From: Gemmatimonadota bacterium | Lineage (GTDB): Bacteria; Gemmatimonadota; Gemmatimonadetes; Longimicrobiales; Gaopeijiaceae | Assembly: GCA_022822445.1 (NCBI GenBank) | Contig: JAJEBR010000054.1 | Location: forward strand, 65,015-129,014 | DNA length: 64,000 bases | Direction of reading: 5' to 3' | Part shown: positions 1-64,000 of the stretch, one piece after another | How the letters are laid out: each line of letters starts with the position of its first letter | Numbering within the stretch: position 1 is the first letter of the stretch | Notes under the pieces: model-generated | Database searches by the model: none | Told to the model about the DNA's origin: nothing | Seen by the model: the letters and a program-made list of their open reading frames with translations, nothing else | Translations under genes and position numbers: made by a program

Positions 1-575
1 ACATACTGCCGGTACCAGGCGCGCGTCCGCCGCTCGCTCGCTCGCAGCAGGGGCTCGGGAAAGCACCCCGCCACAATCCGCTGCACGAGACGCTCCCTCA
101 CGCGCACTTCGCCGGCCACGGGTGCTTCACCCCGGAGCAGACTCTCCAGGAAGGTCGGCTCGCGGCCCTCGATTTCGCATTCGGACAACGTCATCAACCG
201 CACCGCCTCCATCCTTCCGACCAGCGCACCGGACACCCTTGGCCGCAGGAACGCGTTCGCCGACCCGGTGAGCAGAAAGCGGCCGGGGGTCCGCTTTTCG
301 TCCACCGCCTGTTTGATCGCGAGGAGAGTCTCGGGAACGCGCTGCACTTCGTCGAGCGCGATCCTCTTTGGCGGAAGATTGCGAACGAAGCCGACGGGAT
401 CCGCCCTGGCGACCTCCGCCTGAGCCAGGTCGTCAAAGGTGATGTACTCCCAGTCGCCGTCGATCAGATCCTTGACCAGGGTCGTCTTTCCCACCTGCCG
501 GGCACCCATGATGAAGACCACAGGCGTGTCGGCGAGGGCTTCGCGCACGAGGCGGGCGGTGAATCGCGGGAACAC
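1..575 (-). CDS. AAA-type ATPase, DUF4143/COG1373-like (partial; C-terminal part runs off the left edge)
   Basis: Own translation of the minus strand; the frame is absent from the ORF track because it has no stop in the window. Sequence: VFPRFTARLVREALADTPVVFIMGARQVGKTTLVKDLIDGDWEYITFDDLAQAEVARADPVGFVRNLPPKRIALDEVQRVPETLLAIKQAVDEKRTPGRFLLTGSANAF... Walker A is GARQVGKTT; IALDEVQ is Walker-B-like. An in-frame stop lies at 657-659, and GTG 573-575 is the start that fits family N-termini. Confidence 0.7.
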   Translation of the reverse strand, partial: MFPRFTARLVREALADTPVVFIMGARQVGKTTLVKDLIDGDWEYITFDDLAQAEVARADPVGFVRNLPPKRIALDEVQRVPETLLAIKQAVDEKRTPGRFLLTGSANAFLRPRVSGALVGRMEAVRLMTLSECEIEGREPTFLESLLRGEAPVAGEVRVRERLVQRIVAGCFPEPLLRASERRTRAWYRQY

Positions 576-630
576 GACGGTGGGGTCCTCTGCCGAGAGG
601 GAGGTTCGCGGGAAACCGGATGCGGCTGAT

Positions 631-705
631 TGTCAATCGTAACAGCGTCCAATCGTTATCGAAAGAGCGTCCAATTGTCGATTGAGAGACCGTCCAATCG
701 TTATT
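631..705. repeat. Iteron-like array of 22/23-bp phased direct repeats (core CGTCCAATCGTTAT)
   Basis: CGTCCAATCGTTATC at 646-660, CGTCCAATTGTCG at 668-680, CGTCCAATCGTTATT at 691-705, plus a partial TGTCAATCGTAAC at 631-643. Start-to-start spacing is 22 and 23 bp. Confidence 0.8.
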
Positions 706-777
706 GGCGTCGTGTGCGGGTCCGCTCTGGTGCGGCATGGCGGATCAGCCGAGCACAGACAGCTGAGCTGGCCCGCG

Positions 778-826
778 TTGACGGCAACCAATCTGGCCAG
801 TACATTCGGCTAGCCAGATTATCTGG
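778..826 (+). promoter_or_regulatory. Putative sigma70-type promoter plus palindromic operator of the phd-vapC module
   Basis: TTGACG (778-783), 17-nt spacer, TACATT (801-806). Followed by the perfect palindrome CCAGAT-T-ATCTGG (814-826), about 90 nt upstream of the antitoxin ATG. Confidence 0.45.
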
Positions 827-915
827 ACAGATCCTCCAGCCGGCTTGTGAATTCGCCGGGCGTCCGCCGGAGGCCCGTTGCCAGGCGCCCGGAAGCACCG
901 AATGGAAGTCCAAAC

Positions 916-1200
916 ATGACCGCATGGAAGCTGCAGGACGCGAAGAACCGCTTCAGCGAGGTTGTGCGGGAAGCGGTGGCCGGTTACCCGCAGCATGTGA
1001 CCCGGCGGGGGAAGCCGGCGGTCGTGGTCCTGGCGACGGGAGAATACGAACGCCTCAGTCGTCTCGATGCCGCGAACGCACCCACTTTCGCGGAGATCCT
1101 GCTGGCGATCCCACAGGACGGCCGGGAGTTCGAAAGGCTGGATCCGCAGTTGCGGCCTGTCGAATTGAGCGGGGAGCACGACCCTCCAGCGGAGGGCTAA
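916..1200 (+). CDS. Type II antitoxin, Phd/YefM family
   Basis: MTAWKLQDAKNRFSEVVREAVAGYPQHVTRRGKPAVVVLATGEYERL matches the Phd/YefM N-terminal pattern. Internal ATG of track ORF 847..1200; ends 1 nt before the PIN-domain gene. Confidence 0.8.
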   Translation: MTAWKLQDAKNRFSEVVREAVAGYPQHVTRRGKPAVVVLATGEYERLSRLDAANAPTFAEILLAIPQDGREFERLDPQLRPVELSGEHDPPAEG

Positions 1201-1201
1201 C

Positions 1202-1699
1202 GTGTTTCTCATCGACACCGACGTACTGTCCGCGCTCCGGCGGCGCGAGCGGAATCCGGAGATTGCCCGCTGGCTCGCCGCCCAGCGGGCCTCGGACCTG
1301 TACCTGAGTGTCGTCTCCGTCGGGGAAATCGAGCGGGGGATCGCCGGGGTCGAGTGCAGGGATCCCGCTTTCGCGGACCGGTTGGAAGAGTGGCTGGATA
1401 CTCTCCTGCGGCTCTACCGTGACCGCATACTTCCGATCGACCTGTCCGTCGCGCTGCGGTGGGGCCGGCTGTCGGCGGACATCGGCCACGCGGGGGCCGA
1501 TCTGTTGATCGCGGCCACGGCGATGGAACACGGACTGACGGTCGTCACGCGCAACACCCGGCACTTCGCCGCGGCGGGCGTTCCGGTACTCGACCCGTCC
1601 GCACCGGCTTCACCGTCGGCAACGGTCTCACCGTCAGGACAGGGGTCACCGTCAGGACAGGGTTCACCGCAGGCAGCGGCTCCCCCGCCGGCGTCATGA
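1202..1699 (+). CDS. vapC: Type II toxin VapC (PIN domain) with a low-complexity C-terminal extension
   Basis: GTG start. FLIDTDVLSAL...SVGEIE...GADLLIAATA...VVTRNTRHF gives the PIN acidic residues and TRN motif. The tail is SPSATVSPSGQGSPSGQGSPQAAAPPPAS. Confidence 0.8.
   Translation: MFLIDTDVLSALRRRERNPEIARWLAAQRASDLYLSVVSVGEIERGIAGVECRDPAFADRLEEWLDTLLRLYRDRILPIDLSVALRWGRLSADIGHAGADLLIAATAMEHGLTVVTRNTRHFAAAGVPVLDPSAPASPSATVSPSGQGSPSGQGSPQAAAPPPAS
1610..1680 (+). repeat. Four tandem 18-bp units (TCACCGTCAGGACAGGGG) inside the vapC 3' tail
   Basis: Units at 1610-1627, 1628-1645, 1646-1663 and 1664-1680. The middle two differ by a single base. Confidence 0.85.
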
Positions 1700-2827
1700 C
1701 TTCGGCGTTCTCCCAAGCCGGGTAGCGACCCAGAAAAAGAGGATCGCGGTGAAGGCCAGCGCGAGCACCGTACCGAGCCGCTCGCCTGCGTCGACCCCCA
1801 GATACCACGCCGCGCTCAGGATGGCCGCGCAGGAACACAGCACCAGCGGCCGGGCGTCCCTCGCCAGCCCGTACCACAGCCCGCACGCTCCTGCACCGGC
1901 CACCGCGGCCGCCGCCCCCAATGGCGGCATTTCAAACACCTCGAGCGTGGTCCCGAAACCGAGCGGGATGGCGAGCAGGACCGACGCCGCAAGGTGATAG
2001 CCATAGCGGGGGTTCCGCAGCGCCGCGGGGGCCCGGTGGATGCCCCACAGCGCCAGCGCGGTGACCACCAGCAGCCAGGCGTCCAGGGCCAGCAGGGCAT
2101 TGTCGTCGAGTTCGAGCGGCCCGACCGCCGTCATGCCGACCATCGGATAGCCCGCGTAGAGGCTGACCGCGAAAGCGTAGAGCGCTGGGCGCGAAACGGA
2201 CTCGGCGCGCCCGGCGTAAAGCAGCAGGCCCAGCACCGCCAGCGTCGCAACCATTACGCCGTCCAGGATCCAGATGATGACGTCGGCGTCCAGATCGAAG
2301 GCCCTGAAGAGAAACGCCGCCACGAAGACGTAGCCGAGAGCCGCGGACACCGCGGGCATGACCGGGTTTCGGCGCACAAAGACCGGAATGGTCGCGGCCG
2401 GAGTGACCAGGGCGAGCAGCCCGACCACGATGCCTCCCGCAGTCGTGTTTTCCCAGGCCTCCATCGAGTACATGAATGCGGAGAGGAGCAGGATCAGCCC
2501 GCTGGTCTGCAGCGCGTAGGTCACCGGCACGAACCGCCGCGTGGCTTCGAGACGCATTCCGAGCAGCACGGTCGCAATCCCCGCTCCCGCAATCACGAAC
2601 GTACGCACCCCGGGCCCCAGATCGGGCCACGACCACGCGAAGAAGGTGACCGCGGCGATTACCAGCAGAATGCCGGCAGTTCCCGCAACCGCATACTGAA
2701 GGAACCGGCGACGCCCCGATCGCAGGCGGCCGGCGTGCTCGCTACGCAGGCTTTCCGCCAACTCGGCGGAGATCAACCCGCGCTCCTGCCACCGCTGGAG
2801 GGCGGAGTCGAGTTCGGATTTGCTCAT
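1694..2827 (-). CDS. Polytopic membrane protein (DUF2157-like)
   Basis: Internal ATG (2825-2827) of track ORF 1694..3430. MSKSELDSALQRWQERGLISAELAESL is followed by about 10 hydrophobic segments. The upstream part of the track ORF overlaps the BCCT gene and is rejected. Confidence 0.6.
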   Translation of the reverse strand: MSKSELDSALQRWQERGLISAELAESLRSEHAGRLRSGRRRFLQYAVAGTAGILLVIAAVTFFAWSWPDLGPGVRTFVIAGAGIATVLLGMRLEATRRFVPVTYALQTSGLILLLSAFMYSMEAWENTTAGGIVVGLLALVTPAATIPVFVRRNPVMPAVSAALGYVFVAAFLFRAFDLDADVIIWILDGVMVATLAVLGLLLYAGRAESVSRPALYAFAVSLYAGYPMVGMTAVGPLELDDNALLALDAWLLVVTALALWGIHRAPAALRNPRYGYHLAASVLLAIPLGFGTTLEVFEMPPLGAAAAVAGAGACGLWYGLARDARPLVLCSCAAILSAAWYLGVDAGERLGTVLALAFTAILFFWVATRLGRTPKS

Positions 2828-2868
2828 GTCCGGGTTCGCCTTCGCATGGTGGGGGTTGGGCCTCCAAA

Positions 2869-4461
2869 TCACGGATCGCGCGCCATGGACTTTAGCAGCC
2901 CGGCGATCATAAGCAACAGCACCACGCTCACGGGAAGGGCGGCGGCCATCGCGGCGGTCTGCAGGGCCTGAAGGCCATCGGCGAGGAGCAGCACGGCGGC
3001 CACCACGCCTATACCGAGCCCCCACACGATGCGGAAACGCTGCGGGGGATGGGGGTCGCCCATGCTCAGCAGGGTGGTGATGACAAGCGTTCCGGAGTCG
3101 GACGACGTTACGAACCAGGTCGACAACAGGAGCGTGGCCAAAGCGGACATGCCCCAGGTCAGCCAGCCGCTTTCGCTCAGACGGTCGATGGTCCCGTAGA
3201 GCGCGGCCTCGTAGTTCCCGCCCTGTACCAGTTCGATGATCCCGGCGGTGCCCACGCCGCCCGCCGCGTCGAGCTCCAGATGGATGGCGTTGCCGCCGAA
3301 GATCCCGATCCACAGCAGCCCCAGTGCGGTCGGGACAACCAGCACGCCGACGATGAACTCGCGCACGGTGCGCCCGCGCGAGATGCGGGCGATGAACATG
3401 CCGACGAAGGGAGCCCAGGAAATCCACCATCCCCAGTAGAAGATTGTCCAGGCATTCTGCCAGGCGGCCTGCCCCGCGTCATCGGCGATCCAGAACCCCA
3501 TCGGCAGCGCGTGCCACAGGTATTGGCCGAAGGAGCTTACGACGAATCCCATGAGCCACATGCCGGGGCCGAGGATGAGGAAGCAGCCCAGCAGGATGAT
3601 GCTCAGGCCGACGTTCCACTCCGACAGGACGCGGATCCCGCGGCGCACGCCGGACACGGCCGACAGGGTCGCCGCCAGCGAGATCGCCGCGATCAGCACG
3701 ACCTGGGTGACGACCCCCGGATCGACGCCCGCCAGAACGTTGAGTCCGGTGGCCATCTGGCTGGCCCCGAGCCCCAGCGTGGTCGCGATGCCGAAGACCG
3801 CGCCGAAAACCGCCAGCAGGTCCACCAGGTCGCCGATGGGGCCGTAGATCCGGTCGCCGATCAGCGGATGCAGGGCCGACCGCAGCGTCAGCGGCAGCTT
3901 CTTGCGAAACCCGAAGTAGGCCAGGCACAGCCCGACCAGGACGTAGACGGCCCAGCCGTGCAGGCCCCAATGGAAGAAGACGACACGCATGGCGTGGGCG
4001 GCGCGCTCCTCGTCCAGCGATACGGCGCCGGCAAGGTCGGCCAGAGGGTTGTTCGGGTAGCCCGCGCTCTGGCTGTTGTCGAAGTAGGAGAGCGGTTCGG
4101 CAATCGAGAAGAAGAGCAATCCGATCCCCACCCCCGCGGAAAACAGCATGGCCAGCCAGGAGGACGTGCGGAACTCCGGCCTGGAACCGTCATCGCCGAG
4201 CCGGATCCTCCCGAACCGGCTGCACGCCAGTAGCACGCAGGCAAAGAGGCAGGCGCAGACGGTCAGGATGTAGAACCAGTCCAGCGTCCCCTCGATCCAG
4301 CTGCGGATGCGCTCGAACACGGCGCCGGCGGCCTCCACGTCCCGGATGGCGACGAGGACGAACACCAGGACGAAGCCCTTGGCCGCCAGCGCCATGGTGG
4401 GGTTCAGTCCCTTCCACGGCCCGTCCTTCGCCGTCGCCCTCCGGTCCCGCCCGTCGTTCAT
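2869..4461 (-). CDS. BCCT-family (betaine/carnitine/choline) transporter
   Basis: Signature WTIFYWGWWISWAPFVGMFIARISRGRTVREF with about 12 TM segments. Start chosen at MNDGRD (4459-4461). Confidence 0.9.
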   Translation of the reverse strand: MNDGRDRRATAKDGPWKGLNPTMALAAKGFVLVFVLVAIRDVEAAGAVFERIRSWIEGTLDWFYILTVCACLFACVLLACSRFGRIRLGDDGSRPEFRTSSWLAMLFSAGVGIGLLFFSIAEPLSYFDNSQSAGYPNNPLADLAGAVSLDEERAAHAMRVVFFHWGLHGWAVYVLVGLCLAYFGFRKKLPLTLRSALHPLIGDRIYGPIGDLVDLLAVFGAVFGIATTLGLGASQMATGLNVLAGVDPGVVTQVVLIAAISLAATLSAVSGVRRGIRVLSEWNVGLSIILLGCFLILGPGMWLMGFVVSSFGQYLWHALPMGFWIADDAGQAAWQNAWTIFYWGWWISWAPFVGMFIARISRGRTVREFIVGVLVVPTALGLLWIGIFGGNAIHLELDAAGGVGTAGIIELVQGGNYEAALYGTIDRLSESGWLTWGMSALATLLLSTWFVTSSDSGTLVITTLLSMGDPHPPQRFRIVWGLGIGVVAAVLLLADGLQALQTAAMAAALPVSVVLLLMIAGLLKSMARDP

Positions 4462-4614
4462 GGCCCCTTCCTGGTCGCCTTGCCACGTAGCGCCCCGCCG
4501 CTCTCGGTGCTCGCGCGGTTCATCCGCGGACTGCCGAGTCCTTCGGGGGCTGCCTGTAGTATACGTCCCATTCCGCCATTGATCCGCCCCTCGCCCGGGT
4601 GCATCCTTCATGGC

Positions 4615-5043
4615 ATGAAGACTCCGGAGGCAGAGACCCGCCGCGCGCTGGCCAGGCTGCGCAGAGCGCTCGAGAAGGCGCGGCGCGAGGTGCGGGGGCT
4701 GCGCGAGGGGTTGGATGAGTCCGAGGCGGACGGCTATCCCGCGGACGACTACGCCGAAATGGAAGGGCATCTCGACGCCGTGAGTGAGCTCGTGAATCGC
4801 GAGCAGACGCGCCAGCAGGCAAAGATCCTGAGAGCGGGCGGAATCGGTCCCGGTGGGTTGCGGGGTTCCGCATTGCGGCGCTCGGGGTCGCTCGGCGCGG
4901 GGTCGCAGGCTTCGCGGTCACTCGGCACTGGTTCGCGCGGCGCGGGATCGCGGCGCGATGGATCTCACGGCGCGGGCCCGCAGCGTTCCGCGGAGCCCGT
5001 TTTGCGGGCCGAGGGGGATGGGGAGGGAGGGCGACGATCGTGA
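4615..5043 (+). CDS. Hypothetical protein (coiled-coil N-terminus, Gly/Ser/Arg-rich tail)
   Basis: ATG 4615 within track ORF 4480..5043: MKTPEAETRRALARLRRALEKARREVRGLREGLDE. High GC3 in the first half. The stop overlaps the next gene's GTG by 4 nt. No recognisable family. Confidence 0.35.
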   Translation: MKTPEAETRRALARLRRALEKARREVRGLREGLDESEADGYPADDYAEMEGHLDAVSELVNREQTRQQAKILRAGGIGPGGLRGSALRRSGSLGAGSQASRSLGTGSRGAGSRRDGSHGAGPQRSAEPVLRAEGDGEGGRRS

Positions 5044-6746
5044 AGCGGCGCGATTTCGTAGCCGGCGGCACGAAGGGTGTGTTCGTCGGACTGGCGGGGC
5101 TGGCGGGCCTCGGGGCGAGGCCCGCCACGCCCTTCGTCGCGGCGACCGGCCGGCGCGCGGACCTGGTCATCCGCGGCGGGACGATTTACGACGGCACGGG
5201 AGGGCCCCCGCGCACCGGCGACATCGCCATCGACGGCGACCGCATCACGCAGATCGGGCGCGGTCTCCCGGCGGGCGCCACCGAGATCGACGCGCGGGGA
5301 ATGGCGGTCGCGCCCGGCTTCATCGACATCCACTCCCACGCGGACCTCTCGCTGCTGGTGAACCCCCGCGCGGAGAGCCGGGTGCGGCAGGGCGTCACGC
5401 TGGAGGTCGTCGGCCAGGACGGCTCGTCGATCGGGCCGTGGAGCGATGGCGTCTTCGAGTTGACGCGCGACCGCTACCGGCGCGACTTCGATGTGGAGAT
5501 CGACTTCCGCGATGTCGGGGGCTTCCTGGACCGGATCGACCGGGAGCGGCCGGCGGTGAGCGTCGCGTCGATGGTTGGGCACGGGACGGTGCGGGGGTTC
5601 GTGGTGGGCGGCGTCGACCGGCCCGCGACGGAGGCGGAGCTGGAGCGGATGCGCGCGATGGTGCGGGACGCGCTCGGGCAGGGTGCGGTGGGGCTCTCGA
5701 CCGGGCTCGAATACACGCCGGGGAGCTTCGCCACGCGGGACGAACTGGTCGCGGTGGCGTCGGAGCTCCGCGGCACGGTCTATCCGTACGCGTCGCACAT
5801 GCGCAACGAGGACGACCGGCTCCTCGCGGCGCTCGAGGAGGCGCTGCACGTGGGACGCGTGGCCGGGGTGGCGGTGCAGGTCTCGCACCTCAAGGCGCAG
5901 GGGGAGCGCAACCACTGGAAGGCGGAGGCCGCCTTCGCGGCGATCGAGGCCGCGCGAGAGGGCGGCGTGGACGTGCACTTCGACCGCTATCCCTACGTGG
6001 CGTACGCGACGGGGCTCTCGAACCTCTTCCCCGCGTCGGCGCGGGCCGGGGGCACCGGGAGGTTCCTCGCGCGGCTCGCCGATCCGGAGACCGGCCCGGC
6101 GCTGGAGCGGGCCTGCCGGGACAAGATCGCGCTGCTGGGGTCGTGGGACGCGGTGCAGATCAGCCGGATCGGCGGGGCGAACGCGGCCGCGCGGGGGCGG
6201 CGGCTCGGCGAGCTGGCGTCCGAACTCGGCGAGGATCCCTACGCGCTCACCGTGCGGCTGCTCCGCGAAGCCAACGGGAGCGTGGGGATGATCGGGTTCG
6301 GCATGTCCGAAGAGAACACGGAGCGGATGCTCGCCCACCCGCTGGGGATGGTGTGCTCGGATGGCGGTGCCTACGCGCCGTACGGGCCACTTTCGCGGTC
6401 CTCGCCCCACCCGCGCGGCTACGGCAGCTTCCCGCGGGTGCTCGGCCACTACGTGCGGGAGCGCCGGGCGATGTCGCTGGCGGCGGCGGTGCACAAGATG
6501 TCGGGGCTGCCGGCGCGCAAGCTGGGGCTGGGGGACCGGGGGGTGTTGCGTGCGGGGGCCGTGGCGGACGCGGTCGTGTTCGATCCCGACCGCGTGGGGG
6601 ACCGGGCCACCTTCGACGAGCCGCACCAGTATCCGGAGGGGGTCGCGCATGTGGTCGTGGGGGGGGTGCACACGATCCGGGATGAGGAGCAGACGGGGGG
6701 GATGGGGGGGCGGGCGGTGCGGGGTGGGGGGGCGGCGGGCCGGTGA
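5040..6746 (+). CDS. N-acyl-D-amino-acid deacylase (D-aminoacylase) family amidohydrolase, Tat-exported
   Basis: Tat-like signal MKRRDFVAGG...; PGFIDIHSHADLSLL metal-binding motif; GVTLEVVGQDG. Confidence 0.75.
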   Translation: MKRRDFVAGGTKGVFVGLAGLAGLGARPATPFVAATGRRADLVIRGGTIYDGTGGPPRTGDIAIDGDRITQIGRGLPAGATEIDARGMAVAPGFIDIHSHADLSLLVNPRAESRVRQGVTLEVVGQDGSSIGPWSDGVFELTRDRYRRDFDVEIDFRDVGGFLDRIDRERPAVSVASMVGHGTVRGFVVGGVDRPATEAELERMRAMVRDALGQGAVGLSTGLEYTPGSFATRDELVAVASELRGTVYPYASHMRNEDDRLLAALEEALHVGRVAGVAVQVSHLKAQGERNHWKAEAAFAAIEAAREGGVDVHFDRYPYVAYATGLSNLFPASARAGGTGRFLARLADPETGPALERACRDKIALLGSWDAVQISRIGGANAAARGRRLGELASELGEDPYALTVRLLREANGSVGMIGFGMSEENTERMLAHPLGMVCSDGGAYAPYGPLSRSSPHPRGYGSFPRVLGHYVRERRAMSLAAAVHKMSGLPARKLGLGDRGVLRAGAVADAVVFDPDRVGDRATFDEPHQYPEGVAHVVVGGVHTIRDEEQTGGMGGRAVRGGGAAGR

Positions 6747-6791
6747 ACGTGGTCGGGGCCGACGTCCGGTGGCGGCCGCAGTTGACGAAAA

Positions 6792-6830
6792 TGTAAAGTA
6801 TACATTACACTTTGTCATGTTTGCCATACA
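6792..6830 (+). promoter_or_regulatory. 39-bp bipartite palindromic element, copy A
   Basis: TGTAAAGTATACATTACA-ctt-TGTCATGTTTGCCATACA. Box 2 contains the luxE ATG (6817-6819). TTGACG (6782-6787), 18 nt, TACACT (6806-6811) reads as a promoter ending 5 nt before that ATG. Confidence 0.6.
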
Positions 6831-8109
6831 TCTCGACGCTGCCCAGGAACCCGGAGCCGCCCGGGACCCCGACGCTGCCTTCAACCGCCTCGCCCTGAAG
6901 GTCCACGCGGTCCAGCGCGCCACCAACCCTGTGCTGCGCCGGTACTGGGACGCCGTCTCGGACGGGCAACCCGCCGCGTGGAACGAGATCCCCCCGGTGC
7001 CGGTTCGCGCATTCCGGGACACGCCGATCGTCACCGGCACCGCCGAAGTCGTCTTCCGCACCAGCGGCACGACCGGCGGCGGGAGTGGCGGCGACAGTGG
7101 AGGCGGCCCTGGCGACGGCAGTGGAGGCGGCACTGGCAACAGGAGTGGAGGCGGCACCGGCGACGGCAGTGGAGGCGGCCGTGGCAACAGGAGTGGAGGC
7201 GGCACCGGCGACGGCAACGCTGGCGGCACCGGCCACGGCATCGGTCGCGGCGAGCATCACGTCGCGAGTCTGGAACTATACCGCGCGGCTGCCCAGGACA
7301 ACTACCGGCAACACCTCTTCGCGGGAGCGCCTGCGCTGAGCCTCATCTCGCTGGTCCCGAACCCCGCCGTCGTCCCCGATTCCTCGCTGGCCACGATGGC
7401 CGGCTTCATCGCCCGGGAACCGGAAGTGCGGCACGCCGCCTGGGCCTTCGATCCGGAGCGCGGCGTGGATGTCGATGCGGTGCGGGAAGCCGTCGCGGCA
7501 GCGGCGTCGGTCGCGGCGACGGCGACGGGCCCGACGACGACGGAGGCCCCGCCCCGCCCCGCGTCCGCCACCCCCCCACCCATCCTCCTCCTCACCACCG
7601 CCTTCGCGCTCGTCCAGCTCCTCGACGCGCTCGCCGACTCCCCCCTCCCCCTCCCGAACGGCTCCCGTATCATGGAGACCGGCGGCTTCAAGGGCCGCAC
7701 CGCCGAGATCGGCCGCCCCACCCTCTACCGGCGCGTGCACGGCACCCTCGGCGTCCCCGAGTCGCACATCGTGAACGAGTACGGCATGACCGAGATGCTC
7801 TCGCAGGCGTACGACTGCGTCGCGGGGCAGGGGCCGCCGGCCGCCGAGCGCGTGCACCGGTTTCCGCCCTGGGTGCGGACGCGCGCGCTCGACCCCGCCG
7901 ATCTGTCCCCTCTGCCCGCCGGACGCCCCGGCCTGCTGGCCCACTTCGACCTGGCCAACGCGGCGTCGGTCTGCCACCTGCTGACCGAGGACTACGGATC
8001 CGTCACCGCCGACGGCGGCGTGCGGCTGCTGGGCCGCGCCCCGGGCGCCGCGGTGCGGGGGTGCTCGCTGGCCGCGGAGGCATTCCTGCGAATGACGGGG
8101 GCCGCGTGA
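6817..8109 (+). CDS. luxE: Acyl-protein synthetase, LuxE family, with a Gly-rich insertion
   Basis: NPVLRRYWDAV..., FRTSGTTG nucleotide loop, IMETGGFKGR, EYGMTEMLSQ, and C-terminal GRAPGAAVRGCSL are typical of the LuxE family. Internal ATG of track ORF 6361..8109. Confidence 0.7.
   Translation: MFAIHLDAAQEPGAARDPDAAFNRLALKVHAVQRATNPVLRRYWDAVSDGQPAAWNEIPPVPVRAFRDTPIVTGTAEVVFRTSGTTGGGSGGDSGGGPGDGSGGGTGNRSGGGTGDGSGGGRGNRSGGGTGDGNAGGTGHGIGRGEHHVASLELYRAAAQDNYRQHLFAGAPALSLISLVPNPAVVPDSSLATMAGFIAREPEVRHAAWAFDPERGVDVDAVREAVAAAASVAATATGPTTTEAPPRPASATPPPILLLTTAFALVQLLDALADSPLPLPNGSRIMETGGFKGRTAEIGRPTLYRRVHGTLGVPESHIVNEYGMTEMLSQAYDCVAGQGPPAAERVHRFPPWVRTRALDPADLSPLPAGRPGLLAHFDLANAASVCHLLTEDYGSVTADGGVRLLGRAPGAAVRGCSLAAEAFLRMTGAA
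7111..7233 (+). repeat. 48-bp tandem repeat (2.5 units) encoding GDGSGGGTGNRSGGGT
   Basis: Units at 7111-7158 and 7159-7206 differ at 2 positions; a partial third unit starts at 7207. Confidence 0.9.
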
Positions 8110-9746
8110 CCCCGTCCGCCACCGGGCGTGAACCCGGAGGCGCGCCGGAAACGAGCGGCGCGGTCAAGAAGGGCGCCGCGGACGCAACCGGCGCCGCAGA
8201 CGCGACCGACGCTGCGCCTGCAACCGACTCTCCGCGCGCAACCGACGCCTGGGTCCTGCCTCCGGGCTTGCCCGCGCCGAGTGCCTGCGAGCAACTCCGC
8301 GCGGGCGACCTCCCCATCCGCCACCCCACCCGGGACGCGGTCGACCCGGGCGGGCTGATCACCGCGCTGCGCGATGCCCGGCGCGACCTTGCCGCAATCC
8401 CCACGGGCGAGATGGTGCGCATCCTGGGTGGCGCGGCCGAGACCCTCACCCGGGAACTCGGTCGCGCGGACGTCCTGGACATCGCCGCCAACGGCCGGCT
8501 CTCGGCGGAGATGGCGCGCGCGGTGGTGGATGGGATGGCCCCGTCGTGGACCACCGCCGCGCTCGACCGCCTGGTGCACGCCGAGTTCCCCGACCCGCGC
8601 GTGCTCGACGGCTTCGCGGCGGAGGCGCGCACGGGCGAGGAAGGCGGCACGGTGGCCGACGCTGGTGCGCGCACGGGAGACGAGGCCGCGCCGACCCGCC
8701 ACATTCGCGCGGCGGGCCCGCCCGTGACCCTGCACTTCGGCGCGGGGTCCGTCCCGGGGGTGACGGTCACGTCCATGATCAGGGCGCTGCTGGTGCGCTC
8801 GGCCGTGCTGGTCAAGCCCGGGGCCGGCGACATCGCGCTCACCGTGCGGTTCGCGTGGCTCCTCCACCGCGCCGACCCGCGTCTTGCCCGCGCGGTGGCC
8901 GTCCAGTACTGGCCGGGCGGATCCCCCGCGTGGGACGGGTGGGAGCGCGTCCTCTTGCGCGCCGCCGACCAGGTCGTCGTGTACGGCGGCGACGCCGCGA
9001 TCGAGGCCGTGCGTGCCCGCGCCCCAGCCACAGCCCGGTTGATCGAGCATCCCCACCGAATCGGCGTCGCGATCATCGGGGCGGAAGGGGCTGGTGGGGC
9101 GGTGGAGGCCGGTGCGTCAGTTGCCCAGGCCACCGCCCGCGCGGCCGCACTCTTCGAGCAGCGTGGCTGCGTCAGCACCCACCTCGTCTTCCACCTGGGC
9201 GGGAAAGCCGCGGCCCACGAGTTCTGTGCGGCACTGGCGGCGAGCCTCGCAGCCCTCGAAACCCGACTCCCCCCCGGTCCCCGTACTCCGGCGGAACTGT
9301 CGGCGCTTCATCAACTCCGCGGCCGCCTGGCCATGAAGGGTGCAACCCTGCGCCACGCGCCCACCGACGAGTCATCCCAGCCGACTCCACCAGCCCCCGA
9401 CGGGGACGCCTCCATCACACTCTGGCCCGCCACCTCCGGCGGCTGGTCCGTGGTCCTGTCCCCTGCGGATTCCTTCGAGCCGACGGGCAGCCGGACCGTC
9501 TGGATCGCCCCCGTCAGCAACCTGGCGGAGTTGCTGGAAACACTGGCCCCCCTGTCACCCGTCCTTCAGACCATCGGGCTGGCCGGGATCGACCGGGACC
9601 GCGCGGCATCGCTTGCCGAAGACCTCTTTGCGGTCGGCGCGACGAGAATCGTCCCCCTGGACCAGGTGCCCTTCCCGGACCCCGATTGGCTTCACGACGG
9701 CGCACGTCCGTTGCGGGAACTGGTGCGCTGGGGGGAACTGCGTTAG
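8106..9746 (+). CDS. luxC: Acyl-CoA reductase, LuxC family
   Basis: GTG 8106 overlaps the luxE stop (GTGA). TLHFGAGSVPGVTVTSMIRALLVRSAVLVKPGAGD and FEQRGCVSTHLVFH (active-site Cys context) match the LuxC family. Low-complexity Ala/Asp/Thr N-terminus. Confidence 0.7.
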   Translation: MTPSATGREPGGAPETSGAVKKGAADATGAADATDAAPATDSPRATDAWVLPPGLPAPSACEQLRAGDLPIRHPTRDAVDPGGLITALRDARRDLAAIPTGEMVRILGGAAETLTRELGRADVLDIAANGRLSAEMARAVVDGMAPSWTTAALDRLVHAEFPDPRVLDGFAAEARTGEEGGTVADAGARTGDEAAPTRHIRAAGPPVTLHFGAGSVPGVTVTSMIRALLVRSAVLVKPGAGDIALTVRFAWLLHRADPRLARAVAVQYWPGGSPAWDGWERVLLRAADQVVVYGGDAAIEAVRARAPATARLIEHPHRIGVAIIGAEGAGGAVEAGASVAQATARAAALFEQRGCVSTHLVFHLGGKAAAHEFCAALAASLAALETRLPPGPRTPAELSALHQLRGRLAMKGATLRHAPTDESSQPTPPAPDGDASITLWPATSGGWSVVLSPADSFEPTGSRTVWIAPVSNLAELLETLAPLSPVLQTIGLAGIDRDRAASLAEDLFAVGATRIVPLDQVPFPDPDWLHDGARPLRELVRWGELR

Positions 9747-9806
9747 CCAGGCCCAGCGGCCCGCGACAGGCTCGCCGCCGTTTGCCGGGTGGCTTATTCC
9801 ACTGCG

Positions 9807-9998
9807 CTAATCGTCCGATTCGGGTTCGTTTCGCCACATGACCAGCTGGCGGGTTCCCCTCGGCGTCTCCTCCACGCGAACCGTCAGTGTGTCACCCTTG
9901 CGGATTCCGCAATCGGAGCGAATTCCGAGGGGGATCGTCAGCCGCCCACCGGTCCCGACCGTCACGTCTCCGTAGTAGAGCGTTCGATAGATTGCCAC
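9807..9998 (-). CDS. AbrB/MazE/SpoVT-family DNA-binding protein (orphan antitoxin-like)
   Basis: GGRLTIPLGIRSDCGIRKGDTLTVRVEE matches the SpoVT-AbrB looped-hinge-helix pattern. GTG start preceded by AAGGAG at 5-nt spacing. No partner toxin ORF on either side. Confidence 0.6.
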   Translation of the reverse strand: MAIYRTLYYGDVTVGTGGRLTIPLGIRSDCGIRKGDTLTVRVEETPRGTRQLVMWRNEPESDD

Positions 9999-10040
9999 TC
10001 AAACTCCTTGTTGGTCACCGTCCCATGGGGCCCGTCGAAC

Positions 10041-10071
10041 CACAATATGGTCAAAACGCCCCGCACAATAT
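10041..10071 (-). promoter_or_regulatory. Direct repeat ATATTGTG x2 upstream of the AbrB-like gene
   Basis: CACAATAT at 10041-10048 and 10064-10071 (plus-strand reading), 43-73 nt upstream of the GTG start. AT-rich patch in GC-rich DNA. Confidence 0.35.
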
Positions 10072-10349
10072 AACAGAAGCGGGCGCGCTCGGACCCCCCG
10101 CCGTCCGTCCGGGTGTCGTTGGCCCCTTGGCCGGCCGTCCGGGCCTCTTTGGACTCCCCGTCGCCCCTCCGGGCCTCCGTGGACCCCCGCCGGCCGTACT
10201 GACTTCGTTGCCCCCCAACGGGCCACCCGGGCACACCACTCTGAACATTATCCGGCGACAAGTCGTACCTTCCAATGGCTTTCGAGACCGCCGCCGCCAG
10301 GCGCCGCGGTCCGGGTGAATCACCTCCCAGCACTGAAGGGGGCCGATAC

Positions 10350-11303
10350 GTGAACGACGCAGCAGTCCGGCTGTCGGGCGTCACCAAGTCGTTCGGGGCG
10401 CATACCGCAGTCTCCGAGTTCGACCTTGACATACCCCGGGGGACCATCCTGGGGCTCCTCGGGCCGAACGGATCGGGCAAGACGACCACGATCCGCATGA
10501 TCATGGCCATCCTCCTGCCGGACGCCGGTTCCGTCGAGCTGCTTGGCGGCTATCCCGACATGAAACGCAGGAGCCGCGTCGGGTATCTGCCCGAGGAACG
10601 GGGCGTCTACCCGAAGATGAAGGTGATCGAGCAGCTCGTCTTCCTCGGTGAACTGCGGGGTCTGTTGCGGAAGGATGCCCACCGAAGGGCGGCAGCGTGG
10701 CTGGATCGGCTGGGCCTCAAGGATTGGGCGGCGAAGAAGGTGCAGGATCTGTCGAAGGGGATGCAGCAGAAGGTCCAGTTCATCGGCACGATCCTTCACG
10801 ACCCGGACCTGCTCATCCTCGACGAACCCTTCAGCGGCCTCGACCCGATCAACCAGGACGTGCTGGAGTCGATCGTCCGCGAGGAGCGCGCGCGCGGGAA
10901 GACCATCCTCTTCTCCACCCACCTGATGGAACAGGCCGAACGGCTGTGCGAGCGCGTCTGCATGATCTCCCGGTCCCGCAAGGTGATCGACGGCGACCTC
11001 AGGGAGCTCAAGCGGCGGGAACGGACCGGCGCCGTGGCCGTCGAATTCGAGGGCGATGCGGGCTGGCTCGACCGGGCGGGGGTCGTCGAGCGCGAGGAGG
11101 TCGGCGACGCCTGGCACCTCCCCCCGAACCGGATTGCCCCCGATCAGCTGCTCGCCGCCGCCGTGCGGGAAGGCGTGAGCCTGCGGCGCTTCGAGGTGCT
11201 GGAGCCCCGCCTGCACGAGATCTTCGTGCGCCACGCGGGGGAGGACGCGGCGGAGGACGAGGGGATCAAACCGCCGACGGAGGCGAAGGGAGGCGTCCGA
11301 TGA
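10350..11303 (+). CDS. ABC transporter ATP-binding protein (ABC-2/NatA-like)
   Basis: Walker A GPNGSGKTT, signature LSKGMQQK, Walker B LLILDEP. GTG 10350 has an AAGGGGG SD-like motif upstream; ATG 10275 is an alternative start. Confidence 0.9.
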   Translation: MNDAAVRLSGVTKSFGAHTAVSEFDLDIPRGTILGLLGPNGSGKTTTIRMIMAILLPDAGSVELLGGYPDMKRRSRVGYLPEERGVYPKMKVIEQLVFLGELRGLLRKDAHRRAAAWLDRLGLKDWAAKKVQDLSKGMQQKVQFIGTILHDPDLLILDEPFSGLDPINQDVLESIVREERARGKTILFSTHLMEQAERLCERVCMISRSRKVIDGDLRELKRRERTGAVAVEFEGDAGWLDRAGVVEREEVGDAWHLPPNRIAPDQLLAAAVREGVSLRRFEVLEPRLHEIFVRHAGEDAAEDEGIKPPTEAKGGVR

Positions 11304-12559
11304 GGCAGATCTGGGTAGTGCTGCGGCGGGAGTACCTGGAGCGGGTCAAGACGAAGGGATTCATCATCGGCACGATCGCCATCCCGCTCCTCATGATCGG
11401 GCTGATGGCGCTCAACATCTTCATTGCGGTGCAGGCCGCGGGCTCCGACCGGGAGCTGGTCCTCGTGGACTTCACCGGGAGAATCGGCGAGGAGGTGGCC
11501 GGGCGGCTTGGCGAACTGGGCTACGATATCGAGGTGGCGGGACGGGAGACGAACCTGGAGGAGCTGGACCGCCAGGTCATCGAAGACGATCTGGAGGGCT
11601 ACCTGGTGCTGGACGACCTCACGCTCTCGGAGGGCCTGTTCGCCTACCGGGCCAAGGACTCGCCCGGCAGCACCCGCGTGGCGCTCTTCGAGTCGGCGGT
11701 GAACGACGTCGCGCTGGAGAACTACCTGGCGACGATCAGCACCGGGGAGTCGCTGCGGTCGCTCATCGAGGGCGGGCGGCTGGAGTTCGAGTCCGTCGTC
11801 GAGGTGGAGGACCAGGAGGAGGCCGAGGTGGCACGGGTCTCGGGGATGGCGTTCGGCTTCGGCGGAGCCATGTTCCTGTACATCGCGATGCTGCTCTACG
11901 GGACCTTCGTGCTCCGCTCCGTGCTCGACGAGAAGCGGAACCGGGTGGTGGAGGTGGTGGTCTCGTCGATCAGTCCGTGGCGGCTCCTGCTGGGGAAGGT
12001 CCTCGGGGTGGGGTCGATGGGGCTGACGCAGATGGGCATCTGGTTGGCCTGTGCGGGCCTGCTCCTGCTCGTCGCGGCGCCGATGGTCGCCACGCAGATC
12101 CCCGGAGCGGATCTTGCCCGCATCGCGGAGTTCGTGCCGGGGCCGGGTGTCATCCTGCTCCTCGCCGTCTTCTTCCTGCTGGGCTACTTCCTGTACGCGT
12201 CGCTGTTCGCCGCGGTCGGCGCCATGTGTGCCACCGAGGAGGAGGCGGGCCAGGTCCAGTTCCCGCTGATCATGCTTCTCATCATCCCCTTCGTCCTGCA
12301 GTCGGCCACCCTTGGCGGAGGCTCGATGAAATGGATGGACTGGGTGGCGCTCTTTCCGTTCTTCAGCCCGATCATGATGTTCCCGCGGGCGGTGGAAGGA
12401 GCGGTGCCCTGGTGGATGATCGGGCTGTCCATGGTCTTCATGGCGGCTGCCGTGGTGGGCACGTCGTGGGTGGCGGGCCGGATCTACCGCGTCGGGATTC
12501 TCATGCAGGGCAAGCGGCCCACGCTGCCCGAACTGATGAGGTGGATACGCGAGGCGTAG
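11300..12559 (+). CDS. ABC-2 type transporter permease (NatB-like)
   Basis: ATGA overlap with the ATPase stop. N-terminal TM, large extracytoplasmic loop, then 5-6 C-terminal TM segments. Confidence 0.8.
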   Translation: MRQIWVVLRREYLERVKTKGFIIGTIAIPLLMIGLMALNIFIAVQAAGSDRELVLVDFTGRIGEEVAGRLGELGYDIEVAGRETNLEELDRQVIEDDLEGYLVLDDLTLSEGLFAYRAKDSPGSTRVALFESAVNDVALENYLATISTGESLRSLIEGGRLEFESVVEVEDQEEAEVARVSGMAFGFGGAMFLYIAMLLYGTFVLRSVLDEKRNRVVEVVVSSISPWRLLLGKVLGVGSMGLTQMGIWLACAGLLLLVAAPMVATQIPGADLARIAEFVPGPGVILLLAVFFLLGYFLYASLFAAVGAMCATEEEAGQVQFPLIMLLIIPFVLQSATLGGGSMKWMDWVALFPFFSPIMMFPRAVEGAVPWWMIGLSMVFMAAAVVGTSWVAGRIYRVGILMQGKRPTLPELMRWIREA

Positions 12560-12670
12560 GAGTACGTGGAACGGGTCCCCGCGTCATTCCGGGCGGCGAT
12601 GCATCCGGACCTGGGCGCGGCGCCGGGACTGTCGGACCGGCGGATTATCGGACTGGCGGGAGCCCCGGAT

Positions 12671-13420
12671 TCAGCGGCTCGCGTCGCCCGTCACATGCAG
12701 CTCCACGAACCTGCGGATCAGTGCGTTGGCGCCGGGGGTTTCCTCCATCGTCCCGATTACTTCTCCCAGCGAGGCACCGGCGACCTCCTCCACGTACCTC
12801 GGGTAGGCGGAAAAGCGGGCGTGGATCCCCGCCACGTCCAGTTCGGGGTGGAACTGGGTGCAGTAGACCGGGGCGTCGTCGAAGCGGTAGGCCTGGTTGG
12901 CGACCCTGGCCGACGAGGCGAGCAGGGTGGTCCCGGGAGGCAGCGTCTCGACGATGTCCTCGTGGCCGAATTGCGCCTTGAAGGGGCTGCCCAGCGTACC
13001 CAGGAGCGCATCGGCCCGCCCGGCCGGGGTGAGCATGAGCTCGTGGGTGCCGAGTTCGGCGCGGCTGCGGTCCTGCACGACCTCGCCGCCCATCGCCACC
13101 GCCATCCCCTGAAAGCCCCAGCAGGAAGCGAAGGAAGGGACGCCCGACGCGTACACCTCGCGCAGGGAATCGAGCGCCCTCTCCATCCAGGGATCGGTGC
13201 TGGTGGCGGAATAGTCGCCGCTGCCGCCCAAGAGGACGAAGTCGACGCCGGCCAGGTCCCGCGCGGTCAGCGGTCGGTCGAGCAGGTCGAATATCGATAT
13301 GTCGACGGCCAGCGGCTTGAGGACGCGCAGGAAGGAGGTGATCTCGTGCGGTCCCATGGGGTCGTCGGGGTCGCGCACCTGGAGGAGCAGGCAGCGGAGA
13401 GGCTCGGCGAGCGTGGTCAT
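12671..13420 (-). CDS. Class I glutamine amidotransferase-like protein
   Basis: Nucleophile elbow SFASCWGFQG and CTQFHPE (His/Glu of the triad). Confidence 0.8.
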   Translation of the reverse strand: MTTLAEPLRCLLLQVRDPDDPMGPHEITSFLRVLKPLAVDISIFDLLDRPLTARDLAGVDFVLLGGSGDYSATSTDPWMERALDSLREVYASGVPSFASCWGFQGMAVAMGGEVVQDRSRAELGTHELMLTPAGRADALLGTLGSPFKAQFGHEDIVETLPPGTTLLASSARVANQAYRFDDAPVYCTQFHPELDVAGIHARFSAYPRYVEEVAGASLGEVIGTMEETPGANALIRRFVELHVTGDASR

Positions 13421-13505
13421 GGGGCCATGGGCGACTGTCCGGGGGTGCGAGTCCGGGCCGGGAGCGCGAGTCCGCGAGTTTGGGCGGCCCCGGACGATGG
13501 GGGGC

Positions 13506-13832
13506 TCAGGTCACCGAGCGCAACAGGCCGGCGAGGTGGTAGCGGTCGAGGGCGAGGGCGGCTTCGTGGGCTTCCTGCGGGGTGGATTCGATGATGATCA
13601 CGGTCGTGCGGACCGGCTCTTCGTGCTCGGCGCGGTCGGTGGGCACGTAGCAGAGACGCGCCCTGGACGATTCGGGATCCCCGGGTTCCTCCACGAACTC
13701 CAGGAACACCTCCCAGAAGCGCCCTTCGTGAGTGAAGGTGGTCAGGTGGATGCCGTGATCGGGGCCGTCTTCCCCGCCTTCGGGGGGGGTGCCCGAATGG
13801 GGCCGGTCGGGGGGCGGGAAGCCAGGCGTCAT
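13506..13832 (-). CDS. Hypothetical protein (108 aa)
   Basis: Track ORF, same strand and 85 nt upstream of the amidotransferase gene. No family recognised. Confidence 0.45.
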   Translation of the reverse strand: MTPGFPPPDRPHSGTPPEGGEDGPDHGIHLTTFTHEGRFWEVFLEFVEEPGDPESSRARLCYVPTDRAEHEEPVRTTVIIIESTPQEAHEAALALDRYHLAGLLRSVT

Positions 13833-13916
13833 GGTCTAACCGCCTGCGGAGCGGGTCCACGTTGCATTCGGCACGCGGTGTACCCGGGCTGGATCGCGAC
13901 GCTCGTGTAGGCGCGT

Positions 13917-13955
13917 TGTAATGAAAACATTACGAAATGTCATGTTTTCTTTACT
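13917..13955. promoter_or_regulatory. 39-bp bipartite palindromic element, copy B
   Basis: TGTAATGAAAACATTACG-aaa-TGTCATGTTTTCTTTACT. Lies 84 nt from the minus-strand start at 13832 and 359 nt from actA. Confidence 0.6.
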
Positions 13956-14214
13956 TTCCTGACTCCTGAGTCCCGTCTGCATTGTTCCTCGGACAAACTG
14001 CACCGCCATTTGCACCTCGTTGGGCCTCGCCCAGCCGACGCTCCGAGGTGCGACGCGGGGATTACCCACGGACAGTCTAGCGAACGGCGGGTGGCGGCGC
14101 ACCCCGCAGGGCTCGCCGCGGGCGTGATTTGCCGGCTCCGGTTCGAGGTCCGCAGGCCGGGCGATCGGGCGCGGGCGGGTCGTGTGGGGGGAGCCGCCGG
14201 GGGTTGCACTCGTG

Positions 14215-14243
14215 TTGACATCGCCGGAGGCGGCTCCTACCTT
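14215..14243 (+). promoter_or_regulatory. Putative sigma70-type promoter of the ACIII operon
   Basis: TTGACA (14215-14220), 17-nt spacer, TACCTT (14238-14243), about 70 nt upstream of actA. Confidence 0.4.
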
Positions 14244-14314
14244 GCGTCGGCTTTTTTGGCCAACCTACACGAACCTTCCATCTACGTTCAACCGGGCCCG
14301 GCGACGGGTTCTCG

Positions 14315-14887
14315 ATGCCTACCGCACTAATGAAGAGGTTGTGGCTGGTGGTCGGGGCGGGAGCGATTTCGGTCCTCCTGGGAATCGCCCTGATCGGCAG
14401 CCGGCAAGCCCCCGGCGAAGGCGAGGCCGTCCAGGCCGGCGCCTCCATGGAGCAGTCCCAACCGATCCAGTTCCCCCACGACACCCACGCGGGCCAGTTC
14501 CTGATCAACTGCCAGTACTGCCACTACTCGGCGGAGCGCTCGGTGGACGCGGGGATCCCTCCGGTCGAGACCTGCATCGGATGTCACCGCGAGGGGCTCA
14601 TCGACGGGAGGAACATTCCGGAGGAGATCGTGAAGGTCCGGGAGCACTACGATTCCGGCACCGCGATTCCGTGGCGGCGCATCTACAAGGTCTCCGATCA
14701 TGTGCACTTCCCGCACATGCGGCACGTCGCGGCCGGGGTCTCCTGCCAGACCTGCCATGGCCAGGTGCAGGAGATGGGCGTGCTTGAGGAGATGGCCCCG
14801 GAGGCGGGGAACCTGAAGATGGGTTGGTGCATTTCCTGTCACCTGGAGCGCGGGGCTTCCCGCGACTGCACGGTATGCCACTACTAG
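14315..14887 (+). CDS. actA: Alternative complex III subunit ActA (pentahaem cytochrome c)
   Basis: Five CxxCH motifs (CQYCH, CIGCH, CQTCH, CISCH, CTVCH), an N-terminal TM anchor, and first position in the act cluster. Confidence 0.85.
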   Translation: MPTALMKRLWLVVGAGAISVLLGIALIGSRQAPGEGEAVQAGASMEQSQPIQFPHDTHAGQFLINCQYCHYSAERSVDAGIPPVETCIGCHREGLIDGRNIPEEIVKVREHYDSGTAIPWRRIYKVSDHVHFPHMRHVAAGVSCQTCHGQVQEMGVLEEMAPEAGNLKMGWCISCHLERGASRDCTVCHY

Positions 14888-14978
14888 CAGCGGCTGGAAT
14901 CGGTCCGCGCCGCATTGGGCCGAATGCTGGTGGCCGCGCGTTCCGCCACATGGGGCCGGCGGCGGGGGCGGCAATCCG

Positions 14979-17900
14979 ATGAGCGGCGGTTTCGAGCGGC
15001 GCGAATTCCTGAAGGTGATCGGCGTGACCGGTGCAGGTGCCGCCGTCACGGGGTGCCGCACCGACGAGGTTGAGCGCCTGATTCCCTATGTGACGCCACC
15101 GGAGGAGATCACCCCCGGTGTGGCGACCTGGTACGCGTCGACCTGCGGGGAATGTGCGAGCGGGTGCGGGATCCGGGTGCGGACGCGGGAGGGACGGGTG
15201 GTGATGGTCGAGGGCAACCCCGATCATCCGGTGTCCGCGGGCGGGCTCTGCTCCCGTGGCGTGTCGGCGCTGCAGGGGCTCTACAACGCGGACAGGATTG
15301 CCACGCCGTTGCGCGCCACCGGAGACGGTGGCTTCGAGGCGGTCGGCTGGGACGAGGCGCTGGATCTCCTGGCCAGCCGGCTGGGGGGGGGCGGGCGGTC
15401 CCTGTTCCTGACCGGGGCCAAGGGGCCCACCGAGTCCATGCTTCTGGACGGGTTCGTGGAGGCGGTGGGCGGGCAGCGCGTGGTCTACGACGCCCTCGAC
15501 GATACGGCACTGCGGACCGCGGTCGAAATCGCCTTCGGGGTGAACGTGCTGCCGCGCTACGAGATCGCCGCGGCTCGCTTCCTGGTGTCTTTCGGCGCCG
15601 ACTTCCTTGAGACGTGGCTGTCGCCGGTGAAGTTCGCGGCCGACTTCGCGCAGATGCACGGGGTCGAGAACGGCGAGAAGGGGCGCTTCGCATTCGTGGG
15701 TCCGCGCCTGTCGCTCACCGGCCAGAACGCGGACGAATGGATCCCGGCGCGGGCCGGTTCCGAAACCGCCATCGCGCTGGCGGTCGCCGGGGAGCTGGTG
15801 CGGCGCGGCGGGGACGCGGGCCCGTACAACGATGTGGTCTCCGGCTACAGCCTCGAGGACGCGGCCGCGGCGGCCGGGGTGGAGCCCGAGGCGCTCTCCG
15901 CGCTCGCCGATCACTTCGCCGGTGGTGACGCGCTGGCGCTCGGGCCGGGCCTGGCGGGCAGCCACCAGGCGGCGACGGCGGCCAACCTGGCCGTGCTGAT
16001 CCTGAACGCGGCGGCGGGCAGCCTCGGCAACACGATGCACATCGACGCCGCGCCCGCTGGGGATGCGTCGTCCTACGGCGACCTGGCCGGCGCGATCGCG
16101 CAGATGGGCGCGGGCAGCTACGGCGTGGCGGTGGTGTCGGGCGCGAACCCCGCCTACACCCTGCCCCCCGCCGCCGCGTTCGGCGACGCCTTCGGCGCGG
16201 TGCCCTTCAAGGTCGCCTTCGCCACGGCCATGGACGAGACGGCCGCGATGGCCGACCTCGTGCTGCCCGACGCGCACCCGCTCGAGTCCTGGGGCGACAG
16301 CCGACCCTCGCCGGGGACCTATGCGGTGCGGCAGCCCGCCATGCGCCCGGTGCCGCTCTTCGACTCGCGCCCCATGGCCGACGTGCTCCTGGACACCGGA
16401 CAACGGCTGGGCCACGACTTCGGCGCCGCCACCTTCCGTGACTACCTGCGGGGTGCCTTCGACCGGTGGCTCGCGGAAGACGGAATGCGCGCCGGGCTGG
16501 CGGGCGACCCGAACCGGCTCTGGCGGGTCGCGCTGCGGACGGGGTCGGTGTCCCACGTCGATCTTTCGGACAAGATCACCGCGCTCCAACCCCCAGTCAC
16601 CGCGGTGGACTTCGACGCGGCTGGCGTCGCGGGCGGCGGAGCGGCCGGTGACGACGAGCTGACGCTGCTGGTCTACCCTTCACCCAGATTCGGCGACGGC
16701 ACCCACGCGAACCGTCCCTGGCTGCAGGAGCTGCCCGACCCCGTCTCGAAGGTGATGTGGCACTCCTGGGTCGAGATGAACCCGGCCACCGCCGATCGGC
16801 TCGGCCTGCGGCAGGGCGATATCGTGAGCGTGGCGACCCCGGAGGGTTCGGTCGAGGTCCCGGTGTGGGCCTATCCGGGCATCCGCGAGGATGTGGTGGC
16901 GATCGCGATGGGCGGGGGCCACACGGACTACGGGCAGTTCGCCAACGGCAAGGGCGTCAACCCGATGGGGCTCCTCGCCGGCGACGTGGACGGGGACTCG
17001 GGTGCGCTTTCCCTGCTGGCGGCCGGTGTAACGATCACCGCGACCGGAGCCTGGCAGCGGCTGGTCACGAACGAGGGATCCAGCGACCAGGACGACCGCA
17101 ACGTCGCCCCGGCAATCGCGCTGTCGGCGCTTGGCCACGCCCCGGAGGAGGAGGAGCACGCCGAGGATGGACACGGCCAGCTCCGCGAGCTGCAGGAGAT
17201 GGGCGGATTCCGGCCGGTCGACACCGAGGGCCGCGCGGAGGACTTTCCCCTTCCCGGCTCCGACTTCGGGCCCTACGACGAAAACCAGCCGCGCTGGGCC
17301 ATGGCGATGGACCTGGACAAGTGCACCGGGTGCAGCGCCTGCATCACCGCCTGCCAGGCCGAGAACAACATCCCCTGGGTGCACGAGAACCAGGCGGCGA
17401 TCGGCCGGGAGATGCACTGGCTGCGGCTGGAGCGGTACTACGAGACGGTCGACGCGTCGCATTCGGGCCCGGTGGACATCCGCTTCCTGCCGATGCTCTG
17501 CCAGCACTGCAACAACGCGCCCTGCGAGCCGGTCTGCCCCGTCTTCGCGGCCTACCACACCCCGGACGGGCTGAACGCGCAGGCGTACAACCGCTGCGTG
17601 GGCACGCGCTACTGCGCCAACAACTGCCCGTACAAGGTCCGCGTCTTCAACTGGTACCGGTACACACAGGATCCCGCGGATGGGGGGAACATCCCGGAAC
17701 CGATGAACTGGCAGTTCAACCCGGATGTGACGGTGCGCAACAACGGCGTCATGGAGAAGTGCACCTTCTGCGTGCAGCGGATCCGCGAGGCCCAGAACCG
17801 CGCCGCCGTCGAAGAGCGCGAAGTGCGCGACGGCGAGGTCCACACGGCCTGCCAGAGCGTCTGTCCCGCGGACGTCATCACCTTCGGGAACATCCGGGAC

Positions 17901-18035
17901 CACGACTCGCAGGTGGCCGCGCGCGCCGGCGACGAACGCACCTACCGCGTGCTCGACGCCCTGATCAACACGCAGCCGGCGGTCCATTACCTGAAGAAGG
18001 TCACGCACCACGATGTGGAGGAGGCGGGGCACTGA
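14979..18035 (+). CDS. actB: Alternative complex III subunit ActB (molybdopterin-oxidoreductase-like domain fused to a 4Fe-4S domain)
   Basis: Tat signal ERREFLKV. N-terminal Cys cluster CGECASGC. C-terminal ferredoxin-type clusters CTGCSACITAC, CQHCNNAPCEPVC, CVGTRYCANNCP. 1018 aa. Confidence 0.9.
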   Translation: MSGGFERREFLKVIGVTGAGAAVTGCRTDEVERLIPYVTPPEEITPGVATWYASTCGECASGCGIRVRTREGRVVMVEGNPDHPVSAGGLCSRGVSALQGLYNADRIATPLRATGDGGFEAVGWDEALDLLASRLGGGGRSLFLTGAKGPTESMLLDGFVEAVGGQRVVYDALDDTALRTAVEIAFGVNVLPRYEIAAARFLVSFGADFLETWLSPVKFAADFAQMHGVENGEKGRFAFVGPRLSLTGQNADEWIPARAGSETAIALAVAGELVRRGGDAGPYNDVVSGYSLEDAAAAAGVEPEALSALADHFAGGDALALGPGLAGSHQAATAANLAVLILNAAAGSLGNTMHIDAAPAGDASSYGDLAGAIAQMGAGSYGVAVVSGANPAYTLPPAAAFGDAFGAVPFKVAFATAMDETAAMADLVLPDAHPLESWGDSRPSPGTYAVRQPAMRPVPLFDSRPMADVLLDTGQRLGHDFGAATFRDYLRGAFDRWLAEDGMRAGLAGDPNRLWRVALRTGSVSHVDLSDKITALQPPVTAVDFDAAGVAGGGAAGDDELTLLVYPSPRFGDGTHANRPWLQELPDPVSKVMWHSWVEMNPATADRLGLRQGDIVSVATPEGSVEVPVWAYPGIREDVVAIAMGGGHTDYGQFANGKGVNPMGLLAGDVDGDSGALSLLAAGVTITATGAWQRLVTNEGSSDQDDRNVAPAIALSALGHAPEEEEHAEDGHGQLRELQEMGGFRPVDTEGRAEDFPLPGSDFGPYDENQPRWAMAMDLDKCTGCSACITACQAENNIPWVHENQAAIGREMHWLRLERYYETVDASHSGPVDIRFLPMLCQHCNNAPCEPVCPVFAAYHTPDGLNAQAYNRCVGTRYCANNCPYKVRVFNWYRYTQDPADGGNIPEPMNWQFNPDVTVRNNGVMEKCTFCVQRIREAQNRAAVEEREVRDGEVHTACQSVCPADVITFGNIRDHDSQVAARAGDERTYRVLDALINTQPAVHYLKKVTHHDVEEAGH

Positions 18036-18080
18036 TGCGGTCCGTGTACGATCTCCGCGTGGCGGCGAGGCGCTGAAGCG

Positions 18081-19444
<1,364 letters not shown>

Positions 19445-19448
<4 letters not shown>

Positions 19449-19990
19449 TGGGAGCCAGACGGCGCCAGGGGCACCGCGGATTCTTCGCGCTCTTCGAGCA
19501 CCTCGACTCGACCATCGACGCGTGCAAGGCGTTGCGGGCGGCGGGCCACAAGCGGTTCCGCGCCTACGCGCCCCTGCCGGAGCACAACCTGCTGGAGGAC
19601 GGATTGGCGCTGAAGCACAGCCCGGTGCGGGTCTTCACCCTGGCCGGCGCCATGACGGGCGCGGCGACCGGCTTCGCCTTCACCACCTGGACCTCGCTCG
19701 ACTGGCCGCTCATAACGGGCGGCAAGCCGCTGATGTCGATCCCCGCGTACGTGGTGATCGCCTTCGAGTGTGCGATCCTCTTCGGCGCGCTGTCGACCGT
19801 GATCGGCCTGTTCATCAACGCGGGCCTGCCCAACTTCCGCCCGATGGTCGCCTACCACCCCGCGTGCTCCGACGGCTGCTTCGGGGTGTACGTCACCGCG
19901 CCGCCGGCGAAGGCCGACGCGGTGAAGGAGTTGCTGGACGGATTCCAACCCGCCGAGTTGCAGGAAGATCCGGAGGGGTTCGATGTGTAG
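19445..19990 (+). CDS. actD: Alternative complex III subunit ActD (DUF3341-like)
   Basis: ATGA overlap with the actC stop. GFFALFEHLDSTIDACKALRAAGH plus two TM segments. Confidence 0.75.
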
Positions 19991-20051
19991 GGGCCGGCGG
20001 AGGATTCGTGGGCCCGAGGGAGGGAGGCGAAGCGCCGCGGCAGTCGACGTG

Positions 20052-20090
20052 CGTAAAGCCGACATGACATTATGTAAACGAAACATTACA
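20052..20090 (+). promoter_or_regulatory. 39-bp bipartite palindromic element, copy C (inside the ACIII operon)
   Basis: CGTAAAGCCGACATGACA-tta-TGTAAACGAAACATTACA. Read as a promoter: ATGACA, 17 nt, TACAAT (20087-20092), with the actE ATG at 20097 and no SD. Confidence 0.6.
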
Positions 20091-20096
20091 ATTCGG

Positions 20097-20786
20097 ATGA
20101 ATGGATGGCGCGGTCCGACGCAGCGGCCTGCGCCGCGCTCACTCGCATTGGCTGCGCTCGTGCTGGCAATGATCACCTCCGGCGCCTGCACGCCGCTCGA
20201 CGACGCCATGGCGACGATCTTCGGGCGGAGCATGCGGGACCAGCGGTCCTTCGATCCCTACGAGAACACGCTGATGCCGCCGGAGGGGTCGGTGCCGCTC
20301 TCGGCCGGGAATTACGCGGCCGGGCACTTCGATGTGAATGTGGGACAGCCGGAGGGGGCCACCGACGTGCCGCCGCCCTTCACGCAGATGGAGATGACCC
20401 AGCGGCCGGAGATCGTGGACAGCCTCACCAATCCGGTGCCCGCGACCCCCGAATCGCTGGCACGCGGCGAGCAGATCTACGAGCGCGTCTGCATCGTCTG
20501 CCACGGACCGGACGGCAACGGGGCGAATGCCTACATCGTCTCCCTGCATCCGGCGCTTGTAGCCCAGAACCTGCGTAGCGAACTCTCGATCGGACGGAGC
20601 GACGGCTACATCTACGGGATCATCCGGGTCGGACGGACGCTGATGCCGGGCTACGGCCACCAGATCGGCCACTACGACCGGTGGCACGTCGTGAACTATG
20701 TGCGCCAGCTGCAGGGGCAGCTCGAGGAACCGGGCCAGGAACCGGGCCAGGAGCCGGAGCCGGGCGCGAACGGGGCGGTGAACTGA
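20097..20786 (+). CDS. actE: Alternative complex III subunit ActE (monohaem cytochrome c lipoprotein)
   Basis: Lipobox LAMITSGAC; single CIVCH haem motif. Start chosen at MNGWRG; the track ORF starts at 19983 and would span the element. Confidence 0.8.
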   Translation: MNGWRGPTQRPAPRSLALAALVLAMITSGACTPLDDAMATIFGRSMRDQRSFDPYENTLMPPEGSVPLSAGNYAAGHFDVNVGQPEGATDVPPPFTQMEMTQRPEIVDSLTNPVPATPESLARGEQIYERVCIVCHGPDGNGANAYIVSLHPALVAQNLRSELSIGRSDGYIYGIIRVGRTLMPGYGHQIGHYDRWHVVNYVRQLQGQLEEPGQEPGQEPEPGANGAVN

Positions 20787-20790
20787 AGCG

Positions 20791-22092
20791 ATGATGCACC
20801 AGCCGATTCCCCGGGAGGTCTCGCTCCGCCACCTTGAGCGGGGCCGCGCCGGTACCATGGCGCTGCGGCTGATGGTGCTGGTGGGTGCGGTCACCTTCTT
20901 CTACACGCTGTTCAACGACGCGGCGCTGGCGTGGAAGTCCTATGTGGTGAACTGGAGCTTCTTCACCTCGATCGCGCTGGGAGGGATCCTGGTCGCGGTG
21001 GTGACCTGGATCGTGAAGGCGAAGTGGAACTGGCCGCTGCGGCGGGTCCACCAGTCGTTCGCGGCCTACCTGCCGATCGCCTTCGTCCTCTTCATCCCGA
21101 TGCTGTTCAGCCTGCGCGAGGACTACTTCCCGTGGATCGAGATGATGGAGTACGATCCGATCGTGCAGAAGAAGGCGGCCTGGCTGAACATCCCGTTCCT
21201 GCTCAGCCGCAACCTGGTGGGGGTGGTGGCGCTCTTCTCGATGGCGCTGGGCTTCGTGTACCTGGCGCTGCGTCCGGACCTGGGGCGGATCGGACAGGCG
21301 CGTACCGCCGCCGAGCGCGACGATCGGGCGGGCGGCTGGTGGCGCGAACGATTCACCCGCGGGTGGACGGGGCAGGAGGCCGAGGAGGAGCGCAGCTATC
21401 AGCTCATGACCAGGATGGCGCCGGCCTACGTGCTGGTCTACGCGGCGGTCATGACGATGCTGGTCTTCGACTGGTCGATGTCGCTGGAGCCGCACTGGTT
21501 CTCGACGCTGTACGGCGGCTGGTATTTCATGGGGGCCTTCTGGGGAGGCTTCGCGGCCACCGCGGTCCTCTCGATGCTGATCAGGCGTCGTGACTCCGTC
21601 TTCCGGGATTATGTGGGCCCGAAGGTGCGGTGGGACCTCGGCAAGCTCGTCTTCGCCTTCGCCGTCTTCTGGACCTACCTGTTCTGGTCTCAGTACATCG
21701 TCATCTGGTACGGCAAGCTGCCCTGGGAGCAGGCCTGGGTCGCCACGCGGCTGGGCGAACCGTGGGGCGGATTCTCGCTGGCCGTGATCGTGCTCTGCTT
21801 CGTGGTGCCGTTCTTCGGGCTCCTCGGCGTGCGGCCCAAGAAGACTCCGGCGCTGCTCGCGACCTTCGCCACGGCGGTGCTCGGCGGGATCTGGCTCTGG
21901 CACTACATGCTCTTCTTCCCGTCGCTGCACCACGAGGGCGATCCCGTGTTCTCGGTCGCGACCCCTCTGATCGGGCTGATGTTCCTGGGGCTGTTCCTGC
22001 TGGCGGTTCGGTGGTTCCTGGCAACCTTCCCGCTCGTGCAGATGTGGCAGCCGCCGGTGGACCCGGAGCCGATGGAGGCCGAGGGGCGGTAG
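20791..22092 (+). CDS. actF: Alternative complex III subunit ActF (ActC paralogue)
   Basis: Polytopic membrane protein, last position of the act cluster. Confidence 0.8.
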   Translation: MMHQPIPREVSLRHLERGRAGTMALRLMVLVGAVTFFYTLFNDAALAWKSYVVNWSFFTSIALGGILVAVVTWIVKAKWNWPLRRVHQSFAAYLPIAFVLFIPMLFSLREDYFPWIEMMEYDPIVQKKAAWLNIPFLLSRNLVGVVALFSMALGFVYLALRPDLGRIGQARTAAERDDRAGGWWRERFTRGWTGQEAEEERSYQLMTRMAPAYVLVYAAVMTMLVFDWSMSLEPHWFSTLYGGWYFMGAFWGGFAATAVLSMLIRRRDSVFRDYVGPKVRWDLGKLVFAFAVFWTYLFWSQYIVIWYGKLPWEQAWVATRLGEPWGGFSLAVIVLCFVVPFFGLLGVRPKKTPALLATFATAVLGGIWLWHYMLFFPSLHHEGDPVFSVATPLIGLMFLGLFLLAVRWFLATFPLVQMWQPPVDPEPMEAEGR

Positions 22093-22147
22093 GGGGCTGA
22101 GGGCGGCCGATGTCGGCGGGCCCAGGCGATCGGCGGGCGCGCGCGGG

Positions 22148-22924
22148 TCAGTCCGAAGAAGCGACTTCGCGGGGGTTGGAAGGATCGTCGGCGGCGGGGT
22201 CGTCGCCGCGCGCGACCCGGTTTCGCATCTCGTAGCCGATGGCGCGCACCAGGCGCGACTCGTGGGCATCCAGGGTGGTGCGGCCGAAGATGGTGCGCAG
22301 CACGCGCAGCACGCTCTCGGGTTTGCGCGCCTTGAAGAAGTCGATGCTCGCGAGGCCGGCTTCGAGCGCGCGGTACATCTCTTCCAGCTCGGCGGCCCGG
22401 GCGGGCCCGAGCGAGCGCTTGCCGGTCGGGAGTTCGGCGGGCGTGCCGGTGCCGGCGAGGAAGAGCTCGTAGGCGACGAGGAGGACGGCCTGGGCGAGGT
22501 TGAGCGACGCGTGCGACGGGCTGGTCGGGATCACGATGACTTCGTGGCAGCGGTCGAGGGCCTCGTTGGAGAGCCCGCGGTCCTCGCGGCCGAAGACGAT
22601 GGCGACCGGGCCGTCGTGGGCGCGGCGCGCGATCCGCGATGCGAGCTCACGCGGGCGGCGGTAGTTGCGCTGGGCGGTGCGGGGCCGGGCGGAGGTGCCG
22701 ACGACGAAGGTGGCCTCCGCGAGAGCCTCCTCCAGCGTCGCGACGACCCGGGTGCGCTCGACGATGTGTTCGGTGCGGTGGGCGACACCGGTGATCCGCC
22801 GCGGGTCGAACTCGGCGGGGTCGACGACCGCGAGCCGTTCCAGCCCCATGTTGGCCATTGCCCGGACCACGCCGCCGATGTTCACGAGGTCCTGGGGCTC
22901 GTGCAGCACGATCGTGATGTTCAA
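22148..22924 (-). CDS. SpoU/TrmH-family RNA 2'-O-methyltransferase (TrmJ-like)
   Basis: IVLHEPQDLVNIGGVVRAMANMG, AIVFGREDRGLSNEAL and IPTSPSHASLNLAQAV motifs. TTG start overlaps the MFS stop (TTGA). Confidence 0.7.
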   Translation of the reverse strand: MNITIVLHEPQDLVNIGGVVRAMANMGLERLAVVDPAEFDPRRITGVAHRTEHIVERTRVVATLEEALAEATFVVGTSARPRTAQRNYRRPRELASRIARRAHDGPVAIVFGREDRGLSNEALDRCHEVIVIPTSPSHASLNLAQAVLLVAYELFLAGTGTPAELPTGKRSLGPARAAELEEMYRALEAGLASIDFFKARKPESVLRVLRTIFGRTTLDAHESRLVRAIGYEMRNRVARGDDPAADDPSNPREVASSD

Positions 22925-24120
22925 CCGCCGGGCTCCCGCGGTGGCCGCAGGCCGGCGCTGATGGCCGCCCCGACGGCGATCAGTGCGGTGCCGGCCAGAT
23001 AGGGCAGGAAGAGGCGCAGGTCGAAGAGGTAACCGGCCATGGCGGGCCCGAGCACCCGCGCGCACGAACCCACGCTTTGTCCCACGCCTAGGACGGCGCC
23101 TTGCTGCTCGGGCTCCACCGAGCGCGAAAGGAGCCCGAGGATGCTCGGTATCGCGCCCCCGTAGCCGACGCCCAGGAGGACCAGCCCGGTGAACATCAGG
23201 GGAGTCTCGGAGGAGAGCCCGATCAGCGCGAGGCCGGCCGCGAAGGGGACCGCGCTGGCCCGCAGGAGCACGAGTTCGCCGGTGCGGGGGACGACGCGCC
23301 GCACGATCCCGCCCTGCACGATCGCCGACACCGCGCCGAGGAGGCCGAAGAGGATGCCGGCCTCACGGGCTCCCGTGCCGAAGCGCGCGGATGCAAGCGG
23401 GGTCAGGGTGGGCTGCAGCGCCGAGAACGCCATGGTGATGCACAGGTAGGTGGCCAGCGTGAGGAGGATCTGGCGGGACCGGGCGACGCGGGCGAGGGCG
23501 GCGCGGAGATCGAACCGGGAGGGGGTGGTGACGCCCGCACGGCGGTCGCGCGACTCGGGGAGCCAGAGGATGGCGGCCACCGCGTTGAGGAGGCAGAGGG
23601 CGGCGGCGGCGTACCCGGGCGCGGTCGGCTCGCCGGGCGAGAGGGGGGCGAGGACGGGGCCGCCCAGGAGGGGGCCGATCACGAAGCCGAGACCGAAGGC
23701 GGCTCCAATCAGGCCCATGTTGCCGGCCCTCCGCTCCGGGGGAGTGACGTCGGCGATGTACGCCTGCGCCACGGGGATGGTGGAGCCGCCGATTCCGCCG
23801 ATGATCCGCGAGAGGAACAGCGCGGCAAGCGAATCGGCCCTCGCGAAGATGAAGTAGGCGACTGCGCTTCCCAGCAGCCCCAGGATCAGGATCGGACGGC
23901 GCCCCACCCGGTCGGAGAGCCGTCCCCACAGCGGAGCCATCACGAGCTGGACCAGGGAGTAGACCGAAATCAGAAAGCCCGTCTCGAGCCCCTGAGCGCC
24001 GAACCCTTCCGCATACAGGGGAAGGATGGGCAGGACGATCCCGAAGCCGATGAGATCGACCAGTACCGTCAGGAAGAGGATCCCGAGGCGGTGGCCTCCT
24101 CCGCCCGTGCCCCCCCGCAT
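22921..24120 (-). CDS. MFS transporter (TetA/drug:H+ antiporter-like)
   Basis: 12 TM segments; motif GRLSDRVGRRPIL between TM2 and TM3. Start chosen at MRGGTGGG. Confidence 0.8.
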   Translation of the reverse strand: MRGGTGGGGHRLGILFLTVLVDLIGFGIVLPILPLYAEGFGAQGLETGFLISVYSLVQLVMAPLWGRLSDRVGRRPILILGLLGSAVAYFIFARADSLAALFLSRIIGGIGGSTIPVAQAYIADVTPPERRAGNMGLIGAAFGLGFVIGPLLGGPVLAPLSPGEPTAPGYAAAALCLLNAVAAILWLPESRDRRAGVTTPSRFDLRAALARVARSRQILLTLATYLCITMAFSALQPTLTPLASARFGTGAREAGILFGLLGAVSAIVQGGIVRRVVPRTGELVLLRASAVPFAAGLALIGLSSETPLMFTGLVLLGVGYGGAIPSILGLLSRSVEPEQQGAVLGVGQSVGSCARVLGPAMAGYLFDLRLFLPYLAGTALIAVGAAISAGLRPPREPGG

Positions 24121-24139
24121 CGTCAGTCCGCCCGCGCGG

Positions 24140-24319
24140 TCAGTTGTGGGGCTCTTCACCCTGGCCGGAGTCGCCCTCCGCACCGGCCTTGATCGAACCC
24201 TTGAAGTTGCGAATGCCGGAGCCGATTCCCCTGGCGATCGCCGGGATCCGCCTGGCCCCGAAGATCAAGACCACGGCGAGGGCTATGAAGAGGATTTCCC
24301 GGAGGCCTAGGGTGGGCAT
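24140..24319 (-). CDS. tatA: Twin-arginine translocase subunit TatA/E (59 aa; below the ORF-track cutoff)
   Basis: Own translation: MPTLGLREILFIALAVVLIFGARRIPAIARGIGSGIRNFKGSIKAGAEGDSGQGEEPHN. AGGAAG SD lies 6 nt upstream of the ATG. Confidence 0.8.
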   Translation of the reverse strand: MPTLGLREILFIALAVVLIFGARRIPAIARGIGSGIRNFKGSIKAGAEGDSGQGEEPHN

Positions 24320-24385
24320 GACGTTTCTTCCTGTCCATTGGCAGCTCGCGGACGGAATCCCTCCGGATTTCCACCGGCGATGCCG

Positions 24386-25549
24386 CTAACCACGGAGGAG
24401 ATCCTTGGCGATCGTCTGCAGCTGCATGTTGTCGGTTCCCTCGTAGATCGTGCCGATCTTGGAGTCGCGGTAGAGCTTTTCGACCGGATACTCCCGGGTG
24501 AAGCCGTATCCGCCGTGCAGGTCGATGCACCGGGAAGATACCCTCTGTGCCATGCGCGACGCGAACAGCTTCGCCATCGCGGCCTCGCGCAGGAAGCGCT
24601 CCCCGTGGTCCTTGAGCCGCGCGGCGTTGTAGACCATGAGCCGTGCCGCCTCGATCTCGGTGGCCATCCGGGCGAGCTGGAACTGCACGGCCTGGAACTC
24701 CGCCACCGGCCGCCCGAACTGCTCCCGCTCCTGCACATACCTGAGCGTATGGTCGAAGGCGCCCTGCGCCAGGCCCACCATCTGCGCGCCAATCCCGATC
24801 CGCCCCTCGTTGAGCGTCTCGATCGCGACCTTGTAGCCCACGCCCAGCTCGCCCAGCACGTTTTCCGCCGGAACCCGCACGTCGTCCAGAATCAGTTCGG
24901 TGGTCGAAGAGGCCCGGATCCCCAGCTTCTCCTCCTTCTTCCCCACCGCGAATCCCGGCATGTCCCTCTCGACGAGAAAGGCCGTGATGCCCTTGTGGCG
25001 CAGCTCCGGCCGCACCGTGCCAAAGATGACGTAGAGGCCCGCCTCGCCCCCGTTGGTGATCCACAACTTGCGGCCGTTGAGTACCCAGTCGTCTCCGTCC
25101 GGGTCCGCGCGCAGCGAGAGCGCGAAGGCGTCGGATCCGCTGCCGGCCTCGGAGAGGGCGTAGGCCCCCACAGTCCCCGCGGCGAGCCTGGGCAGGTAGC
25201 TGGCGCACTGCTCGGGCGTTCCCCAGCGGAGGAGCGCGTTGTTCACCAGTGTGTTCTGGACATCCACCAGCACACCGACGGACGGGTCCACCCGCGAGAG
25301 TTCCTCGACCACGAGGGTGGCGGTGAACAGGTTGCTGCCGAGACCCCCGAAGTGCTCGGGAATCTCGATCCCCATCACGCCCAGCTCGAAGAGCATGGAG
25401 ATCAGATCGGAGTCGATCTCCCCCGCAGCCTCCATCCGCGGGACGCGCGGCGCCACCTCCGATTCCGCGAACTCGCGAACGGCGTCGCGGAACATCGTCT
25501 CGTCCTCGCTCAGCGTGGTGAGCGCCGGAGGATGGGCCAGCGTGGTCAT
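24386..25549 (-). CDS. Acyl-CoA dehydrogenase
   Basis: 387 aa from MTTLAHPP. AYALSEAGSGSDA, WITNGG and C-terminal IYEGTDNMQ motifs. Confidence 0.9.
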   Translation of the reverse strand: MTTLAHPPALTTLSEDETMFRDAVREFAESEVAPRVPRMEAAGEIDSDLISMLFELGVMGIEIPEHFGGLGSNLFTATLVVEELSRVDPSVGVLVDVQNTLVNNALLRWGTPEQCASYLPRLAAGTVGAYALSEAGSGSDAFALSLRADPDGDDWVLNGRKLWITNGGEAGLYVIFGTVRPELRHKGITAFLVERDMPGFAVGKKEEKLGIRASSTTELILDDVRVPAENVLGELGVGYKVAIETLNEGRIGIGAQMVGLAQGAFDHTLRYVQEREQFGRPVAEFQAVQFQLARMATEIEAARLMVYNAARLKDHGERFLREAAMAKLFASRMAQRVSSRCIDLHGGYGFTREYPVEKLYRDSKIGTIYEGTDNMQLQTIAKDLLRG

Positions 25550-25735
25550 TCCTTCTGCGGATCCTGCCGTTGGCGTGGTGGCAAAGGGGCGGCTTCCCGT
25601 GGAATAGTAATCTAACCGGCCCCCCGATGTTCCGCCCTGAGCATTCAGTGACGAGACCGGGCGTTGCGGCCGGCGGTCGGCCCGTCGATCCGCGCGGGCA
25701 CCGCAAGCGGCCAGGCGCCGCGTGCCCGCCGATGC

Positions 25736-25820
25736 CCGGGTGCCCACACCCCGGTGCCAATGCCCCGGTGCCAATGCCCGGCGCCGATGCCCCGGTGCTT
25801 GACGCCCTGGTGCTTGACGC
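25736..25820. repeat. Six tandem 13-15-nt units in the ACAD/gcvH divergent intergenic region
   Basis: ccgggtgcccacac / cccggtgccaatgc / cccggtgccaatgc / ccggcgccgatgc / cccggtgcttgacgc / cctggtgcttgacgc. Confidence 0.8.
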
Positions 25821-25842
25821 CCTCGCCGGGTCCGGCTTTTAT
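25814..25842 (+). promoter_or_regulatory. Possible gcvH promoter
   Basis: TTGACG (25814-25819, part of the last repeat unit), 17 nt, TTTTAT (25837-25842). The -10 is weak. Confidence 0.25.
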
Positions 25843-25889
25843 TGTCTCGCTCCCATTTCCACGCACACCGAAACCGACCGGAGACGGCA

Positions 25890-26279
25890 ATGTCGCAAGT
25901 CCCTGAAGGACTCAGGTACACGAGCGAACACGAATACCTCAAGGAGGCGGACCAACCCGATGTCTTTTTCGTCGGGATCACGGACTACGCCCAGGGCGAA
26001 CTGGGCGATGTGGTGTACGTGGAGTTGCCCGAACCCGGGGACACCTTCGCGCCGATGGACCCCTTCGGCACGATCGAGGCCGTCAAGGCGGTGAGCGACC
26101 TCTACTGCCCCGTGGCGGGAGAAATCGTGGCCGTGAACGAGGCCCTCGACGACGATCCCGCGCTCGTCAACACCGATCCGTACGGGGAAGGCTGGATGGT
26201 CAAGCTGCGCGTCGACGATGCGTCGGAGCTGGAGATGCTGATGGACGACGCCGCATACACAGTACTCATCGGCGACTAG
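25890..26279 (+). CDS. gcvH: Glycine cleavage system H protein
   Basis: Lipoyl-lysine motif [11 protein letters not shown]; 129 aa; immediately upstream of gcvP. Confidence 0.9.
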
Positions 26280-26283
26280 TGTC

Positions 26284-29154
26284 ATGCCGACCTCCGTCCA
26301 TCATCCCCCGGACTTTCTCGCCCGTCACCTGGGGCCCGGTTCCGGGGAGATCAGCGAAATGCTCGCGACCGTCGGCTGCGAGACCCTCGACGACCTCATG
26401 GAGGAAACGGTTCCGGCGTCGATTCGACTCCGCTCTCCGCTGGGCATCCCCGACGCGGTTCCGGAGGCGGAGCTGCTCCGGCGGCTGCGGGAGATTGCGG
26501 GAGAGAACGAGATCTGGAGGAGCTATCTGGGCATGGGGTATTCCGGCACCATCACGCCCGGCGTCATCCAGAGAAACATCCTGGAGAATCCGGGCTGGTA
26601 CACACAATACACACCCTACCAGGCCGAGATCGCGCAGGGGCGGCTGGAGGCGCTCCTCAACTTCCAGACCATGGTGATCGACCTCACCGGGATGGAGATC
26701 GCGAACGCGTCGCTCCTCGACGAAGCCACCGCCGCCGCCGAGGCCATGTTCATGCTGTACGGCGGGGCGCGGCGGCGCGGCGGACGCGTCTTCCTCGTTG
26801 CCGAGGACTGCCACCCGCAGACGATCGGGGTGGTGAAGACCCGGGCCGAGCCGCTGGGAATCGAGGTGAGGGTGGGGCCTGCCGACGGATTCGACTTCGG
26901 CGAGGGTGTCTTCGGCGCCCTGGTGCAGTACCCGGCGACGGACGGTGGCGTGCACGATTACACCTCACTCTGCGAGGCTGCGCATGCGGCCGGCAGCCGA
27001 GTGGTCGTGGCGGCGGACCTCATGTCCCTCCTGCTCCTTACCCCGCCGGGGGAGTTCGGCGCCGACGTCGCAGTGGGGAACACGCAGCGGTTCGGCGTGC
27101 CGATGGGGTACGGCGGGCCGCACGCCGCCTACATCGCCTGCCGCGAGCAGTTCAAGCGGCAGCTCCCCGGGCGGATCATCGGGGTGTCGGTGGACCGGCA
27201 CGGCAACCGGGCTCTGCGCATGGCGCTGCAGACGCGCGAACAGCACATCCGGCGCGAGAGGGCAACTTCGAACATCTGCACCGCGCAGGTTCTGCTGGCG
27301 GTGATGGCGGGGATGTACGCCGTCTACCACGGACCCGGGGGACTGCGGACGATCGCGGAGCGCATCCGCAAGCAGACGGCCACCTTCGCGCGCGGCCTCG
27401 AAGGCGCCGGCAACCGGATCGTGCACGACGTGTACTTCGACACGCTGCGCGTCCGCCCGGCGTCCACCGTGCGGGAGGTTCTTGCCAGCGCCCGCGCCCG
27501 GCGCATCAACCTGCGCGACTTCCGCGACGGCACGCTGGGGATCGCGCTCGACGAAACCGTCACCGCCGCCGATCTCGACGACCTGCTCGCGGTCTTCGGC
27601 GCGGCCCGCGGCGCGTCGAAGCTGGCCGCCTCCTTCGAGCCGGCCCCCTACCCGGGCCCCTTCGCCCGCGCCAGCGGCTACCTGACCCATCCCGTCTTCA
27701 ATTCCCACCACTCCGAGACGGAGATGCTGCGATACATCCACCGCCTGGAGTCGCGCGACCTCTCGCTCAACACGAGCATGATCCCGCTCGGTTCGTGCAC
27801 GATGAAGCTGAACGCCACGACCCAGATGACGCCGGTGACCTGGCCCGAATTCGGTGCGCTGCACCCGTTCGCGCCGATCGAGCAGGCCCGCGGCTACAGT
27901 CGCATCATCGCCGATCTCAAGGGGTGGCTGGCCGAGATCAGCGGGCTTCCGGCCGTGTCGCTGCAGCCGAACTCGGGGGCGCAGGGCGAGTACACCGGCC
28001 TTCTCGTCATCCGCGCGCGCCAGCGGGCCCGGGGGCAGGCGCACCGTGACGTCTGCCTGATCCCGTCTTCGGCCCACGGCACCAATCCGGCGAGCGCGGT
28101 GCTGGCGGGGATGAAGGTGGTGGTGGTGCGCTGCGACGAGCGCGGCAACGTCGACGTGGACGATCTGGCCGAGAAGGCGAAGGCGCACAGCCACCGGCTC
28201 GCGGCGGTCATGGTCACCTATCCGTCGACCCACGGGGTCTTCGAGGAGGAGATCCGCCGAATCTGCGACATCGTTCACGGGCATGGAGGATACGTCTACC
28301 TGGACGGCGCGAACCTCAACGCGCAGGTCGGCCTCTGCCGGCCCGGCGACTACGGCGCGGACGTCATCCACATCAACCTCCACAAGACCTTCGCGATCCC
28401 GCACGGGGGCGGCGGCCCCGGCATGGGCCCCATCTGCGCGACCGCGGAGCTGGCCCCCTACCTGCCCGGCCACCCGGTCGTGCCCACCGGCGGAGTCTCG
28501 GCGATCGGGCCGGTCGCGGCCGCCCCCTGGGGCAGCGCCAGCATCCTGCTCATCTCATGGGCCTACATCGCCCTGCTGGGCCGCGACGGCACGACGGAGG
28601 CGACCCGCACCGCCATCCTCAGCGCCAACTACATGGCCACCCGCCTGGAGGAGCACTTCGACGTCCTCTTCTGGTGGGGCAGCGGGATGGGCCGCGTCGC
28701 CCACGAGTTCATCATCGACCTGCGGCCGCTCAAGCGGGCCACCGGCATCACCGAGGAGGACGTGGCCAAGCGCCTGATGGACTACGGCTTCCACGCGCCG
28801 ACCGTCGCCTTTCCCGTCCCCGGCACGATGATGATCGAGCCCACGGAGAGCGAATCCAGGGCCGAGCTCGACCGCTTCTGCGCCGCGCTGATCTCCATCC
28901 GCGCGGAGATCGAGCAGATCGAGCTGGGCCTCCAGGACCGGCAGGACAACGCGCTCAGGAACGCCCCGCACACGGCGGCCGCGGTGACGGCCGACCGCTG
29001 GGAACACGGATACACGCGCACCCAGGCGGCCTTCCCCGCCCCATGGCTGCGGGAACACAAGTTCTGGCCGCACGTCGGACGCGTGAACAACGCCCACGGC
29101 GACCGGAACCTGGTATGCGCCTGTGAACCCATCGAGGCGTACATGGACGCCTGA
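26284..29154 (+). CDS. gcvP: Glycine dehydrogenase (decarboxylating), single-chain P protein
   Basis: 956 aa. [21 protein letters not shown]; PLP-lysine context [18 protein letters not shown]. Confidence 0.95.
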
Positions 29155-29173
29155 AACCGAAGGAGACTACGAG

Positions 29174-29860
29174 GTGGCCAAGCTGACATTTCATGGGCAA
29201 TCGACCTTCACCGTCGAGATGGACGACGGTACCCGGCTCGTGATCGACCCGTTCTTCGACGACAACCCGCTGTCGGACATCAAGCGCGCCGACGTGGGCG
29301 CGGTGGACTACGTGCTGTGCACCCACGGGCACTTCGACCACTTCGCCGACGCGATCCCCCTCCTGAAGGAAACCGGGGCCACCCTGATCTCCACCTTCGA
29401 GATCGTTTCCTTCGCGGAGACGCAGGGCATCGCCGCCGGCCATCCGCTCCACATCGGCGGGGGCTACGACTTCCCCTTCGGGCGGGTGAAGATGACCCCG
29501 GCGGCGCACGGCGGGCAGGTGCATGGCGACGAGACCGGCCAGTTCACCACCGTGCCGGGCGGATTCCTGATGCACCTGGACGGAAAGCGGATCTACCACG
29601 CCGGCGACACGGGGCTCATGTTCGACATGCAGCTCCTGCGCGGCAAGGTGGACGTGGCGATCCTGCCCATCGGCGACAACTTCACCATGGGGCCTGAGGA
29701 CGCAGCCGAAGCGGTGGGGTTCATCGAGCCGGAGGTGGTGATTCCGGTGCACTACGACACCTGGCCGCTGATCGAGCAGGACCCCGAGCGCTTCCGCGAT
29801 CTCGTGGGGGACCGGGCGCGCGTCGAGGTGATGCGGCCGGGCGATCGCTACACGCCCTGA
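29174..29860 (+). CDS. Metal-dependent hydrolase, UPF0173/MBL-fold
   Basis: GTG start 8 nt after AGGAG. LCTHGHFDHF (HxHxDH motif), ILPIGDNFTMG. Confidence 0.75.
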   Translation: MAKLTFHGQSTFTVEMDDGTRLVIDPFFDDNPLSDIKRADVGAVDYVLCTHGHFDHFADAIPLLKETGATLISTFEIVSFAETQGIAAGHPLHIGGGYDFPFGRVKMTPAAHGGQVHGDETGQFTTVPGGFLMHLDGKRIYHAGDTGLMFDMQLLRGKVDVAILPIGDNFTMGPEDAAEAVGFIEPEVVIPVHYDTWPLIEQDPERFRDLVGDRARVEVMRPGDRYTP

Positions 29861-29876
29861 GCGCGGCTGGCAGTCC

Positions 29877-30755
29877 GTGGAACCCGACGTTGGGGCCGGG
29901 ATCACGGAGGCCCCCGGGCCGGCGCGGATGATGGACCCCGGGCTGTCCTGGCGGATCGTCTCGGACGGCGCACTGTCCGGTGCGGCCAACATGGCGAGGG
30001 ACCACGCGATGGCGGCGGCGTTGCGGCCTGGTGCCGGGACCGTGCGCTTCTACCGCTGGTCGCCCGCGACGCTCTCTCTGGGGCGCAACGAGCCGGTTAC
30101 CGAGGCGTACCGGGACTTCCTGCGCACGCGTCCCGACATCGGCCTGGTGCGCCGCCCCACCGGAGGCCGCGCGGTGATCCACGACCGCGAACTGACCTAC
30201 GCGGTGGCTCTGCCGGTGCGCGCGTTCGGAGGCCCGCGACAGGCCTACCGCAGGGTGAACGAAGGCCTGGTGGAGGGATTGCGGCTGTTGGGGGTGAAGG
30301 CGGTGGCGGCAGCGGGAAGGGTGCTGCCGCCGGACGCGGGCCCCTGCTTTCTGGAGCCGGCGGAAGGCGAGGTGGTGGTGCGGGGCCGAAAGCTGGTGGG
30401 AAGCGCGCAGGTGCGGATCGGCGGGGCGGTGCTCCAGCACGGTTCGGTTCTGCTGGTGGCGGATCAAACCCCGTTGCTGGGGGGTATGCAGAGTTGCGGG
30501 GATTCTGCGCGCGGAAACGGAGCCCACGGCGGCCACATCGAGGCCAGCGGCGGGGCGATCACGCTGACGGAGGTGCTGGGGAAGACGCCAGCCCGGAAGC
30601 GTCTCGTCGACGCTTTCAGCCGTGGATTCGCCCGTGCACTCGGTGGAGATTGGACGCCGGGCGCCCTTACGGATGCGGAGCGAAGGCTCGCGAGCGAACT
30701 CGAAGAAAGGTACGGTTCGGCGCAATGGACCTGGCGGCGCGCCCGGCAGGGTTGA
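29877..30755 (+). CDS. Lipoate-protein ligase / octanoyltransferase family protein (BPL/LPL catalytic domain)
   Basis: VRFYRWSPATLSLGRNEP, VRRPTGGRAVIHD, RGRKLVGSAQ motifs. Context next to gcvH. Start uncertain (GTG 29877 or ATG 29928). Confidence 0.7.
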   Translation: MEPDVGAGITEAPGPARMMDPGLSWRIVSDGALSGAANMARDHAMAAALRPGAGTVRFYRWSPATLSLGRNEPVTEAYRDFLRTRPDIGLVRRPTGGRAVIHDRELTYAVALPVRAFGGPRQAYRRVNEGLVEGLRLLGVKAVAAAGRVLPPDAGPCFLEPAEGEVVVRGRKLVGSAQVRIGGAVLQHGSVLLVADQTPLLGGMQSCGDSARGNGAHGGHIEASGGAITLTEVLGKTPARKRLVDAFSRGFARALGGDWTPGALTDAERRLASELEERYGSAQWTWRRARQG

Positions 30756-30780
30756 CAGTACCGCGGATGCGCCACATTAT
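30752..30780 (+). promoter_or_regulatory. Putative sigma70-type promoter
   Basis: TTGACA (30752-30757, overlapping the upstream stop codon), 17 nt, CATTAT (30775-30780). Confidence 0.4.
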
Positions 30781-30885
30781 GGCAAGCCGTTGCGATACGG
30801 GGCGGCAGCCCCGGAATCCGGGGTCGCGCGAGGCCGCGCGGCCACTAACAACCATCAGCACCAGGACCGAAATCGGGAGGTTTCC

Positions 30886-31599
30886 TTGACCAGCTTGATG
30901 AACGTGTACGCTGCATTCCTTCAGCTTCCGGGTTTGGAAGCCCCGGATCAGACCTTCATGGAATGGGTGGTGCAGACCTGGGAAGACGCTGGCGACCCCA
31001 TGCGGTGGCCGTTGCTTGCCTGCGTCATCGTGGGAGTCATCGTGATCATCTGGAAGTTGATCGACGTCTTCCGGAAGGGCGGGGCCACGAAGAGGATCCT
31101 GCGTGAAGTGGACGAGCTCCTCGCGCAGCAGCAGATCAAGGAGGCGCTCGAAGTCACGCGCGAGTCCAACGCCCCCGCCGCCAACATTCTTTATTCGGGA
31201 CTGGAGCGGCGCGACGAGGGTGCCGAGCGCGTCATGAAGGCGATCGAGAACCAGGGGCTGATCGAGCTCTCCAAACTGGAGAGCGGGCTGGTGGTTCTGG
31301 CCACGCTCACCAATGTGGCACCGCTCCTGGGCTTCCTCGGAACGGTGTTGGGGATGATCGAAGCTTTCCAGGCCATCGAGCTGGCCGGAGAGGTGGACGC
31401 CATTACGGTCGCGAGGGGGATCAAGATCGCCTTGACCACGACTGCTGCAGGGCTGGCCATCGCGATCCCGGTTAGCATCGCGCACAACTTCTTCGTCTCC
31501 CGGATCGATCACCTCGTGATCGACATGGAGGAGTCGGCCCAGAAGATGATCGACGCGCTGTTCGCCATGCAGACCGGCAGGGCGGCCAGCGGGGCCTGA
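30886..31599 (+). CDS. MotA/TolQ/ExbB proton-channel family protein
   Basis: LATLTNVAPLLGFLGTVLGMIEAF and ALTTTAAGLAIAIPV motifs. TTG start 5 nt after GGGAGG; ATG 30898 is an alternative. Confidence 0.8.
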   Translation: MTSLMNVYAAFLQLPGLEAPDQTFMEWVVQTWEDAGDPMRWPLLACVIVGVIVIIWKLIDVFRKGGATKRILREVDELLAQQQIKEALEVTRESNAPAANILYSGLERRDEGAERVMKAIENQGLIELSKLESGLVVLATLTNVAPLLGFLGTVLGMIEAFQAIELAGEVDAITVARGIKIALTTTAAGLAIAIPVSIAHNFFVSRIDHLVIDMEESAQKMIDALFAMQTGRAASGA

Positions 31600-31637
31600 T
31601 CCCACCGGGCTGACAACAGCCGGAAAACCACACGGGA

Positions 31638-34082
31638 ATGGCAAGTGCGGCCGCTCGGTTTGCGATTGCGGCCGCTCTTGCTCCCGTCTTTCTGCCCCTG
31701 ACTCTCTCGGGGCAGAACCTCTTCCCCGGAGCGGCGGACGCCGCACTGCCGGATTCGGTGCGCCGCGACCTCACCGACGGCCGCTACTGGAGGGCCAGTC
31801 TGGCGCTGCGTGCCCACCTGGAGCCGCTCGCGGACGCGCCCCTTGCCGCCCGCATGGTGCTGGCGGAGGCTGAGGCCGGGTGGAAGAACTGGAGCGGGGC
31901 CGTCGCGGCCCTCTCGGCCGGCGATCTGGACACGGCACAGGCGCCGCCCAGGGTCTGGTACCTGCTGGGGACTTCGCGTCAGGCCGTCGGCGACGAACCG
32001 GGGGCCACGGCCGACTTTCGGCGCTTCCTCGCCACGGAGGGCACGGACTCCCGCGAGACGCTGGTGGCGCGCGCGCGCCTTGCCGGACTTCTGGCCGATG
32101 GCGCCTCGCCCGGGGAGGCGATGGCCGTGCTGGAGGAACTTCGTACGCGCTCCCCGGTAGTGGCCGGCTGGTCCGCACTTGCCTCGGCACGGGCGCACTC
32201 GGCGGAGGGCCGAGCGGCGGCGGTTCCCGAGGCGCTTGCACTGATTGCCGACCCGGCGGTGCGCCGCCGCGGCTGGTCGCTCGAGTCCGACGCCCGGGCG
32301 GCCGCGGGAGATACGGCGATGGCGCTGGAGGCACTGCTGCGGGCCGGGGCCGGAGAAGGCGACGCAACGTCCCCGCAGGCCGGGGTACCTGGTGGTGCCG
32401 AGACGCCGACCGGGGCGGAGCCGCCCCCGCGTGTCCCGTTTCTCGCCAGGGAGTGGCGCTACAGGCTTGCTCTGACGGACTCCGCCGGCGCGGTGGAGGC
32501 GATGGAGGCGCTCCTGCGCGAGACCACCAGCGGAAACGCAGCCCTGACGGCCGCGAAGGCCCACTGGAGGGTCGCGACGAACTCCGGCCCCGAGATCCTG
32601 CGCCTCGTTGCGCGCGCCCATGCGAATGGCGGCGAGTTCGGCACGGCGGTGATCGCCTGGCGCCTCGTGGCCGAGCGAGGCGGCGCCCTCACCGAGCGCG
32701 ACCGCCTTGCCGAGGCTCGTGCCTTCAGCGGCAGCGGCGCCCTGGACGCCGCCATCACCGCGTACCGCCCACTGGCCGAGTCGGACGACCCCGCCGTCGC
32801 CGCGACCGCTCTGCAGGAGTGGGCGGGCGTCCGGTCCCGGCAGGGGCGCCACGGCGATGCCCGCACCGTGCAGGGCTGGCTCGTGGAGCGATACCCCGCC
32901 AGCACCGGGGCGCTGGACATCGTCTTCTTCCGCGCGGACGACCACCAGGACGCGGGCCGTCTCGACACCGCCATCGAGCACTACCGGCAGGTCGTCGCGA
33001 TGTCGTCCGGGGCGGACCGCGCCGGGCTGTCGCGGATGCGCTGGGCACAGATCCACCTCGGGCGGGGCGAACACGGGGCCGCCGCCGATGTCTACGGCGA
33101 CTACCTGGAGGAGTTCCCGAACGGCCGGCGCTGGGAGGAGGCGAGCTACTGGGGAGCCCGCGCCGCGCTCACCACCGGTGACACCGCCCGGGCCGCCGCA
33201 TGGCTCGACCGGCTGCGCCGTGAGAGCCCCTACTCGTACTACGCGTTCCTCGCCGGGCGCGGACCGGCAGACCCCGCTGCCGATGCAGCGTCCGCCTTCG
33301 GTCCCCCGCCCCAGGGCTGCCTGGTACCTCCCCCGCCCGACTGGCTGGCGCGTCAGTTGGAAGTACTGACCACGCTGCAGCAAGCGGAGCTGGAGGAAGG
33401 TGCCGCGGCCCACATCGACGCCATGCGAACCGCCGTCTGGAACTCCGACGAACTCCTGCTCCGGCTGGGCACGTCACTCAACGAGGCCGGCTATCCGATC
33501 GACGGCATCCGCCTGGGCTGGGAGCTGCGGGACCGAGGGCGGGAATGGGACTGTGCCCTGCTTCGCGTCGTGTATCCCTTCCCCTACCGGGATCTGCTCA
33601 CGTCGCGCGCCGAGGAGCTTGGCCTGGATCCGTGGCTGGTGGCGGGCCTCGTGCGGCAGGAGAGCGCCTTCCACCCGTCGATCGTATCCCCCGCCGGCGC
33701 GATCGGTCTCATGCAGGTCATGCCGGCCACGGGCAGGCAGCTGGCGCGCGCGAGCGGGGTGCGCGACTTCACCACCGAGACGCTCGAGAACGCGGAGGTG
33801 AACGTCCACCTGGGCACGCGCTTCCTGGCCGAACTGTTCGAGCGCTACGACGGAGACGTCCCCCTCTTCCTGTCGGCCTACAACGCCGGCCCCACCCGAG
33901 CCAACCGCTGGCGTCGCATGCCGGAGGCCGCCGATCCGGAGCGCTTCACCGAGCGGATCCCCTTCGCGGAGACGAGAGGCTACGTCAAGAACGTAGTAAG
34001 GAACAGGGCGCTGTACCGCTGGCTCTACGGGGGCGGCGACGCGACCCCTGGCAGCGCGGCGCTCTGGTCACCCGATATGTAA
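31638..34082 (+). CDS. slt: Soluble lytic murein transglycosylase (Slt70-like: helical repeat domain plus SLT domain)
   Basis: Signal peptide; long Ala/Leu-rich superhelical region; C-terminal catalytic motif VRQESAFHPSIVSPAGAIGLMQVMPATG...AYNAGP. Confidence 0.8.
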   Translation: MASAAARFAIAAALAPVFLPLTLSGQNLFPGAADAALPDSVRRDLTDGRYWRASLALRAHLEPLADAPLAARMVLAEAEAGWKNWSGAVAALSAGDLDTAQAPPRVWYLLGTSRQAVGDEPGATADFRRFLATEGTDSRETLVARARLAGLLADGASPGEAMAVLEELRTRSPVVAGWSALASARAHSAEGRAAAVPEALALIADPAVRRRGWSLESDARAAAGDTAMALEALLRAGAGEGDATSPQAGVPGGAETPTGAEPPPRVPFLAREWRYRLALTDSAGAVEAMEALLRETTSGNAALTAAKAHWRVATNSGPEILRLVARAHANGGEFGTAVIAWRLVAERGGALTERDRLAEARAFSGSGALDAAITAYRPLAESDDPAVAATALQEWAGVRSRQGRHGDARTVQGWLVERYPASTGALDIVFFRADDHQDAGRLDTAIEHYRQVVAMSSGADRAGLSRMRWAQIHLGRGEHGAAADVYGDYLEEFPNGRRWEEASYWGARAALTTGDTARAAAWLDRLRRESPYSYYAFLAGRGPADPAADAASAFGPPPQGCLVPPPPDWLARQLEVLTTLQQAELEEGAAAHIDAMRTAVWNSDELLLRLGTSLNEAGYPIDGIRLGWELRDRGREWDCALLRVVYPFPYRDLLTSRAEELGLDPWLVAGLVRQESAFHPSIVSPAGAIGLMQVMPATGRQLARASGVRDFTTETLENAEVNVHLGTRFLAELFERYDGDVPLFLSAYNAGPTRANRWRRMPEAADPERFTERIPFAETRGYVKNVVRNRALYRWLYGGGDATPGSAALWSPDM

Positions 34083-34116
34083 TGAGAACATGACATAATG
34101 TAATGTTTTATTGACA
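34078..34116 (+). promoter_or_regulatory. 39-bp bipartite palindromic element, copy D
   Basis: TGTAATGAGAACATGACA-taa-TGTAATGTTTTATTGACA. Starts on the slt stop codon and ends 80 nt before the ABC ATPase ATG. Confidence 0.6.
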
Positions 34117-34196
34117 GCGTAGTGAGGTGTGAGCGCCACGGGCGTGAGCGCCGCAGCCCGGGCCGATGGATCCACGCCGAAGGAAGAAGGTGACGA

Positions 34197-34988
34197 ATGA
34201 TCGAGACGAAGGGCCTGACCCGCACCTTCGGCCAGACCGTCGCGGTCCGGGACCTCGACCTGCGCGTGGAGCCCGGGGAGATCGTCGGATTCCTGGGGCC
34301 CAACGGCGCCGGCAAGTCGACCACCGTGAAGATCCTCACCTGCATGATCAAGCCGACGAGCGGATCGGCACGGGTCGCCGGTTTCGACGTGGAGCAGGAT
34401 CCGATGGAGGTCAAGCGCCGCCTGGGGTACGTGCCGGAGGCGGGCGCGCTCTACGAGACGCTGACCGCGGACGAATACCTCGGCATGGTGGCCGCCCTGC
34501 GCGGGATCGTCGGGAAGCAGGCGCACACGAAGATCGGTGAGCTCCTCGGCCTCTTCGACATCCTCGCGGCGCGCAACAAGCGACTCGCCGAGTTCTCCAA
34601 GGGGATGAAGCAGAAGGTGCTGATCAGCGCCGCCCTCATGAGCAACCCGGAGGTGCTCTTCCTCGACGAGCCGCTGAACGGGCTGGACGCGAACGCGGCG
34701 CTGGTGATGAAGCAGCTCCTGCGCGAACTGGCGTCGCAGGGCCGCACGATCCTCTTCTGCTCCCACATCCTGGAGGTGGTGGAGCGGATCTGCACCCGCA
34801 TCGTGATCATCAACGAGGGCCGCACCATCGTGGACGGCACCGCGGCGGAGATCGCCGCCCGGACCGGGACCTCGACGCTGGAAGACGCCTTCGCCGAGCT
34901 CACCGGCGTGCGCGACGCGGCGGAGGTGACGCGCGACCTGCTGGCCGCGCTGGGATCTTCGGGCGGCGGGCAGGACGTGCGGCCGTGA
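34197..34988 (+). CDS. ABC transporter ATP-binding protein
   Basis: Walker A GPNGAGKST, signature FSKGMKQK, Walker B VLFLDEP. AAGGAAGAAGG SD region upstream. Confidence 0.9.
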   Translation: MIETKGLTRTFGQTVAVRDLDLRVEPGEIVGFLGPNGAGKSTTVKILTCMIKPTSGSARVAGFDVEQDPMEVKRRLGYVPEAGALYETLTADEYLGMVAALRGIVGKQAHTKIGELLGLFDILAARNKRLAEFSKGMKQKVLISAALMSNPEVLFLDEPLNGLDANAALVMKQLLRELASQGRTILFCSHILEVVERICTRIVIINEGRTIVDGTAAEIAARTGTSTLEDAFAELTGVRDAAEVTRDLLAALGSSGGGQDVRP

Positions 34989-35046
34989 CGCGCGACCTCC
35001 TTCCCGGGTGTGACCCGCCGATCCGCGCCCCGGGCGCGCCGCGAAC

Positions 35047-36726
35047 ATGATCTTCCGCCGGCCGGTCGAGGCCTTCGGCGCGGACTACACACAGTGGCGC
35101 GTCCTGACCCGCGTGATGCTCAAGTCCGACTTCCGGGGCGCGAGCGGCTTGAACATGGGCGCCACCACGGCGAGCAGCACCGGCTCCGGCCTCCTGATCG
35201 GGTCGATGATCATGTACTTCCTCATGGGGATCGTGGTGGCCATGATCGTCGGCTACACGGCGTGGGCGGCGGGGACCGACTCGGCCGAGATCGTCCACCG
35301 CGGTACGCTGCTCGGCGGCACGGTCGGGCTCACCATGGTCGGCGTGATCGTCGGGATGGCCGTTCTCATCGACTTCCAGTCGGTAGTGATCTCCCCGACC
35401 GACTACGACATCCTCGCCCACCAGCCCGTGTCCTCCCGCACGTACTTCCTCGTCAAGGTGACCAACGTGCTGGTCTATACCCTGGCCATCGGTGCGCTGG
35501 TCGGCGGGACGGCCACCTTCCCGGTTCTCTTCCTCGCGGGACCCCTGGCTGCGGTGGGATGGATGGTGGCCCTGGCCGGGGTCACGATGGCCACGACCCT
35601 GGCGACGGTCTGCTGCTACGCCGCACTCCTTCGCCTGGTGAGTCCGCACCGCTTGCGGCGGGCGCTGTCCTACGTCCACCTCGTTCTCATGCTGGCCATG
35701 TTCAGCGCGCCCCTCTTCATGACGCAGGTGCTGGAGCCGGTGTTCGAGTTCGCGCAGGAGCAGGGCGGCATCCCCACGCCGCCGTGGCTCATCCTGGCGC
35801 CACCGGCCTGGTTTGCGAGCTTTCTCGCCCTCGCCGCGGGGGAATGGAACATCGCCTATCCGGTTGCCGCTCTGGCCGCCGTCGCGAGCGTCGCGGTCCT
35901 GCTTCACTATGCGCGCTCCAGACTCTCTCTCGCGTATGCGGAGAGCCTCTCGCTCATGACCACGGTGAGCCGGCCGAACGTCAAGTCCGCCGCTCCCGGA
36001 CGCTTTGGCCGATCACGCCTTTCCCGGGAGCTGGGCGTCGTCGCCACGCTGGTGCGGGGCCAGTTCCGCGACGACATGACCTTCAGGCTCGGTGTACTGG
36101 GCATGCTGCCCGCGACCGTCATGTACTTCTTCCTGGCGGTGCGCGACGGCCCGCTGCCCGACCCCTTCGTCGAGTTCGGATTCTACCCGATGGGACTGGG
36201 GCTGCTGCACTTCGCGGCCATCGGCTTCCCCCTGGCCATGCTGGAAACCCTCTTTCGCAGCGAATCGTTCCCGGCGTCCTGGATGTTCTTCGCGGCCCCG
36301 ACCGACCGAGCCAGGCTGGTGGTGAATTCGGGCCTCTGCGTCACGGTCCTTTTCATCGCCCCCTACATGCTCGTCTTCCTCGGGATCTTCGCCTGGTCCT
36401 TCGGCGACCTGTGGCATGCGGTAGCGCACACGCTCGTACTGGGCCTGATCGCGCACCTTGCCATCCAGCTGCTCCTCCTGGTCGCCCCACGCCTCCCGTT
36501 TTCGCAGCCACCGAAGAAGGGCGGCAGGATGGCCAGCCTCGTCGGGATGATCGTGGTCGCCATGGTGATCGCGGTCTTCCTGCCGCTGGCCAACTGGCTG
36601 GCCTACTCCCGCCCGGCGTACACGATCGCGTACATCGGAGTGCTGGCGACCCTGGGCGTTGTTATGCCGCTTCTCGTCCGCAGGGGAGTCCGTTCGCGTG
36701 TGGAGCGGCTGGAGTTCGCGGGCTGA
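35047..36726 (+). CDS. Polytopic membrane protein, probable permease partner of the ABC ATPase
   Basis: 559 aa, at least 12 hydrophobic segments, directly downstream of the ATPase. No specific family recognised. Confidence 0.6.
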   Translation: MIFRRPVEAFGADYTQWRVLTRVMLKSDFRGASGLNMGATTASSTGSGLLIGSMIMYFLMGIVVAMIVGYTAWAAGTDSAEIVHRGTLLGGTVGLTMVGVIVGMAVLIDFQSVVISPTDYDILAHQPVSSRTYFLVKVTNVLVYTLAIGALVGGTATFPVLFLAGPLAAVGWMVALAGVTMATTLATVCCYAALLRLVSPHRLRRALSYVHLVLMLAMFSAPLFMTQVLEPVFEFAQEQGGIPTPPWLILAPPAWFASFLALAAGEWNIAYPVAALAAVASVAVLLHYARSRLSLAYAESLSLMTTVSRPNVKSAAPGRFGRSRLSRELGVVATLVRGQFRDDMTFRLGVLGMLPATVMYFFLAVRDGPLPDPFVEFGFYPMGLGLLHFAAIGFPLAMLETLFRSESFPASWMFFAAPTDRARLVVNSGLCVTVLFIAPYMLVFLGIFAWSFGDLWHAVAHTLVLGLIAHLAIQLLLLVAPRLPFSQPPKKGGRMASLVGMIVVAMVIAVFLPLANWLAYSRPAYTIAYIGVLATLGVVMPLLVRRGVRSRVERLEFAG

Positions 36727-36740
36727 AACCCAGGAGATTC

Positions 36741-36770
36741 TTGACGGGAACGCCGCATTGTGGTTATGAT
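36741..36770 (+). promoter_or_regulatory. Putative strong sigma70-type promoter at the islet border
   Basis: TTGACG (36741-36746), 18 nt, TATGAT (36765-36770). Confidence 0.45.
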
Positions 36771-36836
36771 ATGCACCGTTGAGGTAATGTATGGCTCGCG
36801 GGAGCCCTGTTGAAGTAGAGGGTTGGAGGATGCGCT

Positions 36837-36950
36837 ATGTCCTTTGTCACGGCGATCGACCTCTTCCTGGAGGCCTGTCCAGGCCCTCCCCTGTGGGTGG
36901 TGCGAGTCCTTGGAAATCAGGGCGGAAGGATACAGGGGTCCTATGGATGA
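36837..36950 (+). CDS. Possible small ORF (37 aa)
   Basis: Own reading: GGAGG (36825-36829), 7 nt, ATG. MSFVTAIDLFLEACPGPPLWVVRVLGNQGGRIQGSYG. The stop overlaps the next ATG (ATGGATGA). Below the ORF-track cutoff, and no homology claim. Confidence 0.25.
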   Translation: MSFVTAIDLFLEACPGPPLWVVRVLGNQGGRIQGSYG

Positions 36951-37424
36951 GAGCGTGGAAGTCTTGCCTGGCGGAGGCTACAGGGTCACTTACCATCACT
37001 TTCCAGGGCTGGCGACGAGTGTGGTTGGGAAGGACACGGGACTGCTGAGGCGTGTTCTCGTTGCGGAAGGACATCGTCTTGCCACAGCGGAAGAATGGGC
37101 GGGCCGTGCCATCGGCTCTGCGGTCCTGAGGGAGACGCGACCGAGGAGGATGCTGTTGCTACAGCGACGGAGATCCTTGACGCCTTGGGTGGTGACGACA
37201 TAGCCGCGGTCACCGCTCTCCTGGTTGAGAAACGGCCCGGAGTGCGTGCAGAGTTCATCTCTGAGGGGGGTCGAATCGACTTGATTCTCCCCAACTGCAG
37301 CCCCTATAGGTCAGCATTCACCATCCCTGTACCGCCACACCATCGCAAGATGCTAGAAGCAGCGCTTGGCGTTTCCGCGCCATCAGCCGGAGTGCTCGCG
37401 TCTTCAGGCAGTGTAGGGTCTTGA
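36943..37424 (+). pseudogene. Two overlapping ORFs (36943..37203 and 37095..37424), possibly one frameshifted gene
   Basis: Frame 1, MDESVEVLPGGGYRVTYHHFPGLATS..., degenerates into an Arg-rich tail. Frame 2 looks protein-like only from ...GDATEEDAVATATEILDALGGDDIAAVTALLVEKRPG. Overlap is 109 nt. No family recognised. Confidence 0.25.
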
Positions 37425-37476
37425 CAGTCCTCGCGGCAGGTCGTTCCTATGCGTCCGCGCCTATTGAGGAATCCGG

Positions 37477-38772
37477 GTGCATGGAGATCAAGCCGTGACG
37501 CCCGCCACATCGCCGTTGGCATCACTGCGCGGGATATCTTGCGGGGCCGTGGTTCCCACCCTGACCTTGCTTGCAGCAGCCTGCCAGAACCCGGACTCCA
37601 GCGGTTCGTCCCCGGATGTCGTGGTACGAGACTCCTCGGGGATAAGGATTGTGGAGAACCTCGCGCCGGAATGGGACAAGGACTTCTGGTCGGTGAATCC
37701 AGAGCCGGAATTCGCGTTCGGCGGTGAGTTTGGCGAGGAGAGCGATGCTTCCCTCTTGGTCTGGGACATTGCGGCGGCCGGAATGCTCTCGGATGGCCGG
37801 GTCGTGCTACTTTCTCCCAAGGGGGAGCGGAAGGTGCTGATCTTCGAGCGCTCCGGCGCACTCTCGGTGGCATTTGGACGCGCAGGGCGAGGCCCGGGTG
37901 AGTTTGATCATCCCCAGCATCTCCAGGTCCTCCCGGGAGATACGGTTGTGGTGTGGGACTACATGTTCGGTCCCGTCAGCTACTTCGACGCCTCGGGAAC
38001 GCTCTTGAAACACCGGGCCATCGACTTGGGAGGGTTGATTGAGGCGACTCGGGGCCCCGACCGGCACAACGGAGAGACAGTGCATCTGCCGCTGCCGGAT
38101 GGATCCTTCATTGTCCAATTCCATCGTCCGGATTGGCAAATCCCGGAACAGGGCGAGATCTATAGGCGACCTGTTGGGTACGCCAGGATCGACCTCGACT
38201 ACAGCTCTCATTCGTTCGGCTGGTGGCAGGGGTACGAGTTTCTGAACCATGCCATGCCGGTTCTGCCGTATCCTGTACAATCTCTGGTTGCTGGAGGTGG
38301 AGCACCCTTGACCGTGCATGTCACCAATGGGAATCGTTTCGAAGTCCATCAGTTTGCGGCCCATGGAGAAGGCCTTCGCCGAATAGTCCGGCGCAGGACC
38401 GAGAAGATCCCAATTGAATCCGGGACGGTGCGGAGCCTGGCGGAGTTGAACAGCGACGTTGAGGGAGACTGGCTGGCCTGGGAACGGGCGGTCGCCCTGA
38501 CCCCCCAGCGGTTCTACCCGGCCATAGCCTCAATGCAGGTGGATAACTGGGGGAACCTGTGGGTATTGGCCCTGTCCGGCCGTTCCACGCGGGGCGGGGC
38601 CCTCTGGGAATGGAGCGTCTTCCACGAGGGCCGTTGGCTCGGTGATGTGGCGATGCCCAGTGGCGTCCTGTGGATCGGCGACGATATCATTCTGTGCAGA
38701 CATTTTGACCGTGATACCGGATTGGAGAAGATCTTGGGGTATCGGCTCAGCCGAGGTCTATCCCGTGGATAA
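37477..38772 (+). CDS. Lipoprotein, NHL/six-bladed beta-propeller-like
   Basis: Lipobox LTLLAAAC. GRAGRGPGEFDHPQHLQV (NHL-type GPGEF motif). C-terminus paralogous to fragment 53157..53456. Confidence 0.6.
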   Translation: MHGDQAVTPATSPLASLRGISCGAVVPTLTLLAAACQNPDSSGSSPDVVVRDSSGIRIVENLAPEWDKDFWSVNPEPEFAFGGEFGEESDASLLVWDIAAAGMLSDGRVVLLSPKGERKVLIFERSGALSVAFGRAGRGPGEFDHPQHLQVLPGDTVVVWDYMFGPVSYFDASGTLLKHRAIDLGGLIEATRGPDRHNGETVHLPLPDGSFIVQFHRPDWQIPEQGEIYRRPVGYARIDLDYSSHSFGWWQGYEFLNHAMPVLPYPVQSLVAGGGAPLTVHVTNGNRFEVHQFAAHGEGLRRIVRRRTEKIPIESGTVRSLAELNSDVEGDWLAWERAVALTPQRFYPAIASMQVDNWGNLWVLALSGRSTRGGALWEWSVFHEGRWLGDVAMPSGVLWIGDDIILCRHFDRDTGLEKILGYRLSRGLSRG

Positions 38773-39910
38773 ACCCGCGCAGACCAGGACCGACCGGGAA
38801 CAGCAGTTCGGCTGGCGCGTCGCCCCTGTTCTCCTGAGCCTGTTGCTCGTCGGTGCTCCTCGAGTGTTGGCTCAGGAGGTCATTGAGGTCGACTACGAGA
38901 CCGAGCGGGTGGTGATCGACGACCCGTACCATCGGTCGTTTGCCTTCGATATGCTGGCCATCGACCACGCCAGGGGCATTCTGTACGTGGAGGACCGGGA
39001 GGAGCTGGAAGGGGTGATGAGCTTTTCCCTGCTTACCGGGGAAAGGCTGAACGTGGTGCGTTATGCGACGGGTGGCGGGCCGAACGAGCTTCCCCAGGCC
39101 AAAGCCGGATTCGCCCTCGCTCCCGGTGGGAACCTGTTCGTTGCCGATCCCTCGAAGGTGCTGGAACTCGATCCGCTCGGCGAGGTGGTCAGCTATTGGC
39201 TGCCGCGTGCACCGACGCGTTTGGGCATCTGCAACCTCGGAGGAGAACCGGCGGTTCCCACGGTCGGCGGCGTTGTTCGCCGAAACCCCGACGGCCCCGA
39301 TCTGGGTATCGGATCAAACGCCCTGGTCGGCGAGACCGTTAGAGCGAACAGCTTCGAAGAAGGGCGGGCGATAGCTCGCAGAACCTGGCGCGCCCGGGTA
39401 ACCTGCAATGAAGAAGCGGCATTCGTCGTGGAGTCGTTTGAGGATGAAGCCGATTCGGTATACGTGTATTACCTGGACGGGAGGGAGGACGGTCGACTGG
39501 CGATCCCCGCCGAATCGACAAGGCGGTGGTGGCACGGTTGTAGTGTTGTGCTTGCGGGTGTGCGCATTCGAGATCGGTGCCCCGAATGGAACGAGAATAT
39601 GCGGCCGTCCCTGGACGAGAACGGGAACCTCGTACTGGTCAGCACGAGAGGCATCCGCCTGCCGCTGACCGGTGTCATCATCGATCCGGAGAGCGGATGC
39701 CATGCTATTCTTCGTCACCGTCCGCAGCCGGGGTCGGACGTGGTGGCAATCTACGCCGACAGTGCTGTGGTCTTTCACAAGGAAGCCGTTCCCACCGAAC
39801 GTGGCGTTACCATCGGTGCCAACGCCGGCCGCGTGACCCTCAATCCACTTCGCAGGGTCAGCGGTGAACCGTGCGCCGACATGGTGCCGTCGGTGACCGG
39901 GGGCGGGTGA
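38765..39910 (+). CDS. Secreted hypothetical protein
   Basis: GTG 38765 overlaps the upstream stop by 8 nt. Signal peptide VAPVLLSLLLVGAPRVLAQE. No family recognised. Confidence 0.5.
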   Translation: MDKPAQTRTDREQQFGWRVAPVLLSLLLVGAPRVLAQEVIEVDYETERVVIDDPYHRSFAFDMLAIDHARGILYVEDREELEGVMSFSLLTGERLNVVRYATGGGPNELPQAKAGFALAPGGNLFVADPSKVLELDPLGEVVSYWLPRAPTRLGICNLGGEPAVPTVGGVVRRNPDGPDLGIGSNALVGETVRANSFEEGRAIARRTWRARVTCNEEAAFVVESFEDEADSVYVYYLDGREDGRLAIPAESTRRWWHGCSVVLAGVRIRDRCPEWNENMRPSLDENGNLVLVSTRGIRLPLTGVIIDPESGCHAILRHRPQPGSDVVAIYADSAVVFHKEAVPTERGVTIGANAGRVTLNPLRRVSGEPCADMVPSVTGGG

Positions 39911-39920
39911 GTCGCTGACG

Positions 39921-41036
39921 ATGGCCCTATTCGCCGGGGCGCCGGCACGCGGGCATCTGATTCGAGTCGCGGCGCTGGTCTTCGCAGCCGTCCCACTCCT
40001 CCTGGCATGCGACGATGCCCTCGACCGCGATACCACGGGGCCTCTCACCGCGGTGCACGTGATCCCGGGCGACACCATCGCCGTTTTCCCTCCTGCGGGC
40101 GCCTCCCTGTTCCTGGAAACCGTGCAAGGGATGGCGCTGGCGGAGGATGGCGAGAGCGTCTACGTCCTGGACGCTCACACCGTCCATCACCTTGACCTGG
40201 ACGGAAACCTGCTGGGCTCGATGGGAGGCGAGGGCGAGGGCCCGGGAGAGCTGAAGTCGCCGAGTGGCATTCATCCGGCCATCGGTGGAGGTGCGTGGGT
40301 CTACGATCCGGGGAATGGTCGGGCGTTGCGATATGCCAGAGGTGGCGTCGTGGTAGAGCAGGTTTCTGCGATTGAACAGCCCCGGGCCCCGTTCGTGCCG
40401 TTCGGCGATGGTATCCTGCTATCGGTCGTCCCGTCGCCTACCGCGTCGCTCTCTGGAACGGGCGTCGTGTTCACTCGGGATGAGCCCAGCAAGGAACGGC
40501 TGCTGTCCTACCATTTCGGCTCCGGCGACATGCTGGCGATAGGTAGCCCGTCGGGTGGTCCGGATGACCTTGTTGAGGGCGGGCTGTTGGGTCGGATCGT
40601 GGGTTGGAGCATGGCCGCGATATCGCTCAACGAGATCGCCGTCGTGATCAGCGGCCGGGACCTGAGTGCATGGCGTCTGGTGCTCGACGACGACGGGGAG
40701 CGGATCGATACCATCGCGCAGCTTCCAGTGCCCTCGGATGTGCGGCGGATCGTGCGAGAAGCGTCGGAAATGGGTGGCCCGGACGTCATGGCGATGACGA
40801 TCATGGGGGCAAGGATGGTTGGCGGAAGGATGTGGGTGATGGCCGGGGGTCTGGGACTCGGTCCGGACAAGCCGCTGACGTTCACCATTCCCCTCGATGG
40901 CGGCACCACGTCCCTTCGCCTGGACCGGCACCCGGTCGATCCGGAGCGGGAGGTCGTCGACGCAATCGTCCTCCCGGACCGGCTCATCCTGGCCACGCAG
41001 ATCGAGGTGAGGTTCCTCACGATCGCGCCCGCTTGA
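39921..41036 (+). CDS. Lipoprotein, NHL/beta-propeller-like
   Basis: Lipobox [25 protein letters not shown] motif resembling that of 37477..38772. Confidence 0.55.
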
Positions 41037-41140
41037 CGCCCCCCTTTCCCCTGCCCATCATGGGACCCCATAGAGGCATCGCGCGGCCCCGGGAGCGGGC
41101 GGCGCACGGGCGAATCCCCAACTTCGGGAGGACAGCGGGA

Positions 41141-41341
41141 ATGACACGAGGGACGGTCAAGTGGTTCAACGATTCCAAGGGCTATGGCTTCATCGCCCGT
41201 CCATCGGGCGGCGACGTGTTCGTTCACTTCAGCTCGATTCAGGGGGATGGGTTCCGAACCCTGGCCGAGGGCGACGAGGTGGAGTTCGAGGTTCAGGAGA
41301 CGGACCGGGGCCTGCAAGCGACCAACGTGATTCGCGCCTGA
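41141..41341 (+). CDS. csp: Cold-shock protein (CspA family)
   Basis: [15 protein letters not shown] (RNP1) and VFVHFS (RNP2); 66 aa. Confidence 0.95.
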
Positions 41342-41376
41342 CCGTCGTCCCGGTGCGGAGCTATGGGGATCGAGAC

Positions 41377-41415
41377 TGTAAAGTAAATATGACATTTTGT
41401 AAAGTTGTCATTACA
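41377..41415 (+). promoter_or_regulatory. 39-bp bipartite palindromic element, copy E
   Basis: TGTAAAGTAAATATGACA-ttt-TGTAAAGTTGTCATTACA, 103 nt upstream of the polA ATG. Promoter reading: ATGACA, 17 nt, TACAGT. Confidence 0.6.
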
Positions 41416-41518
41416 GTGTGGCCCGTTGAGCGTAGCGGTCCGGCGCGGATGCCTCGCCGACCGAATTCAGCGGGGCTTTATTCCACGGGCTAGAGGGTCG
41501 CGGGCGGCGCTGCACACC

Positions 41519-44407
41519 ATGGAAACACCTCCCAAAAGCGCTCCCCGACTCTTCCTGATCGATGCCTATGCGCTGATCTATCGGTCGTTCTTCGCCTTCA
41601 TCCACAGACCGCTCACCAACGCGCGCGGGGAGAACACGTCGGCGCCCTTCGGCTTCGCCAACTTCCTCTTCCGGATCCGCGACAACTACCGGCCGGACTA
41701 CATCGCGGTCGTCTTCGATTCGGGGAGGAGCCACCGGGAGGAGCTGTACCCCGAGTACAAGGCGACCCGCGAGAAGATGCCCCGCGAGCTGCGCGAAAGC
41801 CTGCCGCGGGTGCGGGAGCTGGTGGAGGCGTTCGGGGACCGGGTGATCGCGGTGGACGGGTGGGAGGCCGACGACGTGATCGGGACGCTGGCGGCGCGGG
41901 CGGTGGCCGGCGGGCTCGAGGCCGTGATCGTGTCGGGGGACAAGGACTTCCTGCAGCTGGTGGGCAACCGCGTGCAGCTGCTGAACCCGGGACGGGGCGG
42001 CCCGCAGGGGGTGGCCGCGGAGTGGGTGGACGAGGAAGGCGCGACCGGGAAGCTGGGCGTGGCGCCGGAACAGGTGGTCGACTACCTGGCGCTCGTGGGC
42101 GACAGCTCGGACAACGTGCCCGGGGCGCCCGGGATCGGGCCCAAGACGGCGCGCAAGCTGCTGGAGAGCTACGGAACGCTGGAAGAGGTTCTGGACCACG
42201 CGGAAGAGATCAAGGCCAAGCGCGCCCGCGAATCGCTGATCGCCAACCGCGAGCAGGTGCTGCTGTCGAAGGAGCTGGTCACGATCCGCACGGACGTAGG
42301 GGTCGACGCCGAGCTGGAAGACCTGAAGGTGTCGGCGCCGGACAACGAGAGGCTGCGGGCGCTGTTCGTGGAGCTGGAGTTCCGAACGCTGCTGGGGCGG
42401 CTGGAGGAGGCGGGCGCCGGCGGAGCGGCGGGCGGGGGCGCCGGTGAAGCGGGCCGGGCGGGTGAAGCGGGCAGTGTGGGCCGCGGGGCCACCGGCGCTT
42501 CGGAGCCGGACTACGAGCTGGTCACCGAGGTGGACGGGGTGGAGGCCGTGGCCCGGGCCTGCCGGGAAGCGGGGGTGATGGGCGTGGTGGTGCTCAACCG
42601 TGCGATGGTGCCGACGCGGGGTGGGGTGGCGGGGGTGGGGGTGGCGGTGGGGGTGGGGGGTGGGGTGGGGGCCGGGGCGCCGCGGGCGTCGGGCGAAGAG
42701 GGGGCAGCCGCGCGACCTCCGCCGTGCCGCTACCTCCCCGTCGGGCACGAGAGCGCGATGTCGCTGGGGCTGGGTGGGGGGGAGGGGGGCGGTGGCGACA
42801 ACCTCCCCGCGCTGGAGAGCGAGGCCATGGCGCCGCTCCGTGCCGTGCTGGCGGACCCGCAGGTCACCAAGGTGGGCCACGACCTCAAGCGTTCGCTGAT
42901 CGCCTGCCGGCGCGCGGGACTGGAGCTGGCCGGTCCCTTCAAGGACGTCATGGTGGCGTCCTACGTGCTGGACCCGGGACGCCGCCACCGCGACCTCGGC
43001 GCGCTGGCCACCGACTTCCTTGGCCGGGAGGTCACCGCCCCCGCCAAGGTCCTCGGAACCGGCAGGAATCGACGGGCGTTCGGCGAGGTGGCGGCCGCCG
43101 AGGCCCTTTCCTTCGCCTGCGAGCAGGCCGAGCTGCCGCTGCGTCTCTGGGAGCTCTTCTCTGACCAGCTGGCTTCGGAGGGGCTGAACGACCTCTTCGC
43201 CGAGCTGGAGACCCCGCTGATCCCCGTGCTCGCCGACATGGAGATGAACGGGGTGGCCATCGACCCCGGCTTCTTCGCGGAGATGAGCTCGCGACTCGCC
43301 GACGAGCTGCGGCTGATCCGCGAGGACATCCACCGGGTCGCCGGCACCGAGTTCAACATCAATTCGACGCCGCAGCTGCGCGAAGTCCTCTTCGAGCGGC
43401 TGGGCATGCCCGTCATCAAGCGCACCAAGACCGGCCCGTCCACCGACTCCTCCGTGCTGGAGCAGCTGGCCGTCCAGGGCCATGAACTGCCGCGGCTGAT
43501 GATGGACTACCGGCAGCTGGAGAAGCTGCGCAACACCTACGTCGACGCGCTCCCGGCGCTGGTCAACCCGGAGACCCGCCGGATCCACACGACCTTCAAC
43601 CAGGCGGTCGCCGCGACCGGCCGTCTCTCGTCCTCCGACCCCAACCTGCAGAACATTCCGGTCCGCACCTCGGTCGGCCGCGAGATCCGCAAGGGGTTCG
43701 TCGCCTCCGAGGGCGCTCTTCTCCTTACGGCGGACTACTCCCAGATCGAACTCCGCATCCTGGCGCACTTCTCCGACGACGAGGTCTTCGTGCGGGCCTT
43801 CAGGGAGGGAAAGGATGTCCACCGGGAGACCGCTGCGGTGATCTTCGACGTGTCCGCGGACGAGGTCACCGGAGCGATGCGCGACCAGGCCAAGACGGTG
43901 AACTTCGCCACGCTCTACGGCCAGGGCCCCTTCAGTCTGGCCCGGCAGCTGGGGATCCCGATGGAGGATGCGAAGCGGTTCATCGCCCAGTACTTCGAGC
44001 GCTTCGCGGGCGTGCGGCGCTTCCTGGACGAGCAGGTCGCGCAGGCGAAGGAGTCGGGGTACGTGGCCACCCTGATGGGCCGGCGCCGGCGGATCCCGGA
44101 GCTGCGCGCGAGGGCGTGGAACGTGCGCCAGTTCGGTGAGCGAGTGGCGCAGAACACGCCGATCCAGGGGACCGCGGCCGACCTGATCAAGGTGGCGATG
44201 ATCCGCATCCGGAAGCTGCTCGACGGCGATCCCGGTGTGCGCATGGTCCTCCAGGTCCACAACGAGCTCGTCTTCGAGGTGGCCGAGGGCCGGGTGGACG
44301 AGGTGGGTTCGGCCGTGGTCGAGGTGATGGAGTCGGCGATGGAGCTGAAGGTGCCGCTGAAGGTGGATGTGGGCGCAGGGAGGACCTGGTACGACTGCAA
44401 GGGGTGA
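41519..44407 (+). CDS. polA: DNA polymerase I (family A) with 5' nuclease domain, degenerate 3'-5' exonuclease domain and Gly-rich insertions
   Basis: LFLIDAYALIYRSFFAF, GDKDFLQL, GDSSDNVPGAPGIGPKTA (5' nuclease). Motif A is ADYSQIELR; motif B is RDQAKTVNFATLYG; motif C reads QVHNELVFE. Start chosen at METPPKS. Confidence 0.95.
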   Translation: METPPKSAPRLFLIDAYALIYRSFFAFIHRPLTNARGENTSAPFGFANFLFRIRDNYRPDYIAVVFDSGRSHREELYPEYKATREKMPRELRESLPRVRELVEAFGDRVIAVDGWEADDVIGTLAARAVAGGLEAVIVSGDKDFLQLVGNRVQLLNPGRGGPQGVAAEWVDEEGATGKLGVAPEQVVDYLALVGDSSDNVPGAPGIGPKTARKLLESYGTLEEVLDHAEEIKAKRARESLIANREQVLLSKELVTIRTDVGVDAELEDLKVSAPDNERLRALFVELEFRTLLGRLEEAGAGGAAGGGAGEAGRAGEAGSVGRGATGASEPDYELVTEVDGVEAVARACREAGVMGVVVLNRAMVPTRGGVAGVGVAVGVGGGVGAGAPRASGEEGAAARPPPCRYLPVGHESAMSLGLGGGEGGGGDNLPALESEAMAPLRAVLADPQVTKVGHDLKRSLIACRRAGLELAGPFKDVMVASYVLDPGRRHRDLGALATDFLGREVTAPAKVLGTGRNRRAFGEVAAAEALSFACEQAELPLRLWELFSDQLASEGLNDLFAELETPLIPVLADMEMNGVAIDPGFFAEMSSRLADELRLIREDIHRVAGTEFNINSTPQLREVLFERLGMPVIKRTKTGPSTDSSVLEQLAVQGHELPRLMMDYRQLEKLRNTYVDALPALVNPETRRIHTTFNQAVAATGRLSSSDPNLQNIPVRTSVGREIRKGFVASEGALLLTADYSQIELRILAHFSDDEVFVRAFREGKDVHRETAAVIFDVSADEVTGAMRDQAKTVNFATLYGQGPFSLARQLGIPMEDAKRFIAQYFERFAGVRRFLDEQVAQAKESGYVATLMGRRRRIPELRARAWNVRQFGERVAQNTPIQGTAADLIKVAMIRIRKLLDGDPGVRMVLQVHNELVFEVAEGRVDEVGSAVVEVMESAMELKVPLKVDVGAGRTWYDCKG

Positions 44408-44628
44408 TTCCGGTCCCGGCGAGACATGCGGACGCCCCCGAATCCGCCCACAACGGCGGTCGCCGCGAAATCAGTCCCATCCAGCTATGTATGCGCCCCT
44501 CGACACCCCACACCTTGTTGGCCCAACACTCGACCGGGTCTCCCGGCGGTGCGGCGGCCACTCCCACGGCTTCCGCCCCCGCCGGAGCCCGGTGACCAGT
44601 CCACATCCTGGAAGCGGAGGACCGTCCC

Positions 44629-44967
44629 GTGAGCCGTTCGGTAAACAAGATCATTCTCGTGGGGAACGTGGGTAGCGACCCCGAAGTGCGCATCACCAGC
44701 TCGGGCGTGAAGGTGGCCCGTGTCTCCCTGGCGACCAACTGGAGGACAGGGGGGGAGGATCCGGAGGAGCGCACCGACTGGCACCGCGTCAATCTGTGGG
44801 GCCGGCTGGCGCAGGTGGCCGAGGACTACGTGGCCAAGGGCGACAAGCTCTTCGTGGAGGGGTACCTGCAGTACGACTCCTACGAGCGCGACGGCGTGAC
44901 CATCCCCACGGCCGAGATTCGTGCCCGGGAGATGGTGATGCTCACCCCGCGCGGGGGCGAAGCCTGA
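44629..44967 (+). CDS. ssb: Single-stranded DNA-binding protein, OB-fold only (112 aa, no acidic C-terminal tail)
   Basis: GTG start after GGAGG. NKIILVGNVGSDPEVR...TDWHRVNLWGRLAQVAEDYVAKGDKLFVEG. Confidence 0.85.
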   Translation: MSRSVNKIILVGNVGSDPEVRITSSGVKVARVSLATNWRTGGEDPEERTDWHRVNLWGRLAQVAEDYVAKGDKLFVEGYLQYDSYERDGVTIPTAEIRAREMVMLTPRGGEA

Positions 44968-44976
44968 CCGGATGCG

Positions 44977-45837
44977 TCAGTTGGCGGTCCAGAAGCCGGA
45001 GAGGGAGTCGCCCTGGGGGCTTTCGCGGAGCTTCTCGAAGGCGCGGTTGCGGATCTGGCGGATCCGCTCCCGGGTCACGCCCAGGAGCGAGCCGATCTCC
45101 TCCAGGGTGCGCTCCTCGCCATCGTCGAGGCCGTAGTAGAGGTAGAGGATCTTGCGCTCGCGCTCGGTCAGGTAGCTGTCGAACATGCTCTCCAGATAGG
45201 AGCGGCGCGCGATCGCCTCCACATCCTCCTCGATTTCGGCTCCGTCGCCGCCGGCGAAGCGCTCGCCGAAGCTGGCGCTGTCGCGGTCACCCCGATCCAG
45301 GGGTGCATCGAGGCTCAGCTCGGCGGCGGCGACGCGCCGGAGTGCCCGCACGGTCTCCAGGGGCTCCCCCATCTCGCGGGCGAGCTCCTGGTCCGTCGGG
45401 GAACGGCCGAGCTGCTGCGTCAGGCTGGTGTTGGTGCGCGCCAGACGGGCGAGGTTGGAGTTCTGGTTGAGCGGGATGCGGACCGAACGGGTCTGTTCGG
45501 CCAGCGCCTGCAACACCGTCTGCCGGATCCACCACACGGCGTAGGAGATGAACTTCACTCCCTTGTCGGGGTCGAACTTCTTGACCGCCTTCAGGAGCCC
45601 CTCGTTCCCGATGCAGACCAGCTCGGCGAGCCCGAGGCCGCGCCCCTGGTACTTCTTCACGTAGGAGATGACGAAGCGGAGGTTCGCGGTGACGAGGCGC
45701 TCCGCCGCCTCCTTGTCACCGGTTCGAGCTCTTCGCGCGAGCGCTCGCTCCTCCTCCGGGTCCGAGATCAAGGGGTAACGCTCCACATCCTGGAGATACT
45801 GATCGAAGGAATCGAGACCGCGCGAATCTGCGAACAA
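44977..45837 (-). CDS. Sigma-70 family RNA polymerase sigma factor, RpoD-like, lacking region 1.1 (286 aa)
   Basis: Regions 2-4 align to RpoD: LVTANLRFVISYVKKYQGRGL...ISYAVWWIRQ; RSVRIPLNQ; TLEEIGSLLGVTRERIRQIRNRAFEKLR. TTG start (45835-45837) lies 6 nt after AGGAGG. The track start at 45957 lies upstream of the predicted TSS. Confidence 0.85.
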   Translation of the reverse strand: MFADSRGLDSFDQYLQDVERYPLISDPEEERALARRARTGDKEAAERLVTANLRFVISYVKKYQGRGLGLAELVCIGNEGLLKAVKKFDPDKGVKFISYAVWWIRQTVLQALAEQTRSVRIPLNQNSNLARLARTNTSLTQQLGRSPTDQELAREMGEPLETVRALRRVAAAELSLDAPLDRGDRDSASFGERFAGGDGAEIEEDVEAIARRSYLESMFDSYLTERERKILYLYYGLDDGEERTLEEIGSLLGVTRERIRQIRNRAFEKLRESPQGDSLSGFWTAN

Positions 45838-45959
45838 TGCCGTCCTCCTGAAGGGGGATTCTGAATCGATGTCTCTTCCCGAGTCCGGAGGCTGCCGTCG
45901 GCCCAGGGACGGCGGGAGATACCTGGGCGGCCACTTCGGGTTTCGGTGAAGGGACACAT

Positions 45960-57525: not shown

Positions 57526-57750
57526 ATGATCGCCGGACTCCCCCTGGATACCTGGGTGCTGATGGTGGTGTCCGTCGTGCCGGGTCTGGTGGTGGTGGCG
57601 ATGGCCTATCGCGCGCACCGGGGGGACATTGGTGACGCGCCGGGGCGTGCCGGCGATGCCTCCGGTGTGACACGCGCGCCGGAACCCCGTCGGGATGCTG
57701 GCCACGACGCGCACCGCCGCGACCACTCGCGGAGCCCCGACGATGCCTGA
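57526..57750 (+). CDS. Small membrane protein preceding the symporter
   Basis: MIAGLPLDTWVLMVVSVVPGLVVVAMAY has one TM segment. GGGAGG SD 5 nt upstream. The stop overlaps the putP ATG (ATGCCTGA). Confidence 0.45.
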   Translation: MIAGLPLDTWVLMVVSVVPGLVVVAMAYRAHRGDIGDAPGRAGDASGVTRAPEPRRDAGHDAHRRDHSRSPDDA

Positions 57751-59269
57751 AGCGACCAGCCCCAACGCCGCCATCATCGCCGTCGTCGTCGGCTACTTCC
57801 TTGTCCTCGTCGCGATCGGCTGGTGGGCGAGCCGCGAGAGCCGTTCGGTCAAGGGGTTCTACGTCGCGGGCAAGAAGCTCCCGTCGTGGGTGATCGCGTT
57901 CTCGTCCAACACCACCGGCGAGAGCGGCTGGCTGCTCCTGGGACTCACCGGGATGGGCTACCTGGTCGGCTTCCACGCGCTCTGGGTCGTCCTCGGCGAA
58001 GTGCTTGGCGTCGCGCTCGCGTGGGCGGTCGTGGCGCGCCCCTTCAAGGAGTTCACCGACCGCTACGACGCGATCACGGTCCCCGACTACCTCACCGACC
58101 GCTTCGCCGACCGGCTCCACATCATCCGCATCGTCAGCGCCATCATCATCTTCACGATGGTCGGCGCGTACACGGCCGCACAGCTCACCGCGACCGGCAA
58201 GGCCTTCTCGTCCTTCATCGGGACCAGCTACGAGGCCGGGGTCTACATCGGCCTCGCCGTCATCCTCCTCTACACCAGCATCGGCGGATTCAAGGCGGTC
58301 GCGTACAGCGACGTGCTCCAGGGCGTCCTCATGTTCCTGTGTCTGCTGATCCTGCCGATCGTGGGGATCTGGCATGCGGGCGGATGGGGCGAGATGCTGG
58401 CGGGCGTCGGCGAAGCGGACCCCGCGTTGCTCAGGCCGATGGGCGAACACGGGCTCACGGTGCCGGGGGTGATGAGCGCGATCAGCTACGTGGGGATCGG
58501 CCTCGCCTTCCTGGGCGCGCCGCAGCTCCTGACCCGCTTCATGTCGGCCCGCAACCGGGGCCAGATCTCGCAGGGCGGGGTGCTCGCGGTGTTCTGCATC
58601 GTGGTCTTCGACATCGGTGCGGTTCTGACCGGCGTGGCCGGCCGCTACCTCTTCCCCGGGCTCGCCGACCACGAGACGATCCTCCCGGTCATGTCCACCG
58701 AGCTCTTCCCGGCGGTGATCGCGGGGGTGATCCTGGTGGTCGTCCTGGCCGCGATCATGTCGACCGTGGACTCGCTGCTGATCCTCGCCTCCTCGTCGAT
58801 CGTGCGGGACATCTTCCAGAAGATCCTCTGGCCGAAGGCCCCTGACCGCACCCTGTCGCTGATCGGCCGGCTCCTCACGATCGTTCTCGGCCTCGCGGGA
58901 CTCGGAGTCGCGCTCAGCGAACCCCGCATGATCTTCTGGTTCGTCCTCTTCGCCTGGTCGGGGCTGGCGTCGGCCTTCACGCCGGTGGTCCTCTGCTCGC
59001 TCTTCTGGCGGCGGACGACGCTGGCGGGCGCGGTCGCGGGGATGATCGCCGGGTTCGCGGCCGCGATGATCTGGGTGGTCTTCGTCAAGGACCACTTCTA
59101 CGATCTCTACGAGATGATCCCCGGTTTCGCGGCGGGCTTTGCCGCAACGATCGGGGTCAGCCTCTACACGAAGCCGCCCCCGGACGGCGGCTCTATCGTC
59201 GACGATGTGAAACGCGTGGTGGGCGGGCCGTTCTCGGCGGGGGAAGGCGACCACGGAAGCGGCGGGTAG
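57743..59269 (+). CDS. putP: Sodium:solute symporter family protein (PutP-like)
   Basis: KGFYVAGKKLPSWVIAFSSNTTGESGWLLLGLTGMGY with about 13 TM segments. Confidence 0.8.
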   Translation: MPEATSPNAAIIAVVVGYFLVLVAIGWWASRESRSVKGFYVAGKKLPSWVIAFSSNTTGESGWLLLGLTGMGYLVGFHALWVVLGEVLGVALAWAVVARPFKEFTDRYDAITVPDYLTDRFADRLHIIRIVSAIIIFTMVGAYTAAQLTATGKAFSSFIGTSYEAGVYIGLAVILLYTSIGGFKAVAYSDVLQGVLMFLCLLILPIVGIWHAGGWGEMLAGVGEADPALLRPMGEHGLTVPGVMSAISYVGIGLAFLGAPQLLTRFMSARNRGQISQGGVLAVFCIVVFDIGAVLTGVAGRYLFPGLADHETILPVMSTELFPAVIAGVILVVVLAAIMSTVDSLLILASSSIVRDIFQKILWPKAPDRTLSLIGRLLTIVLGLAGLGVALSEPRMIFWFVLFAWSGLASAFTPVVLCSLFWRRTTLAGAVAGMIAGFAAAMIWVVFVKDHFYDLYEMIPGFAAGFAATIGVSLYTKPPPDGGSIVDDVKRVVGGPFSAGEGDHGSGG

Positions 59270-59290
59270 ACCGCCTGCCAGGAGTGACAA

Positions 59291-59306
59291 CCCCGCCCGT
59301 GCGGGG
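59291..59306 (+). terminator. GC hairpin after putP (CCCCGC-ccgt-GCGGGG), no U-tract
   Basis: Perfect 6-bp stem with a 4-nt loop, 22 nt after the putP stop. Confidence 0.25.
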
Positions 59307-59327
59307 AACAGCGATCAGGAGGACACG

Positions 59328-61025
59328 ATGAAGTCACTGACAAGAGGCCAGTTCCTGGGAGCCGCCGCGGGCACCGTCGGCGCCGGAATGCTCGTCGGCT
59401 GCGAAGGCGGCCCCGGGGTCGTCCTGCGCACCGACGGGTCGGACGCCACCACCCCCGACCTGATCGTGCACGGCCGCACCGTCCATACCATGGACGACGC
59501 CAACCCGACCGCCGAGTCGTTCGCCGTCAAGGACGGCCGCTTCGTGGCGGTCGGTTCCCGTGGCGACATCGAATCGCTCCGGGGCAGGGGAACCCGGGTC
59601 TTCGACCATGGGGACGCCGTCATCACCCCCGGCTTCATCGACGCGCACACCCACCCGGCCGGCGCGGGGGTCCGCGAGCTGAAGGACGTGAACGTGGACG
59701 TGCGGAGCATCGCCGAGATCAAGGAGCGCATGGCGGCGCGCGCCCGCGAGACGCCGCCCGGCGAGTGGATCCGCGGCTTCAAGTACGACGACACCAAGCT
59801 CGCCGAGGGGCGGCCGCTGAACCGGCTAGACCTGGACGAGGCGCTGCCGGACCACCCCGCGGTCGTCGGCCACCGGGGCGGCCACACCAGCGTCTACAAC
59901 TCGCGCGCCTTCGCGCTGGCGGGCGTGACCGCGGAGACTCCCGATCCGCAGGGCGGCAGGTTCTACCGGGAGGGCGGCGAACTCACCGGCCTGGTCGCGG
60001 AGCGCGCCAACTACGTCTTCTCCGGCCTGATCCCCAGCACCCACACCGACGACGACCGCCGCGCGGGGGTCAAGCTCATCACCGAGCTGATGGCGCAGGC
60101 CGGGCTGACCTCGTTCCACGACGCGGGCACCTCGTCGAGCAGCGTAAGGGCCTACAGCGCCGCCTACCGCAACGGCGAGCTGAGCTGCCGCGTGTACATG
60201 ATGATGCGCGGCGCCTACGCGGACCTGCGCCAGGCCGGCGTCTCCACCGGATTCGGCGACGAGTGGCTGCGCGTCGGCGGGGTGAAGTACGGGGCGGACG
60301 GCTCGGCATCCGAGCGCACCATGCGGATGAGCACCCCGTACGTCGGCCGCCCCGACGACTACGGCATCCTCACCATGACGCGGGAGGCCATCCGCGACGT
60401 CGTCGAGGTCGCGCACCGCTCGGGCTGGCAGGTCGGCATTCACGCCAACGGCGACGTCACCATCGGCATGGTGCTCGACGCCTACGAGCGCGTGCAGGAA
60501 CTGTGGCCGCGGCCCGACGCCAGGCACCGCATCGAGCACTGCTCTCTGGTCAACCCGGATCTCCTCGCGCGCATCAAAGCGGCGGGTGTCGTGCCCACAC
60601 CCTTCTACACCTACGCCCACTACCACGGCAACAAGTGGGTCGAGTACGGCCCCGAGAAGATGGAGTGGATGTTCGCCCACCGTTCGTTCCTCGACTACGA
60701 GATCCCGGTCGCACCGGCGTCCGACTACACCCCCGGCCCCTACGAGCCGCTGATGGCCATCCAGAGCATGGTCACCCGCAAGGACTTCGAGGGCCGCGTC
60801 TGGGGCCCCAGCCAGCGGATCACAGTGCCGGAGGCGATGCGGATCTGCACCATGGGCGGCGCCTACGCATCGTTCGAGGAGGACATCAAGGGCTCGGTCA
60901 CGGCCGGCAAGCTGGCCGACTTCGTGGTGCTGGAGTCCGACCCGCACGACTCCGACCCGGACGCGATCAAGGAGATCCCCGTGCTGAGGACGGTGGCGGG
61001 CGGGAGGGTGACGCACGAAGCGTGA
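59328..61025 (+). CDS. Amidohydrolase-family metallo-hydrolase (YtcJ-like), Tat/lipoprotein signal
   Basis: MKSLTRGQFLGAAAGTVGAGMLVGC; PGFIDAHTHP; GIHANGD; EHCSL. AGGAGG SD. Confidence 0.7.
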   Translation: MKSLTRGQFLGAAAGTVGAGMLVGCEGGPGVVLRTDGSDATTPDLIVHGRTVHTMDDANPTAESFAVKDGRFVAVGSRGDIESLRGRGTRVFDHGDAVITPGFIDAHTHPAGAGVRELKDVNVDVRSIAEIKERMAARARETPPGEWIRGFKYDDTKLAEGRPLNRLDLDEALPDHPAVVGHRGGHTSVYNSRAFALAGVTAETPDPQGGRFYREGGELTGLVAERANYVFSGLIPSTHTDDDRRAGVKLITELMAQAGLTSFHDAGTSSSSVRAYSAAYRNGELSCRVYMMMRGAYADLRQAGVSTGFGDEWLRVGGVKYGADGSASERTMRMSTPYVGRPDDYGILTMTREAIRDVVEVAHRSGWQVGIHANGDVTIGMVLDAYERVQELWPRPDARHRIEHCSLVNPDLLARIKAAGVVPTPFYTYAHYHGNKWVEYGPEKMEWMFAHRSFLDYEIPVAPASDYTPGPYEPLMAIQSMVTRKDFEGRVWGPSQRITVPEAMRICTMGGAYASFEEDIKGSVTAGKLADFVVLESDPHDSDPDAIKEIPVLRTVAGGRVTHEA

Positions 61026-61074
61026 GCATTGCGGTTGCCGGAGGGCCAGTTCCCCTTGAAGGGATCGCACGGAT

Positions 61075-61104
61075 AGACTAAGTTCAGTAAACCAGACTAA
61101 GTTC
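61075..61104 (+). promoter_or_regulatory. Direct repeat AGACTAAGTTC x2 (19-bp phase) upstream of the second phd-vapC module
   Basis: Copies at 61075-61085 and 61094-61104. Can also be read as TAGACT, 18 nt, TAAGTT. Confidence 0.4.
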
Positions 61105-61146
61105 TGACCGGCCCGCTCGGTACCGGCTGCGATGCGAGGAACCCCC

Positions 61147-61392
61147 ATGCGCACCTACAACATGCACGAAGCCAAGACCCATCTTTCCCGTCTGGTGCGG
61201 GAAGCCGTCGATGGCGATCCGTTCATCATCGCGCGCTCGGGCAAGCCGCTGGTGAAGGTCGTGCCGGTCAGCGCACCCGAGCCCGGCGCAATGCGGCGGA
61301 CCGGGTTCATGCGCGGACGGATCTCGGTTCCGGACGACTTCGACATCATGGGATGCGCGGAGATCGAAGCCATGTTCGGGCGCGAACGGTGA
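61147..61392 (+). CDS. Type II antitoxin, Phd/YefM family
   Basis: MRTYNMHEAKTHLSRLVREAVDGDPFIIARSGKPLVKVVP. Confidence 0.75.
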   Translation: MRTYNMHEAKTHLSRLVREAVDGDPFIIARSGKPLVKVVPVSAPEPGAMRRTGFMRGRISVPDDFDIMGCAEIEAMFGRER

Positions 61393-61775
61393 CAGTTCTC
61401 CTCGACACCCATCTGCTCCTGTGGGCCGCAGGGTTCCCCGATCGCCTGTCGGCGGATGCGCGCGACATCCTGAACCACCCCGACACGAAGCTGGTCTACA
61501 GCGCCGCATCGCTGTGGGAAGTTGCCATCGAGAGCGGACTGGGGCGCGCCGACTTCGTCGTCGATCCGCGGCTTCTCCGACGCGGACTCCTCGAAAACGG
61601 CTACACCGAACTGCCGGTCACCGGAGCCCACGCGGTTGCCGTCGACCTGCTCCCCGACATCCACCGGGACCCGTTCGACCGGATTCTCGTCGCCCAGGCC
61701 CAGGCGGAGGGAATCACGCTGTTGACGATGGACGAGGCGGTGGGCCGGTATCCGGGGCCGATCAGGGTGGTGTGA
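61389..61775 (+). CDS. vapC: Type II toxin VapC (PIN domain)
   Basis: GTGA overlap with the antitoxin stop. LLDTHLLLW, SLWEVAIE, DPFDRILVAQA, LLTMDEAV. Confidence 0.8.
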   Translation: MTVLLDTHLLLWAAGFPDRLSADARDILNHPDTKLVYSAASLWEVAIESGLGRADFVVDPRLLRRGLLENGYTELPVTGAHAVAVDLLPDIHRDPFDRILVAQAQAEGITLLTMDEAVGRYPGPIRVV

Positions 61776-61855
61776 GGGGGGGTGCGGGCTGGCCCACGGC
61801 TCTTCGCCTGCGTGCCGGATTCCGGCTACCGGCTCCGCGGCCCGATGATTGCGTC

Positions 61856-62340
61856 GTGATCGCTTCGGCTGGTTTCGCTGATGACCCGAGACTATCTTTC
61901 GAAGCCACGAGCGAGCATCCGCACCTCGTAAATGCGCCGATTCGCGAGGCCCTGATCGACTTTCGGGTCCGGCTTCCCCCGGCTTTCTCGCCCGAGACGC
62001 TGCTCGCGTTGACCGAGGAGTTGAGCGCGCAGTATCCCTTCCGCCGTCGGGGCAACTTGCGGAGGTCTTCAGTGTACCGCCGGTAGTGCCGGACGGCAGG
62101 ATCGACTCCCTCCTCTTCCGGTATCAGCTGGCACCAACAAATGGGGTGACGGCGATCGTATCGCTGGCAACCGGGGACGGTCCTGACCCGTCTATGATAC
62201 TGGACATCGACTGTTTCGTGAGGAAGTCCTTTCCGACTGATGACGACGCACTTCAACGCCAACTTCGGAAGGTGCGGGATGCGAAGAACCGGATCTTCTT
62301 CGGCAGCCTGACCCCCGAGACCATCGAGAGGTTCAAATGA
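61856..62340 (+). pseudogene. TIGR04255-like gene, frameshifted and internally shortened
   Basis: The N-terminal piece (61856-62086) contains HLVNAPIREALIDFRV. The C-terminal piece (frame +2, 62086-62340) contains MILDIDCFV...NRIFFGSLTPETIERFK. Together they give about 160 aa, versus my recollection of about 260-280 aa for the family. Confidence 0.35.
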
Positions 62341-62843
62341 CGGCCAGAGCAGCGAGCATGGTCCTGCCAGGGCCAAGACTCCCTCAACTGAGCACGGACC
62401 GAGGGGCCAGTCCAGAGTCGCGTGTCGTCTGGATGGCGGTCTTGTCGGTCGAGCGCAGCGCGTGGGACACCGAGCAGAGCCATGTCCGGCGCCAGCGAGA
62501 CCTCGCCCTCGCCGAAGCATTCCACGAATGTTCCGAGCCTGACTGGGACGGGTACGGTGCGGAACCCGCGAACGAATTGTCCATGAAGTGGACGAAACGG
62601 GTGCTGTCGACATTCCCCGATTGTCTGGGTGTTCCGGACATCGTGTTCGAACCGGACGGAGATGCAGGGTTGGAGTGGTGGCGAGGGCCGGATAGGGTAC
62701 TATCGGTCAGCGTCGGTCGAAACGGCGAACTTCGGTACGCCGCTCGGCTGAACGCGACCATGGTCATTGGAACCGAGGTATTCGCGGACGGGCTGCCGAG
62801 ACGCCTGGTCGAGGCGGCGTTAGAGTTGGTTGAGCAGGGTTAG
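62337..62843 (+). CDS. Hypothetical protein (168 aa)
   Basis: ATGA overlap with the preceding ORF. Central motif EPDWDGYGAEPANELSMKWTKRVL...PDIVFEPDGDAGLEWW. No family name recalled, and the true start may be internal. Confidence 0.45.
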   Translation: MTARAASMVLPGPRLPQLSTDRGASPESRVVWMAVLSVERSAWDTEQSHVRRQRDLALAEAFHECSEPDWDGYGAEPANELSMKWTKRVLSTFPDCLGVPDIVFEPDGDAGLEWWRGPDRVLSVSVGRNGELRYAARLNATMVIGTEVFADGLPRRLVEAALELVEQG

Positions 62844-63163
62844 TTGAGCAGACAGGATCGCTCGGCATCGAGTGAGGCTCTCCCGCTCACGCGCTTTGCC
62901 TTCACCAGGAGGTGGGTATCGAAGGCAGGTGGTGGATTCCGGCTCAAATACCACGCCTTCATGCCCAGATCGGTGCATGGACGCCCGCTTGAAGTCTCAG
63001 TTTCCGGGTGGACGGTCTGACCGAACCGCAGATCTGGGAACACGGTCGTCGGCACGCTCTTCCCCCGGGCCGGAACTTCCATGGCCGAGGCGATGTGGCG
63101 CTGGGGGTAGTGGAGGCCACAGGTCCGTTGCGAGTCGACTTTGATGAATCGCCTCCAAGGCAT
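62840..63163 (-). CDS. Hypothetical protein (107 aa from internal ATG)
   Basis: Track ORF 62840..63340 trimmed to MPWRRFIKVD... Lower-GC DNA, convergent with 62337..62843 with a 4-nt overlap. No family recognised. Confidence 0.3.
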   Translation of the reverse strand: MPWRRFIKVDSQRTCGLHYPQRHIASAMEVPARGKSVPTTVFPDLRFGQTVHPETETSSGRPCTDLGMKAWYLSRNPPPAFDTHLLVKAKRVSGRASLDAERSCLLN

Positions 63164-63480
63164 GCCAACGTGGTCGGATGGCCGAAGGAGCGGGACCAGC
63201 AATTGGCCCTGGCGCAGAGCTTGGCCAGCGCAGCTCGGTCTGTGCGTCCCCCGGCGAATTGATCCAGGAGGACGGCGAGGGGCGGGTGACGTGGGAGCCA
63301 TGGCGCGGATCTGGAGTCCGCCGATTCGGACTTCCACCATCGCGCCAGGCCGGCCGGCGTGACTCCGCCTGCTCTGCCGTCATTCCGGGCCGCTCGTGCG
63401 GACCGCCGGTCACTCGCTACCTTGAGGCGAAGAACTGCCGCTTCCCCCCAAGGCCACCTCACAACCACCGGCTCCACCCC

Positions 63481-64000
63481 GTGCCCGATTCCACCGTTCT
63501 CTTCTTCCCCACCCCCGCCGACCTGCGCGCCTGGTTCGCCGAGAACCACGACCGCCGCGACGAGCTGTGGGTCGGCTACTACAGGAAGGCGACCGGGCTG
63601 CCCAGCATCGACTGGCCCGAATCGGTGGACGAGGCGCTCTGCTTCGGCTGGATCGACGGAATCCGCAAGTCAATCGACGACAAGCGCTACAGGATCCGGT
63701 TCACGCCGCGCCGCCGGGGGAGTCACTGGAGCGCGCGCAACCTCGGTCGCATGGAGCATCTGATCTCCGAAGGGCTGGTCACGGAGGCCGGGATGGCGGC
63801 CTACCGCGCCCGCAATCCGGCCAGGGAGGCCCAGGCGTCCCACGAGCAGCGAAACGTGTCGCTCCCGCCGGAATATGAACGAGCGCTCCGGGCGGACCAC
63901 GACGCCTGGAGCTACCTTCAGCAGGCTCGCCCGTCCTATCGCAAGCAGGTGACGTGGTGGGTGATCAGCGCGAAGCGGGAGGAGACGCGGCGCCGTCGGC
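63481..64000 (+). CDS. YdeI/OmpD-associated family protein (partial; runs off the right edge)
   Basis: Own translation (no stop in the window, so absent from the track): VPDSTVLFFPTPADLRAWFAENHDRRDELWVGYYRKATGLPSIDWPESVDEALCFGWIDGIRKSIDDKRYRIRFTPRRRGSHWSARNL... Confidence 0.6.
   Translation, partial: MPDSTVLFFPTPADLRAWFAENHDRRDELWVGYYRKATGLPSIDWPESVDEALCFGWIDGIRKSIDDKRYRIRFTPRRRGSHWSARNLGRMEHLISEGLVTEAGMAAYRARNPAREAQASHEQRNVSLPPEYERALRADHDAWSYLQQARPSYRKQVTWWVISAKREETRRRR

Follow-up and report, generated by a model that had tools for sequence, protein, structure and literature searches.

The 39-bp double palindrome of a Longimicrobiales genome: probable core of a dispersed, MITE-like repeat with the build of an XRE-type promoter-operator

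A 39-bp motif found six times in the window (the whole stretch of 64,000 nucleotides that was analysed) is real, clade-specific and multi-copy; it lies inside a repeat bounded by inverted repeats, and is polymorphic in its insertion among related genomes. It probably represents the core, here called Y, of a lineage-specific, dispersed, MITE-like repeat of Longimicrobiales that spreads a repressible promoter cassette, of which the repressor binding and the promoter activity are predicted. The repeat is found as X, an element of ~180 bp with terminal inverted repeats, and as X+Y, of ~245 bp, and the parts recognised in the window are as follows.

4476..4538, minus strand: lone left arm of X, without a 39-mer (nhmmer left-arm profile, E = 1e-6 to 1e-7)
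6792..6830, no strand assigned: copy A, 39-mer alone, flanks of the larger repeat not recognisable; box 2 contains the luxE ATG (6817)
13836..14078, minus strand: copy B, near-full X+Y (~245 bp) with left arm, internal hairpin module, 39-mer (13917-13955) and right arm
14215..14243, plus strand: probable true promoter of the act operon, TTGACA-17-TACCTT, outside the repeat
20052..20090, no strand assigned: copy C, 39-mer in the actD-actE spacer within the act operon
34078..34116, no strand assigned: copy D, 39-mer between the SLT/TPR gene and the ABC ATPase gene (ATG 34197)
41355..41495, plus strand: copy E, 39-mer (41377-41415) and right arm of X, between the cold-shock gene (ends 41340) and polA (ATG 41519)
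53485..53523, no strand assigned: copy F, 39-mer alone, 98 nt 5' of the EVE-domain gene ATG (53622)

Six paired palindromes in the window

The six aligned 39-mers were first described in an earlier note on this DNA, and all six were verified, with coordinates and sequences found to be exact. The core layout consists of four TGTMAW half-sites that form two 18-bp palindromes (boxes) 21 bp apart, and the consensus of the window boxes is TGTAAWG-N4-CWTKACA. A search of the window, which has a GC content of 68.5%, for TGTMAW-N6-WTKACA-N3-TGTMAW-N6-WTKACA with up to three mismatches returned six matches, all of them copies A to F, and two of these (D and E) match the pattern exactly. The number expected in 100 dinucleotide-preserving shuffles was 0.00, in agreement with the original view that chance occurrence is negligible. 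When scored with a symmetrised 18-bp box PWM, the 12 boxes gave 18.6–32.9 bits, and since the next best site in the window reached only about 10 bits, there are no lone boxes and boxes occur in the window only as pairs. Two details of the first description hold in part. The spacer between boxes was given as three A/T bases, which fails for copy A (ctt contains a C), and the location of all six copies in intergenic DNA is only approximate: copy A holds the luxE ATG and first codons (position 6817 does lie inside box 2, as claimed), and the SLT/TPR ORF (31638..34082) enters copy D, where its stop is a TAA in box 1.

Pfam searches confirmed most of the gene labels and, with them, the statement that the downstream genes are functionally unrelated. 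The genes called are a LuxE-like gene (6817..8109), an alternative complex III (act) operon (14315-22092), an ABC ATPase gene (34197..), polA and an EVE-domain gene, the last two with their true ATG codons at 41519 and 53622, respectively. A 63-aa AbrB/SpoVT-like gene near luxC had no Pfam hit and no link to the element.

The larger repeat in Longimicrobiales

The sequences around the 39-mers had been thought to be unconserved, and this had been used as an argument against a MITE. Profile searches (nhmmer) gave a different picture: copy B covers positions 9-260 of the X+Y profile (E = 8e-18) and copy E matches the larger-repeat profile at 41355-41495 (E = 6e-22), while copy C extends weakly into the right arm of X (20053-20123, E = 6e-4) and copy D has a weak match to the X profile at 34061-34130. 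The claim therefore fails at B and E, and weakly also at C and D. Across Gemmatimonadota, conserved flanks are carried by 49 of 98 copies, and the argument against a MITE is refuted by the ~245-bp repeat with terminal inverted repeats in which half of the Longimicrobiales copies are embedded.

Reading from the left, the parts of X+Y are the left arm (~60 bp), a short spacer, a hairpin, CCGAGGAGCAACGCAGAGCGAAGC, about 14 nt, the 39-mer, about 12 nt, GAGCGAAGC and the right arm. The two terminal arms of X (~60 bp) are imperfect inverted repeats of each other, identical at 45 of ~62 positions, compared with a maximum of 41 in 300 shuffles. The internal hairpin shows the compensatory variants CCAATAGC/GCTATTGG, CTGGTAGC/GCTACCGG and GAATAGC/GCTATTC. 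Complete X elements without a 39-mer also exist, with GCAGAGCGAAGC abutting GGTCCAGC at the junction, and in 664 kb of loci 30 of the 69 right arms were without a 39-mer. The segment that is present in X+Y and missing from empty X is ~74 bp long, and is made up of Y (~65 bp) and a second copy of the 9-bp sequence GAGCGAAGC. Y looks like an insertion into X that is bracketed by this 9-bp direct repeat, and a single old event of this kind, followed by the spread of X+Y, can explain why Y has the same insertion point in X.

X occurs also in tandem clusters and in a shorter, hairpin-less form, a modularity like that of BIME or BOX repeats. The element is small and non-coding, and its copies fall almost entirely outside predicted coding regions (the gene-context statistics here and below come from a crude gene caller and are approximate). 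The ends of X are often, but inconsistently, flanked by TA or TG. As in MITEs, there are terminal inverted repeats on a small non-coding element, many dispersed copies, and insertion polymorphism at orthologous sites. A transposase-encoding partner with the same ends, also a MITE feature, was not found in the 664 kb of loci, where a search for an autonomous IS with X ends detected no correctly oriented arm pairs 0.7–4 kb apart.

Presence and absence at orthologous sites

Orthologous sites were compared for copies A, B, D and E. The window is a scaffold from a metagenome, and LuxE and PolA homologues, among them a LuxE of 73% identity and PolA proteins of 89% identity that carry the name Gemmatimonadota, assign it to the Longimicrobiales-type Gemmatimonadota. 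Copy A is found in the same place in the syntenic loci L202, L204 and L205, and 31 of its 39 columns are invariant between these and the window, a higher conservation than in the rest of its spacer (about 24 of 44 columns). In L221 and L222, which are equally syntenic, copy A is absent; the luxE start there overlaps the stop of the amidohydrolase gene (TTGA), and no 39-mer was detected in 17 kb of these two loci. Copy A thus appears to be an older insertion, of net ~90 nt, that split a translationally coupled amidohydrolase/luxE pair. Its ATG is the luxE start in four genomes: the LuxE orthologues with copy A begin MF(A/T)IH or MSTIH at the box-2 ATG, and an 18-nt in-frame indel supports the coding status of the luxE frame from this codon.

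The same insertion as copy B is present in L202, while L204 retains only a remnant (one chimeric box and an X end) and nothing was detected at the syntenic locus in L205, L221 and L222. The sequence TTGACA-17-TACCTT (14215-14243) is invariant in the window, L202, L204 and L205, irrespective of the presence of B, and copy B is therefore not the act promoter. Copy E is an insertion of ~140 bp that is lacking from L159, a locus with a PolA of 94% identity and the same csp-polA synteny, and from the more distant L122 and L199, with flanks that align across the gap; it is present in L207 (PolA 89%) and absent from L208, L209 and L210. At the position of copy D, L208 (PolA 89% identical) has no 39-mer after the SLT gene, and the SLT of the window is 14 codons longer than its orthologue, running into the copy. 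The EVE-domain gene is not found at the copy F position in L207–L210. Copies A and E are indels that replace about 22–26 nt without a clean duplication, and do not represent clean cut-and-paste events.

The density of 39-mers also differs sharply, with six in the 64 kb of the window, four in 23 kb of L207 and none in 23 kb of either L209 or L210; there were none in about 70 kb of loci from relatives with 65–76% PolA identity. The earlier note had proposed phylogenetic footprinting of orthologous intergenic regions, and the outcome runs against a set of conserved regulon sites, since three of the copies (A, B and E) are insertions when compared with related genomes and a fourth, D, is lacking from one relative. 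X+Y units and fragments have evidently inserted into intergenic DNA at different places in close relatives. Irregular gene boundaries in these MAGs, among them the luxE start and the C-terminal extension of SLT, are accounted for by the repeat.

The two-box site in other phyla

A scan of one genome per GTDB species found at least 119 stretches with the exact pattern. Among those listed, 77 are from MAGs of Gemmatimonadota/Longimicrobiales, which often contain many copies each, with at least 17 in a single 2.9-Mb contig and 14 or more in another case of one MAG. The remaining 42 are single sites in many phyla (CPR, Spirochaetota, Bacteroidota, Planctomycetota, Bdellovibrionota, Thermotogota, Chloroflexota and Actinomycetota), and one is in an archaeon. 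Outside Gemmatimonadota the sites have the form TGTAAAG-N4-CTTTACA nnn TGTCAAG-N4-CTTTACA, and some of them have a third box at a distance of 21 bp. In 35 of these 42 loci there is a nearby gene for a ~70-aa HTH_3 (XRE/Cro-C1) protein (tblastn). It lies mostly within ~50–600 bp of the site (in three cases at about 1–3.4 kb), either directly 3' of it or behind the gene for a membrane protein of ~130–165 aa without a Pfam family.

The XRE gene is transcribed away from the two-box site in all 34 of the loci scored. When read toward the operon, an exact TTGACA forms the inner arm in 25 of 34 loci, compared with 3 of 34 in the opposite direction, and a TAnnnT is found 17 nt beyond the inner arm in 30 of 34, compared with 18 of 34. 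As these hexamers are oriented toward the operon, the two-box site is likely to be a sigma-70 promoter with its -35 and -10 inside two operators. In nine loci the start codon is 8 nt beyond the site, which implies a leaderless mRNA, a geometry like that of lambda PRM. The geometry of a dimer-of-dimers operator and the -35/-10 reading, which had been presented as alternatives, both hold in these 34 canonical XRE-operon loci. The comparison shows that, outside Longimicrobiales, the identical architecture corresponds to a promoter with two putative operators for a small XRE repressor. The two-box site in other phyla is, on this comparison for the link between promoter and operon and with binding predicted, a Cro/CI-type autoregulatory switch.

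The OR operators of lambda, 434 and P22, and the controller (C) proteins of restriction-modification systems, are the models for small, autoregulated XRE/Cro-C1 promoter-operators. The 39-mer shares with these XRE promoter-operators the adjacent palindromic operators on the same face of the helix and the overlap with the -35 and -10. It shares with the widespread XRE-operon site an identical half-site (TGTMAW), box length (18 bp) and gap (3 bp). The combination of two-box site, small membrane protein and 70-aa XRE operon is very widespread and apparently uncharacterised; the DNA site is conserved from CPR bacteria to Actinomycetota, and offers a predictable operator/repressor pair for experiments.

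Promoter and operator features of the Longimicrobiales copies

Unlike the XRE-operon sites, the window and 76 of the 77 Gemmatimonadota loci are without an adjacent XRE gene, no member of the ~70-aa family being detected by tblastn in the window or in the vicinity of these loci. The exception, L020, has an XRE gene in the canonical single-site layout. The best 120 matches listed in the homologue search for the XRE protein were filled by other lineages. The Gemmatimonadota sites also differ in being multi-copy, dispersed and insertion-polymorphic, and in a -35 arm that is mostly not TTGACA: it is usually ATGACA, ATTACA or TTTACA, with an exact TTGACA in only 11 of 208 cases, and position 6 of the half-site is often T. 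The half-sites are intact in copies with decayed flanks.

A -35/-10 pair had been reported for copies A, B, C, E and F. Hexamers of the form ATGACA or ATTACA, a spacer of 17 and TACAnT are indeed present in B, C, E and F, that is, in four of the six copies, while the promoter-like calls at copy A were TTGACG-18-TACACT on the plus strand and ATGACA-17-TACATT on the minus strand. The first of these, also part of the original description, was recovered by an independent scan; it would place the luxE transcription start at the box-2 ATG, and fits the orthologues that start there. In copy C, which ends 6 nt 5' of the probable actE ATG (20097), ATGACA-17-TACAAT matches the consensus at 10 of 12 positions, is the best promoter-like site in 15 kb and ends 5 nt before that ATG. 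An ATGACA-17-TACATT was called in copy F. Of the 12 sigma-70-like consensus sites called in 35 kb of the window, 6 are located in these copies, namely in A, C, E and F. Across the Gemmatimonadota copies there is almost no orientation bias, a TAnnnT being directed toward gene starts in 59 of 96 cases and toward gene ends in 37 of 74, and six copies are located between convergent genes. The arms of the boxes are complementary at or below the expected level, and because pair 6–13 is even anti-correlated (complementary in 30%, 47% expected), the boxes are better read as a protein site than as a hairpin.

We infer that the Longimicrobiales copies are bound by a small XRE-type repressor and are able to act as outward, repressible promoters. 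Y is found alone or inside X. In the mechanism proposed, a small XRE-type dimer would bind each box, and two dimers, side by side on the same face of the helix, would occlude an outward-firing promoter of sigma-70 type, with the inner arm serving also as its -35 and the final TACA and the next 2 nt as its -10. A copy that lands 5' of a gene may then supply it with a repressible promoter. At luxE the insertion would have broken the coupled gene pair and, in the same event, donated a new start codon, so that luxE would owe both its start codon and its N-terminus to the insert. If the repeat is XRE-bound and firing, it would be a mobile element that builds a regulon by transposition and not by point mutation. 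A more far-reaching version, in which a MITE-like repeat captured a complete XRE promoter-operator and has wired dozens to hundreds of unrelated genes (luxEC, actE, polA, the ABC exporter and the EVE-domain gene among them) into one XRE network by means of a portable, repressible promoter that can give leaderless mRNAs, is put forward only tentatively, and we consider it unlikely.

Alternative explanations

Some weight, though well short of an even chance, has to be given to a purely selfish repeat, in which the double palindrome is a structural or transposition feature (the site of a mobilising enzyme or an architectural protein) with no role as a host promoter or repressor target, and in which the likeness to XRE operators reflects origin only. 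Its variable presence between close relatives, the absence of a bias toward gene starts (with some copies between convergent genes), the lack of a cognate XRE gene nearby and -35 hexamers that are degraded relative to the canonical sites would all be accommodated by such a repeat. It is harder to reconcile with half-sites that are intact where flanks have decayed, with the 31 of 39 invariant columns of copy A in four genomes in which the ATG of that copy is the luxE start, and with a core that keeps exactly the geometry and half-site of a promoter-associated site. Transposases normally bind the ends of elements, whereas the site considered here is central. Far less probable is that the six copies are conserved, in-place operators of a chromosomal regulon, immobile and controlled by a dimer-of-dimers repressor. 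The two 18-bp palindromes 3 bp apart and the conservation of copy A in four syntenic genomes are what such a regulon would show, but syntenic sites in related genomes lack A, B and E, with flanks that align across the gap, and one relative lacks D. In addition, B and E carry arms of the repeat that has inverted-repeat ends, the genes downstream have unrelated functions, and the density drops sharply, from 6 in the 64 kb of the window to 0 in the 23 kb of L209 and also in the 23 kb of L210. Two known regulons had been mentioned in this connection. The ArgR-binding ARG boxes of E. coli share with the 39-mer the pair of 18-bp palindromes at a distance of 3 bp, and the TyrR box TGTAAA-N6-TTTACA is literally matched by many of its boxes. 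Membership of either class was rejected on consensus register and gene context: the ARG consensus TNTGAATWWWWATTCANW is a misfit, with TGTAAW in a different register; the neighbours are luxE, act, ABC, polA and EVE genes, and neither arginine nor aromatic amino-acid genes are adjacent; and in the canonical loci the regulator assigned by adjacency is the 70-aa XRE protein.

That the 39-mer is a general promoter type of the organism, housekeeping or alternative-sigma, is very improbable. It would account for the ATGACA/ATTACA-17-TACAnT pairs in four of the six copies and for the copies making up half of the consensus promoter matches in 35 kb, but the conserved act promoter is an ordinary TTGACA-17-TACCTT without palindromes, relatives express the same genes from orthologous sites that are free of the element, and the conserved outer left arms would not be needed. 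Equally improbable is a hairpin function of the boxes in RNA or DNA, be it as terminators, as REP-like cruciforms or in RNA stability. The imperfect 7+7 palindrome that makes up each box would suit such a function, and REP and BIME elements work partly as hairpins; against this stand the arm complementarity described above, which does not exceed expectation, and AT-rich stems without a T-tract, with no terminator-like site called at any copy. No Rfam match was obtained for the window at gathering threshold or for the full element in E-value mode, the single-strand fold of the whole element has a z of only -1.65, and there is no arm-arm covariation, and a structured RNA family was rejected on these grounds.

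Comparison with known repeats

The reading preferred here, of a MITE-like repeat with a repressible promoter as its core, has parallels in other phyla. Neisseria Correia elements have an IHF site and outward promoters, and in the RIP/RIB BIMEs of E. coli inverted REPs flank a central IHF site. Like these, X+Y is small and non-coding, with inverted-repeat arms around an AT-rich, protein-binding core (the binding being predicted in the present case), and is modular (with or without hairpin, with or without core), found in tandem clusters, intergenic and insertion-polymorphic. It differs in its central module, which has the form of an XRE-type two-operator promoter and not of an IHF site, and in its host phylum; as far as tested (no Rfam match) the sequences are unrelated, and a cognate transposase was not found in the 664 kb of loci. 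REP/BIME systems comprise clusters of GC-rich REP palindromes together with a RAYT (REP-associated tyrosine transposase), and X resembles them in forming tandem clusters. The literature searched contained nothing on this operator or on MITE/REP repeats in Gemmatimonadota. A phage origin was considered and rejected, as 2.9 million viral contigs gave only 10 exact matches, none of them accompanied by the ~70-aa XRE; two of the 10 are 21-bp tandem direct repeats.

Conserved operon beside the two-box site in other phyla

In other phyla the two-box site forms the promoter-operator of a small operon, in which it is often followed by a gene for a membrane protein of 130-165 aa, without an assigned Pfam family, and then by a gene for an HTH_3/XRE protein of ~70 aa. 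This order was found at about 35 loci in all (L004, L014, L016, L017, L024, L039, L044, L073, L086, L092, L098, L106, L113 and others), ranging from CPR bacteria to Actinomycetota and including one archaeon, and both the protein and the DNA site are conserved. A distance of 8 nt from the end of the site to the start codon is common, and the mRNA would then be leaderless. The arrangement is very widespread and apparently uncharacterised. The box also occurs as exact, iteron-like 21-bp tandem direct repeats in two viral contigs (L213 at 5368 and L219 at 4626), and no XRE gene of the two-box-site family was found near either.

Gene ends overlapping the 39-mer and arrangement of repeat X

A gene in the window and one in L208, a relative with 89% PolA identity, overlap the 39-mer (the paired boxes with their 3-bp spacer) at their end and start, respectively:

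Window 34040-34082: 14-residue C-terminal extension of the SLT/TPR protein relative to its L208 orthologue, DATPGSAALWSPDM
L208 8382-8420: 39-mer overlapping the start of a 378-aa gene, box 2 TGTCATGTTCTCCATACA

The extension runs into the flank of copy D and stops at a TAA within box 1, while the L208 orthologue lacks it and ends in LYGGGG. The L208 element closely resembles copy A in its box 2, and may be a second example of a start codon inside the element; the 378-aa product has no Pfam family.

Repeat X, the ~180-bp unit with terminal inverted-repeat arms, also occurs as a lone arm and in head-to-tail clusters of several units:

Window 4476-4538, minus strand: lone left arm without the 39-mer
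L028 2182-3207, L051 3263-3694, L108 4236-4661 and L119 1389-1815: clusters

AT skew is unusual around the lone arm (-0.53 at 4401-4600). The clusters mix units with and without the 39-mer, and three consecutive 18-bp boxes are found at L032 5408.

Other features of the window

Window 9807-9998 and L202 12723-12914, minus strand: 63-aa AbrB/SpoVT-like protein, motif GRLTIPLGIR...GDTLTV
Window about 7080-7240 (LuxE residues ~90-143): low-complexity insertion about 50 aa long and rich in Gly, Ser and Asp, GGSGGDSGGGPGDGSGGGTGNRSGGG...
Window 14215-14243, plus strand: TTGACA-17-TACCTT upstream of actA

The 63-aa gene is convergent with luxC, and its product, which has no Pfam match, has the same sequence in the window and in L202 (100% identity), whereas LuxE of the same two is only 83% identical. 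In L204, L205, L221 and L222 a gene of 63 aa is called at the corresponding place. The LuxE insertion is missing in all eight aligned orthologues.

A block at about 36800-41400 has a GC content of 0.57-0.66, against about 0.69 elsewhere, and may be a horizontally acquired or variable region; its genes gave no Pfam matches in the relatives' loci. The TTGACA-17-TACCTT sequence is invariant in four genomes and probably serves the alternative complex III operon as its actual promoter, suggesting that ordinary sigma-70-type promoters are in use in this lineage.
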